A stretch of DNA of 51,554 bases from Patescibacteria group bacterium. GTDB taxonomy: Bacteria > Patescibacteriota > Minisyncoccia > Phycocordibacterales > SIBU01. Of the stretch, positions 1-51,554 are shown in pieces; the first letter of the stretch is position 1, and each line of letters begins with the position of its first letter. The position numbers and the translations under genes were made by a program. The notes beneath the pieces were generated by a model. It saw only the letters and a list, made by a program, of their open reading frames with translations. It did not search any database and had not been told where the DNA came from. The stretch covers positions 66,115 to 117,668 of the forward strand of contig JAZJZC010000003.1 in NCBI GenBank assembly GCA_040390045.1, written 5' to 3'.

Positions 1-2
1 TG

Positions 3-323
3 GCGGACGCCCTAGGTGAGAGGAATAAAAAAAAGTTGTGGGTTCTGTACCAGAAGGCTGTGCGGGAGGATGCATCTTCCGAAGAATTGTCGGGGATTTT
101 GTTTTGGCAGTTGAAAAATTTGATATTGGCGCAGGAGGTGGCGACGGCTGGGGAAGCGGGGGTTTCTCCTTTCGTGTTTAGTAAGTCTAAGCGTTTTAGT
201 CACAATTTTTCATTGGAAGAGTTACAGGGTATGTCCCTCAAGATTATCGAGTTGTACCATGACGCGCACCGTGGGAAACGAGATTTTGATTCGGGACTTG
301 AGACCTTCGTCTTAAACGTGTAA
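3..323 (+). CDS. holA: DNA polymerase III delta subunit (HolA), C-terminal part; 5' end outside the window
   Basis: Frame 3 is open from the window edge to the stop at 321-323. The tail GVSPFVFSKSKRFSHNFSLEELQGMSLKIIELYHDAHRGKRDFDSGLETFVL fits the usual HolA C-terminal domain pattern. Confidence 0.6.
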   Translation, partial: ADALGERNKKKLWVLYQKAVREDASSEELSGILFWQLKNLILAQEVATAGEAGVSPFVFSKSKRFSHNFSLEELQGMSLKIIELYHDAHRGKRDFDSGLETFVLNV

Positions 324-332
324 GATATTTCA

Positions 333-746
333 ATGGAAAAGATTAGGTTTTTTTGGAACATAGCCTATCGGGTTTGGCCACCATGTATTCGCACGGCCGA
401 AAAACTCGGATTTCATAATTTCAGGCAGAAATTTTTACTTGGAAGGCTGAATTCTCAATTTAATAAAAGTGAGCTCGCTAAGCTATTATACGCCGCTGGT
501 TTTGAGGCCGCGGTTATTGCATGGCACGACCCTGGACAAGTTTTGAGTATGAGAAAAATTGATAGTGAAATTTATCAATACCACTTGAGACTTTTTGTTG
601 ATGGGGAAATTCGCGCTCACTACGAGTATTCTCCTGAGTCCCACCCACTGAGCCATTTTTTGGAGGCACGGTTTGAACCCCGTACAGAAATTTTCAAGGA
701 ATTTTTAGGGAATTATCTTGTCGCTGAGGAATCAAAAACCGACTAG
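333..746 (+). CDS. hypothetical protein (137 aa)
   Basis: Clean ORF filling the gap between holA and tRNA-Lys. No recognisable motif. Confidence 0.5.
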   Translation: MEKIRFFWNIAYRVWPPCIRTAEKLGFHNFRQKFLLGRLNSQFNKSELAKLLYAAGFEAAVIAWHDPGQVLSMRKIDSEIYQYHLRLFVDGEIRAHYEYSPESHPLSHFLEARFEPRTEIFKEFLGNYLVAEESKTD

Positions 747-798
747 CTTTTTGGTAGCCCTTGAATAAAAAACTTTTTTCAAGTATCGTATCCCCCAT

Positions 799-871
799 GC
801 GCTCGTAGCTCAGTTGGTAGAGCAGCTCCCTTTTAAGGAGATGGTCGAGGGTTCGATTCCCCCCGAGCGCA
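799..871 (+). tRNA. tRNA-Lys(TTT)
   Basis: Acceptor GCGCTCG/CGAGCGC is perfect. D arm is GCTC..GAGC, anticodon loop CTTTTAA, T loop TTCGATT, discriminator A. No encoded CCA; the gene is followed by CAA. Confidence 0.9.
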
Positions 872-1140
872 CAACAAACAAGCGAAGCGCCGTTAGCTGT
901 GCGCTCGGAGCAAGCTCTAAACGAGCTTGCGTGGGGAATCGAACAGCGGAGTGTTGTTTTGCGAGCACGCAAAACCGCGAGCTGGTGCTCGACTTATTTT
1001 TATTTATAAAAATAGAAGTCCCCTTGTGGGACAGACAAACCTTTGCGACGGCGAAACTTGAGTCGCGGGCGATTCCAAAAATGGGAAAGGTATACTGTCC
1101 ATGTAATGGAAGATTCCCCCCCCCGAGAAGAGTACTTCTC
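872..1140 (+). repeat. tRNA 3'-flank structured element, Lys copy
   Basis: Linker caacaaacaagcgaagcg. tgtgcgctcgg (898-908) is the exact reverse complement of tRNA 863-873. Inserted hairpin at 909-932. ggggaatcgaac (933-944) is the exact reverse complement of tRNA 851-862. Several internal hairpins follow. gaaaggtatactg (1085-1097) precedes tcca-tgtaa-tgga (1098-1110). A degenerate sense copy agattcccccccccgag lies at 1111-1127. Confidence 0.65.
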
Positions 1141-1158
1141 GTCTACAACAAAAAAGTT

Positions 1159-1560
1159 TTAAATCGGCAAATCCAAGGAGTAAAACCCCGGCCCAAGAAA
1201 TAGAAGGGAAATTGTAATAAGAGTTAGAAGTAACAAAATATTTTGTTCGGGCGACACATCGCTACCTTTCCTGTAGGAGCGAGCGATTGACGCTACAATA
1301 ATAAGTGAAAGAACGATTGCTGTTATTTGAGTAAACAAACCGGCTAGAAGGAGTACTCCACCGAGCACTTCAAGTATGGCAATGCTCCAGAGCCACATTT
1401 TTGTAAGGTTTGTAAATCGGATACTCAGAGTTGAGTTTTTTGAATTTGCTGGAGAAAAATTTTTATACCCGGACCAAATAAAAATCAGGCCAACAACAAC
1501 CCGGAAAATAAAAGGAACGGCAAACTGGTATGACAGAAGTAGAGGAAATGTGCTTAACAT
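1159..1560 (-). CDS. DoxX family membrane protein
   Basis: Start trimmed to the ATG at 1560, because the longer ORF overlaps the TrmH gene. There are four hydrophobic segments, and the C-terminal GPGFYSLD is typical of DoxX. Confidence 0.65.
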   Translation of the reverse strand: MLSTFPLLLSYQFAVPFIFRVVVGLIFIWSGYKNFSPANSKNSTLSIRFTNLTKMWLWSIAILEVLGGVLLLAGLFTQITAIVLSLIIVASIARSYRKGSDVSPEQNILLLLTLITISLLFLGPGFYSLDLPI

Positions 1561-1582
1561 GCCAATATGGTAGCATACTGAA

Positions 1583-2095
1583 ATGAAAATTCGAAATGTA
1601 CAGCGTGAGGCACAAAAAGAAGCTGAAAAACAAAGAGTGTATCTTGTTCTCGATAATATAAGAAGTGTCCACAACGTAGGCTCGATTTTTCGGACGGCGG
1701 ATTGTTTGGGTGTGTCCAAAATATTTTTGGTAGGTGTTACCCCAACACCGAAAGATCGTTTTGACCGTGTGCGGAAAGACTTCGCCAAGGTTTCACTTGG
1801 AGCGGAAAATTTGGTAGCGTGGGAGCATGTGTCGGATCTTTCAAAACTTTTAAGCAAATTCAAAAAACAAAACGTTAGTGTTGTGGCCGTTGAGCAGGCT
1901 TCAAATTCAAAGGACTACCGAAAAATAGAAATTTCTTACCCAGTGGCTTTTATTTTTGGAAACGAAGTTGAGGGGGTTTCTGAAAAAATTTTAAAGAGGA
2001 GCGACATCATCGCTGAAATCCCAATGAAAGGAAGCAAGGAATCGCTGAACGTTTCTGTTGCTGTCGGGATTGCGCTCGCGCAGTTTTTGGATTAA
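1583..2095 (+). CDS. SpoU/TrmH family RNA 2'-O-methyltransferase
   Basis: Motifs LDNIRSVHNVGSIFRTAD, FIFGNEVEGVS and IPMKGSKESLNVSVAVGIAL match the SPOUT class. Confidence 0.85.
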   Translation: MKIRNVQREAQKEAEKQRVYLVLDNIRSVHNVGSIFRTADCLGVSKIFLVGVTPTPKDRFDRVRKDFAKVSLGAENLVAWEHVSDLSKLLSKFKKQNVSVVAVEQASNSKDYRKIEISYPVAFIFGNEVEGVSEKILKRSDIIAEIPMKGSKESLNVSVAVGIALAQFLD

Positions 2096-3048
2096 TAGGT
2101 GATGGCGTCAATGGTTTTTCCATTTTGGTCCAACAGTTTAATGAGCTCTCTCCGGTCTTTCCACAAAACAGAACTTCGGTTGAGATAGACTCTCCAATCA
2201 GGATCATAGAAATCAGGATCGTTTTTATATCTGTTGACGCATTTTGTATAGCTCAACTCTTCAGTGACAAATTTTTGGCATTCAGGTGAAATGTCGTTCG
2301 GTGGGTCAGTGATGACGTAACACCCTGGAAGTGAACTAATGTAGTCTCGACACGCATCGTTAAATTGATATGGCCCGTTTGGTAGATCTGATTCACGAGG
2401 TCCGGGACAGCGACTTGGAAGGCCTGGATAAAACGATTGGTATTGATTGAAAAAACCTGTACACATGTTTGGTTTGAACGAAATGCCAAGCGGAGATCCT
2501 CCCGTAATGATGTAAGCCATTTCTCCTGGTTTTAGATAGATTGGTTCCTCTACGTTGAGCTGATTTTGAAATGGTAATTTTGCTCCTCTGGGAATAGTAA
2601 CACCCGCACCACTTGCCGAACTTTGAAGTCTAAGACCGGTAAGCAAAACTTGGCTTGTGTTTGCGGTACTTGCTTGTACGACTACGTATTCACTACCGAC
2701 TGCCCCAGTGCCTTCACTGACGCCAGCGATGGAAAGTTTGCCAGTTAGTGGGGAAGCTTGGCTTGCCTGTTGCAAGGCGTCGATTTCGGCCTGAATTTCA
2801 TTAGCTTTGAGGCCGGCATCCTGCAAATTTTGCTGAATTTCGTTGGCGTTGAGTTGGTTGCCGTACACGCTGGAAGAGTTGGAGCCGACATGTTGAATGT
2901 CCGCCGTATTAGTTGATTCCTGAGTAGTATTTTGATTTGAAACTCCTGAATTACTGGTTGGACCACCTGAGACAAACCAAAAGAAAAAGAAAAGCACGAC
3001 AATTCCTAATAACCATTTAACATCTTCGTTCATAGGCGAATTATACAC
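2092..3048 (-). CDS. membrane-anchored extracytoplasmic protein, function unknown (possible lamin-tail-like beta domain plus Cys-rich C-terminus)
   Basis: N-terminal TM helix LLGIVVLFFFFWFV, then a low-complexity S/N/Q linker. The central segment EYVVVQASTANTSQVLLTGLRLQS resembles LTD domains. Six Cys in the last 110 aa. Confidence 0.55.
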   Translation of the reverse strand: MYNSPMNEDVKWLLGIVVLFFFFWFVSGGPTSNSGVSNQNTTQESTNTADIQHVGSNSSSVYGNQLNANEIQQNLQDAGLKANEIQAEIDALQQASQASPLTGKLSIAGVSEGTGAVGSEYVVVQASTANTSQVLLTGLRLQSSASGAGVTIPRGAKLPFQNQLNVEEPIYLKPGEMAYIITGGSPLGISFKPNMCTGFFNQYQSFYPGLPSRCPGPRESDLPNGPYQFNDACRDYISSLPGCYVITDPPNDISPECQKFVTEELSYTKCVNRYKNDPDFYDPDWRVYLNRSSVLWKDRRELIKLLDQNGKTIDAITY

Positions 3049-3089
3049 GACAGAAATTACAAAGGAAAACGACCGAGGAAAGGAAAATT

Positions 3090-4037
3090 TTAGTATTGAA
3101 TTTGATGCCTATCGCAAAAATGAGCGCTTCGGCCACCGAGTTTTATTTTTCTAATCGTTCCCCCGCAGTTTTTCTTTTCGCAAGGCTGGCCGGTTTTTCG
3201 GTAGGCGCTGTGGTGATGGTGGAATTTGCCGAATTCTCCTAACGGGTTGCGATAGTCGGAAGTAGAGTCTCCGCCAAAATCGATACCTTTTTCGAGGACA
3301 AGCTTCATCGCATCGAAAAGTTTTTCCAAAGATTTTTGGGGCACTTTTTTAACAGTACTTAGTGGGTGAATTCCTGCAAGATAGAGCATTTCATCCGAGT
3401 AAATATTTCCAATGCCGGCGACTACTTCGGGGTTCATTAACACTTGTTTGATTTTTCCCGTTGGTTTGCAGAGGAGGCGCTCAGTGAACCTTGCGAGGTT
3501 GAAACTTTTTTCAAGAGGCTCGGGGCCAATGCTTTCGAGGTGTGATGAAGTGGCGATTTCGCTTGTGGAAATGAGTGTTACCTTGGCGAATTTTCTCATA
3601 TCAGAAAGCGCCAGATGTTTGCCATCTGAAAGTGTAAAAACTAAATGAAGGAATTGGTTTCTGAAATCTCCGAGTGGTCCCGCCTCTGCCGATTTCCAGC
3701 GCTCCTTTGATTTGGTTTTGTTTCGAATTTCGGATTTCGTGCTTCGAATTTTCCTATATGTTCCATATAGGATGTGTCCAGTCATTTTCATGTGAATCAG
3801 TATTGTTTGATTGTTGTCGAGTTCAAGGAGGACGTTTTTCCCACGGCGATAAATTTTAGTGAATGTGGTGTCTGAAACTTTTTTGGCAAAGTCCGCGAAA
3901 AATTTTGGGTTTTTAATATCGTCTTTACCAGCATGACTCGGACTTTTGTAATCGGTCCACGTAGAAACAATTCGCAAACCCTTAATGAGCGAATTGAGCA
4001 TGGTGGCTGTGGTGTGGACTTCAGGTAGTTCGGGCAT
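3090..4037 (-). CDS. mutM: formamidopyrimidine-DNA glycosylase (Fpg/MutM)
   Basis: N-terminal MPELPEV and a C-terminal zinc finger CEKKNCGGTIRKIKLGGRSAHFCDRHQ. It carries an extra basic insert of about 24 aa (RKIRSTKSEIRNKTKSKERWKS). Confidence 0.9.
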   Translation of the reverse strand: MPELPEVHTTATMLNSLIKGLRIVSTWTDYKSPSHAGKDDIKNPKFFADFAKKVSDTTFTKIYRRGKNVLLELDNNQTILIHMKMTGHILYGTYRKIRSTKSEIRNKTKSKERWKSAEAGPLGDFRNQFLHLVFTLSDGKHLALSDMRKFAKVTLISTSEIATSSHLESIGPEPLEKSFNLARFTERLLCKPTGKIKQVLMNPEVVAGIGNIYSDEMLYLAGIHPLSTVKKVPQKSLEKLFDAMKLVLEKGIDFGGDSTSDYRNPLGEFGKFHHHHSAYRKTGQPCEKKNCGGTIRKIKLGGRSAHFCDRHQIQY

Positions 4038-4250
4038 GGCTGATTTTTAAGAAGCGAAGCGACTATAAAAATCGCCACCCCGTATTATTTTTGCAGCAAT
4101 CATGTTGTAATTTGTAACACAAAACCACTTTAAGCGTATTGAAAACACAAAGCGCGGGCGCGAATAGCGCAACCCTTGCCGGGCGAAGCGCTTTGTTTGT
4201 AAAGATACTACACAAAAATAATACTGGGGTAAAGAAATGCAAAATAGTTT

Positions 4251-5537
4251 TTAACTTTTGATTTTTGCCAACTCTTCCTTTGCAACATCAACGTCGCTCC
4301 ACGGTAATTTTTTACCATTCGGACCCATAAGGAAGGGGTCGGTACCTTTACCGGTGATTAAGACCACTGAGCCTGGGGCCGCCGCGCGGAGCGCGGCGGC
4401 AATCGCCTCTCTTCGATCAACAATAATTTTAGGAAGTTTTTTGGTTATGCCTTCGGCGATTTCTTTGGCGATTTTTTCAGGATCTTCGTCATAGGCGTCG
4501 TCATCAGTTAGGATAATTTCATCACAGTAGGTGTCAGCCACGCGTCCCATTTCTTTTCGTTTCCAGGTGTCTCTTCCGCCGCCAGTGGCGCCAAATACAC
4601 AAATCTTTTTCTTGCCATCAAAAATTTGGTAAAACTTTTCCATGGAATCTGCTGTATGCGCGTAATCAACAACAACTTCAAAATCCTGTTTACCCCGAGC
4701 TGGGTCGAGTGGGCCGAGCACAACGTGCTCAACTCGTCCCTTTATAATTTCCACTTTCTCTAACGCATTTTTAATTGTGTCAGTTGAAATGTTTTGACTT
4801 TTGGCGAACGTGGCCGCGGCGAGGCAATTATAAATGTTGAAAATACCTTTCAGGTGGGTGTTGATTTTTTTACCATCAAGCATAAATGACATTTTGCCAT
4901 CGTCAACGCCATAGGGAACAGCGTCTTTGAGTCCGTAGCTTAGCTTTTTTGGTATGTCGAGTGCCAAAAATCGCATCGATTCTTTTTCGTCACCATTAAC
5001 CACAAGCACTCGATCTTTTTTCGAAGATTTTTCCAAGGCTTTTCCGATTGAGAGTTTTGCTTCGACATATTTTTCATAGGAACCGTGGGATTCGATGTGC
5101 TCCGGAGAAAGATTGGTGAAAATGAGGGCGTCGAAGGCAATAAATTTGTGACGGAATTGTCGCGCAGCTTCTGATGTCATTTCAACAACGGCATAATCGC
5201 ATTTAGCGGTGACTGCATCACGTAAAAATTTCTGAACAAAAAATCTTCCCGGCGTTGTCATTTTATGAAGGTTCGGCTTGCTTCGCTCGCCGATTTTAAA
5301 TCGGATTGTTCCAAGCACCGCGGTTTTAAATCCCGCTTCTTCCAAAATGGCGTTAGTTAGTTCAACCACCGAACTTTTGCCCTTGGTTCCTGTCACCGCA
5401 ATAACCTTGGTGTGCTGGGCGGGGAAGTGGTACATCATTGCACCCAACAAGGCGAGCAAATAGTGATAGGCCGGTTGAAACAGTTTAAAAATTTTTACAG
5501 GGATGATTTTTTTAGCGATTCGAAAGACTTTTTCCAT
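4251..5537 (-). CDS. murE: Mur ligase family protein (MurE-like UDP-MurNAc-tripeptide synthetase)
   Basis: Motifs VTGTKGKSS (P-loop), DYAHTADSMEKF and ITGKGTDP. Start set at MEKVF (ATG at 5537). The 176-aa N-terminal extension in the ORF track is antisense to a G+C-rich gene. Confidence 0.8.
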   Translation of the reverse strand: MEKVFRIAKKIIPVKIFKLFQPAYHYLLALLGAMMYHFPAQHTKVIAVTGTKGKSSVVELTNAILEEAGFKTAVLGTIRFKIGERSKPNLHKMTTPGRFFVQKFLRDAVTAKCDYAVVEMTSEAARQFRHKFIAFDALIFTNLSPEHIESHGSYEKYVEAKLSIGKALEKSSKKDRVLVVNGDEKESMRFLALDIPKKLSYGLKDAVPYGVDDGKMSFMLDGKKINTHLKGIFNIYNCLAAATFAKSQNISTDTIKNALEKVEIIKGRVEHVVLGPLDPARGKQDFEVVVDYAHTADSMEKFYQIFDGKKKICVFGATGGGRDTWKRKEMGRVADTYCDEIILTDDDAYDEDPEKIAKEIAEGITKKLPKIIVDRREAIAAALRAAAPGSVVLITGKGTDPFLMGPNGKKLPWSDVDVAKEELAKIKS

Positions 5538-5697
5538 GTCGATATCATACCGCCATACCAATAAAACACGACTATTGACACTCTCTGTATTTAGTGCTAA
5601 TTTGTGGCCTGCAACAGAACCGCTCTCAAGCAAAAAACAGCTAACCCTAGTCTGGGCAAGTTGTTTTGTGCATAGGGAGCCAACACAAAGAAATAAA

Positions 5698-6099
5698 ATG
5701 AGTACAAGAGGAGATATGATGCGAGCAAACGCGGAGGCGGATAAGCAAACGACGAAGGCCCATCTTCGGAAGGAAATCCAGCGCTTATTGGGCCTCGTGA
5801 AGGAAGGTGGGCATTTGCGCGAGGCCAACGAAGAACTCAAGCGAAGCTGGAATGACGCTGAAGCTCGCGCCAGCCAGTCCATGCAAGAGTGCCGACAAGC
5901 GCAGAGTAACTTGACCGCCGTCACGACACGTTGCCAGGAGCTCGAAAAGGAACTCGAGCACCTCAAGGCAACGACCGCTGGCGAAATTCGGGGCCTGAGC
6001 AAAGCTCTGAGTATCGCCGTCGGCGCCGAAAAAGCATCGCCTTTTGCGAGCATTATTTCCGACATCCTGGGCGGTCTCAGAGATACATCCGGGGAGTAG
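5698..6099 (+). CDS. coiled-coil protein, function unknown (133 aa)
   Basis: ATG at 5698. The heptad-rich sequence EELKRSWNDAEARASQSMQECRQAQSNLTAVTTRCQELEKELEHLK is followed by an intrinsic terminator. It is visibly G+C-richer than its neighbours. Confidence 0.55.
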   Translation: MSTRGDMMRANAEADKQTTKAHLRKEIQRLLGLVKEGGHLREANEELKRSWNDAEARASQSMQECRQAQSNLTAVTTRCQELEKELEHLKATTAGEIRGLSKALSIAVGAEKASPFASIISDILGGLRDTSGE

Positions 6100-6127
6100 T
6101 TGGGTCAGATTTCCGTTAGTTTTATAC

Positions 6128-6160
6128 AACCACAGTTACATGCTGTGGTTTTTTGTTTTT
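6128..6160 (+). terminator. intrinsic terminator
   Basis: aaccacag-ttacatg-ctgtggtt followed by ttttttgtttttt. Confidence 0.7.
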
Positions 6161-6233
6161 TATAAGCCTCTCTAGACATTTACAAAAATCCAATTTTTGT
6201 GGTATTTATGTGGGTTAGTTACGGTTGAAAATT

Positions 6234-6437
6234 ATGAACTTTTTTAGTCGGCTAAGCATTGTTGGTTGGGCCATGATGCTCTTTGTCCCTTCGCTCTTTC
6301 TGGCGAACATTGTTCCTGCCATTGATCGATGGCTCGGACATCCAAACTATGCCGAGCAGTATGTGATGCTGTTTTTGGCGGCTTTGTTCTCTGGTCTTTT
6401 TGGTTTCGAAAAAGGTTCGAGTGATCCCCTGGGGTAG
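6234..6437 (+). CDS. small membrane protein (67 aa)
   Basis: ATG at 6234 and two hydrophobic helices. No homolog recognised. Confidence 0.4.
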   Translation: MNFFSRLSIVGWAMMLFVPSLFLANIVPAIDRWLGHPNYAEQYVMLFLAALFSGLFGFEKGSSDPLG

Positions 6438-6468
6438 TTTTCAAACTACTCCTTTTTCTTTTCACTAA

Positions 6469-7044
6469 TTACTTTCCAAGCAATTTCAACGCCTGTTTAA
6501 TTTTGTCACTTGGTTTCGTAATTTCTTTCGGCAGTTTTTTCAAAGCTTCACGAGCTTCACGTTCTTGGTAGCCCAGCGCCATAAGACCTTCAATGGCATC
6601 TGATTCGTCACGCATTACGCCGGCATCTTTTTCACTATCCAGAAAATCAATTTTGTCTCGGAGTTCTAGCACAATTTTCTCAGCAATTTTTTTACCGATG
6701 CCGGAAATTTTTGTCAGGTGCGCGGTTTCGCCCGTGCCAATCGCTTGTCTGAGGTTTTTAACCGTCGTGACACTCAAAATGCCGATAGCGGTTTTAGGAC
6801 CGATGCCGGAAATGGTAATAAGGAGTTCAAAAAAGTCGAGTTCAGTTTTTTCGATAAAGCCATACAGATCAAGCGCGTTTTCTCGGACGGCGAGATAGGT
6901 CCAGAGACTTACCCGCTCGGGATTTTTTCCGATGTTGTGTAAGGTTTCAGAAGAAGTGAAGACTTTATAGCCAACGCCGGCCGTTTCTAGGATAACGAAT
7001 CGTTCGTCGATATGGATTACTTTTCCGGTTAAGTGAGAAATCAT
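6469..7044 (-). CDS. ruvA: Holliday junction branch migration protein RuvA
   Basis: N-terminal MISHLTGKV..VILETAGVGYKV, HhH motifs ISGIGPKTA and ISGIGKKIAEKI, and a C-terminal domain III. Confidence 0.9.
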   Translation of the reverse strand: MISHLTGKVIHIDERFVILETAGVGYKVFTSSETLHNIGKNPERVSLWTYLAVRENALDLYGFIEKTELDFFELLITISGIGPKTAIGILSVTTVKNLRQAIGTGETAHLTKISGIGKKIAEKIVLELRDKIDFLDSEKDAGVMRDESDAIEGLMALGYQEREAREALKKLPKEITKPSDKIKQALKLLGK

Positions 7045-7164
7045 CGGCTAAGTATAAGGTATATTGTATTAAGTATAAAGTATTGAGATTGCCTTTTTCT
7101 CCGATATTTGTTAGTGTGTTTGAGCTAACAGCTACAAGCTAACAGCTGAAAGCCTCTTTAAACA

Positions 7165-7428
7165 ATGGCCATTACATCTTCAGCAAAAAAAGCCCACCGA
7201 GTATCGCTTAGAAAGCGAGTATTCAACACGCGTCGCGCTGATGCCGTCCGAAAAATTATCAAGGAAATCAAGACTCTTATCGGAGCTAAGAAAATTGCTG
7301 AAGCTCAGAAACTTGTACCGAAAGCGTATCAAGCAATCGACAAGGCAACCAAGATGAACACTCTCCACCGAAATACTGCTTCACGAAAGAAGTCTCAGGT
7401 GGCACGATGGTTTGCAGCAGCGAAATAA
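7165..7428 (+). CDS. rpsT: 30S ribosomal protein S20
   Basis: SAKKAHRVSLRKRVFNTRR...KAYQAIDKATKMNTLHRNTASRKKS. Confidence 0.9.
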   Translation: MAITSSAKKAHRVSLRKRVFNTRRADAVRKIIKEIKTLIGAKKIAEAQKLVPKAYQAIDKATKMNTLHRNTASRKKSQVARWFAAAK

Positions 7429-7562
7429 GGGGTAAGGACGGGAGGGGGATTACCCCTTGTTGCGACTTCGACTCGGACGCTGTGTGAAATCTGAATTTTC
7501 CACGCGCTCCTCGCTTGTCGCAATAATTAAAAAAAGACGGCATCCGAGAGGGTGCCGTTTTA

Positions 7563-7787
7563 CTATCTGCGAAGAGACGTTATCTGACCCCTTGTTCTGT
7601 GTGCGGGGATAGACTGACTGCCTTGGTCTGAGTGTCTCTCCCAGTATAACCAGTCACAGTTGGCACCGCAGAACAGGAAGTTCCCATTTTGATGGCCAGC
7701 ATCCGTTTCCGGAATAATCATTCCGCAACGATCACAGGTCACTACAACTTGTGATGGGCCAAGTGAAAAGTTTCTTATTGGTTCCAT
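7563..7787 (-). CDS. small zinc-ribbon-like protein, hypothetical
   Basis: CDRCG...FCGANC Cys pairs. Start trimmed to MEPIRNF. Confidence 0.4.
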   Translation of the reverse strand: MEPIRNFSLGPSQVVVTCDRCGMIIPETDAGHQNGNFLFCGANCDWLYWERHSDQGSQSIPAHRTRGQITSLRR

Positions 7788-7871
7788 ACACACGCCTTCG
7801 TTTAGTTTCCTATTTAATAGTATCACTCACTATCTACGAAGCAACTCTGAAACTCTTGACGTCCATGAACT

Positions 7872-8468
7872 TTAATTCTGTTTTGTTGTTTTCGCCACGA
7901 AGTAGGTGCCTTTGTTTGCGAGCAGTTCGTAATTTCCAAAAATTTTATTGAAATTTTTCTCGATAAATCGGCTGAGACCAGAAATAGTCACAACGTAAAA
8001 TTCTCCGCCGGGCAATAAGTGCTGATGCGCTTCTTCAAAAAGGATCCAGAAAAATTCTTTGCTGATTTTGGCGGGGAGGTTGGAGACAATGGTTTGGAAC
8101 TGAATGTTTTTTGGCACTTGGTCAAAGCCGTTGCTGAGATAGGTTTGTGTATTTGTTGCGCTGTTTTGCACAGCATTCTTTTTGGCGTATGCAATTGCCA
8201 CGAAATCTTTATCAATCATGTGGACGGTTGTGTTCGGGTAAAGTTTGGCGAGAGGAATGCCGAGTGGACCGTAGCCACAGCCGAGATCAAGAATTTCGCC
8301 GGTTTGGTTTTCTTTCAAGTCAATTTTCTCCAGAAGTACTTTTGTACCCTCATCAATTTTTTCAGGGCTAAAGAGTCCCCAAGTGGTGGCAAAAGTAAAA
8401 GGCAGACCGCGGAGCGTGGCGTTGAATATAAGATCTTTTTTTAGGTCGGTGATGGGGATGGTGGGCAT
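7872..8468 (-). CDS. class I SAM-dependent methyltransferase (RsmC/RlmG-like small domain)
   Basis: ILDLGCGYGPLGIPLA (motif I), HMIDKDFVAI and VSNLPA (NPPF-like position). Confidence 0.75.
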   Translation of the reverse strand: MPTIPITDLKKDLIFNATLRGLPFTFATTWGLFSPEKIDEGTKVLLEKIDLKENQTGEILDLGCGYGPLGIPLAKLYPNTTVHMIDKDFVAIAYAKKNAVQNSATNTQTYLSNGFDQVPKNIQFQTIVSNLPAKISKEFFWILFEEAHQHLLPGGEFYVVTISGLSRFIEKNFNKIFGNYELLANKGTYFVAKTTKQN

Positions 8469-8514
8469 GGGGAAAGCAATTTTATTATAAGGTATTTTGA
8501 CAACGACTTAATTC

Positions 8515-8769
8515 ACGGGCTCTCCGGCCAGACGCTTCGCTATCGAACTCTTTGCAAAGAATCTTCTTTGGCAGGAGTATCTCCCTCGGCAGGAAATCTT
8601 CCGTTACACGGACGGTCTCCTCGTTGAAACTTTATGGCAGGAGTATCTCCCTCGGCTAAAACTTTTCCGTCGAAAAGTTTTGCCTGGGCACCGGCTCGAA
8701 AAATTTTCTGCTGAAAATTTTATACTCCGCCGTTCGATTCCTGCCGGGAGCCACTCTCTGGCGTTCGTG
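8515..8769 (-). repeat. tRNA 3'-flank structured element, Arg(GCG) copy
   Basis: On the + strand, gttcgattcctgccgggagc (8732-8751) is the exact inverted copy of tRNA 8771-8790. The gcggagt box lies at 8724-8730 on the minus strand. The tccg-tgtaa-cgga hairpin (minus strand) lies at 8600-8612. A degenerate sense copy lies at 8578-8600. A 21-nt direct repeat ggcaggagtatctccctcggc occurs at 8570-8590 and 8636-8656. Confidence 0.65.
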
Positions 8770-8841
8770 TGCTCCCGGCAGGAATCGAACCTGCATTTCT
8801 CCCTTCGCAGGGGAGTGTCCTATCCATTGAACGACGGGAGC
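8770..8841 (-). tRNA. tRNA-Arg(GCG)
   Basis: Minus strand sequence is GCTCCCG..CGGGAGC-A. Anticodon stem CTCCC/GGGAG, loop CTGCGAA, T arm GCAGG-TTCGATT-CCTGC. No CCA. Confidence 0.9.
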
Positions 8842-8849
8842 GTCGGTGA

Positions 8850-8878
8850 AGTGTAAAACGAAAAGCAAAAAATGTAAA
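8850..8878 (-). promoter_or_regulatory. sigma70-like promoter of tRNA-Arg(GCG)
   Basis: On the minus strand: TTTACA, 17 nt, TACACT, then 8 nt to the tRNA 5' end. It is nearly identical to the promoter of tRNA-Arg(TCT). Confidence 0.6.
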
Positions 8879-8924
8879 ATTCCGCGTCTTCCGCGTTTGT
8901 TCTGCGAAGTTCCGCGTGGCTTCA

Positions 8925-9392
8925 CTAAAAACCCAAATATTCTAAAACTCTTTTGGCGAGCGGCTCACTATGCTCTTCTTCTGGAAGATATTTTTTAAGG
9001 TGGTCATGTACTGTGTCGGCAGGAATGTCTCGAATCGGAATTACGATGTAGGGTAATAATTTCTTTTTTGATTTTAAAATAATTTTATGTTCAACGTGTT
9101 GATCTTCAACACAAAAAGATTCTATCGATGAATAGAGATAGCGAATTTTACCCTCTTGAATGCCTCGGTTGTCGAGTTTAATTGGTAAAAGATTTGGCTT
9201 GCGGTTGGCGTAGAGCATCAGGGTACACAAACTCAGAATAATAAAGATGGCAAATAGCACATTGTTAAAAAGAACGGCGGTGATTGCGACAGAGACGGCG
9301 ATGATTCCGACTGCCCAATACCAATCAGCACTTTTTTCCGTGTAGTTGTACTCGTAGGCTTCCCACTCGAGAACACCTTTTTTATTTTCCAT
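8925..9392 (-). CDS. hypothetical membrane protein (155 aa)
   Basis: Two adjacent TM helices (WYWAVGIIAVSVAITAVLF, AIFIILSLCTLMLY) followed by a soluble C-terminal domain. Confidence 0.55.
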   Translation of the reverse strand: MENKKGVLEWEAYEYNYTEKSADWYWAVGIIAVSVAITAVLFNNVLFAIFIILSLCTLMLYANRKPNLLPIKLDNRGIQEGKIRYLYSSIESFCVEDQHVEHKIILKSKKKLLPYIVIPIRDIPADTVHDHLKKYLPEEEHSEPLAKRVLEYLGF

Positions 9393-9438
9393 CTCTTTAT
9401 TTTACCTTGTTTTAAGAAAGTTGAGAAGTTGAGTAGGG

Positions 9439-10533
9439 TTAGAGAATGAGCAATTTTTTGCTTAAGCTCGCGCTTAGATTGATTACTCCTTTTTTGGTGA
9501 GCACCAAATCATCTTCAATGCGAACTCCGCCAATGTTGGGAATGTATATTCCAGGTTCGCAGGTTACTACAGCGCCTACTGGAAGCGGATCGGCTTGCTT
9601 TTGAGAAATAATTGGAAGTTCGTGAACTTCTAACCCGATGCCGTGGCCAGTGGCGTGGATGAAATATTTCCCGAAGCCACGCTTCGTTAAAAAAACTCGA
9701 CAGATTGCATCAAGTTTCTCTCCTGTTATTCCAGCGCGGGCTTTTGAGCACGCCAACTCTTGAGATTTCAAAACTGTCTCGTAGATGGTTTTTAGGCGTG
9801 GGGAAATTTTTCCCATGGCGAGGGTTCTCGTGAGGTCAGAACAATAGCCTTTATATTTCACACCCCAGTCGATGAGGACCAAGTCGCCAGTCTGCAATTT
9901 TTTGTCTGAAGGAGATGAGTGGGGAAGCGCGGTGTTTTTTCCGGAAGCTATGATGGTGTCGAATGACATGCTGTCGGCACCTTCTTCCCTGCAAAGAACT
10001 TCCAATCGCGCCGCGAGATATTTTTCTGACGAACCAATTTTAATTTCGGGAATTAAACGTAGGAAGCCTTTCACGGCGATTTCAGCGGCTTTTCGGATGA
10101 GTGCAATTTCCCGGGAGTCTTTGACGATTCGCAATTTTTGAAAAATTCCTTTTTTAGAAATTACTTCAATTTCCGGAATGCCAGTTTTGATATTCTCAAC
10201 GGAACTATAAAAAGTTTCTGAACCGTCAATCAAAACTTTCTGTATGTTTAATTTTCTGACGAGAGTTTTTAAGATTCCGCTCAGTGTGTCACCTGATTTG
10301 AAAATTATAACGGTAAAGCCCGCAGCTTCTTTTTGCGCTCGGCCATCATACCGCGAGTCTGTTGTGAGAAAGTTTTTTTTACTCGACATCAACAAGACTG
10401 AAGAGGAGCCCGAAAAGCCCGACAGATATTGGGTTGTCGGTTGCCCGCTTTCTTCGGAGTTTATGACAAGAAGAGCGTCGCAGGCTTCTTCCGTAAGAAG
10501 TTTTTTGATTTTTTGCTGGTGAGTCGACATCAT
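9439..10533 (-). CDS. pepP: M24 family Xaa-Pro aminopeptidase
   Basis: DLVLIDWGVKYKGYCSDLTRT, HATGHGIGLEVHE and GGVRIEDD metal-ligand motifs. The start among the clustered Met codons is uncertain. Confidence 0.85.
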   Translation of the reverse strand: MMSTHQQKIKKLLTEEACDALLVINSEESGQPTTQYLSGFSGSSSVLLMSSKKNFLTTDSRYDGRAQKEAAGFTVIIFKSGDTLSGILKTLVRKLNIQKVLIDGSETFYSSVENIKTGIPEIEVISKKGIFQKLRIVKDSREIALIRKAAEIAVKGFLRLIPEIKIGSSEKYLAARLEVLCREEGADSMSFDTIIASGKNTALPHSSPSDKKLQTGDLVLIDWGVKYKGYCSDLTRTLAMGKISPRLKTIYETVLKSQELACSKARAGITGEKLDAICRVFLTKRGFGKYFIHATGHGIGLEVHELPIISQKQADPLPVGAVVTCEPGIYIPNIGGVRIEDDLVLTKKGVINLSASLSKKLLIL

Positions 10534-10604
10534 CCCGTTACAATAACACATTCTATTTTTCTTACATTTCATTTAAGAAAAATCGCCGTCACAAAGACGC
10601 GCGA

Positions 10605-10796
10605 TTTTGTTGCGGAGGAGGTGAGAGTTTCTCCTACAATTTTTTTCGCCGTCGCTCAAAAAATCCTAGGCGCCGGATTTCCGACACTCGCTGGTGCGAG
10701 CGTAGACCGGAAAACCCGTTCGAATCTCCCACGAAAAATCTTTGATTTTTCTTTCCTCTCGCAAATTAAAACCGCCCATAAAGGCGGTTTTATTTG
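10605..10796 (-). repeat. tRNA 3'-flank structured element, Ser copy
   Basis: In minus-strand order: terminator aaaaccgcc-tttatg-ggcggtttt (10769-10792); tgcgagagga (anti-acceptor-like); inserted hairpin gaaaaatc-aaa-gatttttc; gtgggagattcgaacggg (antisense T arm); degenerate tgtaggagaaac box. A 17-nt exact direct copy of the tRNA 3' end lies at 10610-10626. Confidence 0.6.
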
Positions 10797-10883
10797 CGGA
10801 GGAGGTGAGATTCGAACTCACGACACCCTTTCGGATGTGACAGTTTTCAAGACTGTTCCGTTAGACCGCTCCGGCACTCCTCC
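10797..10883 (-). tRNA. tRNA-Ser(TGA)
   Basis: Acceptor GGAGGAG/CTCCTCC, discriminator G, anticodon loop CTTGAAA, long variable arm CACATCCGAAAGGGTGTC, T loop TTCGAAT. 87 nt. Confidence 0.9.
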
Positions 10884-10999
10884 CCGCTACCAATTCAGGC
10901 ATGATAGCCAAAAAACCCTCGATTTGCAATTTTAATTAATGTTACGTATCCCAGCTCCATGTTCTATGCTACGTGCTCCCGCCGTGTATAATGTTCTGT

Positions 11000-11383
11000 A
11001 TGGCTTTTCTAGGAATTGATTATGGAAGTAAGCGAGTCGGAATTGCGTATTCTGACGAAACGGGGAAGGTGGCATTTCCACTCGCCATTTTGCCTAACAA
11101 CAAAAGCTTGCTGCCATCAGTTGTAGGTATTATCGCGGATAAAAAAATTGAAAAAATTATTCTGGGCGAATCCAATAATCTCGACGGCACGCCAAATGCC
11201 ATCATGAAAGACATCGAGATTTTTAAAAAAAATCTTTCAGAAGCTACCGGAATTGAAATTCATTTTGAACCCGAATTCTGGACATCGTTTCAAGCTGAGC
11301 GCTGGCAGGGGAAAACGGAACTAGTGGATGCTTCTGCAGCGGCGATTATTTTACAATCATTTTTAGATAGAAATATTAAATAA
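11000..11383 (+). CDS. ruvX: Holliday junction resolvase-like RuvX (YqgF)
   Basis: MAFLGIDYGSKRVGIAYSD, GESNNLDGT and DASAAAIILQSFL. Confidence 0.85.
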   Translation: MAFLGIDYGSKRVGIAYSDETGKVAFPLAILPNNKSLLPSVVGIIADKKIEKIILGESNNLDGTPNAIMKDIEIFKKNLSEATGIEIHFEPEFWTSFQAERWQGKTELVDASAAAIILQSFLDRNIK

Positions 11384-11477
11384 CGATACTACCAATAGCG
11401 AATCACTTACGAATTTACAAATCAAAATCCATTCGTATATTTGTACAGATTTGTTATAGGTAATAAAATTGAAACGT

Positions 11478-11855
11478 ATGATCACATTTGAAGACTTTAA
11501 AAAAGTGGAGATAACTGTCGGCAAGATTTTATCTGCAGAAAAAATTCCGGATACCGACAAGTTGTTAAAGTTGTCGGTTGATTTTGGTAACACCATCAGT
11601 AGCGATTCGGGCACGAGTGTACTAACGGGGGCAGAGGTGCGGGATATTCGTCAAATTGTTTCTGGGATTTCGGCCTATTTTCCTGACCCGGCTGTTTTGG
11701 TAGGGAAGCAGTGCATGTTTGTTACCAATCTTGAACCAAGAAAAATTCGAGGTTTTGATAGCAACGGCATGCTGTTTGCGGTTTCTACTCCAGATGGAAA
11801 GTTTTCATTACTCGAACCTTCGGGCGACATCCCACCCGGAACTAAGGCGAAATAG
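11478..11855 (+). CDS. tRNA-binding domain protein (CsaA/EMAP-like)
   Basis: FKKVEITVGKILSAEKIPDTDKLLKLSVDFG...IVSGI...LVGKQCMFVTNLEPRKIRGFDSNGMLFAV. Confidence 0.75.
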   Translation: MITFEDFKKVEITVGKILSAEKIPDTDKLLKLSVDFGNTISSDSGTSVLTGAEVRDIRQIVSGISAYFPDPAVLVGKQCMFVTNLEPRKIRGFDSNGMLFAVSTPDGKFSLLEPSGDIPPGTKAK

Positions 11856-11943
11856 TATAAGTAGCAGGTAGTAAGTAGTGGGTAGATGTGAAATAATTCG
11901 CCTAGCCTATTTACTACTAACTACTCACTGTCGACTAATTACT

Positions 11944-12537
11944 ATGCTTGATTTACTCGAACCTATTTTTTTGATCAAAACCCTCGGCGCTATCGGCATC
12001 ATCACGATTGCCTTCGCCGAGTCCGGATTGTTTTTCGGATTTTTTCTTCCGGGCGATTCCTTGTTGTTCACGGCCGGTCTTGTGGCATCGCAAGGCTATT
12101 TACATTTTTGGGTAATTTTATTTGGCACGGTGCTTGCCGCAATCGCGGGGGATTCGGTTGGGTATGCTTTTGGCCGGAAGGTGGGGCCGAAACTTTTCAC
12201 ACGCGAGGATTCTTGGCTGTTTAAAAAATCCCATCTTGAACACACGAAAAATTTTTATGAAAAGTACGGCAAAAAAACTATTATTTTGGCTCGCTTCGTC
12301 CCGATCGTTCGAACCTTCGCCCCGATTTTAGCTGGTGTTGGTGGCATGGATTATAAAACCTTTATTTCATATAACATTATTGGCGGCGTGGCTTGGGCGG
12401 GAGGTATGGTAACTCTAGGCTTCACGCTTGGAAAAACTATTCCAAGCATTGACCGGTATATTCTGCCGATCGTCTTGGGGATCATTGTTGTGTCCCTTCT
12501 TCCTACGCTATTTGAATACCTCCGTAAAAAATCTTAG
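11944..12537 (+). CDS. DedA family membrane protein
   Basis: FAESGLFFGFFLPGDSLLFTAG, YGKKTIILARFVPIVRTFAPILAG. Start set at the ATG at 11944, after a word-repeat palindrome. Confidence 0.8.
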   Translation: MLDLLEPIFLIKTLGAIGIITIAFAESGLFFGFFLPGDSLLFTAGLVASQGYLHFWVILFGTVLAAIAGDSVGYAFGRKVGPKLFTREDSWLFKKSHLEHTKNFYEKYGKKTIILARFVPIVRTFAPILAGVGGMDYKTFISYNIIGGVAWAGGMVTLGFTLGKTIPSIDRYILPIVLGIIVVSLLPTLFEYLRKKS

Positions 12538-12620
12538 TAGTCACAGCTTGCCTTTCTGCCAGACACCGTAACGTAGTATACTATTGGTAAAGTTTCAAAA
12601 TGATCGTCATTTGATTTACC

Positions 12621-13712
12621 ATGAAAAAAAGTTTCTCAGAATTTTTTCCGATACCAAAATTTCTAGAAATGAGATCGGTGGGTCTCGCTATTTCTGAGCG
12701 TTCTGTCCACGCTATTGAATTTGTGAAAGGCCCCAAGGGTTTGAGGGTAGGGCGTTTTGGTCTTTGGAAAATTCCTGCCGGCGCTATTAAGGGCGGGTAT
12801 GTCAACGACAAAAAAGTGGTCACTGATGTCTTGCGCAAATTACAGAAAGACCTTTCGATTGAGTTTGTCAGCGCTTCACTTCCTGAAGAAAAAGCCTATT
12901 TGTTCAAAACAGAATTTCCTAAAGCTGGAGTGACTGATTTGCGAGAAACGATCGAATTTCGCTTGGAGGACAACGCTCCCGTGTCCGCTCGTGACTCTTT
13001 ATTTGATTTTGCGGTAATTCCCGGACAGCCGGACTCAGATCATGTCGACGTTAGCGTGTCGGTCTTGCCTACTAAGGTTGTCGAAGTGTATCTTGAAATT
13101 ATAAAAGACGCGGGATTGAAACCTGTTTCCCTTGAAGTTGAGGCCACGGCTATTAGTCGCGCTGTTGTTCCCGCAAAAAATCTCGGAACTTTTTTGATTG
13201 TAAACGTTGGCAAAGTCAGTACCTACCTTTCTATTGTCAGTCGTGGCGTTGTGCAATTTAGCATCACGATACCTATCGGCGCCGATAGCTTAACGGCTGG
13301 TATCGCTAAACATTTTGCTGTTGATATGCCGGCGGCCAAAAAAATAAAAGAGGAGCGCGGGTTTGTTAAGGCCAAAGAAAATACTGAAGTATTTTTGTCT
13401 CTCGTAGACGCAGTATCCGGCATACGAGATGAAGTGAACAAGCTTTCGGTGTACTGGCAAACTCATCGAAATTCTCCGGGGGCTACTGGCAAAAAAATCG
13501 AAAAAATAATTTTGTGTGGTCGCGACACCAGTTTGGTTGGCTTCAGTGAATATTTGTCGACCTCAGTAAAAATTCCAGTTGAACTCGCCAATGTTTGGCA
13601 GAACGCATTTTCATTCGATGATTTCACACCATCTATCAGTTTTAGAGATTCACTCAATTATGCCAGCGCCATTGGGCTAGCCTTACCAGACGAAATTAAC
13701 ATGCATGTTTAA
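12621..13712 (+). CDS. pilM: type IV pilus assembly protein PilM
   Basis: Actin-like ATPase fold pattern (GLAISERSVHAIEF, LIVNVGKVSTYLSIV, ILCGRDTSLVGFSEYL). It is followed by PilN/O-like genes. Confidence 0.8.
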   Translation: MKKSFSEFFPIPKFLEMRSVGLAISERSVHAIEFVKGPKGLRVGRFGLWKIPAGAIKGGYVNDKKVVTDVLRKLQKDLSIEFVSASLPEEKAYLFKTEFPKAGVTDLRETIEFRLEDNAPVSARDSLFDFAVIPGQPDSDHVDVSVSVLPTKVVEVYLEIIKDAGLKPVSLEVEATAISRAVVPAKNLGTFLIVNVGKVSTYLSIVSRGVVQFSITIPIGADSLTAGIAKHFAVDMPAAKKIKEERGFVKAKENTEVFLSLVDAVSGIRDEVNKLSVYWQTHRNSPGATGKKIEKIILCGRDTSLVGFSEYLSTSVKIPVELANVWQNAFSFDDFTPSISFRDSLNYASAIGLALPDEINMHV

Positions 13713-14241
13713 TCTTTTACCAACAGAGGAAAAAGAAGGATTGGCGTATGAATACAACCTGAGGCTCGTTGTGGTTGTTTTGGTTTTTTTAATGATGCTG
13801 GGCGGAGTCGCACTCATTTCTCTTGTGCCATCGTTTTTCATTTTATATCAAAAAGAGAATTTTCTCACTAATAGGGAAGCCGATTTGAAAAAAGTGGCCA
13901 CTTCGGTTTCTGGCGATAATCAGGCCACCGTCTTGAAGTTGGTGCGAGAGAAAATTACAGTGCTTGATGCTGAAAAGCTACCAACATATTTATATGAACT
14001 ACTTGGCAAAATTTTGGATAACAAGATTGCCGGAATTAGGTTGAGTGGTGTCGAAATGAGCGAGGCCAACAAAGGCATTCGGCGCATCTCTATTTTAGGC
14101 AAAGCGAAAAATAGAGACGTGTTGTTTTCTTTTAAGCAGACGTTAGAGCGTGAGCCAAGGCTGTCTGCGGTCGAAGTTCCACCCTCAAATTTTGCCTCTT
14201 CGGCTGATATAAACTTTTCTATTTTAGCCAACACAAAGTAG
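13705..14241 (+). CDS. pilN: PilN-like pilus assembly protein
   Basis: N-terminal FNLLPTEEK followed by a single TM helix. Overlaps the pilM stop by 8 nt. Confidence 0.6.
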   Translation: MFNLLPTEEKEGLAYEYNLRLVVVVLVFLMMLGGVALISLVPSFFILYQKENFLTNREADLKKVATSVSGDNQATVLKLVREKITVLDAEKLPTYLYELLGKILDNKIAGIRLSGVEMSEANKGIRRISILGKAKNRDVLFSFKQTLEREPRLSAVEVPPSNFASSADINFSILANTK

Positions 14242-14242
14242 T

Positions 14243-14827
14243 ATGAAAATATCAGATATTTCAAAAATAGGAAAAGTTTGGAAGCTTTTTTCAGTAGCAT
14301 TGCTCGGTACGGTTTTGGTGATAGCATTATACGTTTTTGTGTTTTCACAAATCTCTCAAAAAAAACAGCACATTGAAGCGTTGGCCAACTCTATTCAAAC
14401 TTTGGAGGAACAAAATCAAGCTGTTGTGTCGGCCAAGGATAGCATTTCTGAAACCATTGATCTGCGAAATAAAATTGATGAATATTTCGTCGCTAAAGAT
14501 GGTGAAGTTAATTTTTTAAATTTTTTACAAACTCTTGGTACCGAAGAAGGCCTATCGCTTGAAGTTTCTTCGGTGAGCATTGACCCTTCACCTGCAGCTT
14601 CCGGTGTTTTTGAGCTTTTAAATTTAGAGGTGCAGGTGCAGGGTCCGTGGTCAAATGTATCCCGATTTCTTGCTCTGTTAGAGCTTCTCCCATATAAAAT
14701 TTCTATGGGTGATGTCGCTATACGCAAACAGTCTGATGCTGAACTTTCTGGAAATCAAAAAAAATCTACAGGCACAGGTCCGCAGTGGGTGGGGGATTTT
14801 AAAATGAGCCTTTTAAAATTTAAATAA
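14243..14827 (+). CDS. pilO: PilO-like pilus assembly protein
   Basis: A single TM helix, then a coiled coil QKKQHIEALANSIQTLEEQN. Position in the pilMNO operon supports the call. Confidence 0.5.
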   Translation: MKISDISKIGKVWKLFSVALLGTVLVIALYVFVFSQISQKKQHIEALANSIQTLEEQNQAVVSAKDSISETIDLRNKIDEYFVAKDGEVNFLNFLQTLGTEEGLSLEVSSVSIDPSPAASGVFELLNLEVQVQGPWSNVSRFLALLELLPYKISMGDVAIRKQSDAELSGNQKKSTGTGPQWVGDFKMSLLKFK

Positions 14828-14830
14828 ATT

Positions 14831-15172
14831 ATGAAATTGAGCAACGATATCAAGGGTTTTTATGGAAAATTTTTTGGAGCCACTCAAAAAAAGGCGGTTC
14901 CTCTTTCTCGTAGCGCCAAGACCTTGTTGCACTGGAAAATTATAGTAATTTCTTTTTTAGTGGCCGTGCTTTTGATTTTTGCGTACAGTTACTTTTTTTA
15001 CGACGACGTTGTGAGTGGTGATTTGCCACAAAATGACAAGAAAGTGACGGCGAAGTCTGCTCAAACTCTCAGCAAACAACTTGGGGCAGTGGTCAACTAT
15101 TTTGAAGTTAAAGGTGGTACTTTCCAAATTTTTAGAAATGATCGGTCAGTTCTGCCGGATCCTTCGTTGTAG
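14831..15172 (+). CDS. hypothetical single-pass membrane protein in pilus operon
   Basis: TM helix WKIIVISFLVAVLLIFAYSYFFY. It starts 4 nt after the pilO stop. Confidence 0.45.
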   Translation: MKLSNDIKGFYGKFFGATQKKAVPLSRSAKTLLHWKIIVISFLVAVLLIFAYSYFFYDDVVSGDLPQNDKKVTAKSAQTLSKQLGAVVNYFEVKGGTFQIFRNDRSVLPDPSL

Positions 15173-15188
15173 GTTTCTGGTTGTTGGT

Positions 15189-15217
15189 TTTACATTTTTC
15201 AATTTTAGCTTTACACT
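15189..15217 (+). promoter_or_regulatory. sigma70-like promoter of tRNA-Arg(TCT)
   Basis: TTTACA (15189-15194), 17 nt, TACACT (15212-15217), then 8 nt to the tRNA 5' end. Confidence 0.6.
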
Positions 15218-15225
15218 TCACCAAC

Positions 15226-15300
15226 GCCCTCGTAGCTCAATGGATAGAGCAGTGCTCTTCTAAGGCATTGATGCGGGTTCGATTCCCTCCGAGGGCACCA
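15226..15300 (+). tRNA. tRNA-Arg(TCT), CCA encoded
   Basis: Acceptor GCCCTCG/CGAGGGC, anticodon loop CTTCTAA, T loop TTCGATT, then A-CCA. Confidence 0.9.
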
Positions 15301-15414
15301 AATAAAAAATTCCCGGAAGGGAATTTTTTATTTGGTGCCCGAGAGGAGCCAACGATTTGGCTCCGTGAGGAAATTGGGGTACTGCTTTTGTAAGGGGAGA
15401 TTCGCTCGCGACTC
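15301..15414 (+). repeat. tRNA 3'-flank structured element, Arg(TCT) copy (compact)
   Basis: A 21-bp perfect hairpin (15294-15339) uses the tRNA GGCACCA end. Then come tggtgcccgaga (anti-acceptor), the inserted hairpin ggagccaa-cga-ttggctcc (15347-15365), and gtgaggaaattg. ggggtactg precedes cttt-tgtaa-gggg (15385-15397). The element ends with agattcgctcgcgactc. Confidence 0.6.
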
Positions 15415-15420
15415 AAATTT

Positions 15421-15539
15421 TGCGGTCAGGACTTTTTGTTCGGCCGTCGCCTCACAAAAGTCACGAAAGAAAGACTCGTTGTGGTCAGGAATAATTTTGT
15501 TTTCGTCAAAACAAAATTTTCACGAAGTCTCTCGACACT
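15421..15539 (+). repeat. two tandem degenerate ~59-nt units
   Basis: tgcggtcagga... (15421) and tgtggtcagga... (15480). Each unit contains a hairpin on a TTTTGT/ACAAAA core and ends in tcacgaa(a)g. Confidence 0.5.
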
Positions 15540-15638
15540 CACTACTGTTCGCCTGCCTCGACTGTTTTGTCTGCTGACGAAACATGTCTCAGGCTCGCAC
15601 AAGTCCGAAAAAATCTCCAGTCATGGAGATTTTTTGGC

Positions 15639-15792
15639 TTGTGCGCGCTGAGAGATTTCGAAACTTACAGTTTCAGTACCCGCGATTGGATTTTTTCTAC
15701 GTTCAGAAACTAGAAAAAATGCTCAATCGGGCTTCGAATCTCTCACGGAAGCGTCCCACGCTTCCTAGCGCCACAACTCACTTCGTTCGTTG
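15639..15792 (-). repeat. tRNA 3'-flank structured element, Val copy
   Basis: In minus-strand order: linker caacgaacgaagtgag; tgtggcgct (anti-acceptor); inserted hairpin ggaagcg-tggga-cgcttcc; gtgagagattcgaagccc (antisense T arm); gggtactg followed by aaac-tgtaa-gttt (15661-15681). A 19-nt exact direct copy of the tRNA 3' end lies at 15639-15657. Confidence 0.7.
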
Positions 15793-15866
15793 TGCGCGCT
15801 GAGAGATTCGAACTCCCGACCCTCGCAGTGTAAATGCGATGCTCTAACCAACTGAGCTAAGCGCGC
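15793..15866 (-). tRNA. tRNA-Val(TAC)
   Basis: Acceptor GCGCGCT/AGCGCGC, anticodon stem TCGCA/TGCGA, loop TTTACAC, T arm GGGAG-TTCGAAT-CTCTC, discriminator A. No CCA. Confidence 0.9.
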
Positions 15867-15925
15867 GGATAACAATAGATTATAGCATTACTGAGTAATT
15901 ATCAAATTTTGCTATACTATGAGTT

Positions 15926-16222
15926 ATGATTCGTCAGATTGAATGTGTGGTATCAGGAAAAGTTCAGGGTGTTCTCTATCGAGATTTTACACGCCGAAAA
16001 GCGCGGAGACTCGAACTTACCGGCATCGTAGAAAACGTGCCAAATGGCACGGTATATGTTTTAGCGCAAGGTGAAGAAGAATTGCTTAAAAAATTTATCA
16101 CCGATTTAGAACAGGGCAGCATTTTTTCAAAGGTGGATGCGGTGCGTGTGTCGTGGTCAGAAGTCAGGCAAGTTTTTAAGGACTTTAGAATTCAATATAG
16201 AAATATATCTGATTGGTTTTAA
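15926..16222 (+). CDS. acyP: acylphosphatase
   Basis: VSGKVQGVLYRDFTRRKA...GIVENVPNGTVYVLAQGEEE. Confidence 0.85.
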   Translation: MIRQIECVVSGKVQGVLYRDFTRRKARRLELTGIVENVPNGTVYVLAQGEEELLKKFITDLEQGSIFSKVDAVRVSWSEVRQVFKDFRIQYRNISDWF

Positions 16223-16225
16223 GTC

Positions 16226-16912
16226 ATGAATCTTACATCTACCCCAAAATGTGTCGGCATCATCATGGACGGAAATCGTCGGTGGGCTAAAGCTCGTGGG
16301 TTACCAACTCTCGAAGGTCATAGGCGAGGATATGAAAAATTGAAAGATGTTTTAAGGTGGGCAAAAAGTTTAGGCGTCGAGCACGTGATTGTCTTTGCTT
16401 TTTCAACCGAAAATTGGAATCGATCTGAAACGGAAGTTTCCTACCTATTAGATTTATTTAAGATGGTACTTACTTCGGAATTAGAAACATTAAAAAAGCA
16501 GGGCATTAGGGTACGCTGTGTCGGTGCGCTTTCGCGTTTTTCATCAGACCTGCAATTGCTTATGGCCAAGGCGGAAAAAGAAACGCTGTCTCTCGCTGGG
16601 CCAACTCTTGTCTTGGCACTGTCCTACGGTGGGCGCGCCGAGATTGTGCAGGCTACTCAGAGGCTCATCGATTCAGGAGCAAAATCAGTCAGTGAAGAAA
16701 CTTTTGGTAAAAATCTTTGGACTTCTGGTATTGCTGATCCCGATATCATAATCCGCACCGGAGGAGAGATGCGACTTTCAGGTTTCCTGCCTTGGCAGTC
16801 CGTTTACAGCGAATTGTTTTTCACGGAAACTTTTTGGCCAGATTTTTCTGAAGCAGAATTTAAAAAAGTAATTGAGGAATTTTCAGAGCGCGAGCGACGA
16901 ATGGGGCGCTAA
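16226..16912 (+). CDS. uppS: undecaprenyl diphosphate synthase
   Basis: GIIMDGNRRWAK, FAFSTENWNR and IRTGGEMRLSGFLPWQSVYSELFF. Confidence 0.9.
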   Translation: MNLTSTPKCVGIIMDGNRRWAKARGLPTLEGHRRGYEKLKDVLRWAKSLGVEHVIVFAFSTENWNRSETEVSYLLDLFKMVLTSELETLKKQGIRVRCVGALSRFSSDLQLLMAKAEKETLSLAGPTLVLALSYGGRAEIVQATQRLIDSGAKSVSEETFGKNLWTSGIADPDIIIRTGGEMRLSGFLPWQSVYSELFFTETFWPDFSEAEFKKVIEEFSERERRMGR

Positions 16913-16987
16913 ATCACAGAGCATGTAACACGTAGCATGCAGCAAGGGGTTGCAGAAAAGTCCCTAATGCTCTATGTTTTATGTTAC

Positions 16988-17836
16988 ATGTTACATGTTT
17001 CCATTCTCTACGAAGACAAGGACGTATTGGTTATAAACAAGCCGGCTGGTCTTGTAGTACACGCAGACGGTAGAACTACGGAACCAACCCTGGTGGATTG
17101 GATTTTAGAGCACTATCCGAAAATTAAAGAAGTGGGAGAGCCGTTGAAAGTAGATTCAAGATTTAAGATTCAAGATTCAGGAGAAGGGAAGGCTCAAGGT
17201 GTTCCCGATTCTATTCCTGAATCCAAAATCTTGAATCCTGAATCTGTTATCTACCGTCCCGGCATTGTTCACCGCATTGACCGCGACACATCGGGCGCTT
17301 TAGTGATTGCAAAAAATCAGAAAACCTTTTTGTTTTTAAAACAGCAATTCCAAGATCGAGAAGTCGAAAAATCTTACCGAGCATTTGTGTACGGTGTGGT
17401 CAAGGCAGACGAAGGTGTTATTGACCGGCCAATTTCCCGAAGCCGTAAAGATTTTAGAATGTGGTCGGCGCAACGTGGAGGCAAGGGTGCAGAGCGTGAG
17501 GCTGTGACTGAATATAAAGTCTTGGCGAGAATTCCTGTTGCTGCGGGAAAGATTGGCGGGGACAGTGAAGGTTTTTCTTTTTTGGAATTAAAACCAAAAA
17601 CTGGCCGTACGCATCAAATTCGTGTTCACCTCAAAGCTATCAATCACCCGGTTGTTTGTGACACTCTGTATGCACCCAAGAGAGAAGCGGCTTTTGGTTT
17701 TACTCGATTGGCACTTCACGCGTTTTCTATAAAATTTATTTTACCAAAAGGTAAACAAGTCAGTGTTGAGGCACCCTATCCTAAAGATTTTATCAATGCT
17801 CTTGAGCAAATTGGTTTAGCTTTAAAATCTGCATAA
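16988..17836 (+). CDS. RluA-family pseudouridine synthase (RluD-like, no S4 domain)
   Basis: VINKPAGLVVH, RPGIVHRIDRDTSG (catalytic Asp) and TGRTHQIRVHL. Start set at the ATG at 16988, after a word-repeat palindrome. It contains an in-frame palindromic insert. Confidence 0.85.
   Translation: MLHVSILYEDKDVLVINKPAGLVVHADGRTTEPTLVDWILEHYPKIKEVGEPLKVDSRFKIQDSGEGKAQGVPDSIPESKILNPESVIYRPGIVHRIDRDTSGALVIAKNQKTFLFLKQQFQDREVEKSYRAFVYGVVKADEGVIDRPISRSRKDFRMWSAQRGGKGAEREAVTEYKVLARIPVAAGKIGGDSEGFSFLELKPKTGRTHQIRVHLKAINHPVVCDTLYAPKREAAFGFTRLALHAFSIKFILPKGKQVSVEAPYPKDFINALEQIGLALKSA
17152..17245 (+). repeat. in-frame imperfect palindrome of (AGATTYAR)n words inside the pseudouridine synthase CDS
   Basis: The 30-nt arms at 17152-17181 and 17216-17245 match in 25 of 30 positions when one is reverse-complemented, with a 34-nt loop. 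The insert encodes DSRFKIQDSGEGKAQGVPDSIPESKILNPES just upstream of the catalytic HRIDRDTSG motif. Confidence 0.7.
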
Positions 17837-17908
17837 AGACCGGCTCAGTAGGAGGAAGAAAGCCCGGGTCTTGAGTCTTAAATCTACCTGTGATAGAGTA
17901 CTGCAACT

Positions 17909-18352
17909 ATGGCAACCAACGATTTTACCATTTCACCGATCGACGTTGAGGCTCGAAAGAAGCTTGATATTCGCGCTGGAGACACTGTCCGCGTCTGGCA
18001 GAAATTCACTGAAAAGGTGATGGAAAAGGATAAAATGAAAGAAAAAACTCGCACCCAAGCGTTTGAAGGTTTGGTGTTGGCCCGAAAGCACGGCAAGGAA
18101 TCTGGCGGTACATTTACGGTACGAAAAGTTATTGACGGAATTGGAGTTGAAAAAATATTCCCTGTTTTTGCGCCATCGATTGAAAAAGTAGAAGTGTTGC
18201 GCCGCTCTAAAGTTCGACGAGCTAAGCTCTATCACATTCGTGATAAGGCCGCTAAAGAAATTCGCAGACAAATGAGAAATACCAGAATGATGCCGACAGT
18301 GGAAGAGGTCTCAGTAGTTCCAGAAAAGGCTGCAGAAGAAACAAAAGCTTAA
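17909..18352 (+). CDS. rplS: 50S ribosomal protein L19
   Basis: [10 protein letters not shown]...[45 protein letters not shown]. Confidence 0.9.
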
Positions 18353-18360
18353 CAGAAAAA

Positions 18361-18394
18361 ATCCCCGATTCGCTCTGCGAATCGGGGATTTTTT
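18361..18394 (+). terminator. intrinsic terminator of rplS
   Basis: atccccgattcgc-tct-gcgaatcggggat followed by tttttt. Confidence 0.8.
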
Positions 18395-18445
18395 AAAAAG
18401 TTGAAACTGTGGCAAGTTTTGTGCCATAATGAGCCGGTGACATTT

Positions 18446-18527
18446 GCCCAGGTGGAGAAATTGGTAGACTTACTACCTTGAGGTGGTAGCGCCGTAAGGC
18501 ATGCAGGTTCGAGTCCTGTCCTGGGCA
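18446..18527 (+). tRNA. tRNA-Leu(GAG)
   Basis: Acceptor GCCCAGG/CCTGGGC, anticodon stem CTACC/GGTAG, loop TTGAGGT, long variable arm, T arm GCAGG-TTCGAGT-CCTGT. No CCA. Confidence 0.9.
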
Positions 18528-18680
18528 CAAACGAGCGAAGCGAGTATGGCCGGGATGTAAGCTCTGGGAGAGCTTACATAAGGACTCGAAGACCTTTGAT
18601 AGTTTTCTGGAGTGTAATCACGAACAGAAAACAGAAAAGGTGTACTGAAACTGTAAGTTTCGAGATTCCTGTCCTAGGCA
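18528..18680 (+). repeat. tRNA 3'-flank structured element, Leu copy
   Basis: Linker caaacgagcgaagcgagta, then tggccggga. Inserted hairpin tgtaagctc-tggga-gagcttaca (18556-18578). taaggactcgaag is the antisense T arm. gaaaaggtgtactg precedes aaac-tgtaa-gttt (18648-18660). Sense copy cgagattcctgtcctaggca at 18661-18680. Confidence 0.7.
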
Positions 18681-18716
18681 ATAACTTTCGTTACTCTAAT
18701 AATTTATTCTACTTTA

Positions 18717-19292
18717 ATGCTCTACACTCGCGCTGGAGACAAAGGAACCACTAAAACTTTTGCCTGCGATCAAAGAATTAGTAAGAGTTCTGCCGTGGCA
18801 GAGGCGCTCGGCTCGCTCGACGAAGTCAATTCTTTTTTAGGTTTGTGCAAGGTGCGTTCGGAAGCTTTAAGCTACAAGCTTAAAGCTGTCAGCTTCCCGA
18901 AAATTGTTCACGGTATTCAGCAAAACCTTTTTATTGTTCAAGCCGAATTGGCAGGTTCGCCAAAAAAAATTGAAAAGAAAAAAGTAAAAGAAGTCGAAGC
19001 CTTTGTTGATGCAGCTGAGAAAGAATTACCCCCAATCAAAACTTTTTTTATTTCAGGGGGCACTGAGCTTGCATCGTTTTTTGATGTTTCTCGTACTCTC
19101 GCCCGACGAGCGGAAAGGCGAGTGGTGGCAGTTTCTGAATCTTTCAACATGCCTTTAGACAAGGAGGGAAAGCAAAAAATTGGACCTGAAACTTTGGCCT
19201 ATCTCAACCGGCTCTCGTCACTTTTGTATGCCTTGGCAAGATTAAGTAATCACTTCGGAGGAATTAAAGAGCAGCCACCTAATTACAAATAA
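18717..19292 (+). CDS. PduO-type ATP:cob(I)alamin adenosyltransferase family protein
   Basis: N-terminal YTRAGDKGTT, then a helical bundle with LARRAERRVV and LNRLSSLLYALAR. Confidence 0.8.
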   Translation: MLYTRAGDKGTTKTFACDQRISKSSAVAEALGSLDEVNSFLGLCKVRSEALSYKLKAVSFPKIVHGIQQNLFIVQAELAGSPKKIEKKKVKEVEAFVDAAEKELPPIKTFFISGGTELASFFDVSRTLARRAERRVVAVSESFNMPLDKEGKQKIGPETLAYLNRLSSLLYALARLSNHFGGIKEQPPNYK

Positions 19293-19333
19293 GCTTGAAG
19301 CTTTTAGCTTTTAGCTGTAAGCTTCCTCATGAT

Positions 19334-19405
19334 GGTGACTATGGTGTAGCGGTAGCACAGTTCCCTGTGGAGGAATAAGTTCGGGTTCAACTCCCGATAG
19401 TCACC
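19334..19405 (+). tRNA. tRNA-His(GTG) with encoded G-1
   Basis: G-1 plus GTGACTA/TAGTCAC, discriminator C, anticodon loop CTGTGGA, T arm TCGGG-TTCAACT-CCCGA. Confidence 0.9.
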
Positions 19406-19595
19406 CACGATAAAAGCGGCGCGAGCCGCTTTTTGAGTGTGTGACTAAGGAAGTCGGCGACCCGACTTCCGGTCGGGAGTTGAAAACCTTCTCCTAAATT
19501 TCTGAGACATTCTCATGACGAAGAAATAGGAAAGGTGTACTGCTCCTGTAAGGAGAAACTCCCGAAAAATTTCGAGGGAAGCTCCCGATAGTCAC
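19406..19595 (+). repeat. tRNA 3'-flank structured element, His copy
   Basis: Terminator aaaagcggc-gcga-gccgcttttt. tgtgacta is the anti-acceptor. Inserted hairpin ggaagtcgg-cgac-ccgacttcc. cgggagttgaaaacc is the antisense T arm. ggaaaggtgtactg (19529-19542) precedes ctcc-tgtaa-ggag (19543-19555). ctcccgatagtcac (19582-19595) is an exact 14-nt direct copy of tRNA 19391-19404. Confidence 0.7.
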
Positions 19596-21932
19596 TTAAA
19601 TTTTAGATCCAAAATATTTCGCAAGACCGTATTGAACAACTAAAAGCGGAGAAATAATGCCCAAAATGATACCTAGATTAGCGAGGGAAATGTTTGGTGT
19701 GGCAACAGTGAAGAATATCGTAAGCCATGGAATATTGAAGACTGCCAGTAACAACAAAAACTCGGCCATACCAAGGAAAAGGATTTCCACTTTTTGCGAT
19801 CTTGTCACCGTTTCTTGGAAAACTTTTGGCGCGAAGACGAAGAAACTGAAACCAAAAATAATAAAGGCGAAGGAGACGAGGGTGTTCGGCTCTGCTAATT
19901 TCAAAAAATTTTGATTTAAGAAAAATATCGCGGCCACCCCAATAGTTTGAATGACTGATGAGGCAAAAGCAAAAGGCAGAACTCGTTTCAAAAACAAACC
20001 GCCGCTTGCTCTGCGAACTTTTGCCGGAGAGCGAACAACCCAATACGAAATAAGTGCTCCAGGTAAACCGATGACGCAGTAGTTGATCAGTGTGACGTTG
20101 AAAGGCGTGAGTGGGTAGGATATGTTTGCGATGCTGGTGATTATGAAAAACAAAAGGCCAATGAAGGTTTGGCTGAGAAACATACTTGAAAACATTTCAA
20201 GGTAGCGAATGATGTTGTCTGCCAATTCAACTCCTCCGGGGAGCGCGGAAAAACTGTTGTTGGTGAGAACAACTGACGCGAGACTTCGTATGGCTGGCGC
20301 GCCATCAAACATAGCAATGCCGAGGTCGGCGCTTTTGATGGCAAGCGCGTCGTTAGCGCCGTCGCCAATCATGGCCGTGAAGCCGTCTTTCTTAAAAGCT
20401 TCAATAATTTGGCGTTTTTGTTCTGGCAAAATACCAGCGAAGATGGCGTAGGATTTTACCTTTGTTTCGAAGTCTCGCTCGTTCCACAATTTCAATTCTT
20501 TACCACTGATTACGGTGTCGCTATTTTTCACTCCCGCCGCCGCGGCAACCGCGGCGGCCGTTTCCGGATTATCTCCCGAAATAATTCTAATATTCACACC
20601 TCGATTTTGGAAAAAATCGATAGTTTCGCGAATGCCTGGGCGAAGATCGCTATGAAATACAAAAACAGCGACTACGGAAAGTTTTGTTTGGTCCAAACTC
20701 TCAAGAGGCGTTTCTTCGGAGGCTCGGAAAAAACATAGACTGCGTTCTCCTTTGGTGGCCAGGGCAGCTAAAAGTTTTTCCAGCCAGAGTTTTTCTTCTT
20801 CACGTTCCATGTGCGGCAAGAAAATCTGTGCAGGCCCCGCGAAAATAACTTCTCCTTTCCCTGAACTATTTTTCAGAAGTGTCGCACCATATTGTCGCCA
20901 TGAGGAAAAGGGAAGCGCTTTTAAGATTGTGCCACCGTAACTTTTAGTGAGAAACTTTTTAATGGCATCGACTGTTTGTGATGAGTCGCCCGAACCTTCA
21001 AGGTATCCTGCAGAAAGCTCCTGTGCTTCTTCTTTTGTCACGCCGTCGGGGACTGAAATATCTTTGACCGACAAAATATTTTCGGTGATGGTGCCGGTTT
21101 TATCCATGCAAAGATTTTTGATGCGCCCGAGTTTCTCTGTGGCGTTGACCTCTTGAAGCAAGACGTGCTTGCGGAACAGGTTGGCCGCTCCGTAGGCAAA
21201 AAACAACGTGACAGCAAACACCAAACCTTGTGGCACCAAAATACTGGTTAAGGTTCCGATTTCCAGAACGACGTTTACTGCCGATTCATGGAGGATGATT
21301 CCACGCGTAACGACAAAGGCTAAAGAGATAATCAGAATGTAACTGAAAACTTTTATAATTTTCTCAGATGATTTTTGAATTAAACTCGCGTTCGTGGAAT
21401 ATTTTTTAATACCCTCAGTCATTCGAGCAATTCGGCTTTCAGTAAACGGAGTTTCGATTTCGATAGTGCTCGAGCCTGATGTGATAACCGAGCCGGCAAG
21501 AAGCGAGTCGGAATCTTTTTTGTTAATGGAGTCCGATTCTCCGGTTATCAAACCCTCGTTTACTTCTAGGTTGAAAGCATTGAGGACCCTGCTATCACAA
21601 GGGACCTGATCGCCGATTTTTAGTTTAATGACATCTCCTTTTTTAATCTGCTCCACCAAAATCAATTCCTCCGTTTTATCTTTCTTCACTCGCAATACTC
21701 GTGGCGCGGTCAAGAGTTGCAATTTCTGAAGTGCTCTCCATGCGCTGATGTCTTGAATTAAACCGAGAGAGGAGTTTATAACAACGATGATGCCAAGAAA
21801 AATTCCCGCGCGGACGTTACCAAAAGCGATAAGTAAAATTACGACTGCAATAATAATGGCATGCGTCATGAGAAATACATTCCGGTAGATGATGTATCCC
21901 AAATCACGAAGGTTGAGCGAATCTAATTTCAT
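19596..21932 (-). CDS. cation-transporting P-type ATPase
   Basis: DKTGTITEN phosphorylation motif, TGES, GDGANDALAIKSADLGIAM, and about 8 TM segments. Start set at MKLDS to avoid overlapping the divergent helicase gene. Confidence 0.85.
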   Translation of the reverse strand: MKLDSLNLRDLGYIIYRNVFLMTHAIIIAVVILLIAFGNVRAGIFLGIIVVINSSLGLIQDISAWRALQKLQLLTAPRVLRVKKDKTEELILVEQIKKGDVIKLKIGDQVPCDSRVLNAFNLEVNEGLITGESDSINKKDSDSLLAGSVITSGSSTIEIETPFTESRIARMTEGIKKYSTNASLIQKSSEKIIKVFSYILIISLAFVVTRGIILHESAVNVVLEIGTLTSILVPQGLVFAVTLFFAYGAANLFRKHVLLQEVNATEKLGRIKNLCMDKTGTITENILSVKDISVPDGVTKEEAQELSAGYLEGSGDSSQTVDAIKKFLTKSYGGTILKALPFSSWRQYGATLLKNSSGKGEVIFAGPAQIFLPHMEREEEKLWLEKLLAALATKGERSLCFFRASEETPLESLDQTKLSVVAVFVFHSDLRPGIRETIDFFQNRGVNIRIISGDNPETAAAVAAAAGVKNSDTVISGKELKLWNERDFETKVKSYAIFAGILPEQKRQIIEAFKKDGFTAMIGDGANDALAIKSADLGIAMFDGAPAIRSLASVVLTNNSFSALPGGVELADNIIRYLEMFSSMFLSQTFIGLLFFIITSIANISYPLTPFNVTLINYCVIGLPGALISYWVVRSPAKVRRASGGLFLKRVLPFAFASSVIQTIGVAAIFFLNQNFLKLAEPNTLVSFAFIIFGFSFFVFAPKVFQETVTRSQKVEILFLGMAEFLLLLAVFNIPWLTIFFTVATPNISLANLGIILGIISPLLVVQYGLAKYFGSKI

Positions 21933-22010
21933 TCTGGAATTATAGCAGAGAGTGGCATTGGCAAAAGCTCCAAAGCCCAAGTGCACCATTAAATTTGCTA
22001 CAATACCCCC

Positions 22011-23693
22011 ATGACTCAAGAGGCGGCTTTCACAATTTTAAAAACCGGGGCCAACGTTTTTTTGACGGGGGAGCCCGGCTCCGGAAAAACGCATAGCGTT
22101 AATCGCTACGTGGAATATTTGCGTGAACATGACATTGAACCAGCCATTACCGCTTCAACTGGCATTGCTGCGACGCATATTGGAGGTGTGACTATTCACT
22201 CATGGTCCGGCATCGGCATTGCCAAAGTTTTGTCGGAACAAGATCTCGATAAAATGGGAACCAACGAACGATTGACCAGGCGTGTTTCTCGCGCCAAAGT
22301 TTTGATCATTGATGAGATTTCAATGCTCGATGCTTTAACACTGACCGCGGTTGATCAGGCGTGTCGCGCACTCAGAAGAAATCAAGAAGTTTTTGGCGGA
22401 CTTCAGGTGGTGTTTGTGGGAGATTTTTTTCAGTTACCGCCAATCTCGAGAATGGGTGAGCCACCATCGAAGTTTGCCTTTATGTCGCCATCGTGGAAGG
22501 ATGCGTCGCCACTTATTTGTTATCTCACCGAGCAACACCGTCAGGATGACGAACAATTTATTTCCTTTTTATCGAGTCTTCGCAGTGGGGATGTGGATGA
22601 GGGTGCTCATTTAGCGCTCACCGAGAGAAGAATTGAACCAAAAGCCGGAGCGGCGCATACCCATACGCGATTGTATTCGCATAATATTGATGTCGACAAA
22701 GTGAATAATCAAAAATTAGCCGCCATTGCGAGCGACGTTCGTGAGTTTATTATGGATTCAGTTGGGCCGGAGAGATTATTACTCGGACTTAAAAAAGGCT
22801 GTTTGTCGCCGGAACGATTGTTGCTTAAAGTTGGCGCGCGAGTGATGTTTACCAAAAATAATTTTGAAGAAGGTTTTGCCAATGGAACACTCGGAGAAAT
22901 TTCCGGCTTTAGTGACACTGGCGCTCCAATAGTCGCGACGCTCGGCAGCGCTAAAATTGCAGTTGAGCCGATGGAGTGGACGATTACTGATGGTTCAAAA
23001 ACTTTGGCTAAAATTACCCAAGTGCCGCTTCGACTTGCCTGGGCCATAACGGTGCACAAAAGCCAAGGTATGACACTCGATGCGGCGGTGATTGATCTTT
23101 CTCAGGCGTTTGAATACGGCCAAGGCTACGTAGCGCTTTCACGAGTCCGTTCATTTTCGGGTTTGTTTTTACTCGGGTACAACCAGCGCGCGCTTGAAGT
23201 CCACCCAGACATTTTAGTTGTTGACAGTAAGTTTAAGGAGCAGTCGGAAGAGGCGGGCGATGCTTTTGAAAAATTGTCCCCAGCAGAACTTCAAAAAATG
23301 GAGAAAAATTTTATTCGAGCTTGTGGAGGAACTCCTGAGAAGATACAACCTAAGAAACTTAAAAGTTTAAAAAAGAAAATTCCTGGCGTGACAACATACG
23401 ACGAAACCTTTGACTTGTGGAAGGCGGGGAAGTCAATCGCCGAGATTGCAACGTTGCGTGAGATCGGCACGCGAACGGTCACTGCTCATTTTGAGGAACT
23501 TTTCATGCGAGGAAAAGTCACTACAGACGATTTGCGGAAAATTATTTCAATCGAGGCCGAAAAAAATTTAACCGAAATTAGAGCAGTGTTTAAAGAACTG
23601 GGCTCTGAAAAATTGGCACCGGTGTTTGAGGCACTCGGCAAAAAATATTCATACGATGATCTCAATCTCATTCGCGCCGCATTTTTGAAATAG
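22011..23693 (+). CDS. PIF1/RecD-like SF1 DNA helicase with C-terminal HTH domain
   Basis: Walker A GEPGSGKTH, VLIIDEISML, VGDFFQLPPI and AITVHKSQGMTLD. The C-terminal segment KSIAEIATLREIGTRTVTAHFEEL is HTH-like. Confidence 0.8.
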   Translation: MTQEAAFTILKTGANVFLTGEPGSGKTHSVNRYVEYLREHDIEPAITASTGIAATHIGGVTIHSWSGIGIAKVLSEQDLDKMGTNERLTRRVSRAKVLIIDEISMLDALTLTAVDQACRALRRNQEVFGGLQVVFVGDFFQLPPISRMGEPPSKFAFMSPSWKDASPLICYLTEQHRQDDEQFISFLSSLRSGDVDEGAHLALTERRIEPKAGAAHTHTRLYSHNIDVDKVNNQKLAAIASDVREFIMDSVGPERLLLGLKKGCLSPERLLLKVGARVMFTKNNFEEGFANGTLGEISGFSDTGAPIVATLGSAKIAVEPMEWTITDGSKTLAKITQVPLRLAWAITVHKSQGMTLDAAVIDLSQAFEYGQGYVALSRVRSFSGLFLLGYNQRALEVHPDILVVDSKFKEQSEEAGDAFEKLSPAELQKMEKNFIRACGGTPEKIQPKKLKSLKKKIPGVTTYDETFDLWKAGKSIAEIATLREIGTRTVTAHFEELFMRGKVTTDDLRKIISIEAEKNLTEIRAVFKELGSEKLAPVFEALGKKYSYDDLNLIRAAFLK

Positions 23694-23857
23694 ATTTCAT
23701 TCCTCCTTTCCTAAAGGAGGTGGCCGAGTCTTCGAGGTCGGAGGATTTTTAAATCCCTCGTCTCATAAGAATGAGCCACTCCTTTTAAGAAAGGGAGAAT
23801 TAAAAAACTTGTGAAGCCACATTTCGCCCACATTTTTACTGTTGTATACTTATAGTA

Positions 23858-24421
23858 ATGAAACAGAAAAAAAATGTAAAAAATTATCGCTTTGCCAATG
23901 ACATATCGATCATTCTTTTGAGTGCTGTGGTGGCCTACGGGCTCGTGCGATCAGGTGTGGTCAGTCATTTTTTGTCAGCCACAGAAGGCTACAAAGTCAT
24001 CGGTAGTTTCATTGCAGGTATTTTTTTCACCTCGGCCTTTACCATTGCACCAGCCTCGGTAGCTCTAGCTGGGTTAGCCGCTTCAGGCCCCATGTTTGTC
24101 GTAGCTTTTTGGGGCGCGCTCGGCGCGGTCTTTGGTGATCTCCTTTTATTTTTCTTTATTCGCGATGTGTTCGCCGATGACTTAATAAAAGTCTTGCGAA
24201 AGTTTTGGCGCAAGCATTTTTTCGCTTCGTTTCATTTAGGATTCTTGAAGTGGCTTTTGCCGGTACTCGGGGGAATTATTATCGCGTCGCCACTGCCCGA
24301 TGAACTGGGCCTCGCCTTGATGGGCGTTTCAAAAACCCGATTGATTTTTTTAATTCCTATTTCTTTCGTATTTAACTTTTTTGGCATTCTGCTACTTGCA
24401 ATGATTGTTCGAACGGTTTAG
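23858..24421 (+). CDS. hypothetical multi-pass membrane protein
   Basis: Five to six hydrophobic segments. No catalytic motif recognised. Confidence 0.5.
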   Translation: MKQKKNVKNYRFANDISIILLSAVVAYGLVRSGVVSHFLSATEGYKVIGSFIAGIFFTSAFTIAPASVALAGLAASGPMFVVAFWGALGAVFGDLLLFFFIRDVFADDLIKVLRKFWRKHFFASFHLGFLKWLLPVLGGIIIASPLPDELGLALMGVSKTRLIFLIPISFVFNFFGILLLAMIVRTV

Positions 24422-24432
24422 TTTTTCTGATT

Positions 24433-25290
24433 ATGACTGAACCGGAAATTATTATCGATGGAAAAAAATTTAAAATCGTCCGACAGAGTCGCCGAGGCGA
24501 GGTTACCGTTTACACCTCTGGAAAGTTTTATGCTCGGGTGGGGAAGCCAGAAGTGGTGGCGGCAATGTTGTCGCTTCATAAAAAATTCGATTCATTTGGT
24601 TTTCCAGTTGCGCCTACTGTAGGTTCTGGCGAATTTGAATCGCAAGCCTATTTTATTGAAGAGTCACTTGGTGATGAGTGTTTTAGTTTTCTGTTCAAAC
24701 ATGACTTTGACAAGGACGGGGTGATTTCGCCTGAGTTGTTCGAGCGGTTTATTTCAGTTTCCGAAAAATTTGCGCGTGCCCAACTTCGCTCCGCCACCGT
24801 AGACATGACAGATGTCTCTTTCACCAAGCTTGTCGGGCCGGATGATTTGAAAGATGAATTGCCGGAATTTTCGCAAAGAATTTCTGAGCGTTATCAGCAA
24901 GCTCTCACAGGGCTCAAAGTTTTCCCTCAAGTTTTAACACAGGGTGATTTTAACCCTCACAATATTTTTCCTAAAGGTGTTATTGATTTTGAGGAAACCT
25001 ATTATGGACCGGCCGGATATGACCTCGTAACCAACATTTTTAGCAACGAGTATTTTCCAAGTGTTACTGGTTATGAATACATTCGCCTCAGTTCTTTTAC
25101 TGATGAGCAGAAAGCCCTGTACTACAAGAGGCTCGACGCAATTTACATAGCGGCAGGGTTGCCGAAAATTTCTGATTATCTTCAGCATTTTGAATTTCTC
25201 CGAGCCATCTGGCTTGTGAAAAGGAATCATCGGATGCCCAAGCTCCAACAATGGCGCTACGAGCTTTTTAAGAAAAATTATCTGTTGTAA
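24433..25290 (+). CDS. phosphotransferase-family (APH/choline-kinase-like) protein
   Basis: TQGDFNPHNIF (HxDxxxxN-like catalytic loop with Q for H) and GVIDFEETYYGPAGYDL (DFE metal site). Confidence 0.6.
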   Translation: MTEPEIIIDGKKFKIVRQSRRGEVTVYTSGKFYARVGKPEVVAAMLSLHKKFDSFGFPVAPTVGSGEFESQAYFIEESLGDECFSFLFKHDFDKDGVISPELFERFISVSEKFARAQLRSATVDMTDVSFTKLVGPDDLKDELPEFSQRISERYQQALTGLKVFPQVLTQGDFNPHNIFPKGVIDFEETYYGPAGYDLVTNIFSNEYFPSVTGYEYIRLSSFTDEQKALYYKRLDAIYIAAGLPKISDYLQHFEFLRAIWLVKRNHRMPKLQQWRYELFKKNYLL

Positions 25291-25462
25291 TTTTTCGACG
25301 ATTTCCCAACCTTGACCTTTTAGATTTTGTAGGCCAGTATTAGATTTGGACATACTTTTGCGCACGCAAAAGACTTTTGATGTCCTAGTTTTTCCCCCGC
25401 GGGGAACGGCTAAAACCTGGGAGACCTCCTCGAGGTTTCTCGCTTCAGAAGTGATCAGTACC

Positions 25463-26557
25463 ATGAAAATAAAAGATCGAGTGCCTGAAGCCATACCTTG
25501 CTCGGATGAGCAAAGAGCGTGGCTTGTTTCTAAGTTGGCGACCAGCAAGGCCTTCAGGGTTTGTCGCGGCCAGTTCGACAGAAGCCCCGTGGATTTTATC
25601 GATGACATTCGCAGGGAGTTCCCTGGTTTAACGAAGAGTCAGTTTTCGGCGAAACTTCATGCACGTTTAGGTGCAGTTCGAATCATGGCGGAGTTGTACA
25701 ACTCGCTTATGGAAAAATATTGGAATGTTGCCGCTGATGACTTGCGCAACGCGTTACTCAACCGCTCTTACTTCCTTGTTGGGGAAACAGTTCCAATTCA
25801 CGAAACTACGCCGATGACACTCGTGGTTTTTGATCCCGAGAAAACGTTCGCCATGCTTCACTGGCTTTTTGTTAACTCTATAGTGGAGCTTGGTTCGTTT
25901 GCCGGTGTTTCAATGTACAGGCATCAGGCGGTATTGGAATTAAGCGAACCTACCAGAAAACTAGGCGCTCTTTTCCCTAGCTTGTGTGCCGATTGCAAAC
26001 ATCAACAACGACAAGGTGACGACCTGACTGCCGCTTTGTGGGTAGTTCACGCGAGGGAAGTTTTGAATTTATTTAATATTCCCAAATCCGCCATGTCGTT
26101 GGCTATTCATCACGAGTATCACATGCCAATGCTACGGGAAGCTGGTGGTTCCAACTTTGGTTTTTGGCATCCGTTCGCTTTTCTCTTTGTTGGGAAAGAG
26201 CAAGGTGAGGTGCTCGAAGGCTACAGCAGACTGCAGCAAGGAAAAATTGCCTCCTGGCAGTTTCGGATTCCAGCGGTTTATAGGAATTGGACCCCGACAA
26301 AGTTTGAGTTCGGTTTCCATCCCGAAGTCCAACACGAGCTTTGGGAAAGGAAATTTCCAGCCTTTGTCAGCAAAAAGGTTTCAGCTGGCCATGGCGTAGT
26401 TTTGTTCCCACCTCGCGGGCCAATTGACGAGAAAACAGCGTATTGTGGACGATTCGAAGAATATTTGCAAAATCGGACCGGCCGATTTTTACTCAAACAC
26501 GTTACCGGTGATGGTCAATGGAGGTGGGAGCCAGAGGAATATTTTTGTTATCAGTGA
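25463..26557 (+). CDS. hypothetical protein (364 aa), orphan
   Basis: ATG at 25463 and a strong terminator downstream. Trp/His/Phe-rich. No motif recognised. Visibly G+C-richer than its flanks. Confidence 0.55.
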   Translation: MKIKDRVPEAIPCSDEQRAWLVSKLATSKAFRVCRGQFDRSPVDFIDDIRREFPGLTKSQFSAKLHARLGAVRIMAELYNSLMEKYWNVAADDLRNALLNRSYFLVGETVPIHETTPMTLVVFDPEKTFAMLHWLFVNSIVELGSFAGVSMYRHQAVLELSEPTRKLGALFPSLCADCKHQQRQGDDLTAALWVVHAREVLNLFNIPKSAMSLAIHHEYHMPMLREAGGSNFGFWHPFAFLFVGKEQGEVLEGYSRLQQGKIASWQFRIPAVYRNWTPTKFEFGFHPEVQHELWERKFPAFVSKKVSAGHGVVLFPPRGPIDEKTAYCGRFEEYLQNRTGRFLLKHVTGDGQWRWEPEEYFCYQ

Positions 26558-26569
26558 AAGTTTTTGTGT

Positions 26570-26600
26570 ATGCCACCACCTTGGTGGCATTTTTTATTTT
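26570..26600 (+). terminator. intrinsic terminator
   Basis: atgccacca-cct-tggtggcat followed by tttttatttt. Confidence 0.8.
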
Positions 26601-26696
26601 TCCAACAGTTTCTAGACACTAAGTGTCTAGCTTTTGTAATAACTTCCTCTCTTCGAGGTTACATTTAATATAAGTTTTGCTATACTCCTTTTACTT

Positions 26697-27569
26697 ATGC
26701 CCTCAAAAATCACCAAAGCCTTACTTCCAGTCGCCGGTCTTGGGACCCGTTTTTTGCCAGCGACCAAGGTCATGCCAAAGGAAATGCTTCCTGTGGTTGA
26801 TAAACCAGTCGTCCAATATCTTGTAGAAGACGTCGTGGCCTCAGGCATAAAGGAAATTATTTTTATCACCGGACGTGAGAAGCGAACTATCGAAGATCAT
26901 TTTGATGTGGCGCCAGGACTTGAGGGTACACTCGAAGCAAAGGGGAAACCTGAGCAAGCGAAGCTGATTCGGGACATTTCAAATCTCGCTGAATTTTCCT
27001 ACGTTCGCCAGAAGGATGCTCGTGGAGATGGACACGCCTTATTGCAAGCACGGAGACTTATCGGAGACGAACCGGTGCTCGTAGTTTTTGGCGATTGTTT
27101 GTACGACAGCGACGTGCCAACCTGCAAACAACTTTTGGATTCCTATGAAAAATTTAACGCGCCGATTCTTGGTCTTGCCGAAATTCCGAAAGATGAGGTT
27201 TCAAAGTTCGGCGTTATCGATGGCACAAAAATTGATGACAAGCACTGGGAAATAAAATCTTTTGTGGAAAAGCCAAGTGTGGAAACTGCGCCGACCAACA
27301 TTGTGGTGCCCGGGAAATATATTATTACGCCGCAAGTTTTTGATGCACTCGAGGAGTTAAATAAAAAAGGCGGATTTTCTGGTGAACTTCGACTGGCGAA
27401 CGCATTTGAGCTCATGCTCTCCCGCGGTGAAAAAATTTACGGACGAATGCTGGAAGGTGAATGGCTCGACACGGGAGATAAATTTAATTTCATGAAAGCC
27501 AACATTCATTTTGGTTTGAAACATCCAGAACTGGGCCCAAAACTCAAGGCCTATCTTAAAAATCTATAG
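26697..27569 (+). CDS. galU: UTP--glucose-1-phosphate uridylyltransferase
   Basis: KALLPVAGLGTRFLPATKVMPKEMLPVVDKP, YVRQKDARGDGHA and VEKP. Confidence 0.9.
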   Translation: MPSKITKALLPVAGLGTRFLPATKVMPKEMLPVVDKPVVQYLVEDVVASGIKEIIFITGREKRTIEDHFDVAPGLEGTLEAKGKPEQAKLIRDISNLAEFSYVRQKDARGDGHALLQARRLIGDEPVLVVFGDCLYDSDVPTCKQLLDSYEKFNAPILGLAEIPKDEVSKFGVIDGTKIDDKHWEIKSFVEKPSVETAPTNIVVPGKYIITPQVFDALEELNKKGGFSGELRLANAFELMLSRGEKIYGRMLEGEWLDTGDKFNFMKANIHFGLKHPELGPKLKAYLKNL

Positions 27570-27630
27570 CGTACTAATTTAAAGTGGCTCAGGTTACTCC
27601 AAATTAGTTTAAAATAACCAAAAACCCAAT

Positions 27631-27662
27631 ACCTGTTACTTTAGTCAACTAAAGTAACAGGT
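27631..27662. promoter_or_regulatory. 14-bp-arm perfect palindrome containing the ACTTTAG-TCAA-CTAAAGT operator core
   Basis: acctgttactttag-tcaa-ctaaagtaacaggt. It may double as the galU terminator stem, although no T-run follows. Confidence 0.6.
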
Positions 27663-27663
27663 A

Positions 27664-27691
27664 TTGACAAAAAATTCTGTTTTGCTACACT
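27664..27691 (+). promoter_or_regulatory. sigma70-like promoter of the TrpR-like gene
   Basis: TTGACA (27664-27669), 16 nt, TACACT (27686-27691). The -10 overlaps operator copy 2. Confidence 0.6.
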
Positions 27692-27706
27692 TTAGTCAAC
27701 TAAAGT
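27689..27706. promoter_or_regulatory. operator palindrome copy 2
   Basis: actttag-tcaa-ctaaagt, a perfect 7-bp-arm palindrome. Confidence 0.6.
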
Positions 27707-27768
27707 AATTAGTTTGTGAGAATTTGAAGAAGAGAAGAACAAGCTGAATTTAGTTACACAGACACCAC

Positions 27769-28083
27769 ATGAAAAAAACCAGAGGCAAAGTTAAAAAAAC
27801 ATGGGACAATGCTCGCACCGAGGCTCTGGTAAAGGCATTTTCAGTTTTGCGAAACGGTTCCGAAATCAAAGCCTTTTTGCGAGATTTACTTACGGAAGCG
27901 GAACTGGTTGAGTTTGGCCATCGTTTTTATGTGGCTCAAATGCTCGATAAAAAGGTGCATTACAACGCTATTAGCGAAACAACCGGTTTGAGTTCAACGA
28001 CTATCGCTCGGGTAAAGAAGTGGGTGAAAGGCGGAATGGGAGGGTATCGTATCGCACTCTCACGGTTCCCAAAAAAGAAATAG
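27769..28083 (+). CDS. TrpR-like (YerC/YecD family) DNA-binding protein
   Basis: LRDLLTEAELVEFGHRFYVAQML...ISETTGLSSTTIARVKKW is the typical Trp-repressor-fold HTH. Confidence 0.75.
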   Translation: MKKTRGKVKKTWDNARTEALVKAFSVLRNGSEIKAFLRDLLTEAELVEFGHRFYVAQMLDKKVHYNAISETTGLSSTTIARVKKWVKGGMGGYRIALSRFPKKK

Positions 28084-28123
28084 ATGAAGAAATAGAAGTT
28101 TACCGAATTTTTTTAAAATAATT

Positions 28124-28141
28124 ACTTTAGTTAACTAAAGT
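28124..28141. promoter_or_regulatory. operator palindrome copy 3, upstream of the LOG-like gene
   Basis: actttag-ttaa-ctaaagt, perfect. It lies 23 nt upstream of the ATG at 28164. Confidence 0.6.
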
Positions 28142-28163
28142 GCAGAGAAAATATATTACGTGT

Positions 28164-28742
28164 ATGAAAAAGAAACAACTAACAAAAATAAAAGCAGAAA
28201 AACCATTAGACCAAAAAAGAAAATTACAAATTGGTGTTATCGGGTCTGCGTCGCAAACCGAATATCCTGGGAAAGGTGGGGCGTCACAAGCTATGGAGAA
28301 AGCGGCCGAAGATATCGGTTTTCTTTTGGCGCAGCGGGGAGCTGTTGTCGTGACTGGTGGTAAAGGTGGGATTATGGAAGCGGCTGCTCGTGGCGCCAAG
28401 AGGGGTGGAGGAGTAACCGTTGGAATAATTAAAGGAAATCGTCGTCGAACATCGAACAAATTTACTGACGTTGAAGTGCTGACGGGTATGGAGGCGGACG
28501 GTATGGATGAACTTTTTCTTGTTTTAATGTCGGATGCACTTATCGTACTTGGCGGTGGCGCCGGGACGCTTCAAGAGATTGCAATTGCCTATCGCAACAA
28601 AAAGCCGGTCGTCGTTTTGGGTGGCATGGGCGGATGGGGCGAGAAGTTGGTAGGGAAATTTGTTGATGAGCGTCAATTAGTCAAGCTCATCAGAGCCAAA
28701 ACACCAAAGGACGCAGTTACTAAAGTTTTATCTCTAGTTTAA
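28164..28742 (+). CDS. TIGR00725 / LOG-like (SLOG superfamily) Rossmann protein
   Basis: IGVIGSAS..., VVTGGKGGIMEAAARGA and LGGGAGTLQEIAIAY. Start set at the ATG at 28164. Confidence 0.7.
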   Translation: MKKKQLTKIKAEKPLDQKRKLQIGVIGSASQTEYPGKGGASQAMEKAAEDIGFLLAQRGAVVVTGGKGGIMEAAARGAKRGGGVTVGIIKGNRRRTSNKFTDVEVLTGMEADGMDELFLVLMSDALIVLGGGAGTLQEIAIAYRNKKPVVVLGGMGGWGEKLVGKFVDERQLVKLIRAKTPKDAVTKVLSLV

Positions 28743-28933
28743 ATTTATGAAGAGCCAACGAAACAAAAATTTTAATATCACTCATCATTCCCTCAATTTT
28801 CTTATGAAAAGAGATTGGGTGTGATTTTTATTTTCAAGGTGCTCACCATCAATCCCTTTTCAGAAGGGATTTTTCTTTTGGAAAGAGTGTGCTCTTTGTA
28901 AACCTAATCACGATCGCTTGAAGAAAGTTAAAA

Positions 28934-29686
28934 ATGAAAATCAAATATAGAATTAACGAGACGGTTTCGACTAACGGCCTTGTTCTCATCGCTCCAACTT
29001 GTATCAGTTCAAAAAGTCTCAGTGTGTTACAGGAAATTGCTTGGGAGGATGGGAAAAAACTTCTCTCATTTTATGAATCCACTCTTGCTGAGAGTCTAGA
29101 TCAACTGCTCTGCACATTTTGCGATCTCAACGGAGTTAAGAAAGAGGAGGCCTTACTTGTGTTTCCTGGCGCGAGTGCGGTTGATGTTTGTAGAGGCTCA
29201 GTCTTTAAAGATTCGTATACGTACAAACATGTCTACGCCAAACGTTTTTGGTTTCCCGATCAAGATCCCGTAGTTACAGTTGGAGAAATTTACACGAGAA
29301 GGTTTATCAATTCCGGAATTAGAGCGATTCTTGTTTTGGACGATGTTATTAGTTCTGGTCAAACTCTCGTTAAACTTCGTGAGCGCAATGCTTGGAAGTT
29401 TCCTAATGCGGTTTGGCATGCTGGTAGCTGGATAACCAGAAAGAACAGCCTTAAGGGTTATGAGACCCTCTATTCCTCACTGCTTGTTGCGCATTCTTCC
29501 GATAAGGGCTTGAAGGTTCCTATCAATTCTTTGAGCACTCTCTGTGAGTGTGGCGGAGAAGACGTGAGACGGGCGTACGCCACAAAACACTTCAAAAGAT
29601 TGTCAGAAGACTTTTTGAAGTTTTTCGAGAAAGTAGTTGTTAAAGAGTGGATCACAAGACCCGGGATTAGCGATTCTTGTTATTGA
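28934..29686 (+). CDS. hypothetical protein with phosphoribosyltransferase-like PRPP loop
   Basis: AILVLDDVISSGQTLVKL matches the type I PRTase PRPP-binding motif. The rest is unrecognised. Confidence 0.5.
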   Translation: MKIKYRINETVSTNGLVLIAPTCISSKSLSVLQEIAWEDGKKLLSFYESTLAESLDQLLCTFCDLNGVKKEEALLVFPGASAVDVCRGSVFKDSYTYKHVYAKRFWFPDQDPVVTVGEIYTRRFINSGIRAILVLDDVISSGQTLVKLRERNAWKFPNAVWHAGSWITRKNSLKGYETLYSSLLVAHSSDKGLKVPINSLSTLCECGGEDVRRAYATKHFKRLSEDFLKFFEKVVVKEWITRPGISDSCY

Positions 29687-29703
29687 GTTAGATACGTTTC
29701 AAG

Positions 29704-29729
29704 CCAGCAAAACCATTGCTGGTTTTTTT
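29704..29729. terminator. bidirectional intrinsic terminator between convergent genes
   Basis: ccagcaa-aacca-ttgctgg followed by ttttttt. Confidence 0.75.
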
Positions 29730-29731
29730 AT

Positions 29732-30970
29732 TTATTCATACCTCAGTGCCTCCATAGGACTTTTTTCAGCGGCTTTTTTGGCAGGGTAGATACCGAAGAC
29801 AAGTCCAATCGTAGCCGAAACACCGAGACCGAGCAGGGCACCGAGCCATGGGAAACTAAATGACCAATCGATAGCGGCAAATTTCGTGAGGAGTTGAGCG
29901 ATAATAAACGAGAGTCCTGTTCCAATTAAAATTCCGATGAACCCTCCTAACACCGTGAGTACTGTTGCCTCGATTAAAAATTGGGTCAGGATATCTTTAT
30001 TAGTAGCGCCGATTGATTTTCGCAAACCAATTTCTTTGGTGCGTTCAGTTACTGAAACGAGCATGATGTTCATGATGCCAACACCACCAACAAAAAGGGA
30101 AATCGATGCCATGGCAACGAGAAATAAGGTAAGAGCGGTCGTGATTGATCCGAGTCTACTCGCAAGGTCAGCTTGGGTTTGAACAAAGAAATCGTCCTTT
30201 TCAGGGTCGGTAATGCCGTGGGAATTTCGTAAAGTGATGCGAACATCTTCTGCCACGTTGTCGATATTTTTTTCGCTGTCGGCTTCAACGATCAATCGAT
30301 GAAAATATTTAATACCGAAAATATATTCTTGGGCAGTGGTGTAGGGAATCATGGCGATTTCGTCAAAGTTGAAAAATGACACCTGGCCTTTTTTGGGCAG
30401 AACACCGATGACTCGTAGATTTAAATTTTTGATTCTAATTTTTTGACCAACGGCTTCGCTCGATCCGAAAAGTTCTTCTTTAACTTTTGAGCCGATAACC
30501 ACGACATTTGCCCGGGCTTTGACATCATCCTCGGTGAAAAATTGCCCCTCTTCAGGTTCAAGATCAAAAATACTCGACATGAGTTCGGTGCCTCCGAAGA
30601 CCGTTAGTCGGTAGGTATTACTTTCGTAGAGTCCGGTTTCTCCGCCGAAAACTACGGGCATCACTTTAGAAAGATTGGGCACATTTTGTTTTTTATTCAA
30701 TTCAATCAAATCTTTTTCCTTGAGTGAGTCGCTAAAAAGTTGGGCGGAATCCGACGGTCCCTTGGGTTCGCGTCCCGGAATGACCGCTACGGTTTTGGTG
30801 CCGAGACCTTGGACTTGAGAGAGAATAAAATTCTGGGCTCCCGCTCCGAGTGACATAACCAGAATGATCGAGGTGATACCGATGACAATACCGAAGATCG
30901 TCAAAAAGGAACGAGTTTTGTTCGTCTTAAGTCCGGTGACGGCATTTTTTACACTATAGGTAAGTTTCAT
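29732..30970 (-). CDS. ABC transporter permease (MacB/FtsX family)
   Basis: N-terminal TM helix, a large periplasmic domain and a C-terminal FtsX 3-TM module with ERTKEIGLRKSIGA. Confidence 0.85.
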   Translation of the reverse strand: MKLTYSVKNAVTGLKTNKTRSFLTIFGIVIGITSIILVMSLGAGAQNFILSQVQGLGTKTVAVIPGREPKGPSDSAQLFSDSLKEKDLIELNKKQNVPNLSKVMPVVFGGETGLYESNTYRLTVFGGTELMSSIFDLEPEEGQFFTEDDVKARANVVVIGSKVKEELFGSSEAVGQKIRIKNLNLRVIGVLPKKGQVSFFNFDEIAMIPYTTAQEYIFGIKYFHRLIVEADSEKNIDNVAEDVRITLRNSHGITDPEKDDFFVQTQADLASRLGSITTALTLFLVAMASISLFVGGVGIMNIMLVSVTERTKEIGLRKSIGATNKDILTQFLIEATVLTVLGGFIGILIGTGLSFIIAQLLTKFAAIDWSFSFPWLGALLGLGVSATIGLVFGIYPAKKAAEKSPMEALRYE

Positions 30971-30973
30971 AAA

Positions 30974-31690
30974 TTATTTTACAAATTTTTCAAACGCCTT
31001 TCTTCGATTGGAAACGATTTCATCGCTCTGAATCAAGCCGTCAGACAGGCGGATGATTCTTTTGGCATTTTCCGCGGTGTAGGTTTCGTGGGTGATAAGA
31101 ATGACGGTGTGTCCGTTATCATTAAGTTTTTGAATGAGCTCCATAACAATTTGGCCCGATTTTGAGTCGAGGTTTCCGGTTGGTTCGTCTGCGAAAATAA
31201 TTTTCGGTTTATTAATGAGAGACCGAGCGATAGCGACGCGCTGGCGTTCACCTCCTGAAAGTTCCGAAGGTTCATGCGTCAATCGGTGTGACATGCCGAC
31301 GGATTCAATCGCTTCACGGGCCAGTCTATCCCAATCTTTTTCTGGAACACGAGAGTAGAGAAGGGGAAGTTTTACGTTCTCGAGTACTGTGGTGCGGGCC
31401 AGGAGGTTGAAAGTTTGGAAAATAAATCCCACTTCTTCGTTACGCATTCTCGCCAATTCAAGATCGCTGTACAGCGCCACATTTTTTCCTTGGAAAAAAT
31501 AATCACCGTCGCTGTGTTTGTCGAGAAGGCCTAAGATGTGGAGCAGGGTGGATTTTCCTGATCCCGATGGTCCCATGATCGCCACAAAGTCACCTTCGTT
31601 TATGGAAAAGGAAACATCCTTAAGTGCCGTGGTTGAGACACCTTCGTCGCTATAGGTTTTGTTTAGATTTTTTACTTCAATTAGGGGCAT
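30974..31690 (-). CDS. ABC transporter ATP-binding protein (MacB/LolD-like)
   Basis: GPSGSGKST, LSGGERQRVAIARSL and IIFADEPTGNLD. Confidence 0.9.
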   Translation of the reverse strand: MPLIEVKNLNKTYSDEGVSTTALKDVSFSINEGDFVAIMGPSGSGKSTLLHILGLLDKHSDGDYFFQGKNVALYSDLELARMRNEEVGFIFQTFNLLARTTVLENVKLPLLYSRVPEKDWDRLAREAIESVGMSHRLTHEPSELSGGERQRVAIARSLINKPKIIFADEPTGNLDSKSGQIVMELIQKLNDNGHTVILITHETYTAENAKRIIRLSDGLIQSDEIVSNRRKAFEKFVK

Positions 31691-31692
31691 TT

Positions 31693-33237
31693 TTATTTTC
31701 CGGTGGCCATTACAGTTTCTCCGGCTTCAAGCCCACTCAAAATTTCAATGTCTCCATTTGATCCTCTGATTCCGACAGTTACTTCTCGCTCTTCAAGATT
31801 TTTTCCATCCGTGGTTACTCGAACAAATTTCTTGCCGAGTTTTTCGTAAACAGCGCGTTGTGGAAGGGAGAGTGCATTTTTACGTTCGGCTGTTTGGATG
31901 TCGGTGTTGGCAGTCATGCCCGATCGGATTCGCGCGTCATCTTTATCAAATTCTAGCGTGGCTTTGTAGGTCGACACATTATCAATAATAGTTTCCGCGG
32001 GATCAACTTTGACTACATGACTACTAAACACCACATCGCTTCCATAGGCATCGAGTGTAATGTCAGCCGGATTGCCCACAGCGATTTTTGCTACATCAAC
32101 TTCAGGTACGAAGGCTTCCACTTTAAAATTTCCGCTCATTACAGCAACGATAGGGGAGTTGCCACTGGCGATTTGACCGATCTTTCCATCTTGCTTGGTG
32201 ATAACTCCGGAAATAGGACTGACAATATAGGTTTTAAGAAGAAGGGCTTGAGCATTTCTGACGTTAGCTTTGGCGCTGTCGATATCTGCTGTCGCACCCG
32301 CCAATACTTCTACCGTTGCAGGAGCCTTGGTCAGTTCGAGATCATTTTTTGATGTTTGTACTGTAATTTTTTGAGTGGCGATGGTTTGAATTTGGTCGTT
32401 AATGTTGGTGAGCGCTGTGTTGATATTGGTTCGAGCGGTACTGAGCGCATCTTTGTCCGTCGCGAGCGTACTTTCTGAAAGATTGATAGCGGCGTTCAAT
32501 ACTCGGCTGGTTTTTATTAAAAAGTCATTGGCTGCGAGCAAGTAATCTTTTGCCTGCGACAAAGCCTTTTCGGTTTCGAGGGTAGTGGTGAGCGGTGTTT
32601 GAATTAAATTTTTAAAATTACTGAGCATACCTTGCATACTGAAACGCGCCGCCTGGGCATCAATAACAGCTTGCTGGTCTCCTGAGTTAAAATTAATTTG
32701 AGGATTTGAAGACGAGGTATTTCCGAAAAGAATATCAGCCTGGCGGTGTATGGCGTTGTCAGTTTTGTTGTAGGCGTCGAGAATAATATTTGGCGCTTGT
32801 GAATAATCGGTTGCCAAATCTGATTCAGCTTTTGCTAACCCAGATTCTTTTAGGGCGATTTCTTCGGGGCGGCCACCGGCTTTAAGGTCGTCAAAGTGGG
32901 CTTGTTTTGAAGCCAGTTTAGCTTGAGCATCTTCGACGGCAGAAATTTCAACACCATTTTCAAGCGCCAGGACAATGCTTCCGGCGGTTACATGATCACC
33001 AACATTGGCGTTAATTGATCTGATTCGGCCTCCTTTTTCAAAGGCCAATTCCACCGCTTCTTTGGCTTTAACCGCACCAGAGACAGTAACCTCCTGTGAC
33101 AGATTTTCTAGTTTTGCCACGACGGTAGTAGTAAGAGTTGGTTTTCTGTTTCCGAAGTAGGTTAGGAGAAGCACCACAAAAACTACAATTGCAATGGGGA
33201 TGTATACACTTTTTTTCTTGAGGAAATCTAATTTCAT
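31693..33237 (-). CDS. efflux transporter periplasmic adaptor (HlyD/MacA family) with long coiled coil
   Basis: N-terminal TM helix, a lipoyl-like half VSGAVKAKEAVELAFEKGGRI..VGDHVTAG, a long alpha-hairpin and a beta-barrel C-terminus. Confidence 0.8.
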   Translation of the reverse strand: MKLDFLKKKSVYIPIAIVVFVVLLLTYFGNRKPTLTTTVVAKLENLSQEVTVSGAVKAKEAVELAFEKGGRIRSINANVGDHVTAGSIVLALENGVEISAVEDAQAKLASKQAHFDDLKAGGRPEEIALKESGLAKAESDLATDYSQAPNIILDAYNKTDNAIHRQADILFGNTSSSNPQINFNSGDQQAVIDAQAARFSMQGMLSNFKNLIQTPLTTTLETEKALSQAKDYLLAANDFLIKTSRVLNAAINLSESTLATDKDALSTARTNINTALTNINDQIQTIATQKITVQTSKNDLELTKAPATVEVLAGATADIDSAKANVRNAQALLLKTYIVSPISGVITKQDGKIGQIASGNSPIVAVMSGNFKVEAFVPEVDVAKIAVGNPADITLDAYGSDVVFSSHVVKVDPAETIIDNVSTYKATLEFDKDDARIRSGMTANTDIQTAERKNALSLPQRAVYEKLGKKFVRVTTDGKNLEEREVTVGIRGSNGDIEILSGLEAGETVMATGK

Positions 33238-33467
33238 TTTTTTGTTTTAAGTTTCTGAATAATATTTTGAATCGTGGAGAGATGCGATGCAAATTTTTCA
33301 AGGTTGGATACTTTTGCTATGCCGATCATGTCTTCATCTTTAGCAAACACGATCAGTTTGTCGCCCTTTTTCAACTTAAGATTATTTCGTATTTCAGAGG
33401 GAATGACAACCTGCCCCTTTTCTCCAAGAGTGGTGATACCGATAGAATGTTTGTTTGGTTTTAACAT
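33234..33467 (-). CDS. AbrB/SpoVT-type DNA-binding protein
   Basis: TLGEKGQVVIPSEIRNNLKLKKGDKLIVF. Its stop overlaps the adaptor gene start by 4 nt. Confidence 0.7.
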   Translation of the reverse strand: MLKPNKHSIGITTLGEKGQVVIPSEIRNNLKLKKGDKLIVFAKDEDMIGIAKVSNLEKFASHLSTIQNIIQKLKTKK

Positions 33468-33567
33468 AGTTTTTTGTGAAGAAGTATGAAATGTAGGATT
33501 TATCATACACCCTACAAAACCTCTGTCAACCAACTGGGCTCTTCACGTGTCACCGTGATATACTCGA

Positions 33568-34509
33568 TTGGCAATGGCTCGCATACATTTCAACGACAAC
33601 GAAATAAAATCAGAGGGAGTGACCATTCTTAACGGCCGTGTGTTGCGCGACCAAGGTGTGGATAGGTTAAAAACCGCCATTGTGCAAAGCGGCAGGAAAC
33701 CGACCTTGGCCATCATACAGGTGGGGGATCTCGCTGAATCCAAAGCCTACATTGAGCAAAAAAGAAAATTTGCTGAGAAAATTGGCGCAGGTTTTTTTCA
33801 TACCCAATTTCCGAATGATGTTTCTCAGGCTGATCTCGAAAACGCTATTGAAAAACTAAATGTTGATCCGGGCATCCACGGTATTATTGTTCAGTTGCCG
33901 ATTCCAGAATCTTTCAACAAACAAAAAGTGATCGACACTATTAGTGTTTCGAAGGACACTGACGGACTCACATCAGAAAATAAAAAATTGCTTGAGTCTG
34001 GAAATTCCAAAGCGGTAATTCCCGCAACTGCACGAGGGGTTTTATCACTTCTGCGCGGATACGATGTTTCCGTTTCTGGGAAAAAAGTGACGGTAATAGG
34101 AAGATCGGCGTTAGTCGGCGCCCCGATTGCAACACTGTTGGCGCGAGAGGGGGCGGAAGTTACGGTTTGTCATCGGGAAACCAATAATGTTCCTGAAAAA
34201 AGTAGAAACGCTGAGATTCTGATTGTCGCCGTTGGCCACCCCCATTTTGTAACTGTCGAATACGTTTCGAAGGGTCAGGTGGTGGTTGACGTCGGTATCA
34301 ACTCAGTGGCTAGCAGCACGTTCAAACAAGAAAGTGTTGAAAAATTGGAGTATGAAATCCCAAAGCGGCAATTGGTAGGGGATGTCGATTTTGAAGCTGT
34401 TAAAAATATTGTCGCCGCCATTTCACCAGTTCCCGGCGGAGTGGGGCCGATGACAGTGCTTTCTTTATTCGAGAATCTGATTGAGGCAGCAGCGGTTGAC
34501 AATAGGTAA
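33568..34509 (+). CDS. folD: bifunctional methylene-THF dehydrogenase / methenyl-THF cyclohydrolase
   Basis: KPTLAIIQVGDLAESKAYIEQKRK, GIIVQLPIP, VIGRSALVGAPIA and PVPGGVGPMT. Confidence 0.9.
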   Translation: MAMARIHFNDNEIKSEGVTILNGRVLRDQGVDRLKTAIVQSGRKPTLAIIQVGDLAESKAYIEQKRKFAEKIGAGFFHTQFPNDVSQADLENAIEKLNVDPGIHGIIVQLPIPESFNKQKVIDTISVSKDTDGLTSENKKLLESGNSKAVIPATARGVLSLLRGYDVSVSGKKVTVIGRSALVGAPIATLLAREGAEVTVCHRETNNVPEKSRNAEILIVAVGHPHFVTVEYVSKGQVVVDVGINSVASSTFKQESVEKLEYEIPKRQLVGDVDFEAVKNIVAAISPVPGGVGPMTVLSLFENLIEAAAVDNR

Positions 34510-34613
34510 ATATTTGTGTCAGTATTCCATTTAGATTTTTGAAAAAGATTGTTTTGTTAAACATCAAAACCGCCCGCTGTTTTTAGCGTCGGGCAGAAAC
34601 AAAGGAAATTGTT

Positions 34614-35216
34614 ATGACCAGTAGTAGGGTTGCTATCGACGATCGTCGGAAACTAAGTGCGGAACAAACCTCCACCTATACTCGGTACGAAAGCCAGCTC
34701 CGTCGCCAACTCCTAAAGGGGGTGCTCGACACTGAGGCCGTTCTTGCTGGTTTGCAGGAGCTAACGCAGATGACAATAGGTTCCTTCAGCTGCAACGGTC
34801 AGCCAGAAATTCCAGGTTGGGCGAAGCAGGAAAAACCAATTATCCAACATCTTCCGTGTGGGTGGGTCAATCCTTCGAAGTTCGCTCTCACTGATGTTCT
34901 AAAAGACGGAGAAAAGGTTATTGACGGCGATGATTTTCTGCTAAGGGCGCAAGCAGTGCCCGGTTCAATGAACGCCTGCGCGTTCGATTTTTATGCCAAG
35001 GAGCAGAATTGGAAATATTTGCCCAGGAATGTCGAAGTTGTTGTGTTTCCTAACACCGTGTTTTGCCATTGGGATGGCGATCGGCATGTGGCGTGTCTCT
35101 TTCGGAAAGGCGTGGAGTGGGAGCGTGTCCCCCATTGCCTTAAATCTAAGGTCGATCGTGAATTCCTTGTAGCTTCGTTTGTAAATCCCGAGCCTTTGGA
35201 AGCTAGGGTTTCTTAA
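34614..35216 (+). CDS. hypothetical protein (200 aa), orphan
   Basis: Clean ORF with a terminator at about 35245-35280. Cys/Trp/His-rich C-terminal half. Visibly G+C-richer than its flanks. Confidence 0.5.
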   Translation: MTSSRVAIDDRRKLSAEQTSTYTRYESQLRRQLLKGVLDTEAVLAGLQELTQMTIGSFSCNGQPEIPGWAKQEKPIIQHLPCGWVNPSKFALTDVLKDGEKVIDGDDFLLRAQAVPGSMNACAFDFYAKEQNWKYLPRNVEVVVFPNTVFCHWDGDRHVACLFRKGVEWERVPHCLKSKVDREFLVASFVNPEPLEARVS

Positions 35217-35322
35217 CCCCTCGACTTTAGTACTTTCGCTTTACCAGTATCGCTCAGAAATGTGCGATGCTGTTTTTTTGTGTTAGAATTGAAACGTTAG
35301 CAGTTAATCAATCAATAAAATT

Positions 35323-36129
35323 ATGGAAAACGAAAAAAATACATGTAATTGCTCTCATTGGGTAGACGGTAGACTTCACAAAGCGGGGATTGCCGCCTTG
35401 GTTTTGTTAACAGTTTTTTTGGTGGCGAAATCGGTCACTGAAGTAAAGGGTTGGTCTTTGATTGGCAAGGACATTCCGCCACAAACAACTATCACGGTTT
35501 CTGGAAAGGGTGATGTAGTTGTTAAGCCTGACATCGCAACATTTACGTTTAGCATCACCGAGGAATCGTTGGTGGTTGCTACAGCTCAGGATGAGGTTGC
35601 CAAAAAAGAAAAAGAGGTTTTGGCATTCATTGAGAAAGCCGGTGTTTCTAAGGATGACGTAAAAGTTTCTGGATACAATTTGTATCCTCGTTATGAATAT
35701 CAGAACGCTAGCATCTACGGTCCAAATGGCAAACAAATTCTCGCAGGATATGTTGTGACTGAATCCGTGGAAGTGAAGGTTCGAAAAATTGCTGATGCCG
35801 GAAAAATTATCGGCAGTCTCGGTGAGCTCGGTGTCACCGACTTGAGCGGTCTCACTTTCAGTGTTGATGGGCAGGAGCAAGTTGCAAAACAAGCTCGCGT
35901 GATAGCTATAAAAGACGCTCAAACAAGTGCCAAAAGTTTGGCCAACGACCTCGGCGTTTCCCTCGTAAGAATTGTCAGTTTCTCTGAAAGCGGTTCCTAT
36001 CCAATGCCAATGTATTATGCCAAATCACAAGCTTTGGGCATGGGCGGGGCTGATATGGCAACACCAGAGCTACCGGGGGGAACAAACAAAATCACTTCAA
36101 ACGTTAGCATTACCTACGAGATTCGGTAA
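35323..36129 (+). CDS. SIMPL (DUF541) domain protein
   Basis: TM anchor, then ITVSGKGDVVVKPDIATFTFSI...AKQARVIAIKDAQTSAKSLA... Confidence 0.8.
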   Translation: MENEKNTCNCSHWVDGRLHKAGIAALVLLTVFLVAKSVTEVKGWSLIGKDIPPQTTITVSGKGDVVVKPDIATFTFSITEESLVVATAQDEVAKKEKEVLAFIEKAGVSKDDVKVSGYNLYPRYEYQNASIYGPNGKQILAGYVVTESVEVKVRKIADAGKIIGSLGELGVTDLSGLTFSVDGQEQVAKQARVIAIKDAQTSAKSLANDLGVSLVRIVSFSESGSYPMPMYYAKSQALGMGGADMATPELPGGTNKITSNVSITYEIR

Positions 36130-36160
36130 ATCGAGTTTTGGAAGACAAAATTTAACAAAA

Positions 36161-36196
36161 ATCCCCGTCCCGATGTACATCGGGACGGGGATTTTA
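36161..36196 (+). terminator. intrinsic terminator
   Basis: atccccgtcccgatg-ta-catcgggacggggat followed by tttt. Confidence 0.8.
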
Positions 36197-36284
36197 CTTG
36201 ACATTTCAAACGAAAGGAGTATTGTATTGGGGTAACCCCGAGCGGGGTTTTTTGATACAATAAAGAGTAATAAGCAAACAAAAC

Positions 36285-36464
36285 ATGAAATTAGGACAAT
36301 ATTTACAGGAAACAAAAGCCGAACTCGCCCATGTCAGTTGGCCAACCAGAAGCCAAGCGATTATCTACAGTATCGTGGTAGTTGTTATTTCTTTTGCCAC
36401 AGCATTCTATCTCGGTGGACTCGATTTTATTTTTTCTACGTTATTGCAAAAATTTGTACTTTAA
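36285..36464 (+). CDS. secE: preprotein translocase subunit SecE (59 aa; below the ORF-track cut-off)
   Basis: My own translation is MKLGQYLQETKAELAHVSWPTRSQAIIYSIVVVVISFATAFYLGGLDFIFSTLLQKFVL. It has the E..KV.WP motif plus a single TM helix and lies directly upstream of nusG. Confidence 0.8.
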   Translation: MKLGQYLQETKAELAHVSWPTRSQAIIYSIVVVVISFATAFYLGGLDFIFSTLLQKFVL

Positions 36465-36470
36465 TTTTTT

Positions 36471-37016
36471 ATGTCAAAACAAAAAATTCAAGAAGGAAGA
36501 AATTGGTATGCTATTCATACCTACGCAGGATATGAAAACGCGGTGGCGCGAAATCTAAAACAGCGTATCGAATCTCTGGGAATGGAAGACCGCATTTTTA
36601 ATGTGCTCGTGCCCGTTGAAAAGAAAATTAAGATCAAGGGAGGCAAGCGAGTAGAGGAGGAGGAAAAAATTTATCCCGGGTATGTGCTCGTTGATATGAC
36701 CGTTACGGATGACTCTTGGTATGTGGTGCGAAATACGCCACGAGTAACCGGGTTCGTAGGTTCCGGAGTTTTTCCGGTGCCACTTGATAAGGCCGAAGTG
36801 GAAACACTCTTTAGTAGAATGAATTCCGATGTGGTCAAACACAATATTGATTTGGAAGTAGAAGACGCAGTAACCATTGTTGACGGCCCATTTAAAGATT
36901 TGGAAGGAAAAGTGGGTGAAGTCGATAGTGAGCGTGGCAAGGTAAAGGTTTTGGTCAGCATGTTCGGTCGGGAAACACCAGTCGAATTAGATTTTCTTCA
37001 GGTGAAGAAAATCTAA
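36471..37016 (+). CDS. nusG: transcription termination/antitermination factor NusG
   Basis: [20 protein letters not shown] and the KOW motif [15 protein letters not shown]. Confidence 0.9.
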
Positions 37017-37110
37017 TTCGACAGTTGTCAGATTTAAGATTATAGATTAAAGTAGTGTTTCTCCGACTTTTTCTTACTTAAATCTTTAATCTTTTAACTT
37101 TAATCTATAT

Positions 37111-37536
37111 ATGGCCAAAAAAGCAGTAAAAAAACTTAAACTCTTGATTGAAGGTGGAAAAGCCAACCCGGCACCGCCGATTGGACCCGCGCTCGGTCAA
37201 GCTAAAGTAAACATTGGTGAATTTGTCACACGTTTTAACGCTGGGACCAAGGATATGAAAGGGGATATTGTTCCTGTAGAAATTTCTGTATACGAAGATC
37301 GAACTTTTGATTTAGTTTTCAAAACTCCTCCGGCTACGTCGCTTATTCTCAAGGCTGCCGGAAAGGAGAAGGGTTCAGGCAAAAATGTGGTCAGTAAAGC
37401 CGGAACGATTACCAAAGCTAAAGTTCGCGAAATTGCTGAGAAAAAACTAAAAGATTTAAATGCTAATACCGTTGAGGCTGCTATGAAGATTATCGAAGGT
37501 TCATGCCGATCGATGGGGATAGAAGTTAAGGGTTAG
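37111..37536 (+). CDS. rplK: 50S ribosomal protein L11
   Basis: [42 protein letters not shown]. Confidence 0.95.
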
Positions 37537-37546
37537 AAGCGCTCAA

Positions 37547-37722
37547 ACTATCCTTATGCGGAACGCAAAAGCCCTCTCCTGCGGAGGGCTTTTTAGTACT
37601 CGGCGGTTTCCGATACTGAATATTTTTTCTCAAAAATATTCAGTATCGGACCAAGCAAACCGCCTGCGAACATTCCGCACAAGGATAGTTCTCGCTAGGA
37701 TTTCGCGATAAGAATCGCGAAA
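37547..37722. repeat. nested palindromic element downstream of rplK
   Basis: Outer 17-bp arms at 37547-37563 and 37673-37689 (1 mismatch) enclose a terminator hairpin (37568-37592) and an 18-bp perfect hairpin (37610-37649). The latter is itself flanked by cggcggttt/aaaccgcct. A third hairpin tttcgcgat-aaga-atcgcgaaa lies at 37701-37722. Confidence 0.7.
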
Positions 37723-37791
37723 GAATGAGTTAGCAAAACTACTACGTGATAGTGGGGGTTTTGTGGTAAAATTGCTTTAAATAAAAAATAT

Positions 37792-38207
37792 ATGAAAACT
37801 AAACTATACGTCGGTTGCGCCCTAGGAGGACTGACCGAAGACAATAAAAAAGAATTTCTTGAAAAGATTGTTCGGGTTAAAAATATTTTGAGAGGTCAAG
37901 GATTTGAAGTTTTAGAATTTGTGGGATTGGGAGAACACACACCTGCCGAGATTTACCAGCACGATATTTTGGGCTGTGTTGCCGCCTGCGATGCCATGCT
38001 TGCGATTTGTGATTATCCCTCCACGGGGATGGGCTATGACTAGCGACTGTTATTGAGAAGCGTGGCTTGCCAGTGCTCGCTGTGGCTCACACAGACTCAT
38101 TTGTTTCCAAAATTGTTCGCGGTATCTCTAAACCAAATTTTCATTTCGAGCGATACACGGATTTTGAAAAGGAAGTTCCGGCGCTAGTGGAAAAATATTT
38201 AAAATAA
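37792..38207 (+). pseudogene. nucleoside 2-deoxyribosyltransferase-like gene interrupted by a frameshift
   Basis: The first frame ends ...CDYPSTGMGYD-stop at 38041-38043. The reading continues from 38043 in another frame as ATVIEKRGLPVLAVAHTDSF...EKYLK, with the stop at 38205-38207. Restoring one nt in tatga-ctagcg would give GMGYELATVIEK. Confidence 0.65.
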
Positions 38208-38243
38208 GTAAAAATTTGTACGATATATCGTACAAATTTTTAC
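38208..38243. terminator. perfect 36-nt palindrome between convergent genes
   Basis: gtaaaaatttgtacgatat/atcgtacaaatttttac. Confidence 0.7.
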
Positions 38244-38297
38244 TTTTCCTTCTGCGTCTGTTCCGCGTACTTCAGCGTTCGTTCCGCACGGTCTCGC

Positions 38298-38951
38298 TTA
38301 TTTTTTCTCCTCAGGTGACTTGAGTACCGCGAAATCTGCTTTTAGTTTTCGAATTTGGCCTTTCATAATGAGTGTGGCTTCGTCGCGTTTTTCCCGACCG
38401 ACGCCATCGACGATGTCTTTTTTGTGGTATTTACTTTTACGTGCGTTGACTGCTTCAGTTAGTTCTTCAAAAACAATTTGGCAGACGCGCTCTCCAGGAT
38501 AGAGCCTGACCGCTTGCGAATGAGTGTTATTACGAAGAGGAAGAGTGAGTTGTCCCTCGTACCCTGAATCGATAATACCGGTAAGATCGAGAGAAAGTCC
38601 TTTGCGGTTGGTGGATGATCTTGGGTAGAGCACCGCCATCAAATCTTTAGGAATTTTAATAGTTTCAAGTGTTGAAACCAATACGTATTCGTGAGGCAAC
38701 AGTTCAAAATATTGTCCCTCTTCAAGTTCCACAACATCGAAAAAGCCGCTGTTATTTTTATCGAAGTGGGTGTTGTCGAGCGACTCTCTGCCGTTCGCAG
38801 TCAGGTGCCAAATTTTAGGAATAAGAAATGTAAATCCCAATCGAAGGTCAACGGCGTGTTCCTGCAGTTGCATGCTGTCGAGGTTTGGGCTAAAAGTGAT
38901 TTCACCTTTCTCGACGCGTTCGATAATTTGTTTTTTGGTTATGACGCTCAT
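38298..38951 (-). CDS. dCTP deaminase (Dcd) family protein lacking the catalytic Glu
   Basis: AVDLRLG, PRSSTNRKGL and GIIDSGYEGQLTLPLRN. An ungapped local match to E. coli IDPGWSGCIVLEFYN places Pro138 (codon 38538-38540) at Glu138. Confidence 0.75.
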   Translation of the reverse strand: MSVITKKQIIERVEKGEITFSPNLDSMQLQEHAVDLRLGFTFLIPKIWHLTANGRESLDNTHFDKNNSGFFDVVELEEGQYFELLPHEYVLVSTLETIKIPKDLMAVLYPRSSTNRKGLSLDLTGIIDSGYEGQLTLPLRNNTHSQAVRLYPGERVCQIVFEELTEAVNARKSKYHKKDIVDGVGREKRDEATLIMKGQIRKLKADFAVLKSPEEKK

Positions 38952-38998
38952 GGGAAGGGTGTAGGGGTTAGGGTTTAGTTAGACCGGTTTATTTTATA

Positions 38999-39496
38999 CT
39001 AAGATTTGCGGATGTAAACTTGATAATCAGCGTCAAATGGGTTTTTATCATCCTTCGCTTCAAATTTTGATTCGGTAAGTTTCCAGATTGTTGGATCAAG
39101 GGGAGGGAAGAAGGCGTCACCTTCAATCGTTGTGTGAATGAGTGTTCGGTATACCTTGTCGGTTTTTGGAAAAGCCTCAGCATACAAGTGAGCTCCACCA
39201 ATATTAAATACCTCTGTTTCGGCTGAGGTTTTTTCAAGGGCTTCTTCAAAAGAATGAACAACGATACATCCAGGCGCTTTGAAATCCGCATTACGTGTTA
39301 CGACAATATTAACTCGATCGGGAAGGGGTTTGCCCAAACTATTCATGATGGATTCGTACGTATTTCGGCCCATAATCACCGTATGGCCTTTTGTTATTGC
39401 GGCAAAATGTTTTTGATCGCTAGGCATTCGCCAAGGGATTTTATTACCTTGTCCGATGACGTTATTTTCTGACGTGGCGACAATTATCGATAGCAT
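38999..39496 (-). CDS. folA: dihydrofolate reductase
   Basis: IIVATSENNVIGQGNKIPWRMPSDQKHF, IMGRNTYESI and FNIGGAHLY. Confidence 0.9.
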   Translation of the reverse strand: MLSIIVATSENNVIGQGNKIPWRMPSDQKHFAAITKGHTVIMGRNTYESIMNSLGKPLPDRVNIVVTRNADFKAPGCIVVHSFEEALEKTSAETEVFNIGGAHLYAEAFPKTDKVYRTLIHTTIEGDAFFPPLDPTIWKLTESKFEAKDDKNPFDADYQVYIRKS

Positions 39497-39498
39497 AG

Positions 39499-40335
39499 TT
39501 ATAAAGCGATTTTGAGGCCTTTAATGGCTTCGTGTGGTTTGTATTGATTAGTTAGATTTTCTACAATTTCTTCCACCAATTTTTTATCTTGTTTTTCAGC
39601 ACGGTCGAAGGCATTTTTTGGCAAGCTTAAAACAATTTTTGGATGATTGTTTTCGCGTTTGATCATTTCGTCAGCTGCAAAATAGTGATTGTCGTAAATG
39701 TGCGCGTTGGAAATTGAATGCGAGTAAATTCCGGGACGAACTCCTAATTTTTGCGCCAGAATGTGAGCGAGTAGAGCAAAACCGGCGACGTCAGAGGGAA
39801 ATCCCAGAACGATATCGTTTGATCGGACGATGTTGTGAAAATTTAGTCGTCCGCCAATAATATTTACGGTAAATGTATATGGGCAGGGAACATTTTTTTT
39901 CACAGCTCCACCAAGCCCATCTTGCGCCGGATCCCAAGTCACCACCACGCCGTGTCGGGAGCTCGGTTCTTTTTGCAAAAGTTTAATGAGTAATCCAAGC
40001 TGGTCGCGACCGAAGTGTTTCCGCCATCGATAGCCATAGGCAACAGTGACCACATCTCCCGGGTTGGTAAACATGTCCCAAATTTTTGTAAATTGTCGCA
40101 GGAAAATTTCGGGCTTCCTTGCGCCGGTAATAAACCAAACTTGTTCGGCCACAAACATTGGTATTGGAATTTTCCGCAAGGTCAAAAGAGGGAAGCCATC
40201 TTTTTCAAGATCAATGGAAAAATGCATGCCGGGAATAGCTTTGGTTTCGTGTCCGGTGCGCTCGTTCATCTCAGAGATACCCTTGGTTTGGATATCTTTC
40301 AGGATGTTTTTATAGACTTCATCGAATATTGCCAT
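39499..40335 (-). CDS. thymidylate synthase (ThyA) family enzyme with dCMP-type specificity residue
   Basis: RTGHET, EQVWF, AYGYRWR, nucleophile Cys151 (codon 39883-39885), RSND and LGFPSDVAGFALL. Asp182 (codon 39790-39792) aligns without gaps to E. coli Asn177. The C-terminal IKGLKIAL is TS-like. Confidence 0.8.
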   Translation of the reverse strand: MAIFDEVYKNILKDIQTKGISEMNERTGHETKAIPGMHFSIDLEKDGFPLLTLRKIPIPMFVAEQVWFITGARKPEIFLRQFTKIWDMFTNPGDVVTVAYGYRWRKHFGRDQLGLLIKLLQKEPSSRHGVVVTWDPAQDGLGGAVKKNVPCPYTFTVNIIGGRLNFHNIVRSNDIVLGFPSDVAGFALLAHILAQKLGVRPGIYSHSISNAHIYDNHYFAADEMIKRENNHPKIVLSLPKNAFDRAEKQDKKLVEEIVENLTNQYKPHEAIKGLKIAL

Positions 40336-40407
40336 GATTTGTTGAATTGAATTATAGTGCCTTTATGTTGCTCTCGCAATCAAAAAACGTTTTGCTATAA
40401 TGGGCCC

Positions 40408-40911
40408 ATGAATATTCCTTTTCCCTACATGCCCGAAGGACGAACCGTTAAATTTGTCCCTGCTCATGATCGATTTATGCGCGCGGCTGAAACAGCGTGC
40501 AGGGAACTTTCGACAGATTATAACCATCCGAATGGCGCAGTCTTGGTTAAAGACGGAACGGTAATTGCTCGCGCCGCAAATCAGTCTGGTTTGAAGAATA
40601 AAAAAATGCTTCAACTTCATAAAGCCGGTTGGTGTGTGCGCCGCATTTTAAAAATTCCTTCAGGGCAAAAATATTGGCTTTGCCCGGGATGCGCGTCATC
40701 AAAAAATCATTCCGAAACGCGTGTCGTCAAAACTGCTCAAAAACAAGGGCTGGATACTACAGGGGCTGATGTCTATCTGTGGGGACACTGGTGGTGTTGT
40801 GAACCGTGTTGGAATTCGATGATCGCCGGCGGTATCAAAGATGTCTATCTTCTTGAGGGCAGTGATAAGCTTTTTAATCCTAAATTTCCGGAAAATATAA
40901 TTGGAAAGTAG
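40408..40911 (+). CDS. CMP/dCMP-type zinc deaminase with Cys-rich insert
   Basis: HSE (HxE) and CCEPCWNSM (PCxxC-like) zinc motifs. There is an extra CVRR...CPGC segment between them. Start set at the ATG at 40408. Confidence 0.7.
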   Translation: MNIPFPYMPEGRTVKFVPAHDRFMRAAETACRELSTDYNHPNGAVLVKDGTVIARAANQSGLKNKKMLQLHKAGWCVRRILKIPSGQKYWLCPGCASSKNHSETRVVKTAQKQGLDTTGADVYLWGHWWCCEPCWNSMIAGGIKDVYLLEGSDKLFNPKFPENIIGK

Positions 40912-41079
40912 GAAAAGGGCCCGTCTAGGGTCCTTTTTCTTTTGCCAAAAGGCTGTGTTAGAATGGTTTTACTATGGTATAAGTTTTTCCAAATCTGATT
41001 TTATTTCCCGATGCTCCGTACTCGGAGTTCGGGATCCCGATCGCTTCGCATCGGGACTTAATTCTTTTAATCTATCCAC

Positions 41080-42252
41080 ATGAAAGACAAACAAATTGAA
41101 AAACTTATAAAACTCGAAGAAGCTCGGCAGAAGAAGGTGATCAATCTTATCGCTTCGGAAAATTATGTTTCAAAAGATGTGTTGACAGCACTCGGTTCAA
41201 AACTGACCGACAAGTATGGGGAAGGGTATCCAGGAAAAAGATATTATCGCGGTACAAAGGTTGTCGATGAGGTTGAATTGCTCGCGCAAAAACGCGCGTT
41301 GGAACTTTTTGATCTTGATCCGCAACGGTGGAGTGTCAACGTCCAGCCGCTTTCAGGTTCGCCTGCCAACTTCGCAGTGTATTCCGCGCTTGTGCCACCA
41401 GGAGGGAAAATTATGGGTATGACACTCTCGCATGGAGGACATCTCACTCACGGTCAACCAGTTTCTATGACTGGAAAATTTTGGATGCAAGTGCCGTATG
41501 GACTTTCAAAAGAAACTGAACAACTTGATTATGAAGAAGTAAAAAAAATTGCTGTTGCTGAAAAGCCCAACATTATCGTTGCGGGTTTTACCGCCTACGC
41601 GCACGTGGTAGATTTCAAAAAGTTTCGAGAAATTGCAGACGCTTCAGGAGCAATTCTCATGGTAGACATGTCGCATTTCGCGGGACTTGTAGCAGGAAAA
41701 GTGTATCTGTCACCATTTTTGTATGCTGACATAGTGACTACTACTACGCACAAAACACTTCGCGGTCCGCGTTCGGCCATGATTTTTTCCAAAATTGACG
41801 AACGCGAGTTTAACAAAAAAATAGACAAAATTATTATTCCAGGTCTTCAAGGTGGCCCACACTTCAATCAAATTGCCGCGGTGGCTGTTGCTCTCAAAGA
41901 AGCCAATACGCCCGCATTCAAAAAGTACGCGTCCCAAATAATTAAAAATGCGAAAGTGCTAGCGGACGAACTTGCCAAACTTGGCTGGAGAATTGTTGAA
42001 GGTGGGACAGAAACCCATTTGTTGCGCGTTGATGTTTGGCAAGACGGGAAAGGAATTAGCGGGCGAGAAGCGGCAGATAAACTGGAAGCGGCGGGAATTA
42101 TTGTTAACGAAAATACGATTCCTTTCGATACTAGAAAACCCATGGATCCATCGGGCATTCGTCTCGGTACGCCAGCAGAAACGACACGCGGAAAAAAAGA
42201 AAAAGATTTTCGCAAGATTGCGCAGAAAATAGATGAAGTTTTGAGAAAATAA
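41080..42252 (+). CDS. glyA: serine hydroxymethyltransferase
   Basis: LIASENYVS, GYPGKRYY, LSHGGHLTHG and TTTTHKTLRGPR (PLP lysine). Confidence 0.95.
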   Translation: MKDKQIEKLIKLEEARQKKVINLIASENYVSKDVLTALGSKLTDKYGEGYPGKRYYRGTKVVDEVELLAQKRALELFDLDPQRWSVNVQPLSGSPANFAVYSALVPPGGKIMGMTLSHGGHLTHGQPVSMTGKFWMQVPYGLSKETEQLDYEEVKKIAVAEKPNIIVAGFTAYAHVVDFKKFREIADASGAILMVDMSHFAGLVAGKVYLSPFLYADIVTTTTHKTLRGPRSAMIFSKIDEREFNKKIDKIIIPGLQGGPHFNQIAAVAVALKEANTPAFKKYASQIIKNAKVLADELAKLGWRIVEGGTETHLLRVDVWQDGKGISGREAADKLEAAGIIVNENTIPFDTRKPMDPSGIRLGTPAETTRGKKEKDFRKIAQKIDEVLRK

Positions 42253-42254
42253 CT

Positions 42255-42647
42255 ATGAATGAAATTCCCCAAAATGTTCCGGAACAACCTATCAATGTAT
42301 ATCTTACACAACTTCGTAAAGCCCTCGACTCAAAGGACGCAACGCTTCTTGGGTCAGTCATAAATGGAATTCAGAGAAATGTTCAAGGGACAGATAGGAC
42401 AAGTTTTTCACCTTTGGATGATGAGGATATCCGTACGCTACTGGAAACCGGAAGAGCAGAGATAAACGTAGGTACTGGAACACATGGTCAGCGTATCTAT
42501 ATTAAGGATGCGGAATTACATATGCCTCCTGGCGGCCCTAGGGTTGAAAAGGCAAAAGTTGTAATCGAACAGAGGATGAACTTCAAACGTTTATTTGATT
42601 TGCCTCTTGATTTATCCGACACTGAAGACTTGCGGGTTAGATTTTAA
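42255..42647 (+). CDS. hypothetical protein (130 aa), orphan
   Basis: The ATG lies 2 nt after the glyA stop, which suggests translational coupling. No motif recognised. Confidence 0.5.
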   Translation: MNEIPQNVPEQPINVYLTQLRKALDSKDATLLGSVINGIQRNVQGTDRTSFSPLDDEDIRTLLETGRAEINVGTGTHGQRIYIKDAELHMPPGGPRVEKAKVVIEQRMNFKRLFDLPLDLSDTEDLRVRF

Positions 42648-42694
42648 TTACGTGAAAAGCATGAAAAAAGTAAATATATAATTATCGAAATAAT

Positions 42695-43015
42695 ATGAAT
42701 CCAGAACAGCCTGAAAATTTGGGCAAGGTTTCTAAGAGTGCTATGTTTCATTCCCAAGAGGATTTTCAAAAGGATGAAGCCATGCGTGAATCGGCGTATA
42801 GGAAAATGGAAAAATATGCCACTGATCTGGGTTGCCAATTTAGTAGCTACAATGGTTCTCGTTATATTGAATTTAAAACCTGGCAGGAAGCATTAGATTT
42901 TCAGGAGTTCTGCGATACAGAATTCGGTTTTAAGGTTAAGGTGAATGACCCAGCAAAAACTGACGGTAGGTTTTTAAAGCCAGGATACAAAGTGTTTCCT
43001 GTGTTTGAGAGTTAA
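42695..43015 (+). CDS. hypothetical protein (106 aa), orphan
   Basis: Clean ORF, acidic/aromatic. No motif recognised. Confidence 0.45.
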   Translation: MNPEQPENLGKVSKSAMFHSQEDFQKDEAMRESAYRKMEKYATDLGCQFSSYNGSRYIEFKTWQEALDFQEFCDTEFGFKVKVNDPAKTDGRFLKPGYKVFPVFES

Positions 43016-43101
43016 ACAAAAAAACCAAATTTTGAGCAAAATCCTAAGAAATTGCGAAAAAAATAGAAGAGGGTATGATGGATGAAGTCGAAATTTGACC
43101 T

Positions 43102-43311
43102 ATGATTATTGATTTTTTGATTGATCTTCCAGGGAAAATTTTCAATTTTCTTTGGACTTGTGGCGCGCCCAAACCTCCGAGCTCGCGCCCGCTTTGGCAG
43201 GTTTTGGAAGATGAAGGTTCTGGACAATCTCTCAACCTGACTGGGTTTACTGAAGGCGACCGTCAAAAGGCGGGCGAGATAGCTCGCGAAAGAGCCCGCT
43301 CGGCAAAGTAA
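43102..43311 (+). CDS. small hypothetical protein (69 aa)
   Basis: It ends in the same taa-plus-terminator module as the next gene (taattttcaaagacgcactccgtt at 43309-43332 and 43781-43804). Confidence 0.35.
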   Translation: MIIDFLIDLPGKIFNFLWTCGAPKPPSSRPLWQVLEDEGSGQSLNLTGFTEGDRQKAGEIARERARSAK

Positions 43312-43316
43312 TTTTC

Positions 43317-43360
43317 AAAGACGCACTCCGTTCACGGTTCGGTTCGCGTCTTTTTCTTTT
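43317..43360 (+). terminator. intrinsic terminator, module copy 1
   Basis: aaagacgc...gcgtcttt followed by a T-run. Confidence 0.7.
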
Positions 43361-43420
43361 GATTTTTTTCAAGGTGGATACATCTTCGTGATATAGTTTT
43401 GTTAGATTTTTTAGTTTTTT

Positions 43421-43783
43421 ATGAGCAAAAGAAGATGGCGGAGGTACAGCGAATGTGATTTGGGGAAGGAGTTTATGGAGCTTGCTGAGAAATTAGGTTT
43501 GACCAAAACAAAACTAGCAAAGGCCCTTGGAGTTACTCCAAATTGTATTTTTAAGATTTTTCGTGGTGATCAACCAAGTATCCGACTCGTCGTTTCTTTA
43601 AGGGCGCTGGTACTTTTACACGAATCTTCACAGCCGGTTGCTATCGCTCGACTGCTCACAAACCTTTCACATGAAGGCCGAGTCCAGGTCGGAGGACAAC
43701 TCACCGGAAGTGGGATGCAACTTTTGGAATTATTCGATCCAACGACTCTGAGCCCGAGCGCGGAAGACGATTACCAAATTTAA
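43421..43783 (+). CDS. XRE-like helix-turn-helix protein
   Basis: LAEKLGLTKTKLAKALGVTPNCIFKIFRGDQ. Confidence 0.6.
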   Translation: MSKRRWRRYSECDLGKEFMELAEKLGLTKTKLAKALGVTPNCIFKIFRGDQPSIRLVVSLRALVLLHESSQPVAIARLLTNLSHEGRVQVGGQLTGSGMQLLELFDPTTLSPSAEDDYQI

Positions 43784-43788
43784 TTTTC

Positions 43789-43830
43789 AAAGACGCACTC
43801 CGTTTATGGTTCGCGTCTTTTTTCTTTTTT
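43789..43830 (+). terminator. intrinsic terminator, module copy 2
   Basis: aaagacgc-actccgtttatggttc-gcgtcttt followed by a T-run. Confidence 0.75.
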
Positions 43831-43894
43831 AAACTTGAGGAAGTTTAGGTCGCGTGGTAGTGTTCAAACAGCTTACAGAACAACTCATGCGTTT

Positions 43895-44215
43895 ATGGCA
43901 AAACACAGGATTGATATTGAGTTAGCAGGGCTCGCCAGGGAGTTTCAGCAACTTTTTCTCATGAGCGGGTGGAATCAAAGAGAGTGCGCCCAGCATCTTG
44001 GGGTATCCTTTACCCACATTAATGGAATTCTTAATGGTGGCGGCCAACCATCCGTAACTCTGGTTAAGTTAATTAAGTTGATGGTTGAAGGACCGACAAA
44101 AACAGACTACAGATCACTAATTCTAGTTCTTGAAAAGTTTCCTGTCGCAACTCGTGCAGAAATAATAGGGTCACTTGAGACTTTACTTCGCAGTAGTCTC
44201 GCTCGAAAGTTTTGA
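43895..44215 (+). CDS. XRE-like helix-turn-helix protein (paralog of 43421-43783)
   Basis: SGWNQRECAQHLGVSFTHINGILNGGGQPSVTLVKLIKL has the same layout as RGDQPSIRLVVSLRAL in the upstream gene. ATG at 43895. Confidence 0.6.
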   Translation: MAKHRIDIELAGLAREFQQLFLMSGWNQRECAQHLGVSFTHINGILNGGGQPSVTLVKLIKLMVEGPTKTDYRSLILVLEKFPVATRAEIIGSLETLLRSSLARKF

Positions 44216-44219
44216 TTTG

Positions 44220-44247
44220 AAAGACGCCACCTCGCGTCTTTTTTCTT
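44220..44247 (+). terminator. intrinsic terminator, module copy 3
   Basis: aaagacgc-cacctc-gcgtcttt followed by a T-run. Confidence 0.75.
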
Positions 44248-44258
44248 TGTCGGTTACA

Positions 44259-44915
44259 ATGTCGTGTATGACGCAGAAAGGAAAATTTATTGTGATCGAT
44301 GGTGGGGAAGGGGCAGGGAAAAGTACCCTGATGGGTTTTTTGCCGGAAATTTTTCCCTCGACGCCGAGCTCGGGACAAGCCACATTTCTAGCTACACGCG
44401 AGCCTGGAGGTTCTCCGTTTGCTGAAGAAATTCGCAATTTGATGCTTTCTCGTCCCGAATCAAAAAATGCTTCGCCTGAAACTCAGTTTGGTCTTGTGTG
44501 GGCCGCGCGACACGACCACCTTCAGAAAAAAATTATTCCAGCACTTAATGAGGGAGTTCATGTTATTTCTGATCGCTTCGATTCTTCAACCTACGCCTAT
44601 CAAATTTTTGGCCAAGAGGCGCCGCAATTAGAAAAACTTTTTTGGGATATTCGTAATATTTACTTACGTGATGCGCAGCCTGACCTCTATATTTTTCTCG
44701 ATATCGATCCTGCGATTGGCCTCAAGCGTGTGGCAGAACGTCGCAAGGAGACAGACCATTTTGATCAGCGGAAATTGGATTTTCACCAGAGAATTCGCGA
44801 AGGCTATTTAGAATTTCTAAAAAAAGTACCAAGCGTGATTATTGATTCGAGTGGCACAATTCCGGAGGGGAAGGAAAAGTTTTTTGAGGCAATAAAAAGC
44901 GCCCTATTAAAATAA
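44259..44915 (+). CDS. tmk: thymidylate (dNMP) kinase
   Basis: FIVIDGGEGAGKST, TREPGG, DRFDSSTYAYQ. Start moved to the ATG at 44259 (or 44268), downstream of the terminator. Confidence 0.85.
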   Translation: MSCMTQKGKFIVIDGGEGAGKSTLMGFLPEIFPSTPSSGQATFLATREPGGSPFAEEIRNLMLSRPESKNASPETQFGLVWAARHDHLQKKIIPALNEGVHVISDRFDSSTYAYQIFGQEAPQLEKLFWDIRNIYLRDAQPDLYIFLDIDPAIGLKRVAERRKETDHFDQRKLDFHQRIREGYLEFLKKVPSVIIDSSGTIPEGKEKFFEAIKSALLK

Positions 44916-44919
44916 TTGT

Positions 44920-45342
44920 ATGGAAATTAAAATTAAACGATTACACCCCGACGCCAAATTGCCGAGTTACGCTCATCCGGGAGACGTGGGGCTTGATCTG
45001 TTTTCGTTGGAGGAGGTGACGGTAGCTCCCGGAGCGCACCATCGTTTTGCTAACGGTTTCGCTTTAGAATTTCCAGAGGGTTACGCCGCTATCGTCAAAG
45101 ACAAGGGAGGTATTTCAAAAGCAGGACTTCATTGTATGGGCGGAGTGTTTGATGCAGGATTTCGTGGCGAGTACAATGTGCATCTGGTAAATTTAGGTGA
45201 CAAAGCGTACACCTTTGAAAAAGGTGATAAAGTGGCACAACTCGTGATTTTTCCGGTGGCAATTGCTAAGCTTGTTGAGGCGAAGGAACTTTCAGATAGC
45301 AGTAGGGGGATGGGGCAGTTTGGGAGCACTGGAAGAAAGTAG
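44920..45342 (+). CDS. dut: trimeric dUTPase
   Basis: GDVGLDL, GGVFDAGFRGEY and RGMGQFGSTG. Motif 2 is atypical (KDKGG instead of PRSG). Confidence 0.8.
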   Translation: MEIKIKRLHPDAKLPSYAHPGDVGLDLFSLEEVTVAPGAHHRFANGFALEFPEGYAAIVKDKGGISKAGLHCMGGVFDAGFRGEYNVHLVNLGDKAYTFEKGDKVAQLVIFPVAIAKLVEAKELSDSSRGMGQFGSTGRK

Positions 45343-45387
45343 ATTAGTTGGTAGACAGTAGTATGTAGACAAGAGGAGAAAATAATT

Positions 45388-47100
45388 ATGATTGAGGAAA
45401 AAATAAAAAAATTAATACAGGAAAGTCTAAAAAAAATCGGCATTGAGTCGGCCGAGGTAGTTCTCGAGCACCCAGCCGAAATTACTAACGGAGATTTTTC
45501 GACGAATATCGCTCTGGCTTTGGCAAAAAGTTTAAAAATGAAACCGCGAGAGTTAGCGGGAAAAATTCTAGTTGAATTGGAGAAAAGTAAACCTCGCGAT
45601 TTCGAGCGGCTCGAAATCGCCGGCCCGGGCTTCATTAATTTTTATCTTGCCAAAACTTTCTTTACGGAAAATGTTGCGACTGTTTTAAAGGAGGGCGGAA
45701 ATTTTGGAAAAAATTCGACACGGAAGGGCGAAAAAATCATTGTTGAATACACCAACACCAACCTTTTCAAGGAACTCCATATCGGCCACATGATGAGTAA
45801 CAATATCGGTGAATCGCTTTCTCGTATTTGGGAATTTCAAGCGGCAGAAGTAAAACGAGATACGTATCAGGGTGATGTCGGCCTTCACGTGGCGAAAGCC
45901 ATTTTCGGTATGCAAAAGTTGGTTTCAGAAATGCCAAAAGAAAGCGCTAGTTTGCATGAAAAAATTGTGTTTCTTGGAAAGGCGTACGCAGCCGGCTCTG
46001 TGGCATACGACGAAGATAAAACTTCCGAAGCCCGCATTAAGGAATTAAACAAAATCATTTTTGAAAAAAGTGATTCTGAAATAAACCAATTGTACGCCTG
46101 GGGCAGGGAGGTGAGTCTTGCTCATTTTGAAATTCTCTACAAAAAACTTGATACAAAGTTTGATTATTATTTCTTCGAGACCGAAGTGGCTGAGAAAGCC
46201 CTTGCTATCGTAACTGATAATCTCAAAACTGGAATTTTTGAAAAAAGTGATGGCGCGGTGGTGTTTAAGGGAGAACAATACGGACTTCACACTCGAGTTT
46301 TTATAAATTCCATGGGACTTCCAACCTACGAAGCTAAAGATATCGGTTTGGCCTTTGTGAAGTATGAAAAATATCCGTTTGATCGAGCGGTTATTATTAC
46401 GGCGAACGAGCAGAACGATTATTTTAAGGTTGTCTTAAAAGCTTTGAGTCTCATTGATGCCAAGCTCGCCGGCAAAATTAAACACCTCTCGCACGGCATG
46501 CTTAAACTTTCTACTGGAAAGATGTCGTCACGTACGGGGAATGTCATAACCGGCGAAGCGCTTATCGATTCTGTCGAGGCTATGGTGCACAAAAAAATCG
46601 AAGATCGAGAGCTCGAGACCTTTGAAAGAAATAAAATTGCCGAGGCGGTTGCGATTGGAGCCATTAAATATTCCATTCTTCGCCAAGCTATTGGCGGCGA
46701 CATTATTTTTGATTTCGACAAATCAATTTCTTTTGAGGGAGATTCGGGCCCGTACTTGCAGTATTCTTTCGTGCGAGCCAATTCCATTTTAGCGAAAGCC
46801 GCGGCGGAAAAAATTCTGCCTGATTTTAAACATGTGCCCGATGAAATATTTTTGATTGAACGAATGCTCACTCGTTTCCCGGAAGTAGTGGTTCGCGCCG
46901 GCGCTGATTTCGCTCCGCATCTTATCGCCACCTACCTCATCGAACTTTCCTCATCCTTTAATAGTTACTACGCTCAAAATCAAATTGTGAATTCCGGTGA
47001 CCCGACTTCTTCTTACAAGGTGGCTCTTACCTCGGCTTTTGCGCAGGTTATGAAAAATGGGTTGTGGCTTCTAGGGATCCCGGTCCCTTCGAAAATGTAG
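45388..47100 (+). CDS. argS: arginine--tRNA ligase
   Basis: NLFKELHIGHMMSN (HIGH), GKMSSRTG (KMSKS), and a C-terminal DALR anticodon-binding pattern. Confidence 0.9.
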   Translation: MIEEKIKKLIQESLKKIGIESAEVVLEHPAEITNGDFSTNIALALAKSLKMKPRELAGKILVELEKSKPRDFERLEIAGPGFINFYLAKTFFTENVATVLKEGGNFGKNSTRKGEKIIVEYTNTNLFKELHIGHMMSNNIGESLSRIWEFQAAEVKRDTYQGDVGLHVAKAIFGMQKLVSEMPKESASLHEKIVFLGKAYAAGSVAYDEDKTSEARIKELNKIIFEKSDSEINQLYAWGREVSLAHFEILYKKLDTKFDYYFFETEVAEKALAIVTDNLKTGIFEKSDGAVVFKGEQYGLHTRVFINSMGLPTYEAKDIGLAFVKYEKYPFDRAVIITANEQNDYFKVVLKALSLIDAKLAGKIKHLSHGMLKLSTGKMSSRTGNVITGEALIDSVEAMVHKKIEDRELETFERNKIAEAVAIGAIKYSILRQAIGGDIIFDFDKSISFEGDSGPYLQYSFVRANSILAKAAAEKILPDFKHVPDEIFLIERMLTRFPEVVVRAGADFAPHLIATYLIELSSSFNSYYAQNQIVNSGDPTSSYKVALTSAFAQVMKNGLWLLGIPVPSKM

Positions 47101-47177
47101 AGCACAAAGTAAAACTTGCTTTTCTTTTTTTAATTTAATAAGGTATGGTCAGTTTGATTTTTTCAGCACACTGAATT

Positions 47178-47447
47178 ATGAAAGTGTCATCTACGCTTGA
47201 TTGTCCAAAGGGTATTTTAGAAACCCTTGTTGTATTCATTTTAGGGTTGGGTTTTCTCTTCGTCCTGCTCCTTAACCTCTCTGTCGCCATTTTCGCTGGG
47301 TGGGTTGTGTCTCATGTGACACACAACTTATTTCTCGGCGCGTTAGCTTCTGGGGCCGTGGCGCTCTTTATCATCGCGGAAACACTATCCCCAGGCTGTT
47401 TCATTGACCAAGATGAAGATGGAGGTCCGTGCGACGAAGGGATGTAG
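47178..47447 (+). CDS. small membrane protein (89 aa)
   Basis: Three hydrophobic helices and an acidic tail DQDEDGGPCDEGM. Confidence 0.4.
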   Translation: MKVSSTLDCPKGILETLVVFILGLGFLFVLLLNLSVAIFAGWVVSHVTHNLFLGALASGAVALFIIAETLSPGCFIDQDEDGGPCDEGM

Positions 47448-47478
47448 CTTATTACAGCGCTTTTAGAACATCGGTTCC

Positions 47479-47515
47479 AATGCTAGAATGACAACGTTCT
47501 AGCATTTTTTATTTT
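47479..47515 (+). terminator. intrinsic terminator
   Basis: aatgctagaa-tgacaacg-ttctagcatt followed by a T-run. Confidence 0.75.
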
Positions 47516-47517
47516 AT

Positions 47518-50500
47518 ATGGACGAAAATCTCAAGAAAAATCCACTAGTGGAAAACGAAGAAAAAACTCTGAAATTTTGGCGTGAAAATAGTATTTTCGA
47601 GAAATCTTTGGCCAAAGAGTCGCCAAAAGGTGAGTTTGTTTTCTATGAAGGCCCCCCAACAGCCAACGGTCGCCCCGGTATTCATCATCTCGAGGCGAGA
47701 GCTTTTAAAGATGCCATTCCTCGATACAAAACCATGCAAGGGTTCCATGTTCGTCGCAAAGGCGGTTGGGATACGCACGGGCTTCCCGTTGAGTTGGCGG
47801 TTGAAAAAGAACTTGGCCTTAAATCAAAAAAAGAAATTGAAGTATACGGCATCGAGGCTTTTAATAAAAAATGCAAAGAAAGTGTTTGGAAATTTGTCAG
47901 TGAGTGGGAAGAATTTACCCAGCGCATCGGCTACTGGGTTGATCTGAAAAATCCTTATGTTACTTACAAACCAGAGTACATTGAATCGGTCTGGAATATT
48001 GTTAGTAAAATAAACGAACAGGGACTTTTGTATAAAGATTACAAGGTGGTGCCGTGGTGTCCGAGGTGTGGCACCGGGCTTTCGAGCCACGAACTGGCAC
48101 AGGGGTATGAGGATGTGAAGGATTTGTCGGTTACAACTAAGTTCAAAGTTAAAAGTGAAAAGTTTAAAAGTAAAGACGGGGAGGAAACCTATTTGTTGGC
48201 ATGGACGACTACGCCGTGGACACTTCCTGGAAATGTCGGACTAGCTGTTGGAGAAAAAATTACCTACCAGCTCGTTGTATCGGAAGGGTTACAGTATATC
48301 GTTGCCAAGGAGCGAGCAGCAACAGTTTTCAAAGAAAAAACTTTTGAAGTAGTTCAAGATATTTCAGGCAAAGAACTTATTGGTTTGGAATACGAACCAC
48401 TGTACCCATTTCTCAAAGATAATCTTTCCGAGACTGAAAAACCAAAATTGGCCAATGCGTTTAAGGTTTATCCTGCGAATTTTGTAACCACAACCGATGG
48501 AACTGGAATTGTGCACACTGCAGTGATGTATGGAACGGATGACTTTGAGCTTGGCAATAAAGTTGGCTTACCGAAACATCACCTGGTCAAAGAAGACGGA
48601 ACCTTTAAAGAAGAAGTTGGTTTTTTGGCGGGGAAATTTGTGAAGCCCGCCCGAACGACTGAAGCCAGTGTTCAGTCGGGCGGGGATGAAGGCGTCGACA
48701 TTTTGATTATAAAAGATTTAGCCGGACGTGGGTTGTTATTCTCAAAGGAAAAATATTCTCACAGTTATCCGCACTGTTGGCGCTGTCACACCCCACTTAT
48801 CTATTTCGCCCGAGATTCTTGGTACATCAAGATGTCTGCGCTTCGCGAAAAATTACTTTCAGAAAATGAAAAAATAAATTGGGAACCCGATTATATTAAG
48901 CATGGCCGGTTTGGTGAATGGTTGAAGGACGTAAAGGATTGGGCAATTTCCCGAGAGCGATATTGGGGAACGCCGTTACCTGTTTGGAAAACTTCAGCTA
49001 CTTCGGGAAACGCCGAAAAATATGTCGTAATCGGATCAATTGCTGATCTCAAAAAGTATGCCAAAAAATCTGGCAATACCTATTTCGTAATGCGTCACGG
49101 CGAGTCGGTTCACAATCTTGAGTGGAGGATCAGTACTACGCACGACAATCGTGAGGATTGTCTGACTGAAAAAGGTAAAGCTCAGGCTTTAGCTTCAGCG
49201 CAAACCCTCAAGGATAAAAAAATCGATATGATCGTAGTTTCGCCGTTCAAAAGAACCAGAGAAACTAGTGAAATTGTGCGAGAGGCTTTGGGTTTGTCAC
49301 CAGAAAAAGTAACCCTCGATGAACGATTGCATGAGATCGGGGTGTATTCCTTTGAAGGAAAAACATGGGAAGAGTACCATGAGGTTTTTCCTAAAACTGA
49401 AGAATATTTTACCGCCAAGCGTGACGGTGACGAATCATATCTTGATGCGAAGATAAGAATGATGAAAGTTCTGTACGAGTACGAATCTAAATACCAAGGA
49501 AAAAATATTCTGTTTGTCACTCATGGAGGCCCAGGCTGGCTTCTTAATGCCGGTTCCCATGGACTATCACTATCTGAAACCTACAGTGCGATTAGTTCAA
49601 TTGATAACGCTCGACAGGATGGAATTAAAAACGCTGAAATTCGAGAGCTTGATTTTGTTCCTCTGCCACATAATGAAAATTATGAACTCGATCTCCATCG
49701 ACCGTTCATCGACGCAATCGAACTTATCGATGAAAATGGCGCGCCTATGACTCGCGCTAAAGAAGTGATGGATGTTTGGTTTGATTCAGGGGCAATGCCG
49801 TTTGCTCAGGACGCGGATCTACGCCGAACAGACGCAGAATCCGCCGCGGCGGACGGAAAAAAATCGTGGGACGATATTTCTTACCCTGCGGATTTTATTT
49901 CTGAGGCCATCGACCAGACTCGCGGTTGGTTTTATACGTTGCACGCAATTGGCGTACTGACCGGGAAGGGAAGAGCCTACAAAAATGTTATTTGCCTTGG
50001 ACATATTTTGGATGCCGAAGGCAAGAAGATGTCGAAATCTGTCGGGAACGTGGTTGACCCGCACAAAATGATTGAAAAGTATGGCGCAGACCCATTACGA
50101 TTTTGGATGTACAGTGTTAATCAACCCGGAGAGCCAAAAAATTTTGACGAAAAAACGGTAGATGAGATCGTGAAAAAGGTTTTTAATCTCACATCGAACG
50201 TTCTCACTTTCTACCAGTTGTATGCAGAAACAGAACACGGATCACAGAACACAGAACACGAAAAGCAAATCAGTAACAACGTTTTAGACCAATGGATACT
50301 CACTCGACTCAATCAACTCGTTGCCGAAGTTACAACCTCTCTCAATTCTTATAAATTACTCGAACCAACTCGGGCGATCCGTGATTTTATCGCCGACCTA
50401 TCGCAGTGGTATTTGCGGCGATCGCGCGACAGATTTAAGGGGGAAGATGAAGCGGATAAAAATTCTGCTCTACAAACTACAAATTACGTACTGCTGACTC

Positions 50501-51123
50501 TTGCGAAAGTCATGGCTCCATTTACTCCATTTTTTGCTGATTTCTTGTACAAAGGAGTTGAGGGAAAAGAGCAAAGTGTTCATTTGGAGAAATGGCCCGA
50601 AGAAAGTTTAAAGTTTAAAGTTGAAGGTTTAAAAGTTCTGGAGCAAATGGAAGAAGTGAGAAAAATTGTTTCGCTTGGATTAGAACAACGAGCAAAGGCT
50701 GGGATAAAAGTTCGACAACCGCTCCAAAAATTAAAAATTAAAAGTGAAAAGTTAAAAATTTCTGACAAGGATTTTCTCGGGCTCGTGAAAGATGAAGTGA
50801 ACGTCAAAGAAGTCGTCATTGATCTCAGTCTGTCGACCGAAGTAGAACTCGATCTCAACATCACTCCCGAACTTAAAGAAGAGGGAAGTGTTCGAGAATT
50901 TGTTCGCGCGATACAGGATTTGAGAAAGACCAGTGGATTTAATCCAGGTGAATTAGCTGAGCTTACTGTTGATGCGGACGAAAAAACTTTACAATTTTTA
51001 CAGAAATACGAGAAAGATCTCATCAAATCGACTCAATTAAAGAAAATTCAATATGCCTCTGTGTCAGGCGGGACAGAAGTTTCTCTCGAGGAAGCAAAGG
51101 TAAAAATTTCTATTTCTAAATAA
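47518..51123 (+). CDS. ileS: isoleucine--tRNA ligase (type 2) with inserted histidine-phosphatase domain
   Basis: PPTANGRPGIHH (HIGH), WTTTPWTLPGN, WAISRERYWGTPLPVW, DVWFDSGAMPF and KMSKSVGN. At 1201 aa it is long for IleS. Confidence 0.9.
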   Translation: MDENLKKNPLVENEEKTLKFWRENSIFEKSLAKESPKGEFVFYEGPPTANGRPGIHHLEARAFKDAIPRYKTMQGFHVRRKGGWDTHGLPVELAVEKELGLKSKKEIEVYGIEAFNKKCKESVWKFVSEWEEFTQRIGYWVDLKNPYVTYKPEYIESVWNIVSKINEQGLLYKDYKVVPWCPRCGTGLSSHELAQGYEDVKDLSVTTKFKVKSEKFKSKDGEETYLLAWTTTPWTLPGNVGLAVGEKITYQLVVSEGLQYIVAKERAATVFKEKTFEVVQDISGKELIGLEYEPLYPFLKDNLSETEKPKLANAFKVYPANFVTTTDGTGIVHTAVMYGTDDFELGNKVGLPKHHLVKEDGTFKEEVGFLAGKFVKPARTTEASVQSGGDEGVDILIIKDLAGRGLLFSKEKYSHSYPHCWRCHTPLIYFARDSWYIKMSALREKLLSENEKINWEPDYIKHGRFGEWLKDVKDWAISRERYWGTPLPVWKTSATSGNAEKYVVIGSIADLKKYAKKSGNTYFVMRHGESVHNLEWRISTTHDNREDCLTEKGKAQALASAQTLKDKKIDMIVVSPFKRTRETSEIVREALGLSPEKVTLDERLHEIGVYSFEGKTWEEYHEVFPKTEEYFTAKRDGDESYLDAKIRMMKVLYEYESKYQGKNILFVTHGGPGWLLNAGSHGLSLSETYSAISSIDNARQDGIKNAEIRELDFVPLPHNENYELDLHRPFIDAIELIDENGAPMTRAKEVMDVWFDSGAMPFAQDADLRRTDAESAAADGKKSWDDISYPADFISEAIDQTRGWFYTLHAIGVLTGKGRAYKNVICLGHILDAEGKKMSKSVGNVVDPHKMIEKYGADPLRFWMYSVNQPGEPKNFDEKTVDEIVKKVFNLTSNVLTFYQLYAETEHGSQNTEHEKQISNNVLDQWILTRLNQLVAEVTTSLNSYKLLEPTRAIRDFIADLSQWYLRRSRDRFKGEDEADKNSALQTTNYVLLTLAKVMAPFTPFFADFLYKGVEGKEQSVHLEKWPEESLKFKVEGLKVLEQMEEVRKIVSLGLEQRAKAGIKVRQPLQKLKIKSEKLKISDKDFLGLVKDEVNVKEVVIDLSLSTEVELDLNITPELKEEGSVREFVRAIQDLRKTSGFNPGELAELTVDADEKTLQFLQKYEKDLIKSTQLKKIQYASVSGGTEVSLEEAKVKISISK
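49081..49620 (+). other. histidine phosphatase (PGAM/CobC-like) domain embedded in IleS
   Basis: YFVMRHGESVHN (RHGxxxxN), SPFKRTRETS, LHEIGVYSFEGKTW and FVTHGG. It lies between the conserved WGTPLPVW and DLHRPFID segments. Confidence 0.7.
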
Positions 51124-51336
51124 GTGTGGTCTAGTGTGAAATTGGGGATAACTTTTTCATTATTCGTTGTGTTTGATAAAGGAGAAAGGTATAATTACAC
51201 CAGTAGCGCGAGCTCTTTAAAAGAAGTCGAGATTGTTTGTGATAGTTGTAGTTTTGGAACAGGAAGGATTCATGCTTCAAAACTACAACTATCCGGGTAC
51301 ATTGTAGACTCAGTCTTCCCCTCACAAGGAAAACAA

Positions 51337-51554
51337 ATGTCGCAACGACACCCACAAAAAACAAACAAACAAAACAAAAAAATCCCTCCAACTTCCACAC
51401 CCACTTTCCACAAATCCCAAACAACCAAACCAACCCTTCCCCAATCACCAATTCCAAAACCCACCAAACCCACCTCCAACCCCACCCGCAAAACTCCACA
51501 CTCCACACTCCACACTCCACACTCCACACTCCACACTCCACACTCCACACTCCA
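51337..51554 (+). CDS. 5' part of a Pro/Thr/Lys-rich low-complexity ORF running off the window
   Basis: ATG at 51337, with aaggaaa 7 nt upstream. It is open to the window end: MSQRHPQKTNKQNKKIPPTSTPTFHKSQTTKPTLPQSPIPKPTKPTSNPTRKTPHSTLHTPHSTLH... Confidence 0.35.
   Translation, partial: MSQRHPQKTNKQNKKIPPTSTPTFHKSQTTKPTLPQSPIPKPTKPTSNPTRKTPHSTLHTPHSTLHTPHSTL
51493..51554 (+). repeat. (ACTCCAC)n heptanucleotide tandem repeat, 8.9 copies up to the window edge
   Basis: Perfect 7-nt periodicity from 51493 to the last base. Confidence 0.9.

Follow-up and report, generated by a model that had tools for sequence, protein, structure and literature searches.

A Dcd-family gene of a Patescibacteria genome encodes a protein that has lost the catalytic Glu of the dCTP deaminases and has kept the residues for nucleotide hydrolysis and phosphate binding. 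This combination is conserved throughout a clade, whose genes are linked to, and co-occur with, genes for a zinc deaminase and for an Asp-type thymidylate synthase (TS) homolog. We consider it probable that the Glu-less Dcd is a dCTP pyrophosphatase that forms dCMP, and that deamination has been handed to the zinc deaminase. The loss of Glu and the genomic associations are read directly from the data; dCTP as the substrate, dCMP as the product, and the order of the steps are inferred. The gene lies in what is called here the window, i.e., the whole stretch of 51,554 nucleotides that was analysed. The relevant features of the window are collected in Table 1.

Table 1. Features of the window that bear on the function of the Glu-less Dcd
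Feature	Position	Strand	Evidence and remarks
Glu-less Dcd-family gene, 217 aa	38298..38951	-	PF22769 119.7 bits; TIGR02274 122.1 bits; fold nearest E. coli Dcd; predicted dCMP-forming dCTP pyrophosphatase
Pro138 codon cct, aligned with the general-base Glu of deaminases (E. coli E138)	38538..38540	-	Sequence reading; alignments to 4xjc and 2qlp
PRSSTNRKG, residues 110-118	38598..38624	-	Phosphate-binding motif II (R111, S112, S113) and Dcd-type Arg116
GIIDSGY, motif III	38559..38579	-	Hydrolytic Asp128 and sugar-stacking Tyr131
Hairpin with an 18-bp stem, shortly after the Dcd-like gene	38206..38245		Probably the operon terminator
Dihydrofolate reductase (DHFR), flanked by the TS homolog and the Dcd-like gene	38999..39496	-	PF00186 188 bits
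Asp-type thymidylate synthase homolog, first gene of the operon	39499..40335	-	PF00303 176.9 bits; predicted dCMP methylase
Zinc deaminase of the dCMP_cyt_deam_1 family, 'GHWWCC.PCW' type, divergent from the TS operon	40408..40911	+	PF00383 38.9 bits
Serine hydroxymethyltransferase (SHMT), one-carbon supply, divergent from the TS operon	41080..42252	+	PF00464 520 bits
dTMP kinase (Tmk)	44265..44915	+	TIGR00041 138.9 bits (cut-off 83.25)
Canonical trimeric dUTPase (Dut)	44920..45342	+	NF001862 111.3 bits (cut-off 103); TIGR00576 106.2 bits (cut-off 102.55)

The original prediction, made from this DNA alone, held that the general-base Glu is replaced by Pro138, and both the reading of the sequence and phmmer alignments to solved structures confirmed it. 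Residues 125-141 of the protein are GIIDSGYEGQLTLPLRN. When the protein was compared with PDB sequences by phmmer, its segment 'gqltlplrn' was placed opposite 'gqitlelfn' of the B. halodurans DCD-DUT (4xjc) and opposite 'ghitlelsn' of the M. tuberculosis DCD-DUT (2qlp/2qxx); thus, Pro138 sits at the position of the catalytic Glu. A better alignment that recovers a Glu at this position, which would have refuted the prediction, was sought with phmmer, MAFFT, and fold comparison, and none was recovered, as all three put Pro138 there. The nearby E132 was considered as a replacement for the catalytic Glu and was rejected, since it is not conserved in distant members of the clade. The codon of Asp128, the Asp of the ID motif, is gat (38570-38568).

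Comparison with Dcd, DCD-DUT, and Dut by HMM and by structure, which had been proposed as a check, returned a Dcd-family profile and a Dcd-family fold from which the catalytic Glu is absent. The only Pfam domains matched by the protein were DCD, dUTPase, and DCD_N, and the Pfam search found no MazG or dUTPase_2 domain in it. The cut-off of the TIGR02274 model, 'dCTP deaminase', is 92.8 bits; since the protein scores above it, annotation pipelines and public records name the Glu-less Dcd a dCTP deaminase. The AlphaFold2 model of the protein had a mean pLDDT of 79, with a core above 90. When this model was submitted to Foldseek, the top matches were to E. coli Dcd (1xs4, E-value 6.8e-15, and 1xs1), followed by the bifunctional enzymes of M. 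tuberculosis, B. halodurans, and M. jannaschii, with canonical Dut structures far behind.

The closest known enzymes in sequence are the bifunctional DCD-DUT enzymes, which have the same fold and gave the best matches (4xjc, 69.7 bits, 30% identity). DCD-DUT and the Glu-less Dcd have in common the RSS of motif II, the Dcd-type Arg, the Asp of motif III, and the Arg of motif IV, and DCD-DUT enzymes also release pyrophosphate. The window protein differs from them in having Pro in place of Glu and in the relaxation of several positions linked to deamination, while Asp128 is kept; its predicted product is dCMP rather than dUMP, with deamination left to a separate zinc enzyme. In E. coli Dcd, the conserved Ser and Arg of the RSSxxR motif are S111 and R115; the corresponding S112 and R116 are present in the window protein, and R116 is invariant in the clade. 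Although E. coli Dcd (1xs1/1xs4) is the top fold match, the window protein lacks its Glu138 and has a Dut-like motif II (PRSS) as well as Tyr131. Compared with trimeric dUTPases, the window protein fulfils motif III, G-x-I-D-x-x-Y-x-G, with its catalytic Asp and sugar-gating Tyr, but it reaches only 51.6 bits with TIGR00576 (cut-off 102.55) and has no motif V GFGSTG (RGxxGFGSTG). The Dut of the window, 6 kb from the Dcd-like gene, does have motif V, in the form 'GQFGSTG'. A Dcd fold without the Glu is also found in archaeal Dcd-like dUTPases, which are hydrolases only (P. furiosus P45, 9ln0/9ln3; T. pacificus, 8y1w). These comprise 155-156 aa, without the C-terminal extension of 50 residues that the window protein has, and P45 (9ln0) has Met at the Glu position where the window protein has Pro. 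They differ further in that the window protein coexists with a canonical Dut and is genomically tied to cytosine-handling enzymes.

Pro was found at position 138 in 120/120 of the nearest homologs (70-100% identity), in 119/119 of a second, more distant set whose seed was a member 38% identical to the window protein, and in 80/80 species loci. Ryan-, Uhr-, and Doudnabacteria are among the sources of the second set. Of the 150 representatives that matched best after clustering at 50% identity, 27 had Pro and 112 had Glu, and in a FastTree phylogeny the Pro-type rows formed one clade with an SH-like support of 89. Judged from these sequences, the Glu-to-Pro substitution is neither an error nor a chance event. 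Two distant members (L098 and L099) have Ser instead of Pro; hence, what is conserved is the absence of Glu and not Pro as such. The clade is rare across the class (5/401 sampled genomes). A phage origin was also considered and rejected: in 50,697 phage records, tblastn matched only Dcd/Dut genes, of archaeal viruses and others, none of which exceeded 39% identity, and a scan of IMG/VR for phage relatives gave three weak matches (26-30%). With phage matches this weak, the clade looks cellular.

The residues kept and lost within the clade fall into a pattern. R37, P86, R111, R116, G125, G133, N141, G153, and R155 are invariant across the Glu-less clade, D128 is invariant or nearly so (96% in the position-by-position comparison), Y131 is 93% conserved, and S112/S113 are at least 81% conserved; R111, S112, S113, and R116 are conserved in Glu-type Dcd as well. 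A C-terminal Glu, E191, is 96% conserved in the clade. In contrast, A124, P129, T136, and Y172 (window numbering), which are 82-96% conserved in the 112 Glu-type representatives, are variable or replaced in the 27 Pro-type representatives. P110, S/A129, and Y131 of the Pro clade are shifted to the Dut consensus, and motif III of the window protein, GIIDSGYEG, is nearly identical to motif III of the window's Dut, GIIDADYCG. The retention of the ID-motif Asp and of the RSS phosphate-binding motif, noted originally for this one protein, therefore holds clade-wide, together with that of the Dcd-type Arg116. The suggestion that the residues are those of a hydrolase or nucleotide-binding protein rather than of a deaminase was likewise supported by sequence and comparative genomics, as the Glu is gone and the hydrolytic and phosphate-binding residues are kept. 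The pattern is that of a putatively active nucleotide hydrolase that gave up deamination, the activity itself being inferred.

The Dcd-like gene is the last of an operon that runs from the TS homolog through DHFR to the Dcd-like gene and the hairpin, with the DHFR start only 2 nt after the TS stop. In the TS homolog, 'rsndivlgfpsdvagf' stands opposite 'rsadiflgvpfniasy', so that Asp takes the place of the Asn; the catalytic Cys is still present. The assembly (0.95 Mb, 43% GC) is 99.9% complete and holds one Dcd-family gene, one TS-family gene (the Asp-type homolog of the operon), and one zinc deaminase gene of this family. A search of this genome for a second Dcd, ThyX, MazG, TK, and dNK found none, which leaves no other candidate dCTPase, and since a canonical Dut is present, the Glu-less Dcd is not needed as a dUTPase. 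Ribonucleotide reductase (RNR) was considered as a source of dCTP and set aside for this genome, where neither class I/II nor class III RNR was found, only an ATP-cone match. RNR is patchy among the relatives, and its presence is unrelated to the type of Dcd.

To survey the gene neighbourhood in other genomes, one genome per GTDB species was scanned with an alignment of eight sequences; this yielded 228 relatives, and 80 loci were retained. In 76/80 species loci, the gene directly upstream of the Glu-less Dcd is a TS, and in all 75 of these in which the residue could be read the TS is Asp-type. A zinc deaminase of the window's type is adjacent in 71/80 loci; of the genomes in which none was seen close by, four were tested, and all four encode it at another site. 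A canonical Dut lies within 8 kb in 33/80 loci, and some operons contain extra dNMP-kinase-like genes. Among 41 relatives of the order, seven genomes carry a Glu-less Dcd scoring above 300 bits; an Asp-type TS (>440 bits) occurs in the same seven and in one genome that is only 70% complete, and the window-type deaminase occurs in exactly the same eight genomes as the Asp-type TS. The association with the neighbouring Asp-type TS, for which such a survey had been proposed, was thus borne out. Across relatives, such counts lack phylogenetic independence. Of seven distant contexts, some of them from Uhrbacteria and Doudnabacteria, five have the deaminase next to the Dcd gene, and the TS, where present, is Asp-type in 5/5. 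One of these distant relatives (L108) has a bare two-gene operon of Dcd and deaminase, with its Asp-type TS elsewhere in the genome, whereas two others (L110 and L111) have no deaminase within 5 kb of the Glu-less Dcd. All in all, the Glu-less Dcd is tied most closely to the zinc deaminase, more so than to the TS.

Relatives in which one component of the module has been exchanged indicate where deamination takes place. In two genomes (G014 and G002, the latter of the same genus), the same locus between NusG/L11 and SHMT is occupied by a different module, composed of an Asn-type ThyA ('GVPFNIASY', 'PCH'), a Glu-type Dcd ('RWTMEITNN', TIGR02274 92.9 bits), and DHFR. No zinc deaminase was found in either genome, and 4/5 of the genomes with a Glu-type Dcd among the 41 relatives lack a zinc dCMP-deaminase match. 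From this swap at one locus, and from the scarcity of deaminases among the Glu-type genomes, we conclude that deamination is carried out either by Dcd itself, where it is Glu-type, or by a separate zinc enzyme, where Dcd is Glu-less. The exchange also occurs on the side of the TS. The Pro-type Dcd of L024, which shares 72-74% identity with the window protein and groups with it as sister in the tree, is accompanied by a ComEB-like deaminase and a ThyX-family gene, and no ThyA-family gene was found in the genome. L096 has a Pro-type Dcd beside a gene of the dCMP-deaminase family, with ThyX present, and L097 has a Pro-type Dcd beside a deaminase, together with a canonical Asn-type ThyA (382 bits), DHFR, and two Dut genes. 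Since no Asp-type TS was found anywhere in these three genomes, where 5-methyl-dCMP is not expected, the role of the Glu-less Dcd would be the supply of dCMP in general and would not be specific to 5-methyl-dC nucleotides. The function common to the three genomes and the main clade is best described as turning dCTP into dCMP for use by a monophosphate deaminase further along the route. What the present analysis adds as evidence is the exchange of modules at one locus, the members associated with ThyX or ThyA, the variants with Ser, and the phyletic complementarity with zinc deaminases.

Herein, we describe the route that these observations suggest. The protein would be an enzyme of the homotrimer type of the dUTPase superfamily, descended from a dCTP deaminase, whose deamination chemistry was lost and whose nucleotide pocket and machinery for hydrolysis between the alpha and beta phosphates were presumably kept. 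It would convert dCTP into dCMP and PPi, probably under the control by dTTP that is typical of the family. In the window's own genome, the Asp-type TS would then methylate dCMP to 5-methyl-dCMP, with the folate recycled by DHFR, SHMT, and FolD, and the neighbouring zinc deaminase would convert 5-methyl-dCMP into dTMP, which would pass on through Tmk. In the variants with ThyX or ThyA, dCMP would instead be deaminated to dUMP by dCMP deaminase and dUMP converted into dTMP. In effect, the reaction from dCTP to dUMP that DCD-DUT performs as one enzyme may have been divided between two proteins. The original prediction had proposed, as one candidate function, a dCTPase that gives dCMP to the neighbouring TS homolog, analogous in logic to T4 gp56. 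The linkage to the TS, the presence of a separate Dut, and the absence of a MazG-type dCTPase from the genome favour the first part, with the activity still inferred; the restriction to the TS was not upheld, as L024, L096, and L097 do without an Asp-type TS. The analogy with gp56 stands in its logic but implies no kinship, because gp56 belongs to an unrelated all-alpha pyrophosphatase superfamily. All-alpha dCTP pyrophosphatases (human DCTPP1, T4 gp56, and the MazG superfamily) share the proposed reaction and pathway role and have an unrelated fold. Human DCTPP1 starts a route from dCTP through dCMP and dUMP to dTMP (PMC7162842). The enzymes covered in PMC12697855 and PMC13326640 have unrelated folds, and no Dcd-family dCTPase is among them.

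The same residues and gene neighbourhoods could be read in other ways. The Glu-less Dcd may be a sanitiser: if kinases act on 5-methyl-dCMP, it would hydrolyse the resulting 5-methyl-dCTP back to 5-methyl-dCMP, keeping 5-methylcytosine out of DNA and returning the intermediate to the deaminase. This would parallel the action of Dut on dUTP and of DCTPP1 on 5-modified dCTP, for which DCTPP1 has a high affinity (PMC7162842). It would also fit the presence of an Asp-type TS and a deaminase alongside the gene in most genomes, the dTTP complexes in which Dcd-family active sites take a 5-methyl pyrimidine (2j4q, 2qxx), and the dNMP-kinase-like genes in some operons. We nevertheless hold it to be unlikely, as three genomes have only ThyX or an Asn-type ThyA and are not expected to make 5-methyl-dCMP; a dual role on dCTP and 5-methyl-dCTP is not excluded. 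A bolder reading is a cellular version of the strategy of phages Xp12 and T4, in which the Glu-less Dcd would deplete dCTP, the Asp-type TS and the dNMP-kinase-like genes would build 5-methyl-dCTP, 5-methylcytosine would replace part or all of the DNA cytosine at the nucleotide level, and the zinc deaminase would take no more than the share that thymidine requires. This we regard as highly improbable. That the genome has in this protein a second dUTPase, of the archaeal Dcd-like type, which clears dUTP and yields dUMP, is suggested by the characterised Glu-less proteins of this fold, all of which are dUTPases (P45, 9ln0 and 9ln3; T. pacificus, 8y1w), and by a motif III almost identical to that of Dut. 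Such an enzyme would be redundant, as a canonical Dut is encoded in the same genome, in 33/80 loci less than 8 kb away, and twice in L097. In addition, the protein scores only 58 bits with the archaeal dUTPase model NF002598 (cut-off 130), the Dcd-specific Arg116 is invariant, and the obligatory zinc-deaminase partner would be left unexplained, all of which makes a second dUTPase a distinctly unlikely reading.

Two further alternatives concern whether the protein is a hydrolase at all. The tight and persistent adjacency to the deaminase, including the bare two-gene operon, and the binding of dTTP at the active site of the Dcd family, as given in the titles of 2qxx and 2j4q, would suit a non-catalytic subunit, e.g., a sensor of dCTP or dTTP that serves the TS homolog and the deaminase as regulator or scaffold. 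However, Asp128, the Arg and Ser of motif II, and Arg155 of motif IV remain invariant or nearly so at 35-40% identity, which is the pattern of an active hydrolase, and we judge a purely binding role very unlikely. Least credible, and scarcely so, is that the protein is still a dCTP deaminase working through another general base such as Glu191, which is strongly conserved and belongs to a C-terminal arm that might cover the active site. This acidic C-terminal motif is also found in the Glu-type Dcd of G002, the other deaminase-only positions are relaxed, and genomes with a Glu-less Dcd always have a zinc deaminase, which most of the Glu-type genomes examined do not. The dCMP-forming dCTP pyrophosphatase is therefore preferred, although several points count against it. 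There are no biochemical data for a Glu-less Dcd of this clade, the sequence cannot tell specificity for dCTP, dUTP, and 5-methyl-dCTP apart, and the only characterised Glu-less enzymes of the Dcd fold are the dUTPases mentioned above. Since the genome lacks RNR, dCMP could come straight from salvage, with no obvious need for a dCTPase; yet the sister genomes with a genuine Glu-type Dcd are also without RNR, so that a branch point at dCTP in an RNR-less cell poses no special difficulty. Lastly, L110 and L111 have no nearby deaminase, and many relatives have a ThyA-plus-deaminase module without any Dcd-family gene, so that such a gene is no universal requirement.

A full-text search of the literature found no publication on a Glu-less bacterial Dcd or on such a route in Patescibacteria. 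Three activities are known in the trimeric dUTPase superfamily, namely dUTPase, dCTP deaminase, and the bifunctional enzyme. If our reading is correct, a dCMP-forming dCTP pyrophosphatase would be the fourth. In cells that rely on dCMP deaminase, how dCMP is obtained from dCTP or dCDP is poorly defined, and for humans DCTPP1 was reportedly not proposed before 2019; in the present genomes, the deaminase has what seems to be a dedicated enzyme for this step as a conserved operon partner. The Glu-less Dcd is found throughout a clade of ultra-small Patescibacteria. The name 'dCTP deaminase' is probably wrong for well over a thousand database entries, and metabolic reconstructions of Patescibacteria that use such entries would assign the wrong route to dUMP. 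In these bacteria, the Glu-less Dcd would open a thymidylate route that deaminates at the monophosphate instead of the triphosphate level, and in most of the genomes deamination would follow methylation, so that dUMP is bypassed.

Pro at the position of the catalytic Glu is not universal in the Glu-less Dcd clade. Two distant members, at loci L098 and L099 in other genomes, carry Ser instead (LALSVINN and LIVSMLNN, respectively), and their operons are colinear: Asp-type TS, DHFR, Dcd, deaminase, (Tmk). A second Dcd-family gene adjoins the deaminase at L096, one of three genomes combining Pro-type Dcd and deaminase with ThyX or Asn-type ThyA. Neither the motif III Asp (GNVAPGY) nor the Glu (LTFALKN) is present in its product, which may be a paralog that is inactive or of different activity.

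Features at loci in other genomes (coordinates within each locus)
Feature	Locus	Position	Strand	Details
Small P-loop kinase gene(s)	L113	6148-7788		
Small P-loop kinase gene(s)	L107	6412-6963		
Deaminase fused to nucleoside 2-deoxyribosyltransferase-like domain	L109	5660-6574	-	304 aa
Third thymidylate module, example	L104	1693-4602		
Ser-type Dcd	L098	6554-7210		
Ser-type Dcd	L099	1992-2675		
Second Dcd-family protein	L096	8405-8965	+	186 aa, PF22769 at 87 bits
Asn-type ThyA / Glu-type Dcd / DHFR module	L091 (G002:C6:35000-44000)	3831-5492		
Asn-type ThyA / Glu-type Dcd / DHFR module	L092 (G014:C8)	5878-8062		

Some operons with a Glu-less Dcd contain one or two additional small P-loop kinases (L113, L107). 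They are similar to PRK08356 and to the kinase-like domain at the N terminus of anti-phage dCTP deaminases, and are possible dCMP or 5-methyl-dCMP kinases. On one 816-kb contig (L111 5001-6003), DHFR precedes the Pro-type Dcd and a 108-aa MazG-family gene directly follows it; neither TS nor deaminase lies within 5 kb of this Dcd. The partner deaminase of the cluster on an Uhrbacteria contig is a fusion protein (L109). This fusion recalls the window's frameshifted Ndt-like gene (37792-38043), which adjoins the cluster.

In the window's own genome, neither a ribonucleotide reductase nor a deoxynucleoside or thymidine kinase turned up. The sole match related to ribonucleotide reductase was an ATP-cone domain outside the window (G000:C4:13769-14134), possibly NrdR. 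The window's Dut (44920-45342) is canonical and scores above curated cut-offs, with KDKGG as motif II versus the usual PRSG, and with Lys replacing Arg in motif IV.

At the NusG-L11 ... SHMT-Tmk-Dut locus, a species of the same genus (G002) has DHFR together with a Glu-type Dcd of 224 aa and a canonical ThyA of the Asn type; the zinc deaminase is absent from this module at both L091 and L092. It looks as though this set and that of Asp-type TS, Glu-less Dcd and deaminase have been swapped as whole modules. The genome containing L092 has two ThyA copies. A third thymidylate module occupies the same locus in four further genomes (L103-L106, in G024, G038, G025 and G011), and lacks a Dcd-family gene. 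It comprises an Asn-type ThyA of 311-319 aa (GVPFNM), a protein of 276-295 aa that ends in a dCMP-deaminase domain and whose N-terminal half is of no known kind, one protein resembling cytidylyltransferases (PF01467) and one that is HIT-like.

Follow-up and report, generated by a model that had tools for sequence, protein, structure and literature searches.

To our knowledge, all cellular life is regarded as making dTMP from dUMP with ThyA or ThyX. In canonical ThyA, Asn177 contacts O4 and N3 of uracil and His147 is part of a water network to O4. Replacement of Asn by Asp at position 177 of thymidylate synthase (TS) makes dCMP, rather than dUMP, the substrate; contigs with modified cytosine are discriminated best by position 177 and second best by position 147 (PMC8670742). 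An Asp at the specificity position is common to all cytosine-using members of the family; Ser167 and Arg126' are the deoxyribose determinants, and MilA has Ala176 and Lys133' instead (PMC5175136).

The closest described systems are found in phages. The TS homolog of phage Xp12 and five of seven metavirome Asp177 homologs yield 5mdC in vivo, and in viromes a deaminase is co-localised with the TS in 70% of modified versus 6% of unmodified contigs (bioRxiv 10.1101/2024.12.05.627091). The phage deaminases are 5mC-selective and have been proposed as a source of dT from 5mdC nucleotides; the sole one studied in detail uses the triphosphate 5mdCTP, not the monophosphate (bioRxiv 10.1101/2024.12.05.627091). 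Selectivity for 5mC among deaminases is polyphyletic and has no known sequence signature. The ordinary dCMP deaminase (DCTD) accepts 5-methyl-dCMP as well (PMC12088426). A route that methylates first and then deaminates has until now been proposed for phages with 5mC DNA only.

We compared these systems with a locus from an ultra-small bacterium of the Patescibacteria group, analysed within a stretch of 51,554 nucleotides (the window). The features relevant to the comparison are the following.

33568-34509, plus strand: FolD-like methylene-THF dehydrogenase/cyclohydrolase, one-carbon supply (found by tblastn)
38298-38951, minus strand: dCTP-deaminase-fold (DCD) protein without the catalytic Glu (PF22769, 1.5e-34); Pro138 is CCT at 38538-38540
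38999-39496, minus strand: dihydrofolate reductase, DHFR (PF00186, 1.2e-55), in one operon with the TS homolog and following it after 2 nt
39499-40335, minus strand: TS-fold protein of 278 aa (PF00303), candidate CH2-THF-dependent dCMP C5-methyltransferase of the Xp12 type
39790-39792, minus strand: Asp182 codon GAC, pyrimidine-specificity position (E. coli Asn177)
39880-39885, minus strand: nucleophile Cys151 (TGC, 39883-39885) and Pro152 (CCA, 39880-39882), the latter replacing His147
40408-40911, plus strand: CDA-fold deaminase of the dCMP deaminase type (PF00383, 8.2e-10), divergent from the TS homolog
40708-40716 and 40798-40809, plus strand: zinc/catalytic motifs of the deaminase, HSE and CEPC, respectively
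41080-42252, plus strand: serine hydroxymethyltransferase, SHMT (PF00464, 3.6e-156), CH2-THF supply
44268-44915, plus strand: thymidylate kinase, Tmk (PF02223, 6.3e-37); the ORF as listed begins at 44175, with a likely ATG at 44268
44920-45342, plus strand: canonical trimeric dUTPase, Dut (PF00692, 9.1e-23)

The ORF at 39499-40335 matched PF00303 in a profile search (E 5.7e-52; 176.9 bits, curated threshold 24.3). Its AF2 model (pLDDT 95.5) adopts the TS-like closed form and was matched by Foldseek to ThyA structures with TMq values of 0.81-0.85, so that the protein belongs to the thymidylate synthase superfamily by both profile and fold. The catalytic set of the superfamily, C151, R171, D174, E64, Y100, H212 and Y214 (Cys146, Arg166, Asp169, Glu58, Tyr94, His207 and Tyr209 in E. 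coli), is invariant among 121 sequences, and R26, R127 and S172 of the ThyA active site are likewise present. The gene is annotated as thyA everywhere and carries the plain label thyA in the CPR literature (PMC12455944; PMC4508563 Table S1). Its product passes the TIGR03284 thymidylate synthase cut-off (126.1 versus 108.35 bits) and falls below the cut-offs of seven other thymidylate synthase equivalog models (e.g., NF002497, 141 versus 327).

The original prediction had placed an Asp opposite E. coli Asn177 on the basis of a gap-free alignment from Cys151 onward with spacings equal to those of E. coli, and had called for a profile- or structure-based alignment. In HMMER alignments to solved ThyA structures, 'rsndivlgfpsdvagfall' was paired with 'rsadiflgvpfniasyall' at top posterior confidence, which puts Asp, not Asn, at the specificity position. 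MAFFT gave the identical register, with no gap between Cys151 and approximately residue 228, the spacings from C151 to R171 (20 residues) and from D174 to H212 (38 residues) are those of E. coli, and the codon reads GAC; the assignment is confirmed. One base change, G to A in GAC (giving AAC), would be enough to bring back Asn. The position of His147 is occupied by Pro152; the pair of D182 and P152 corresponds to the Xp12-type combination, in which 177 is Asp and 147 is not His but in most cases Pro. Other changes from ThyA to the query include Trp83 to Phe, Phe176 to Ser and Arg127 to His, in addition to indels. On the sugar side, the query has the deoxyribose-type residues Ser172 and Arg127, both invariant, rather than the Ala and Lys of the ribose-type MilA and BcmA; a MilA-like CMP enzyme is disfavoured because these equivalents of Ser167 and Arg126' are present.

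The nearest characterised relative is the Xp12 enzyme (35% identity, E 6e-56), and the best phage matches as a group are the Xp12, PaMx74 and RcRudolph homologs (35-37% identity, E 6e-56 to 1e-64), whereas E. coli ThyA reaches 28% identity (E 3e-30) and T4 gp42 22% (E 3e-9). The query is thus closer to enzymes that form 5mdC than to ThyA or the hydroxymethylases, and shares a clade with the former. In a neighbour-joining tree whose tips are 50%-identity cluster representatives, it falls within a clade of 117 tips, all with Asp and none with Asn, in which its own subclade of 22 tips is the sister of the Xp12-like subclade and is not nested inside it. Among full-length 50%-identity cluster representatives covering the site, the first Asn-type sequence appears at rank 67 (E 1.3e-38). 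One homolog, P0140, is a fusion of a dCMP deaminase with an Asp-type TS. Asp182 is a trait of the clade rather than a chance substitution, because it is kept in 121 of 121 close homologs and in all 80 species-level genome loci of Patescibacteria, which are a subset of at least 391 matching Patescibacteria genomes or species; Pro152 is kept in 78 of the 80. Long contigs with the gene include LFCN01000006.1 (686 kb, Parcubacteria bacterium C7867-004), JAPLUW010000001.1 (496 kb), CAYSUJ010000001.1 (405 kb) and CAZLCD010000001.1 (330 kb). These residues and relationships incline us to the view that the gene encodes a CH2-THF-dependent dCMP C5-methyltransferase, not a dUMP thymidylate synthase, and that it serves an inverted route to dTMP.

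The genes around the TS homolog bear on this reading. DHFR, named by the original prediction as the next gene of the operon, is indeed there, as is the TS-like C-terminus HEAIKGLKIAL. Reductive chemistry is suggested because DHFR lies 2 nt downstream, the TS C-terminus is complete and the model takes the TS-like closed form; together with Pro152 and the Xp12-type kinship, the DHFR linkage and the full C-terminus support the earlier preference for reductive dCMP methylation over hydroxymethylation as the probable reaction. Neither the deaminase beside the TS homolog nor the DCD homolog lacking Glu had been noticed, and both point to dTMP as the probable fate of 5-methyl-dCMP.

The DCD homolog scores 122 bits against the TIGR02274 cut-off of 92.8, and opposite its segment 'gqltlPlrn' solved DCDs (4xjc, 2qlp, 2qxx) read 'gqitlElfn' and 'ghitlEls'. 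The catalytic Glu of dCTP deaminase, E138 in the E. coli enzyme, is replaced by Pro in all 73 aligned orthologs. The gene lies directly downstream of the TS homolog at 77 of the 80 loci. Its motif 'IDSGYEG' resembles dUTPase, a point against dCTP as its substrate. As a dUTPase, the protein would be redundant because a canonical Dut is present, and we predict that it is a (d)NTP pyrophosphatase, which may convert dCTP to dCMP. Both of the C-to-U steps that precede textbook methylation are thereby altered, and in the same direction.

The deaminase gene, with its ATG at 40408 and a TATAAT ahead of the start, lies directly upstream of the TS homolog in divergent orientation at 79 of the 80 loci. 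The H[AS]E and PCxxC motifs are well kept (His in 76, Glu in 77 and both Cys in 78 of 79 sequences). A family profile searched against the PDB retrieved dCMP deaminases first (4p9c, 1.9e-8; 2hvv, 2.8e-8); the family profile was required, as the single sequence found a guanine deaminase alone (2e-3). By motifs and closest structures the product is of the DCTD/ComEB dCMP-deaminase type, with a weak score of 22 bits against the ComEB model cut-off of 219. No useful homology was seen to the Xp12 deaminase (E 0.38) or to the deaminase portion of P0140 (E 0.008); kinship with the former does not go beyond the fold, and for that reason the 5mC selectivity of the phage enzymes can not be transferred to the CPR deaminase. 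We propose that it may act as a 5-methyl-dC nucleotide deaminase. Since the studied phage enzyme uses a triphosphate, the deamination may take place at the level of either the monophosphate or the triphosphate.

Folate and thymidylate genes accompany the module: within 6 kb of the TS homolog, SHMT is found at 64, DHFR at 45 and Tmk at 38 of the 80 loci, and in the window a FolD-like gene was identified by tblastn with the L004 FolD (PF00763/PF02882; 45% identity, E 6e-75). The two ORFs after SHMT (42255-42647 and 42695-43015) have no family matches, are not conserved in the 80 loci and were set aside as not belonging to the module. No ThyX, second ThyA or C5 DNA methyltransferase was found by tblastn in the window and the 80 loci (844 kb) with T. 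maritima ThyX, E. coli ThyA (length and Cys146/Asn177 checked) and M.HhaI as queries, or, for the window only, with a ThyX-motif regular expression. Outside the 844 kb covered, the genomes may still encode another, canonical thyA or thyX or a thymidine salvage route, which is a counterweight to the pathway below. A limited literature search on CPR/Patescibacteria yielded nothing relevant on TS, dCMP, 5mC or thyX, and no COG identifier for dcd, comEB, folA, thyX, dut or tmk was found in the Nelson & Stegen supplement.

What the data show is which residues are present and how well they are conserved, where the protein falls in the tree and which genes are linked; from this we infer every substrate, and we somewhat favour a housekeeping thymidylate route in which methylation comes before deamination, dCTP to dCMP to 5-methyl-dCMP to dTMP. 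The Glu-less DCD-fold enzyme would cut dCTP to dCMP with no deamination. The TS homolog, judging by Asp182, Pro152 and homology, would then convert dCMP to 5-methyl-dCMP while the folate is turned into DHF, and CH2-THF would be restored by DHFR, SHMT and FolD. The divergent dCMP-deaminase-type enzyme would take the 5-methyl-dC nucleotide to the dT nucleotide, and dTMP would be phosphorylated by Tmk.

The strongest competing explanation is that the protein is an ordinary TS that methylates dUMP supplied by the neighbouring dCMP deaminase in a normal dTMP operon, with the DCD-like protein as a second dUTPase. All the remaining catalytic residues of ThyA (R26, E64, Y100, R127, C151, R171, S172, D174, H212, Y214) are in place, TIGR03284 is passed, the annotation is thyA throughout (PMC12455944; PMC4508563 Table S1), and DHFR, SHMT, Tmk and Dut are the neighbours expected of a thymidylate operon. 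Yet Asp is invariant in 80 of 80 species and in the 117-tip clade while one G-to-A change restores Asn; His147 is lost as well; the Asn-to-Asp change is the documented switch from dUMP to dCMP (PMC8670742); assayed members of the clade yield 5mdC (bioRxiv 10.1101/2024.12.05.627091); and the partner DCD lacks exactly the residue for making uracil nucleotides. We consider an ordinary TS unlikely.

Rather unlikely, too, is that the enzymes work in the cell as they do for Xp12 and that their main task is a complete or extensive substitution of 5-methylcytosine for C in the bacterial DNA. The DCD-like protein would then deplete dCTP, a kinase would turn 5-methyl-dCMP into 5-methyl-dCTP, and part of that pool would be diverted to dTTP by the deaminase. 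The module does parallel that of 5mC-DNA phages (NTP pyrophosphohydrolase, Asp-type TS, deaminase and DHFR), the studied phage deaminase uses 5mdCTP, and virus-like contigs bear the CPR-type TS, deaminase and even the Pro-type DCD. Against these points, no 5-methyl-dCMP kinase was identified nearby, where the sole kinase is an ordinary Tmk; bulk 5mC in CPR DNA was not found in a limited literature search; and the need for dTMP as a housekeeping function is the simpler account of the conservation. Such replacement is less likely than the dTMP route. In its broadest version, a large branch of Patescibacteria (Taylor-, Adler-, Kaiser-, Colwell- and Nomurabacteria and other Paceibacteria) would use 5-methyl-dCTP genome-wide, with 5mC in place of most or all chromosomal C; we regard this as improbable, but these would be the first cells with a non-canonical bulk DNA base, made by a module in common with their phages.

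A dCMP hydroxymethylase like T4 gp42, whose product 5-hydroxymethyl-dCMP would go into a modified base or 5hmdU, is highly improbable despite the Asp at the specificity position and the RSND motif, since identity to gp42 is 22% (E 3e-9) against 35-37% to the 5mdC-forming clade, the query runs about 45 residues past the gp42 end into a ThyA-like C-terminal segment that the short gp42 lacks, the operon-coupled DHFR is not needed by gp42-type hydroxymethylation, which is non-reductive, and a family search of the neighbourhood found no glucosyltransferase or other tailoring genes. The original prediction had likened the RSND motif to that of T4, and the motif does occur in both proteins (NC_000866 contains MRSNDVVFGFRNDYA, the gp42 Asp motif), but it is ruled out as a T4-like functional signature: the Xp12-type 5mdC formers carry RSSD, and Asn173 of RSND is confined to the close CPR family.

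If the dTMP route is correct, dCMP → 5-methyl-dCMP → dTMP is in use in hundreds of species of a bacterial radiation that is among the largest, and nature has rewired a core pathway through the exchange of one residue in each of two enzymes, Asn for Asp in TS and Glu for Pro in DCD. The labels 'thyA' and 'dcd' across CPR genomes would then be wrong, and so would metabolic reconstructions based on them. These bacteria would be a possible cellular reservoir of the phage cytosine-modification toolkit and would provide methylome-sequencing technology with new dCMP methylases and with candidate deaminases that act on 5mC, and the existence of bulk 5mC DNA in a cell would become a directly testable question.

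With canonical ThyA (EC 2.1.1.45) the CPR enzyme has in common the fold, the dimer-type active-site residues, the coupling to DHFR and SHMT and, by prediction, folate-dependent reductive methylation, whereas its predicted substrate is dCMP. The engineered dCMP methylases E. coli N177D and L. casei N229D (PDB 1njc, which is among the Foldseek matches of the model) likewise combine the TS scaffold with an Asp at the specificity position; unlike them, the query belongs to a natural, anciently diverged clade with more active-site changes. T4 gp42 and MilA/BcmA also direct an Asp to the N3/N4 side of cytosine. T4 gp42 has RSND in common with the query, although the sequences are distant (22% identity). 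The query differs from these enzymes in keeping the TS C-terminus and the DHFR coupling, and it has the deoxy-type Ser and Arg at the sites of Ala176 and Lys133' in MilA.

The closest likeness is to the Xp12 type, represented by Xanthomonas phage Xp12, Pseudomonas phage PaMx74 and Rhodobacter phage RcRudolph. Asp177 and Pro147, the signatures 'AYGYRWRxHFGRDQ' and 'WDPAxDGLG…NVPCP', the absence of the 'AWPTPDG' insert, the 'DGLG' insert before NVPCP, the linkage to a CDA-fold deaminase, DHFR and an NTP pyrophosphatase, and membership of one all-Asp clade are common to both. Unlike the phage genes, the query is chromosomal and apparently housekeeping, being present in at least 391 Patescibacteria species and located beside NusG/L11 genes. 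Its C-terminus is the ThyA-like IKGLKIAL rather than NPKPEV-I/V, and it has Asn173 and His128 where the phage enzymes have Ser and Arg; no sequence relationship links the CPR deaminase to that of the phages, and the predicted CPR pyrophosphatase is of the DCD fold, whereas the phage ones are HAD or MazG. The proposed pathway resembles the phage mSCD route to dTTP (Yang et al., bioRxiv 2024), in which an Asp-type TS makes 5mdCMP and a co-located enzyme of the dCMP deaminase family converts 5-methyl-dC to dT nucleotides, so that a dUMP-specific TS is bypassed. It differs in that the phages have fully 5mC-substituted DNA whereas the genes described here lie on a cellular chromosome, with a different deaminase family and with the Glu-less dCTP deaminase homolog as an addition.

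The genes to which the analysis refers lie in the window as follows.

33568-34509, plus strand: FolD-like gene
38298-38951, minus strand: dCTP-deaminase-fold (DCD-like) protein, 217 aa, 47 nt after the DHFR gene
38999-39496, minus strand: DHFR, 2 nt downstream of the TS homolog
39499-40335, minus strand: TS homolog, 278 aa, Pfam Thymidylat_synt over its full length (E 5.7e-52)
40408 (ATG) to 40911, plus strand: CDA-fold deaminase, divergent, 72 nt upstream of the TS homolog, with a TATAAT preceding the ATG
41080-42252, plus strand: SHMT, after the deaminase gene
44175-45342, plus strand: Tmk and a canonical dUTPase (Dut)

The TS homolog was aligned with HMMER to solved thymidylate synthases and with MAFFT to E. 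coli ThyA and 120 homologs, and both alignments gave one unambiguous register. Cys151, Arg171, Asp174, His212 and Tyr214 correspond to Cys146, Arg166, Asp169, His207 and Tyr209 of ThyA, and Asp182 (GAC, 39790-39792) takes the place of Asn177. The original prediction of an Asp at this position holds by either method, and the spacings on which it relied are correct, falling within a stretch that runs ungapped from Cys151 to about residue 228. Further changes from ThyA are Pro152 for His147, Asn173 for Cys168, His128 for Arg127, Ser181 for Phe176 and Phe89 for Trp83; the two defining features of ThyA, Asn177 and His147, are therefore both absent. A very confident AlphaFold2 model (40-sequence alignment, pLDDT 95.5, pTM 0.93) matched bacterial ThyA structures, ternary complexes included, with TMq of 0.81-0.85, and its matches include 1njc, a dCMP-containing structure of the N229D mutant from L. 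casei.

The Asp is present in all 120 of the best database homologs, which are at least 72% identical and, where named, come from Parcubacteria, Taylorbacteria and similar groups. With each GTDB species represented by one genome, a scan turned up a close relative in 391 genomes; the 80 of these that were listed are all Patescibacteria or unclassified MAGs. Across their loci Asp182 and Asn173 are invariant (80/80 each) and Pro152 occurs in 78/80. When representatives of 50%-identity clusters were searched sensitively, every full-length match covering the site carried Asp down to rank 66, and the first canonical Asn/His sequence appeared at rank 67 (E 1.3e-38). A rough neighbor-joining tree of 137 representatives placed the query inside a clade of 117 tips with no Asn and a single His147. 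Asp at position 177 is a trait of the clade rather than a one-off substitution.

Among 50,697 phage records, the best matches to the TS homolog came from RcRudolph (a Rhodobacter phage), Xanthomonas phages including Xp12, PaMx74 (a Pseudomonas phage) and Achromobacter phages. In pairwise BLASTP, the query is 37% identical to RcRudolph (E 1e-64), 35% to PaMx74 (E 1e-57) and 35% to Xp12 (E 6e-56), against 28% to E. coli ThyA (E 3e-30) and 22% to T4 gp42 (E 3e-9). These phage proteins share with the query the C-P and Y-D residues; like it, they lack the 'AWPTPDG' insert and have 'DGLG' inserted ahead of NVPCP. The change of Asn177 to Asp turns TS from dUMP to dCMP, and positions 177 and 147 best separate the TS homologs of modified-cytosine contigs from those of unmodified ones (PMC8670742). 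Asp is found in all cytosine-using members of the TS family, in which a ribose preference requires Ala and Lys at TS Ser167 and Arg126' (PMC5175136); with Ser172 and Arg127 at these sites, the query should take a 2'-deoxy substrate. Expression in E. coli with T4 gp1 yielded 5-methyl-dC for the homolog of Xp12 and for five of seven metavirome homologs with Asp177 (bioRxiv 10.1101/2024.12.05.627091). The TS homolog groups by sequence with the Xp12-type dCMP methyltransferases and is predicted to work alike; its preferred substrate is probably dCMP.

The genes for NusG and L11 stand immediately beside the TS cluster, which places it on a bacterial chromosome; the window also holds seven tRNA genes. 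The triad of deaminase, TS and DCD-like genes is near-invariant over the 80 species loci, with the deaminase immediately upstream and divergent in 79 and the DCD-like gene immediately downstream on the same strand in 77. All four loci without one of these two have a contig end near the TS gene on the same side. SHMT (64/80), DHFR (45/80), Tmk (38/80) and Dut (18/80) lie within 6 kb of TS, and no second thyA or thyX was found in 844 kb around the loci.

The deaminase motifs H[AS]E and PCxxC are kept across the loci, and when the family profile was searched against solved structures, its top hits were dCMP deaminases (4p9c, 1.9e-8; 2hvv, 2.8e-8). Ordinary DCTD takes 5-methyl-dCMP as a substrate, and dCMP deaminases have the allosteric-site motif G(Y/W)N(A/G) (PMC12088426). 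This motif reads GANG in most orthologs of the Patescibacteria radiation (CPR) and AANQ in the window protein, and control by dCTP and dTTP, usual in these enzymes, may have changed or disappeared. The end of the TATAAT box lies 7 nt ahead of the deaminase ATG (40408), which suggests a leaderless or nearly leaderless mRNA. Phage deaminases adjoining Asp-TS genes prefer 5mC substrates and are a proposed source of dT nucleotides (bioRxiv 10.1101/2024.12.05.627091). The DCD-like protein scores above the dCTP-deaminase HMM cut-off. The catalytic Glu of solved dCTP deaminases is nevertheless replaced in it by Pro ('gqltlPlrn' vs 'gqitlElfn'), as in all 73 orthologs (73/73).

In the textbook route, cytosine is converted to uracil first, by Dcd or dCMP deaminase, and dUMP is then methylated by ThyA. 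In this cluster, each of the two proteins expected to act on uracil appears to carry a single cytosine-keeping change: the DCD homolog has exchanged Glu for Pro, and the TS homolog Asn for Asp. The simplest model, toward which we lean modestly, is a five-step route from dCTP through dCMP and 5-methyl-dCMP to dTMP. The DCD-fold protein would act as a pyrophosphatase, releasing dCMP from dCTP without deamination; the Asp-TS would convert dCMP to 5-methyl-dCMP and DHF; DHFR, SHMT and FolD would recycle the folate; 5-methyl-dCMP would be deaminated to dTMP; and Tmk would phosphorylate the dTMP, with Dut kept for sanitation. We infer every substrate in this route, starting from the observed residues, conservation and gene linkage. 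An ordinary dUMP TS that works despite its Asp would agree with the annotation and the operon, but we consider it unlikely, since it accounts neither for the invariance of Asp and Pro, although one base change is enough to bring Asn back, nor for a DCD without its Glu. A 5mC-substituted genome like that of Xp12 could use the same genes, and the phage deaminase that was studied works on the triphosphate; this reading is nevertheless quite improbable, as the analysis saw no kinase for 5-methyl-dCMP and the literature searched yielded no account of bulk 5mC in the DNA of CPR bacteria. That the TS homolog is a hydroxymethylase is hardly credible given that the operon includes DHFR, that the C-terminus is of the TS type and that gp42 is only weakly similar.

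Several other genes accompany the cluster. A conserved gene for a protein of about 143 aa adjoins the TS/DCD cluster in 11/80 loci, and an 83-aa ORF of the window (37792-38043, plus strand) is no more than its N-terminal part. Residues 91-138 of the protein lie in another frame (38064-38201), so the gene at 37792-38201 is frameshifted, as a pseudogene or by assembly error. Where the gene is intact (L006, 2488-2919), its product shows a weak resemblance to nucleoside 2-deoxyribosyltransferase (PF05014, E 2e-4, under the cut-off). This fold is also that of MilB, which partners the TS homolog MilA, and the gene is possibly tied to the pathway for that reason. Directly 3' of SHMT are ORFs at 42255-42647 and 42695-43015 (both plus strand), the first beginning 2 nt past the SHMT stop; neither matches Pfam or NCBIfam or recurs in the 80 related loci, which makes them either spurious or specific to the lineage. 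A related genome (L004) encodes between Dut and Tmk a 246-aa protein with two CPxC…CxC clusters and no Pfam match (8230-8970, minus strand); the equivalent space in the window (43421-44215) is taken up by two small HTH proteins of the XRE type, with no CPxC…CxC protein. Elsewhere in the window, a 1201-aa IleRS-like class-I aminoacyl-tRNA synthetase (47518-51123, plus strand; tRNA-synt_1, Anticodon_1, DUF5915) has a histidine-phosphatase insert within its catalytic domain (His_Phos_1, residues 523-689, E 2.4e-32), an architecture repeated in L004 (477-4028). At 19596-23693, a P-type ATPase (807 aa, minus strand) diverges from a Pif1-like helicase (560 aa, plus strand, C-terminal HTH_40), their start regions overlapping by 9 nt.

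Asp-TS also occurs fused to a dCMP deaminase (P0140, 433 aa) and to a MazG/PRA-PH-type pyrophosphohydrolase (P0166, 424 aa). A third database protein (P0173, 432 aa) joins an HNH endonuclease to an Asp-type TS, and a fourth (P0125, 466 aa) is extended at its N-terminus by 190 aa that match no family. Four virus-like IMG/VR contigs (L088-L091; for example L091, 5001-7934), with numerous small co-directional ORFs, carry TS genes 49-61% identical to the query. The CPR-type deaminase is present on three (L089-L091) and Dut on three (L088-L090), and the DCD-like gene of L091 encodes Pro in place of the catalytic Glu ('LVLPITN'). With TS, deaminase and Pro-type DCD on such contigs, the module is common to Patescibacteria and their presumed phages, between which it seems to have been exchanged.

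The gene has been treated as thyA in the CPR literature searched, and no connection between it and the Asp switch was found in the CPR, thymidylate-metabolism or MetaGPA literature searched. Phage modules follow the same logic as the CPR cluster, combining an NTP pyrophosphohydrolase, Asp-TS, dCMP deaminase and DHFR. What is new relative to the Xp12-type systems is a gene that resides on cellular chromosomes and apparently serves housekeeping, in at least 391 species. New relative to the phage systems is a deaminase of another family, with no similarity found between the CPR and Xp12 deaminases, and new as well is that a dCTP-deaminase homolog with an altered catalytic site has been recruited.
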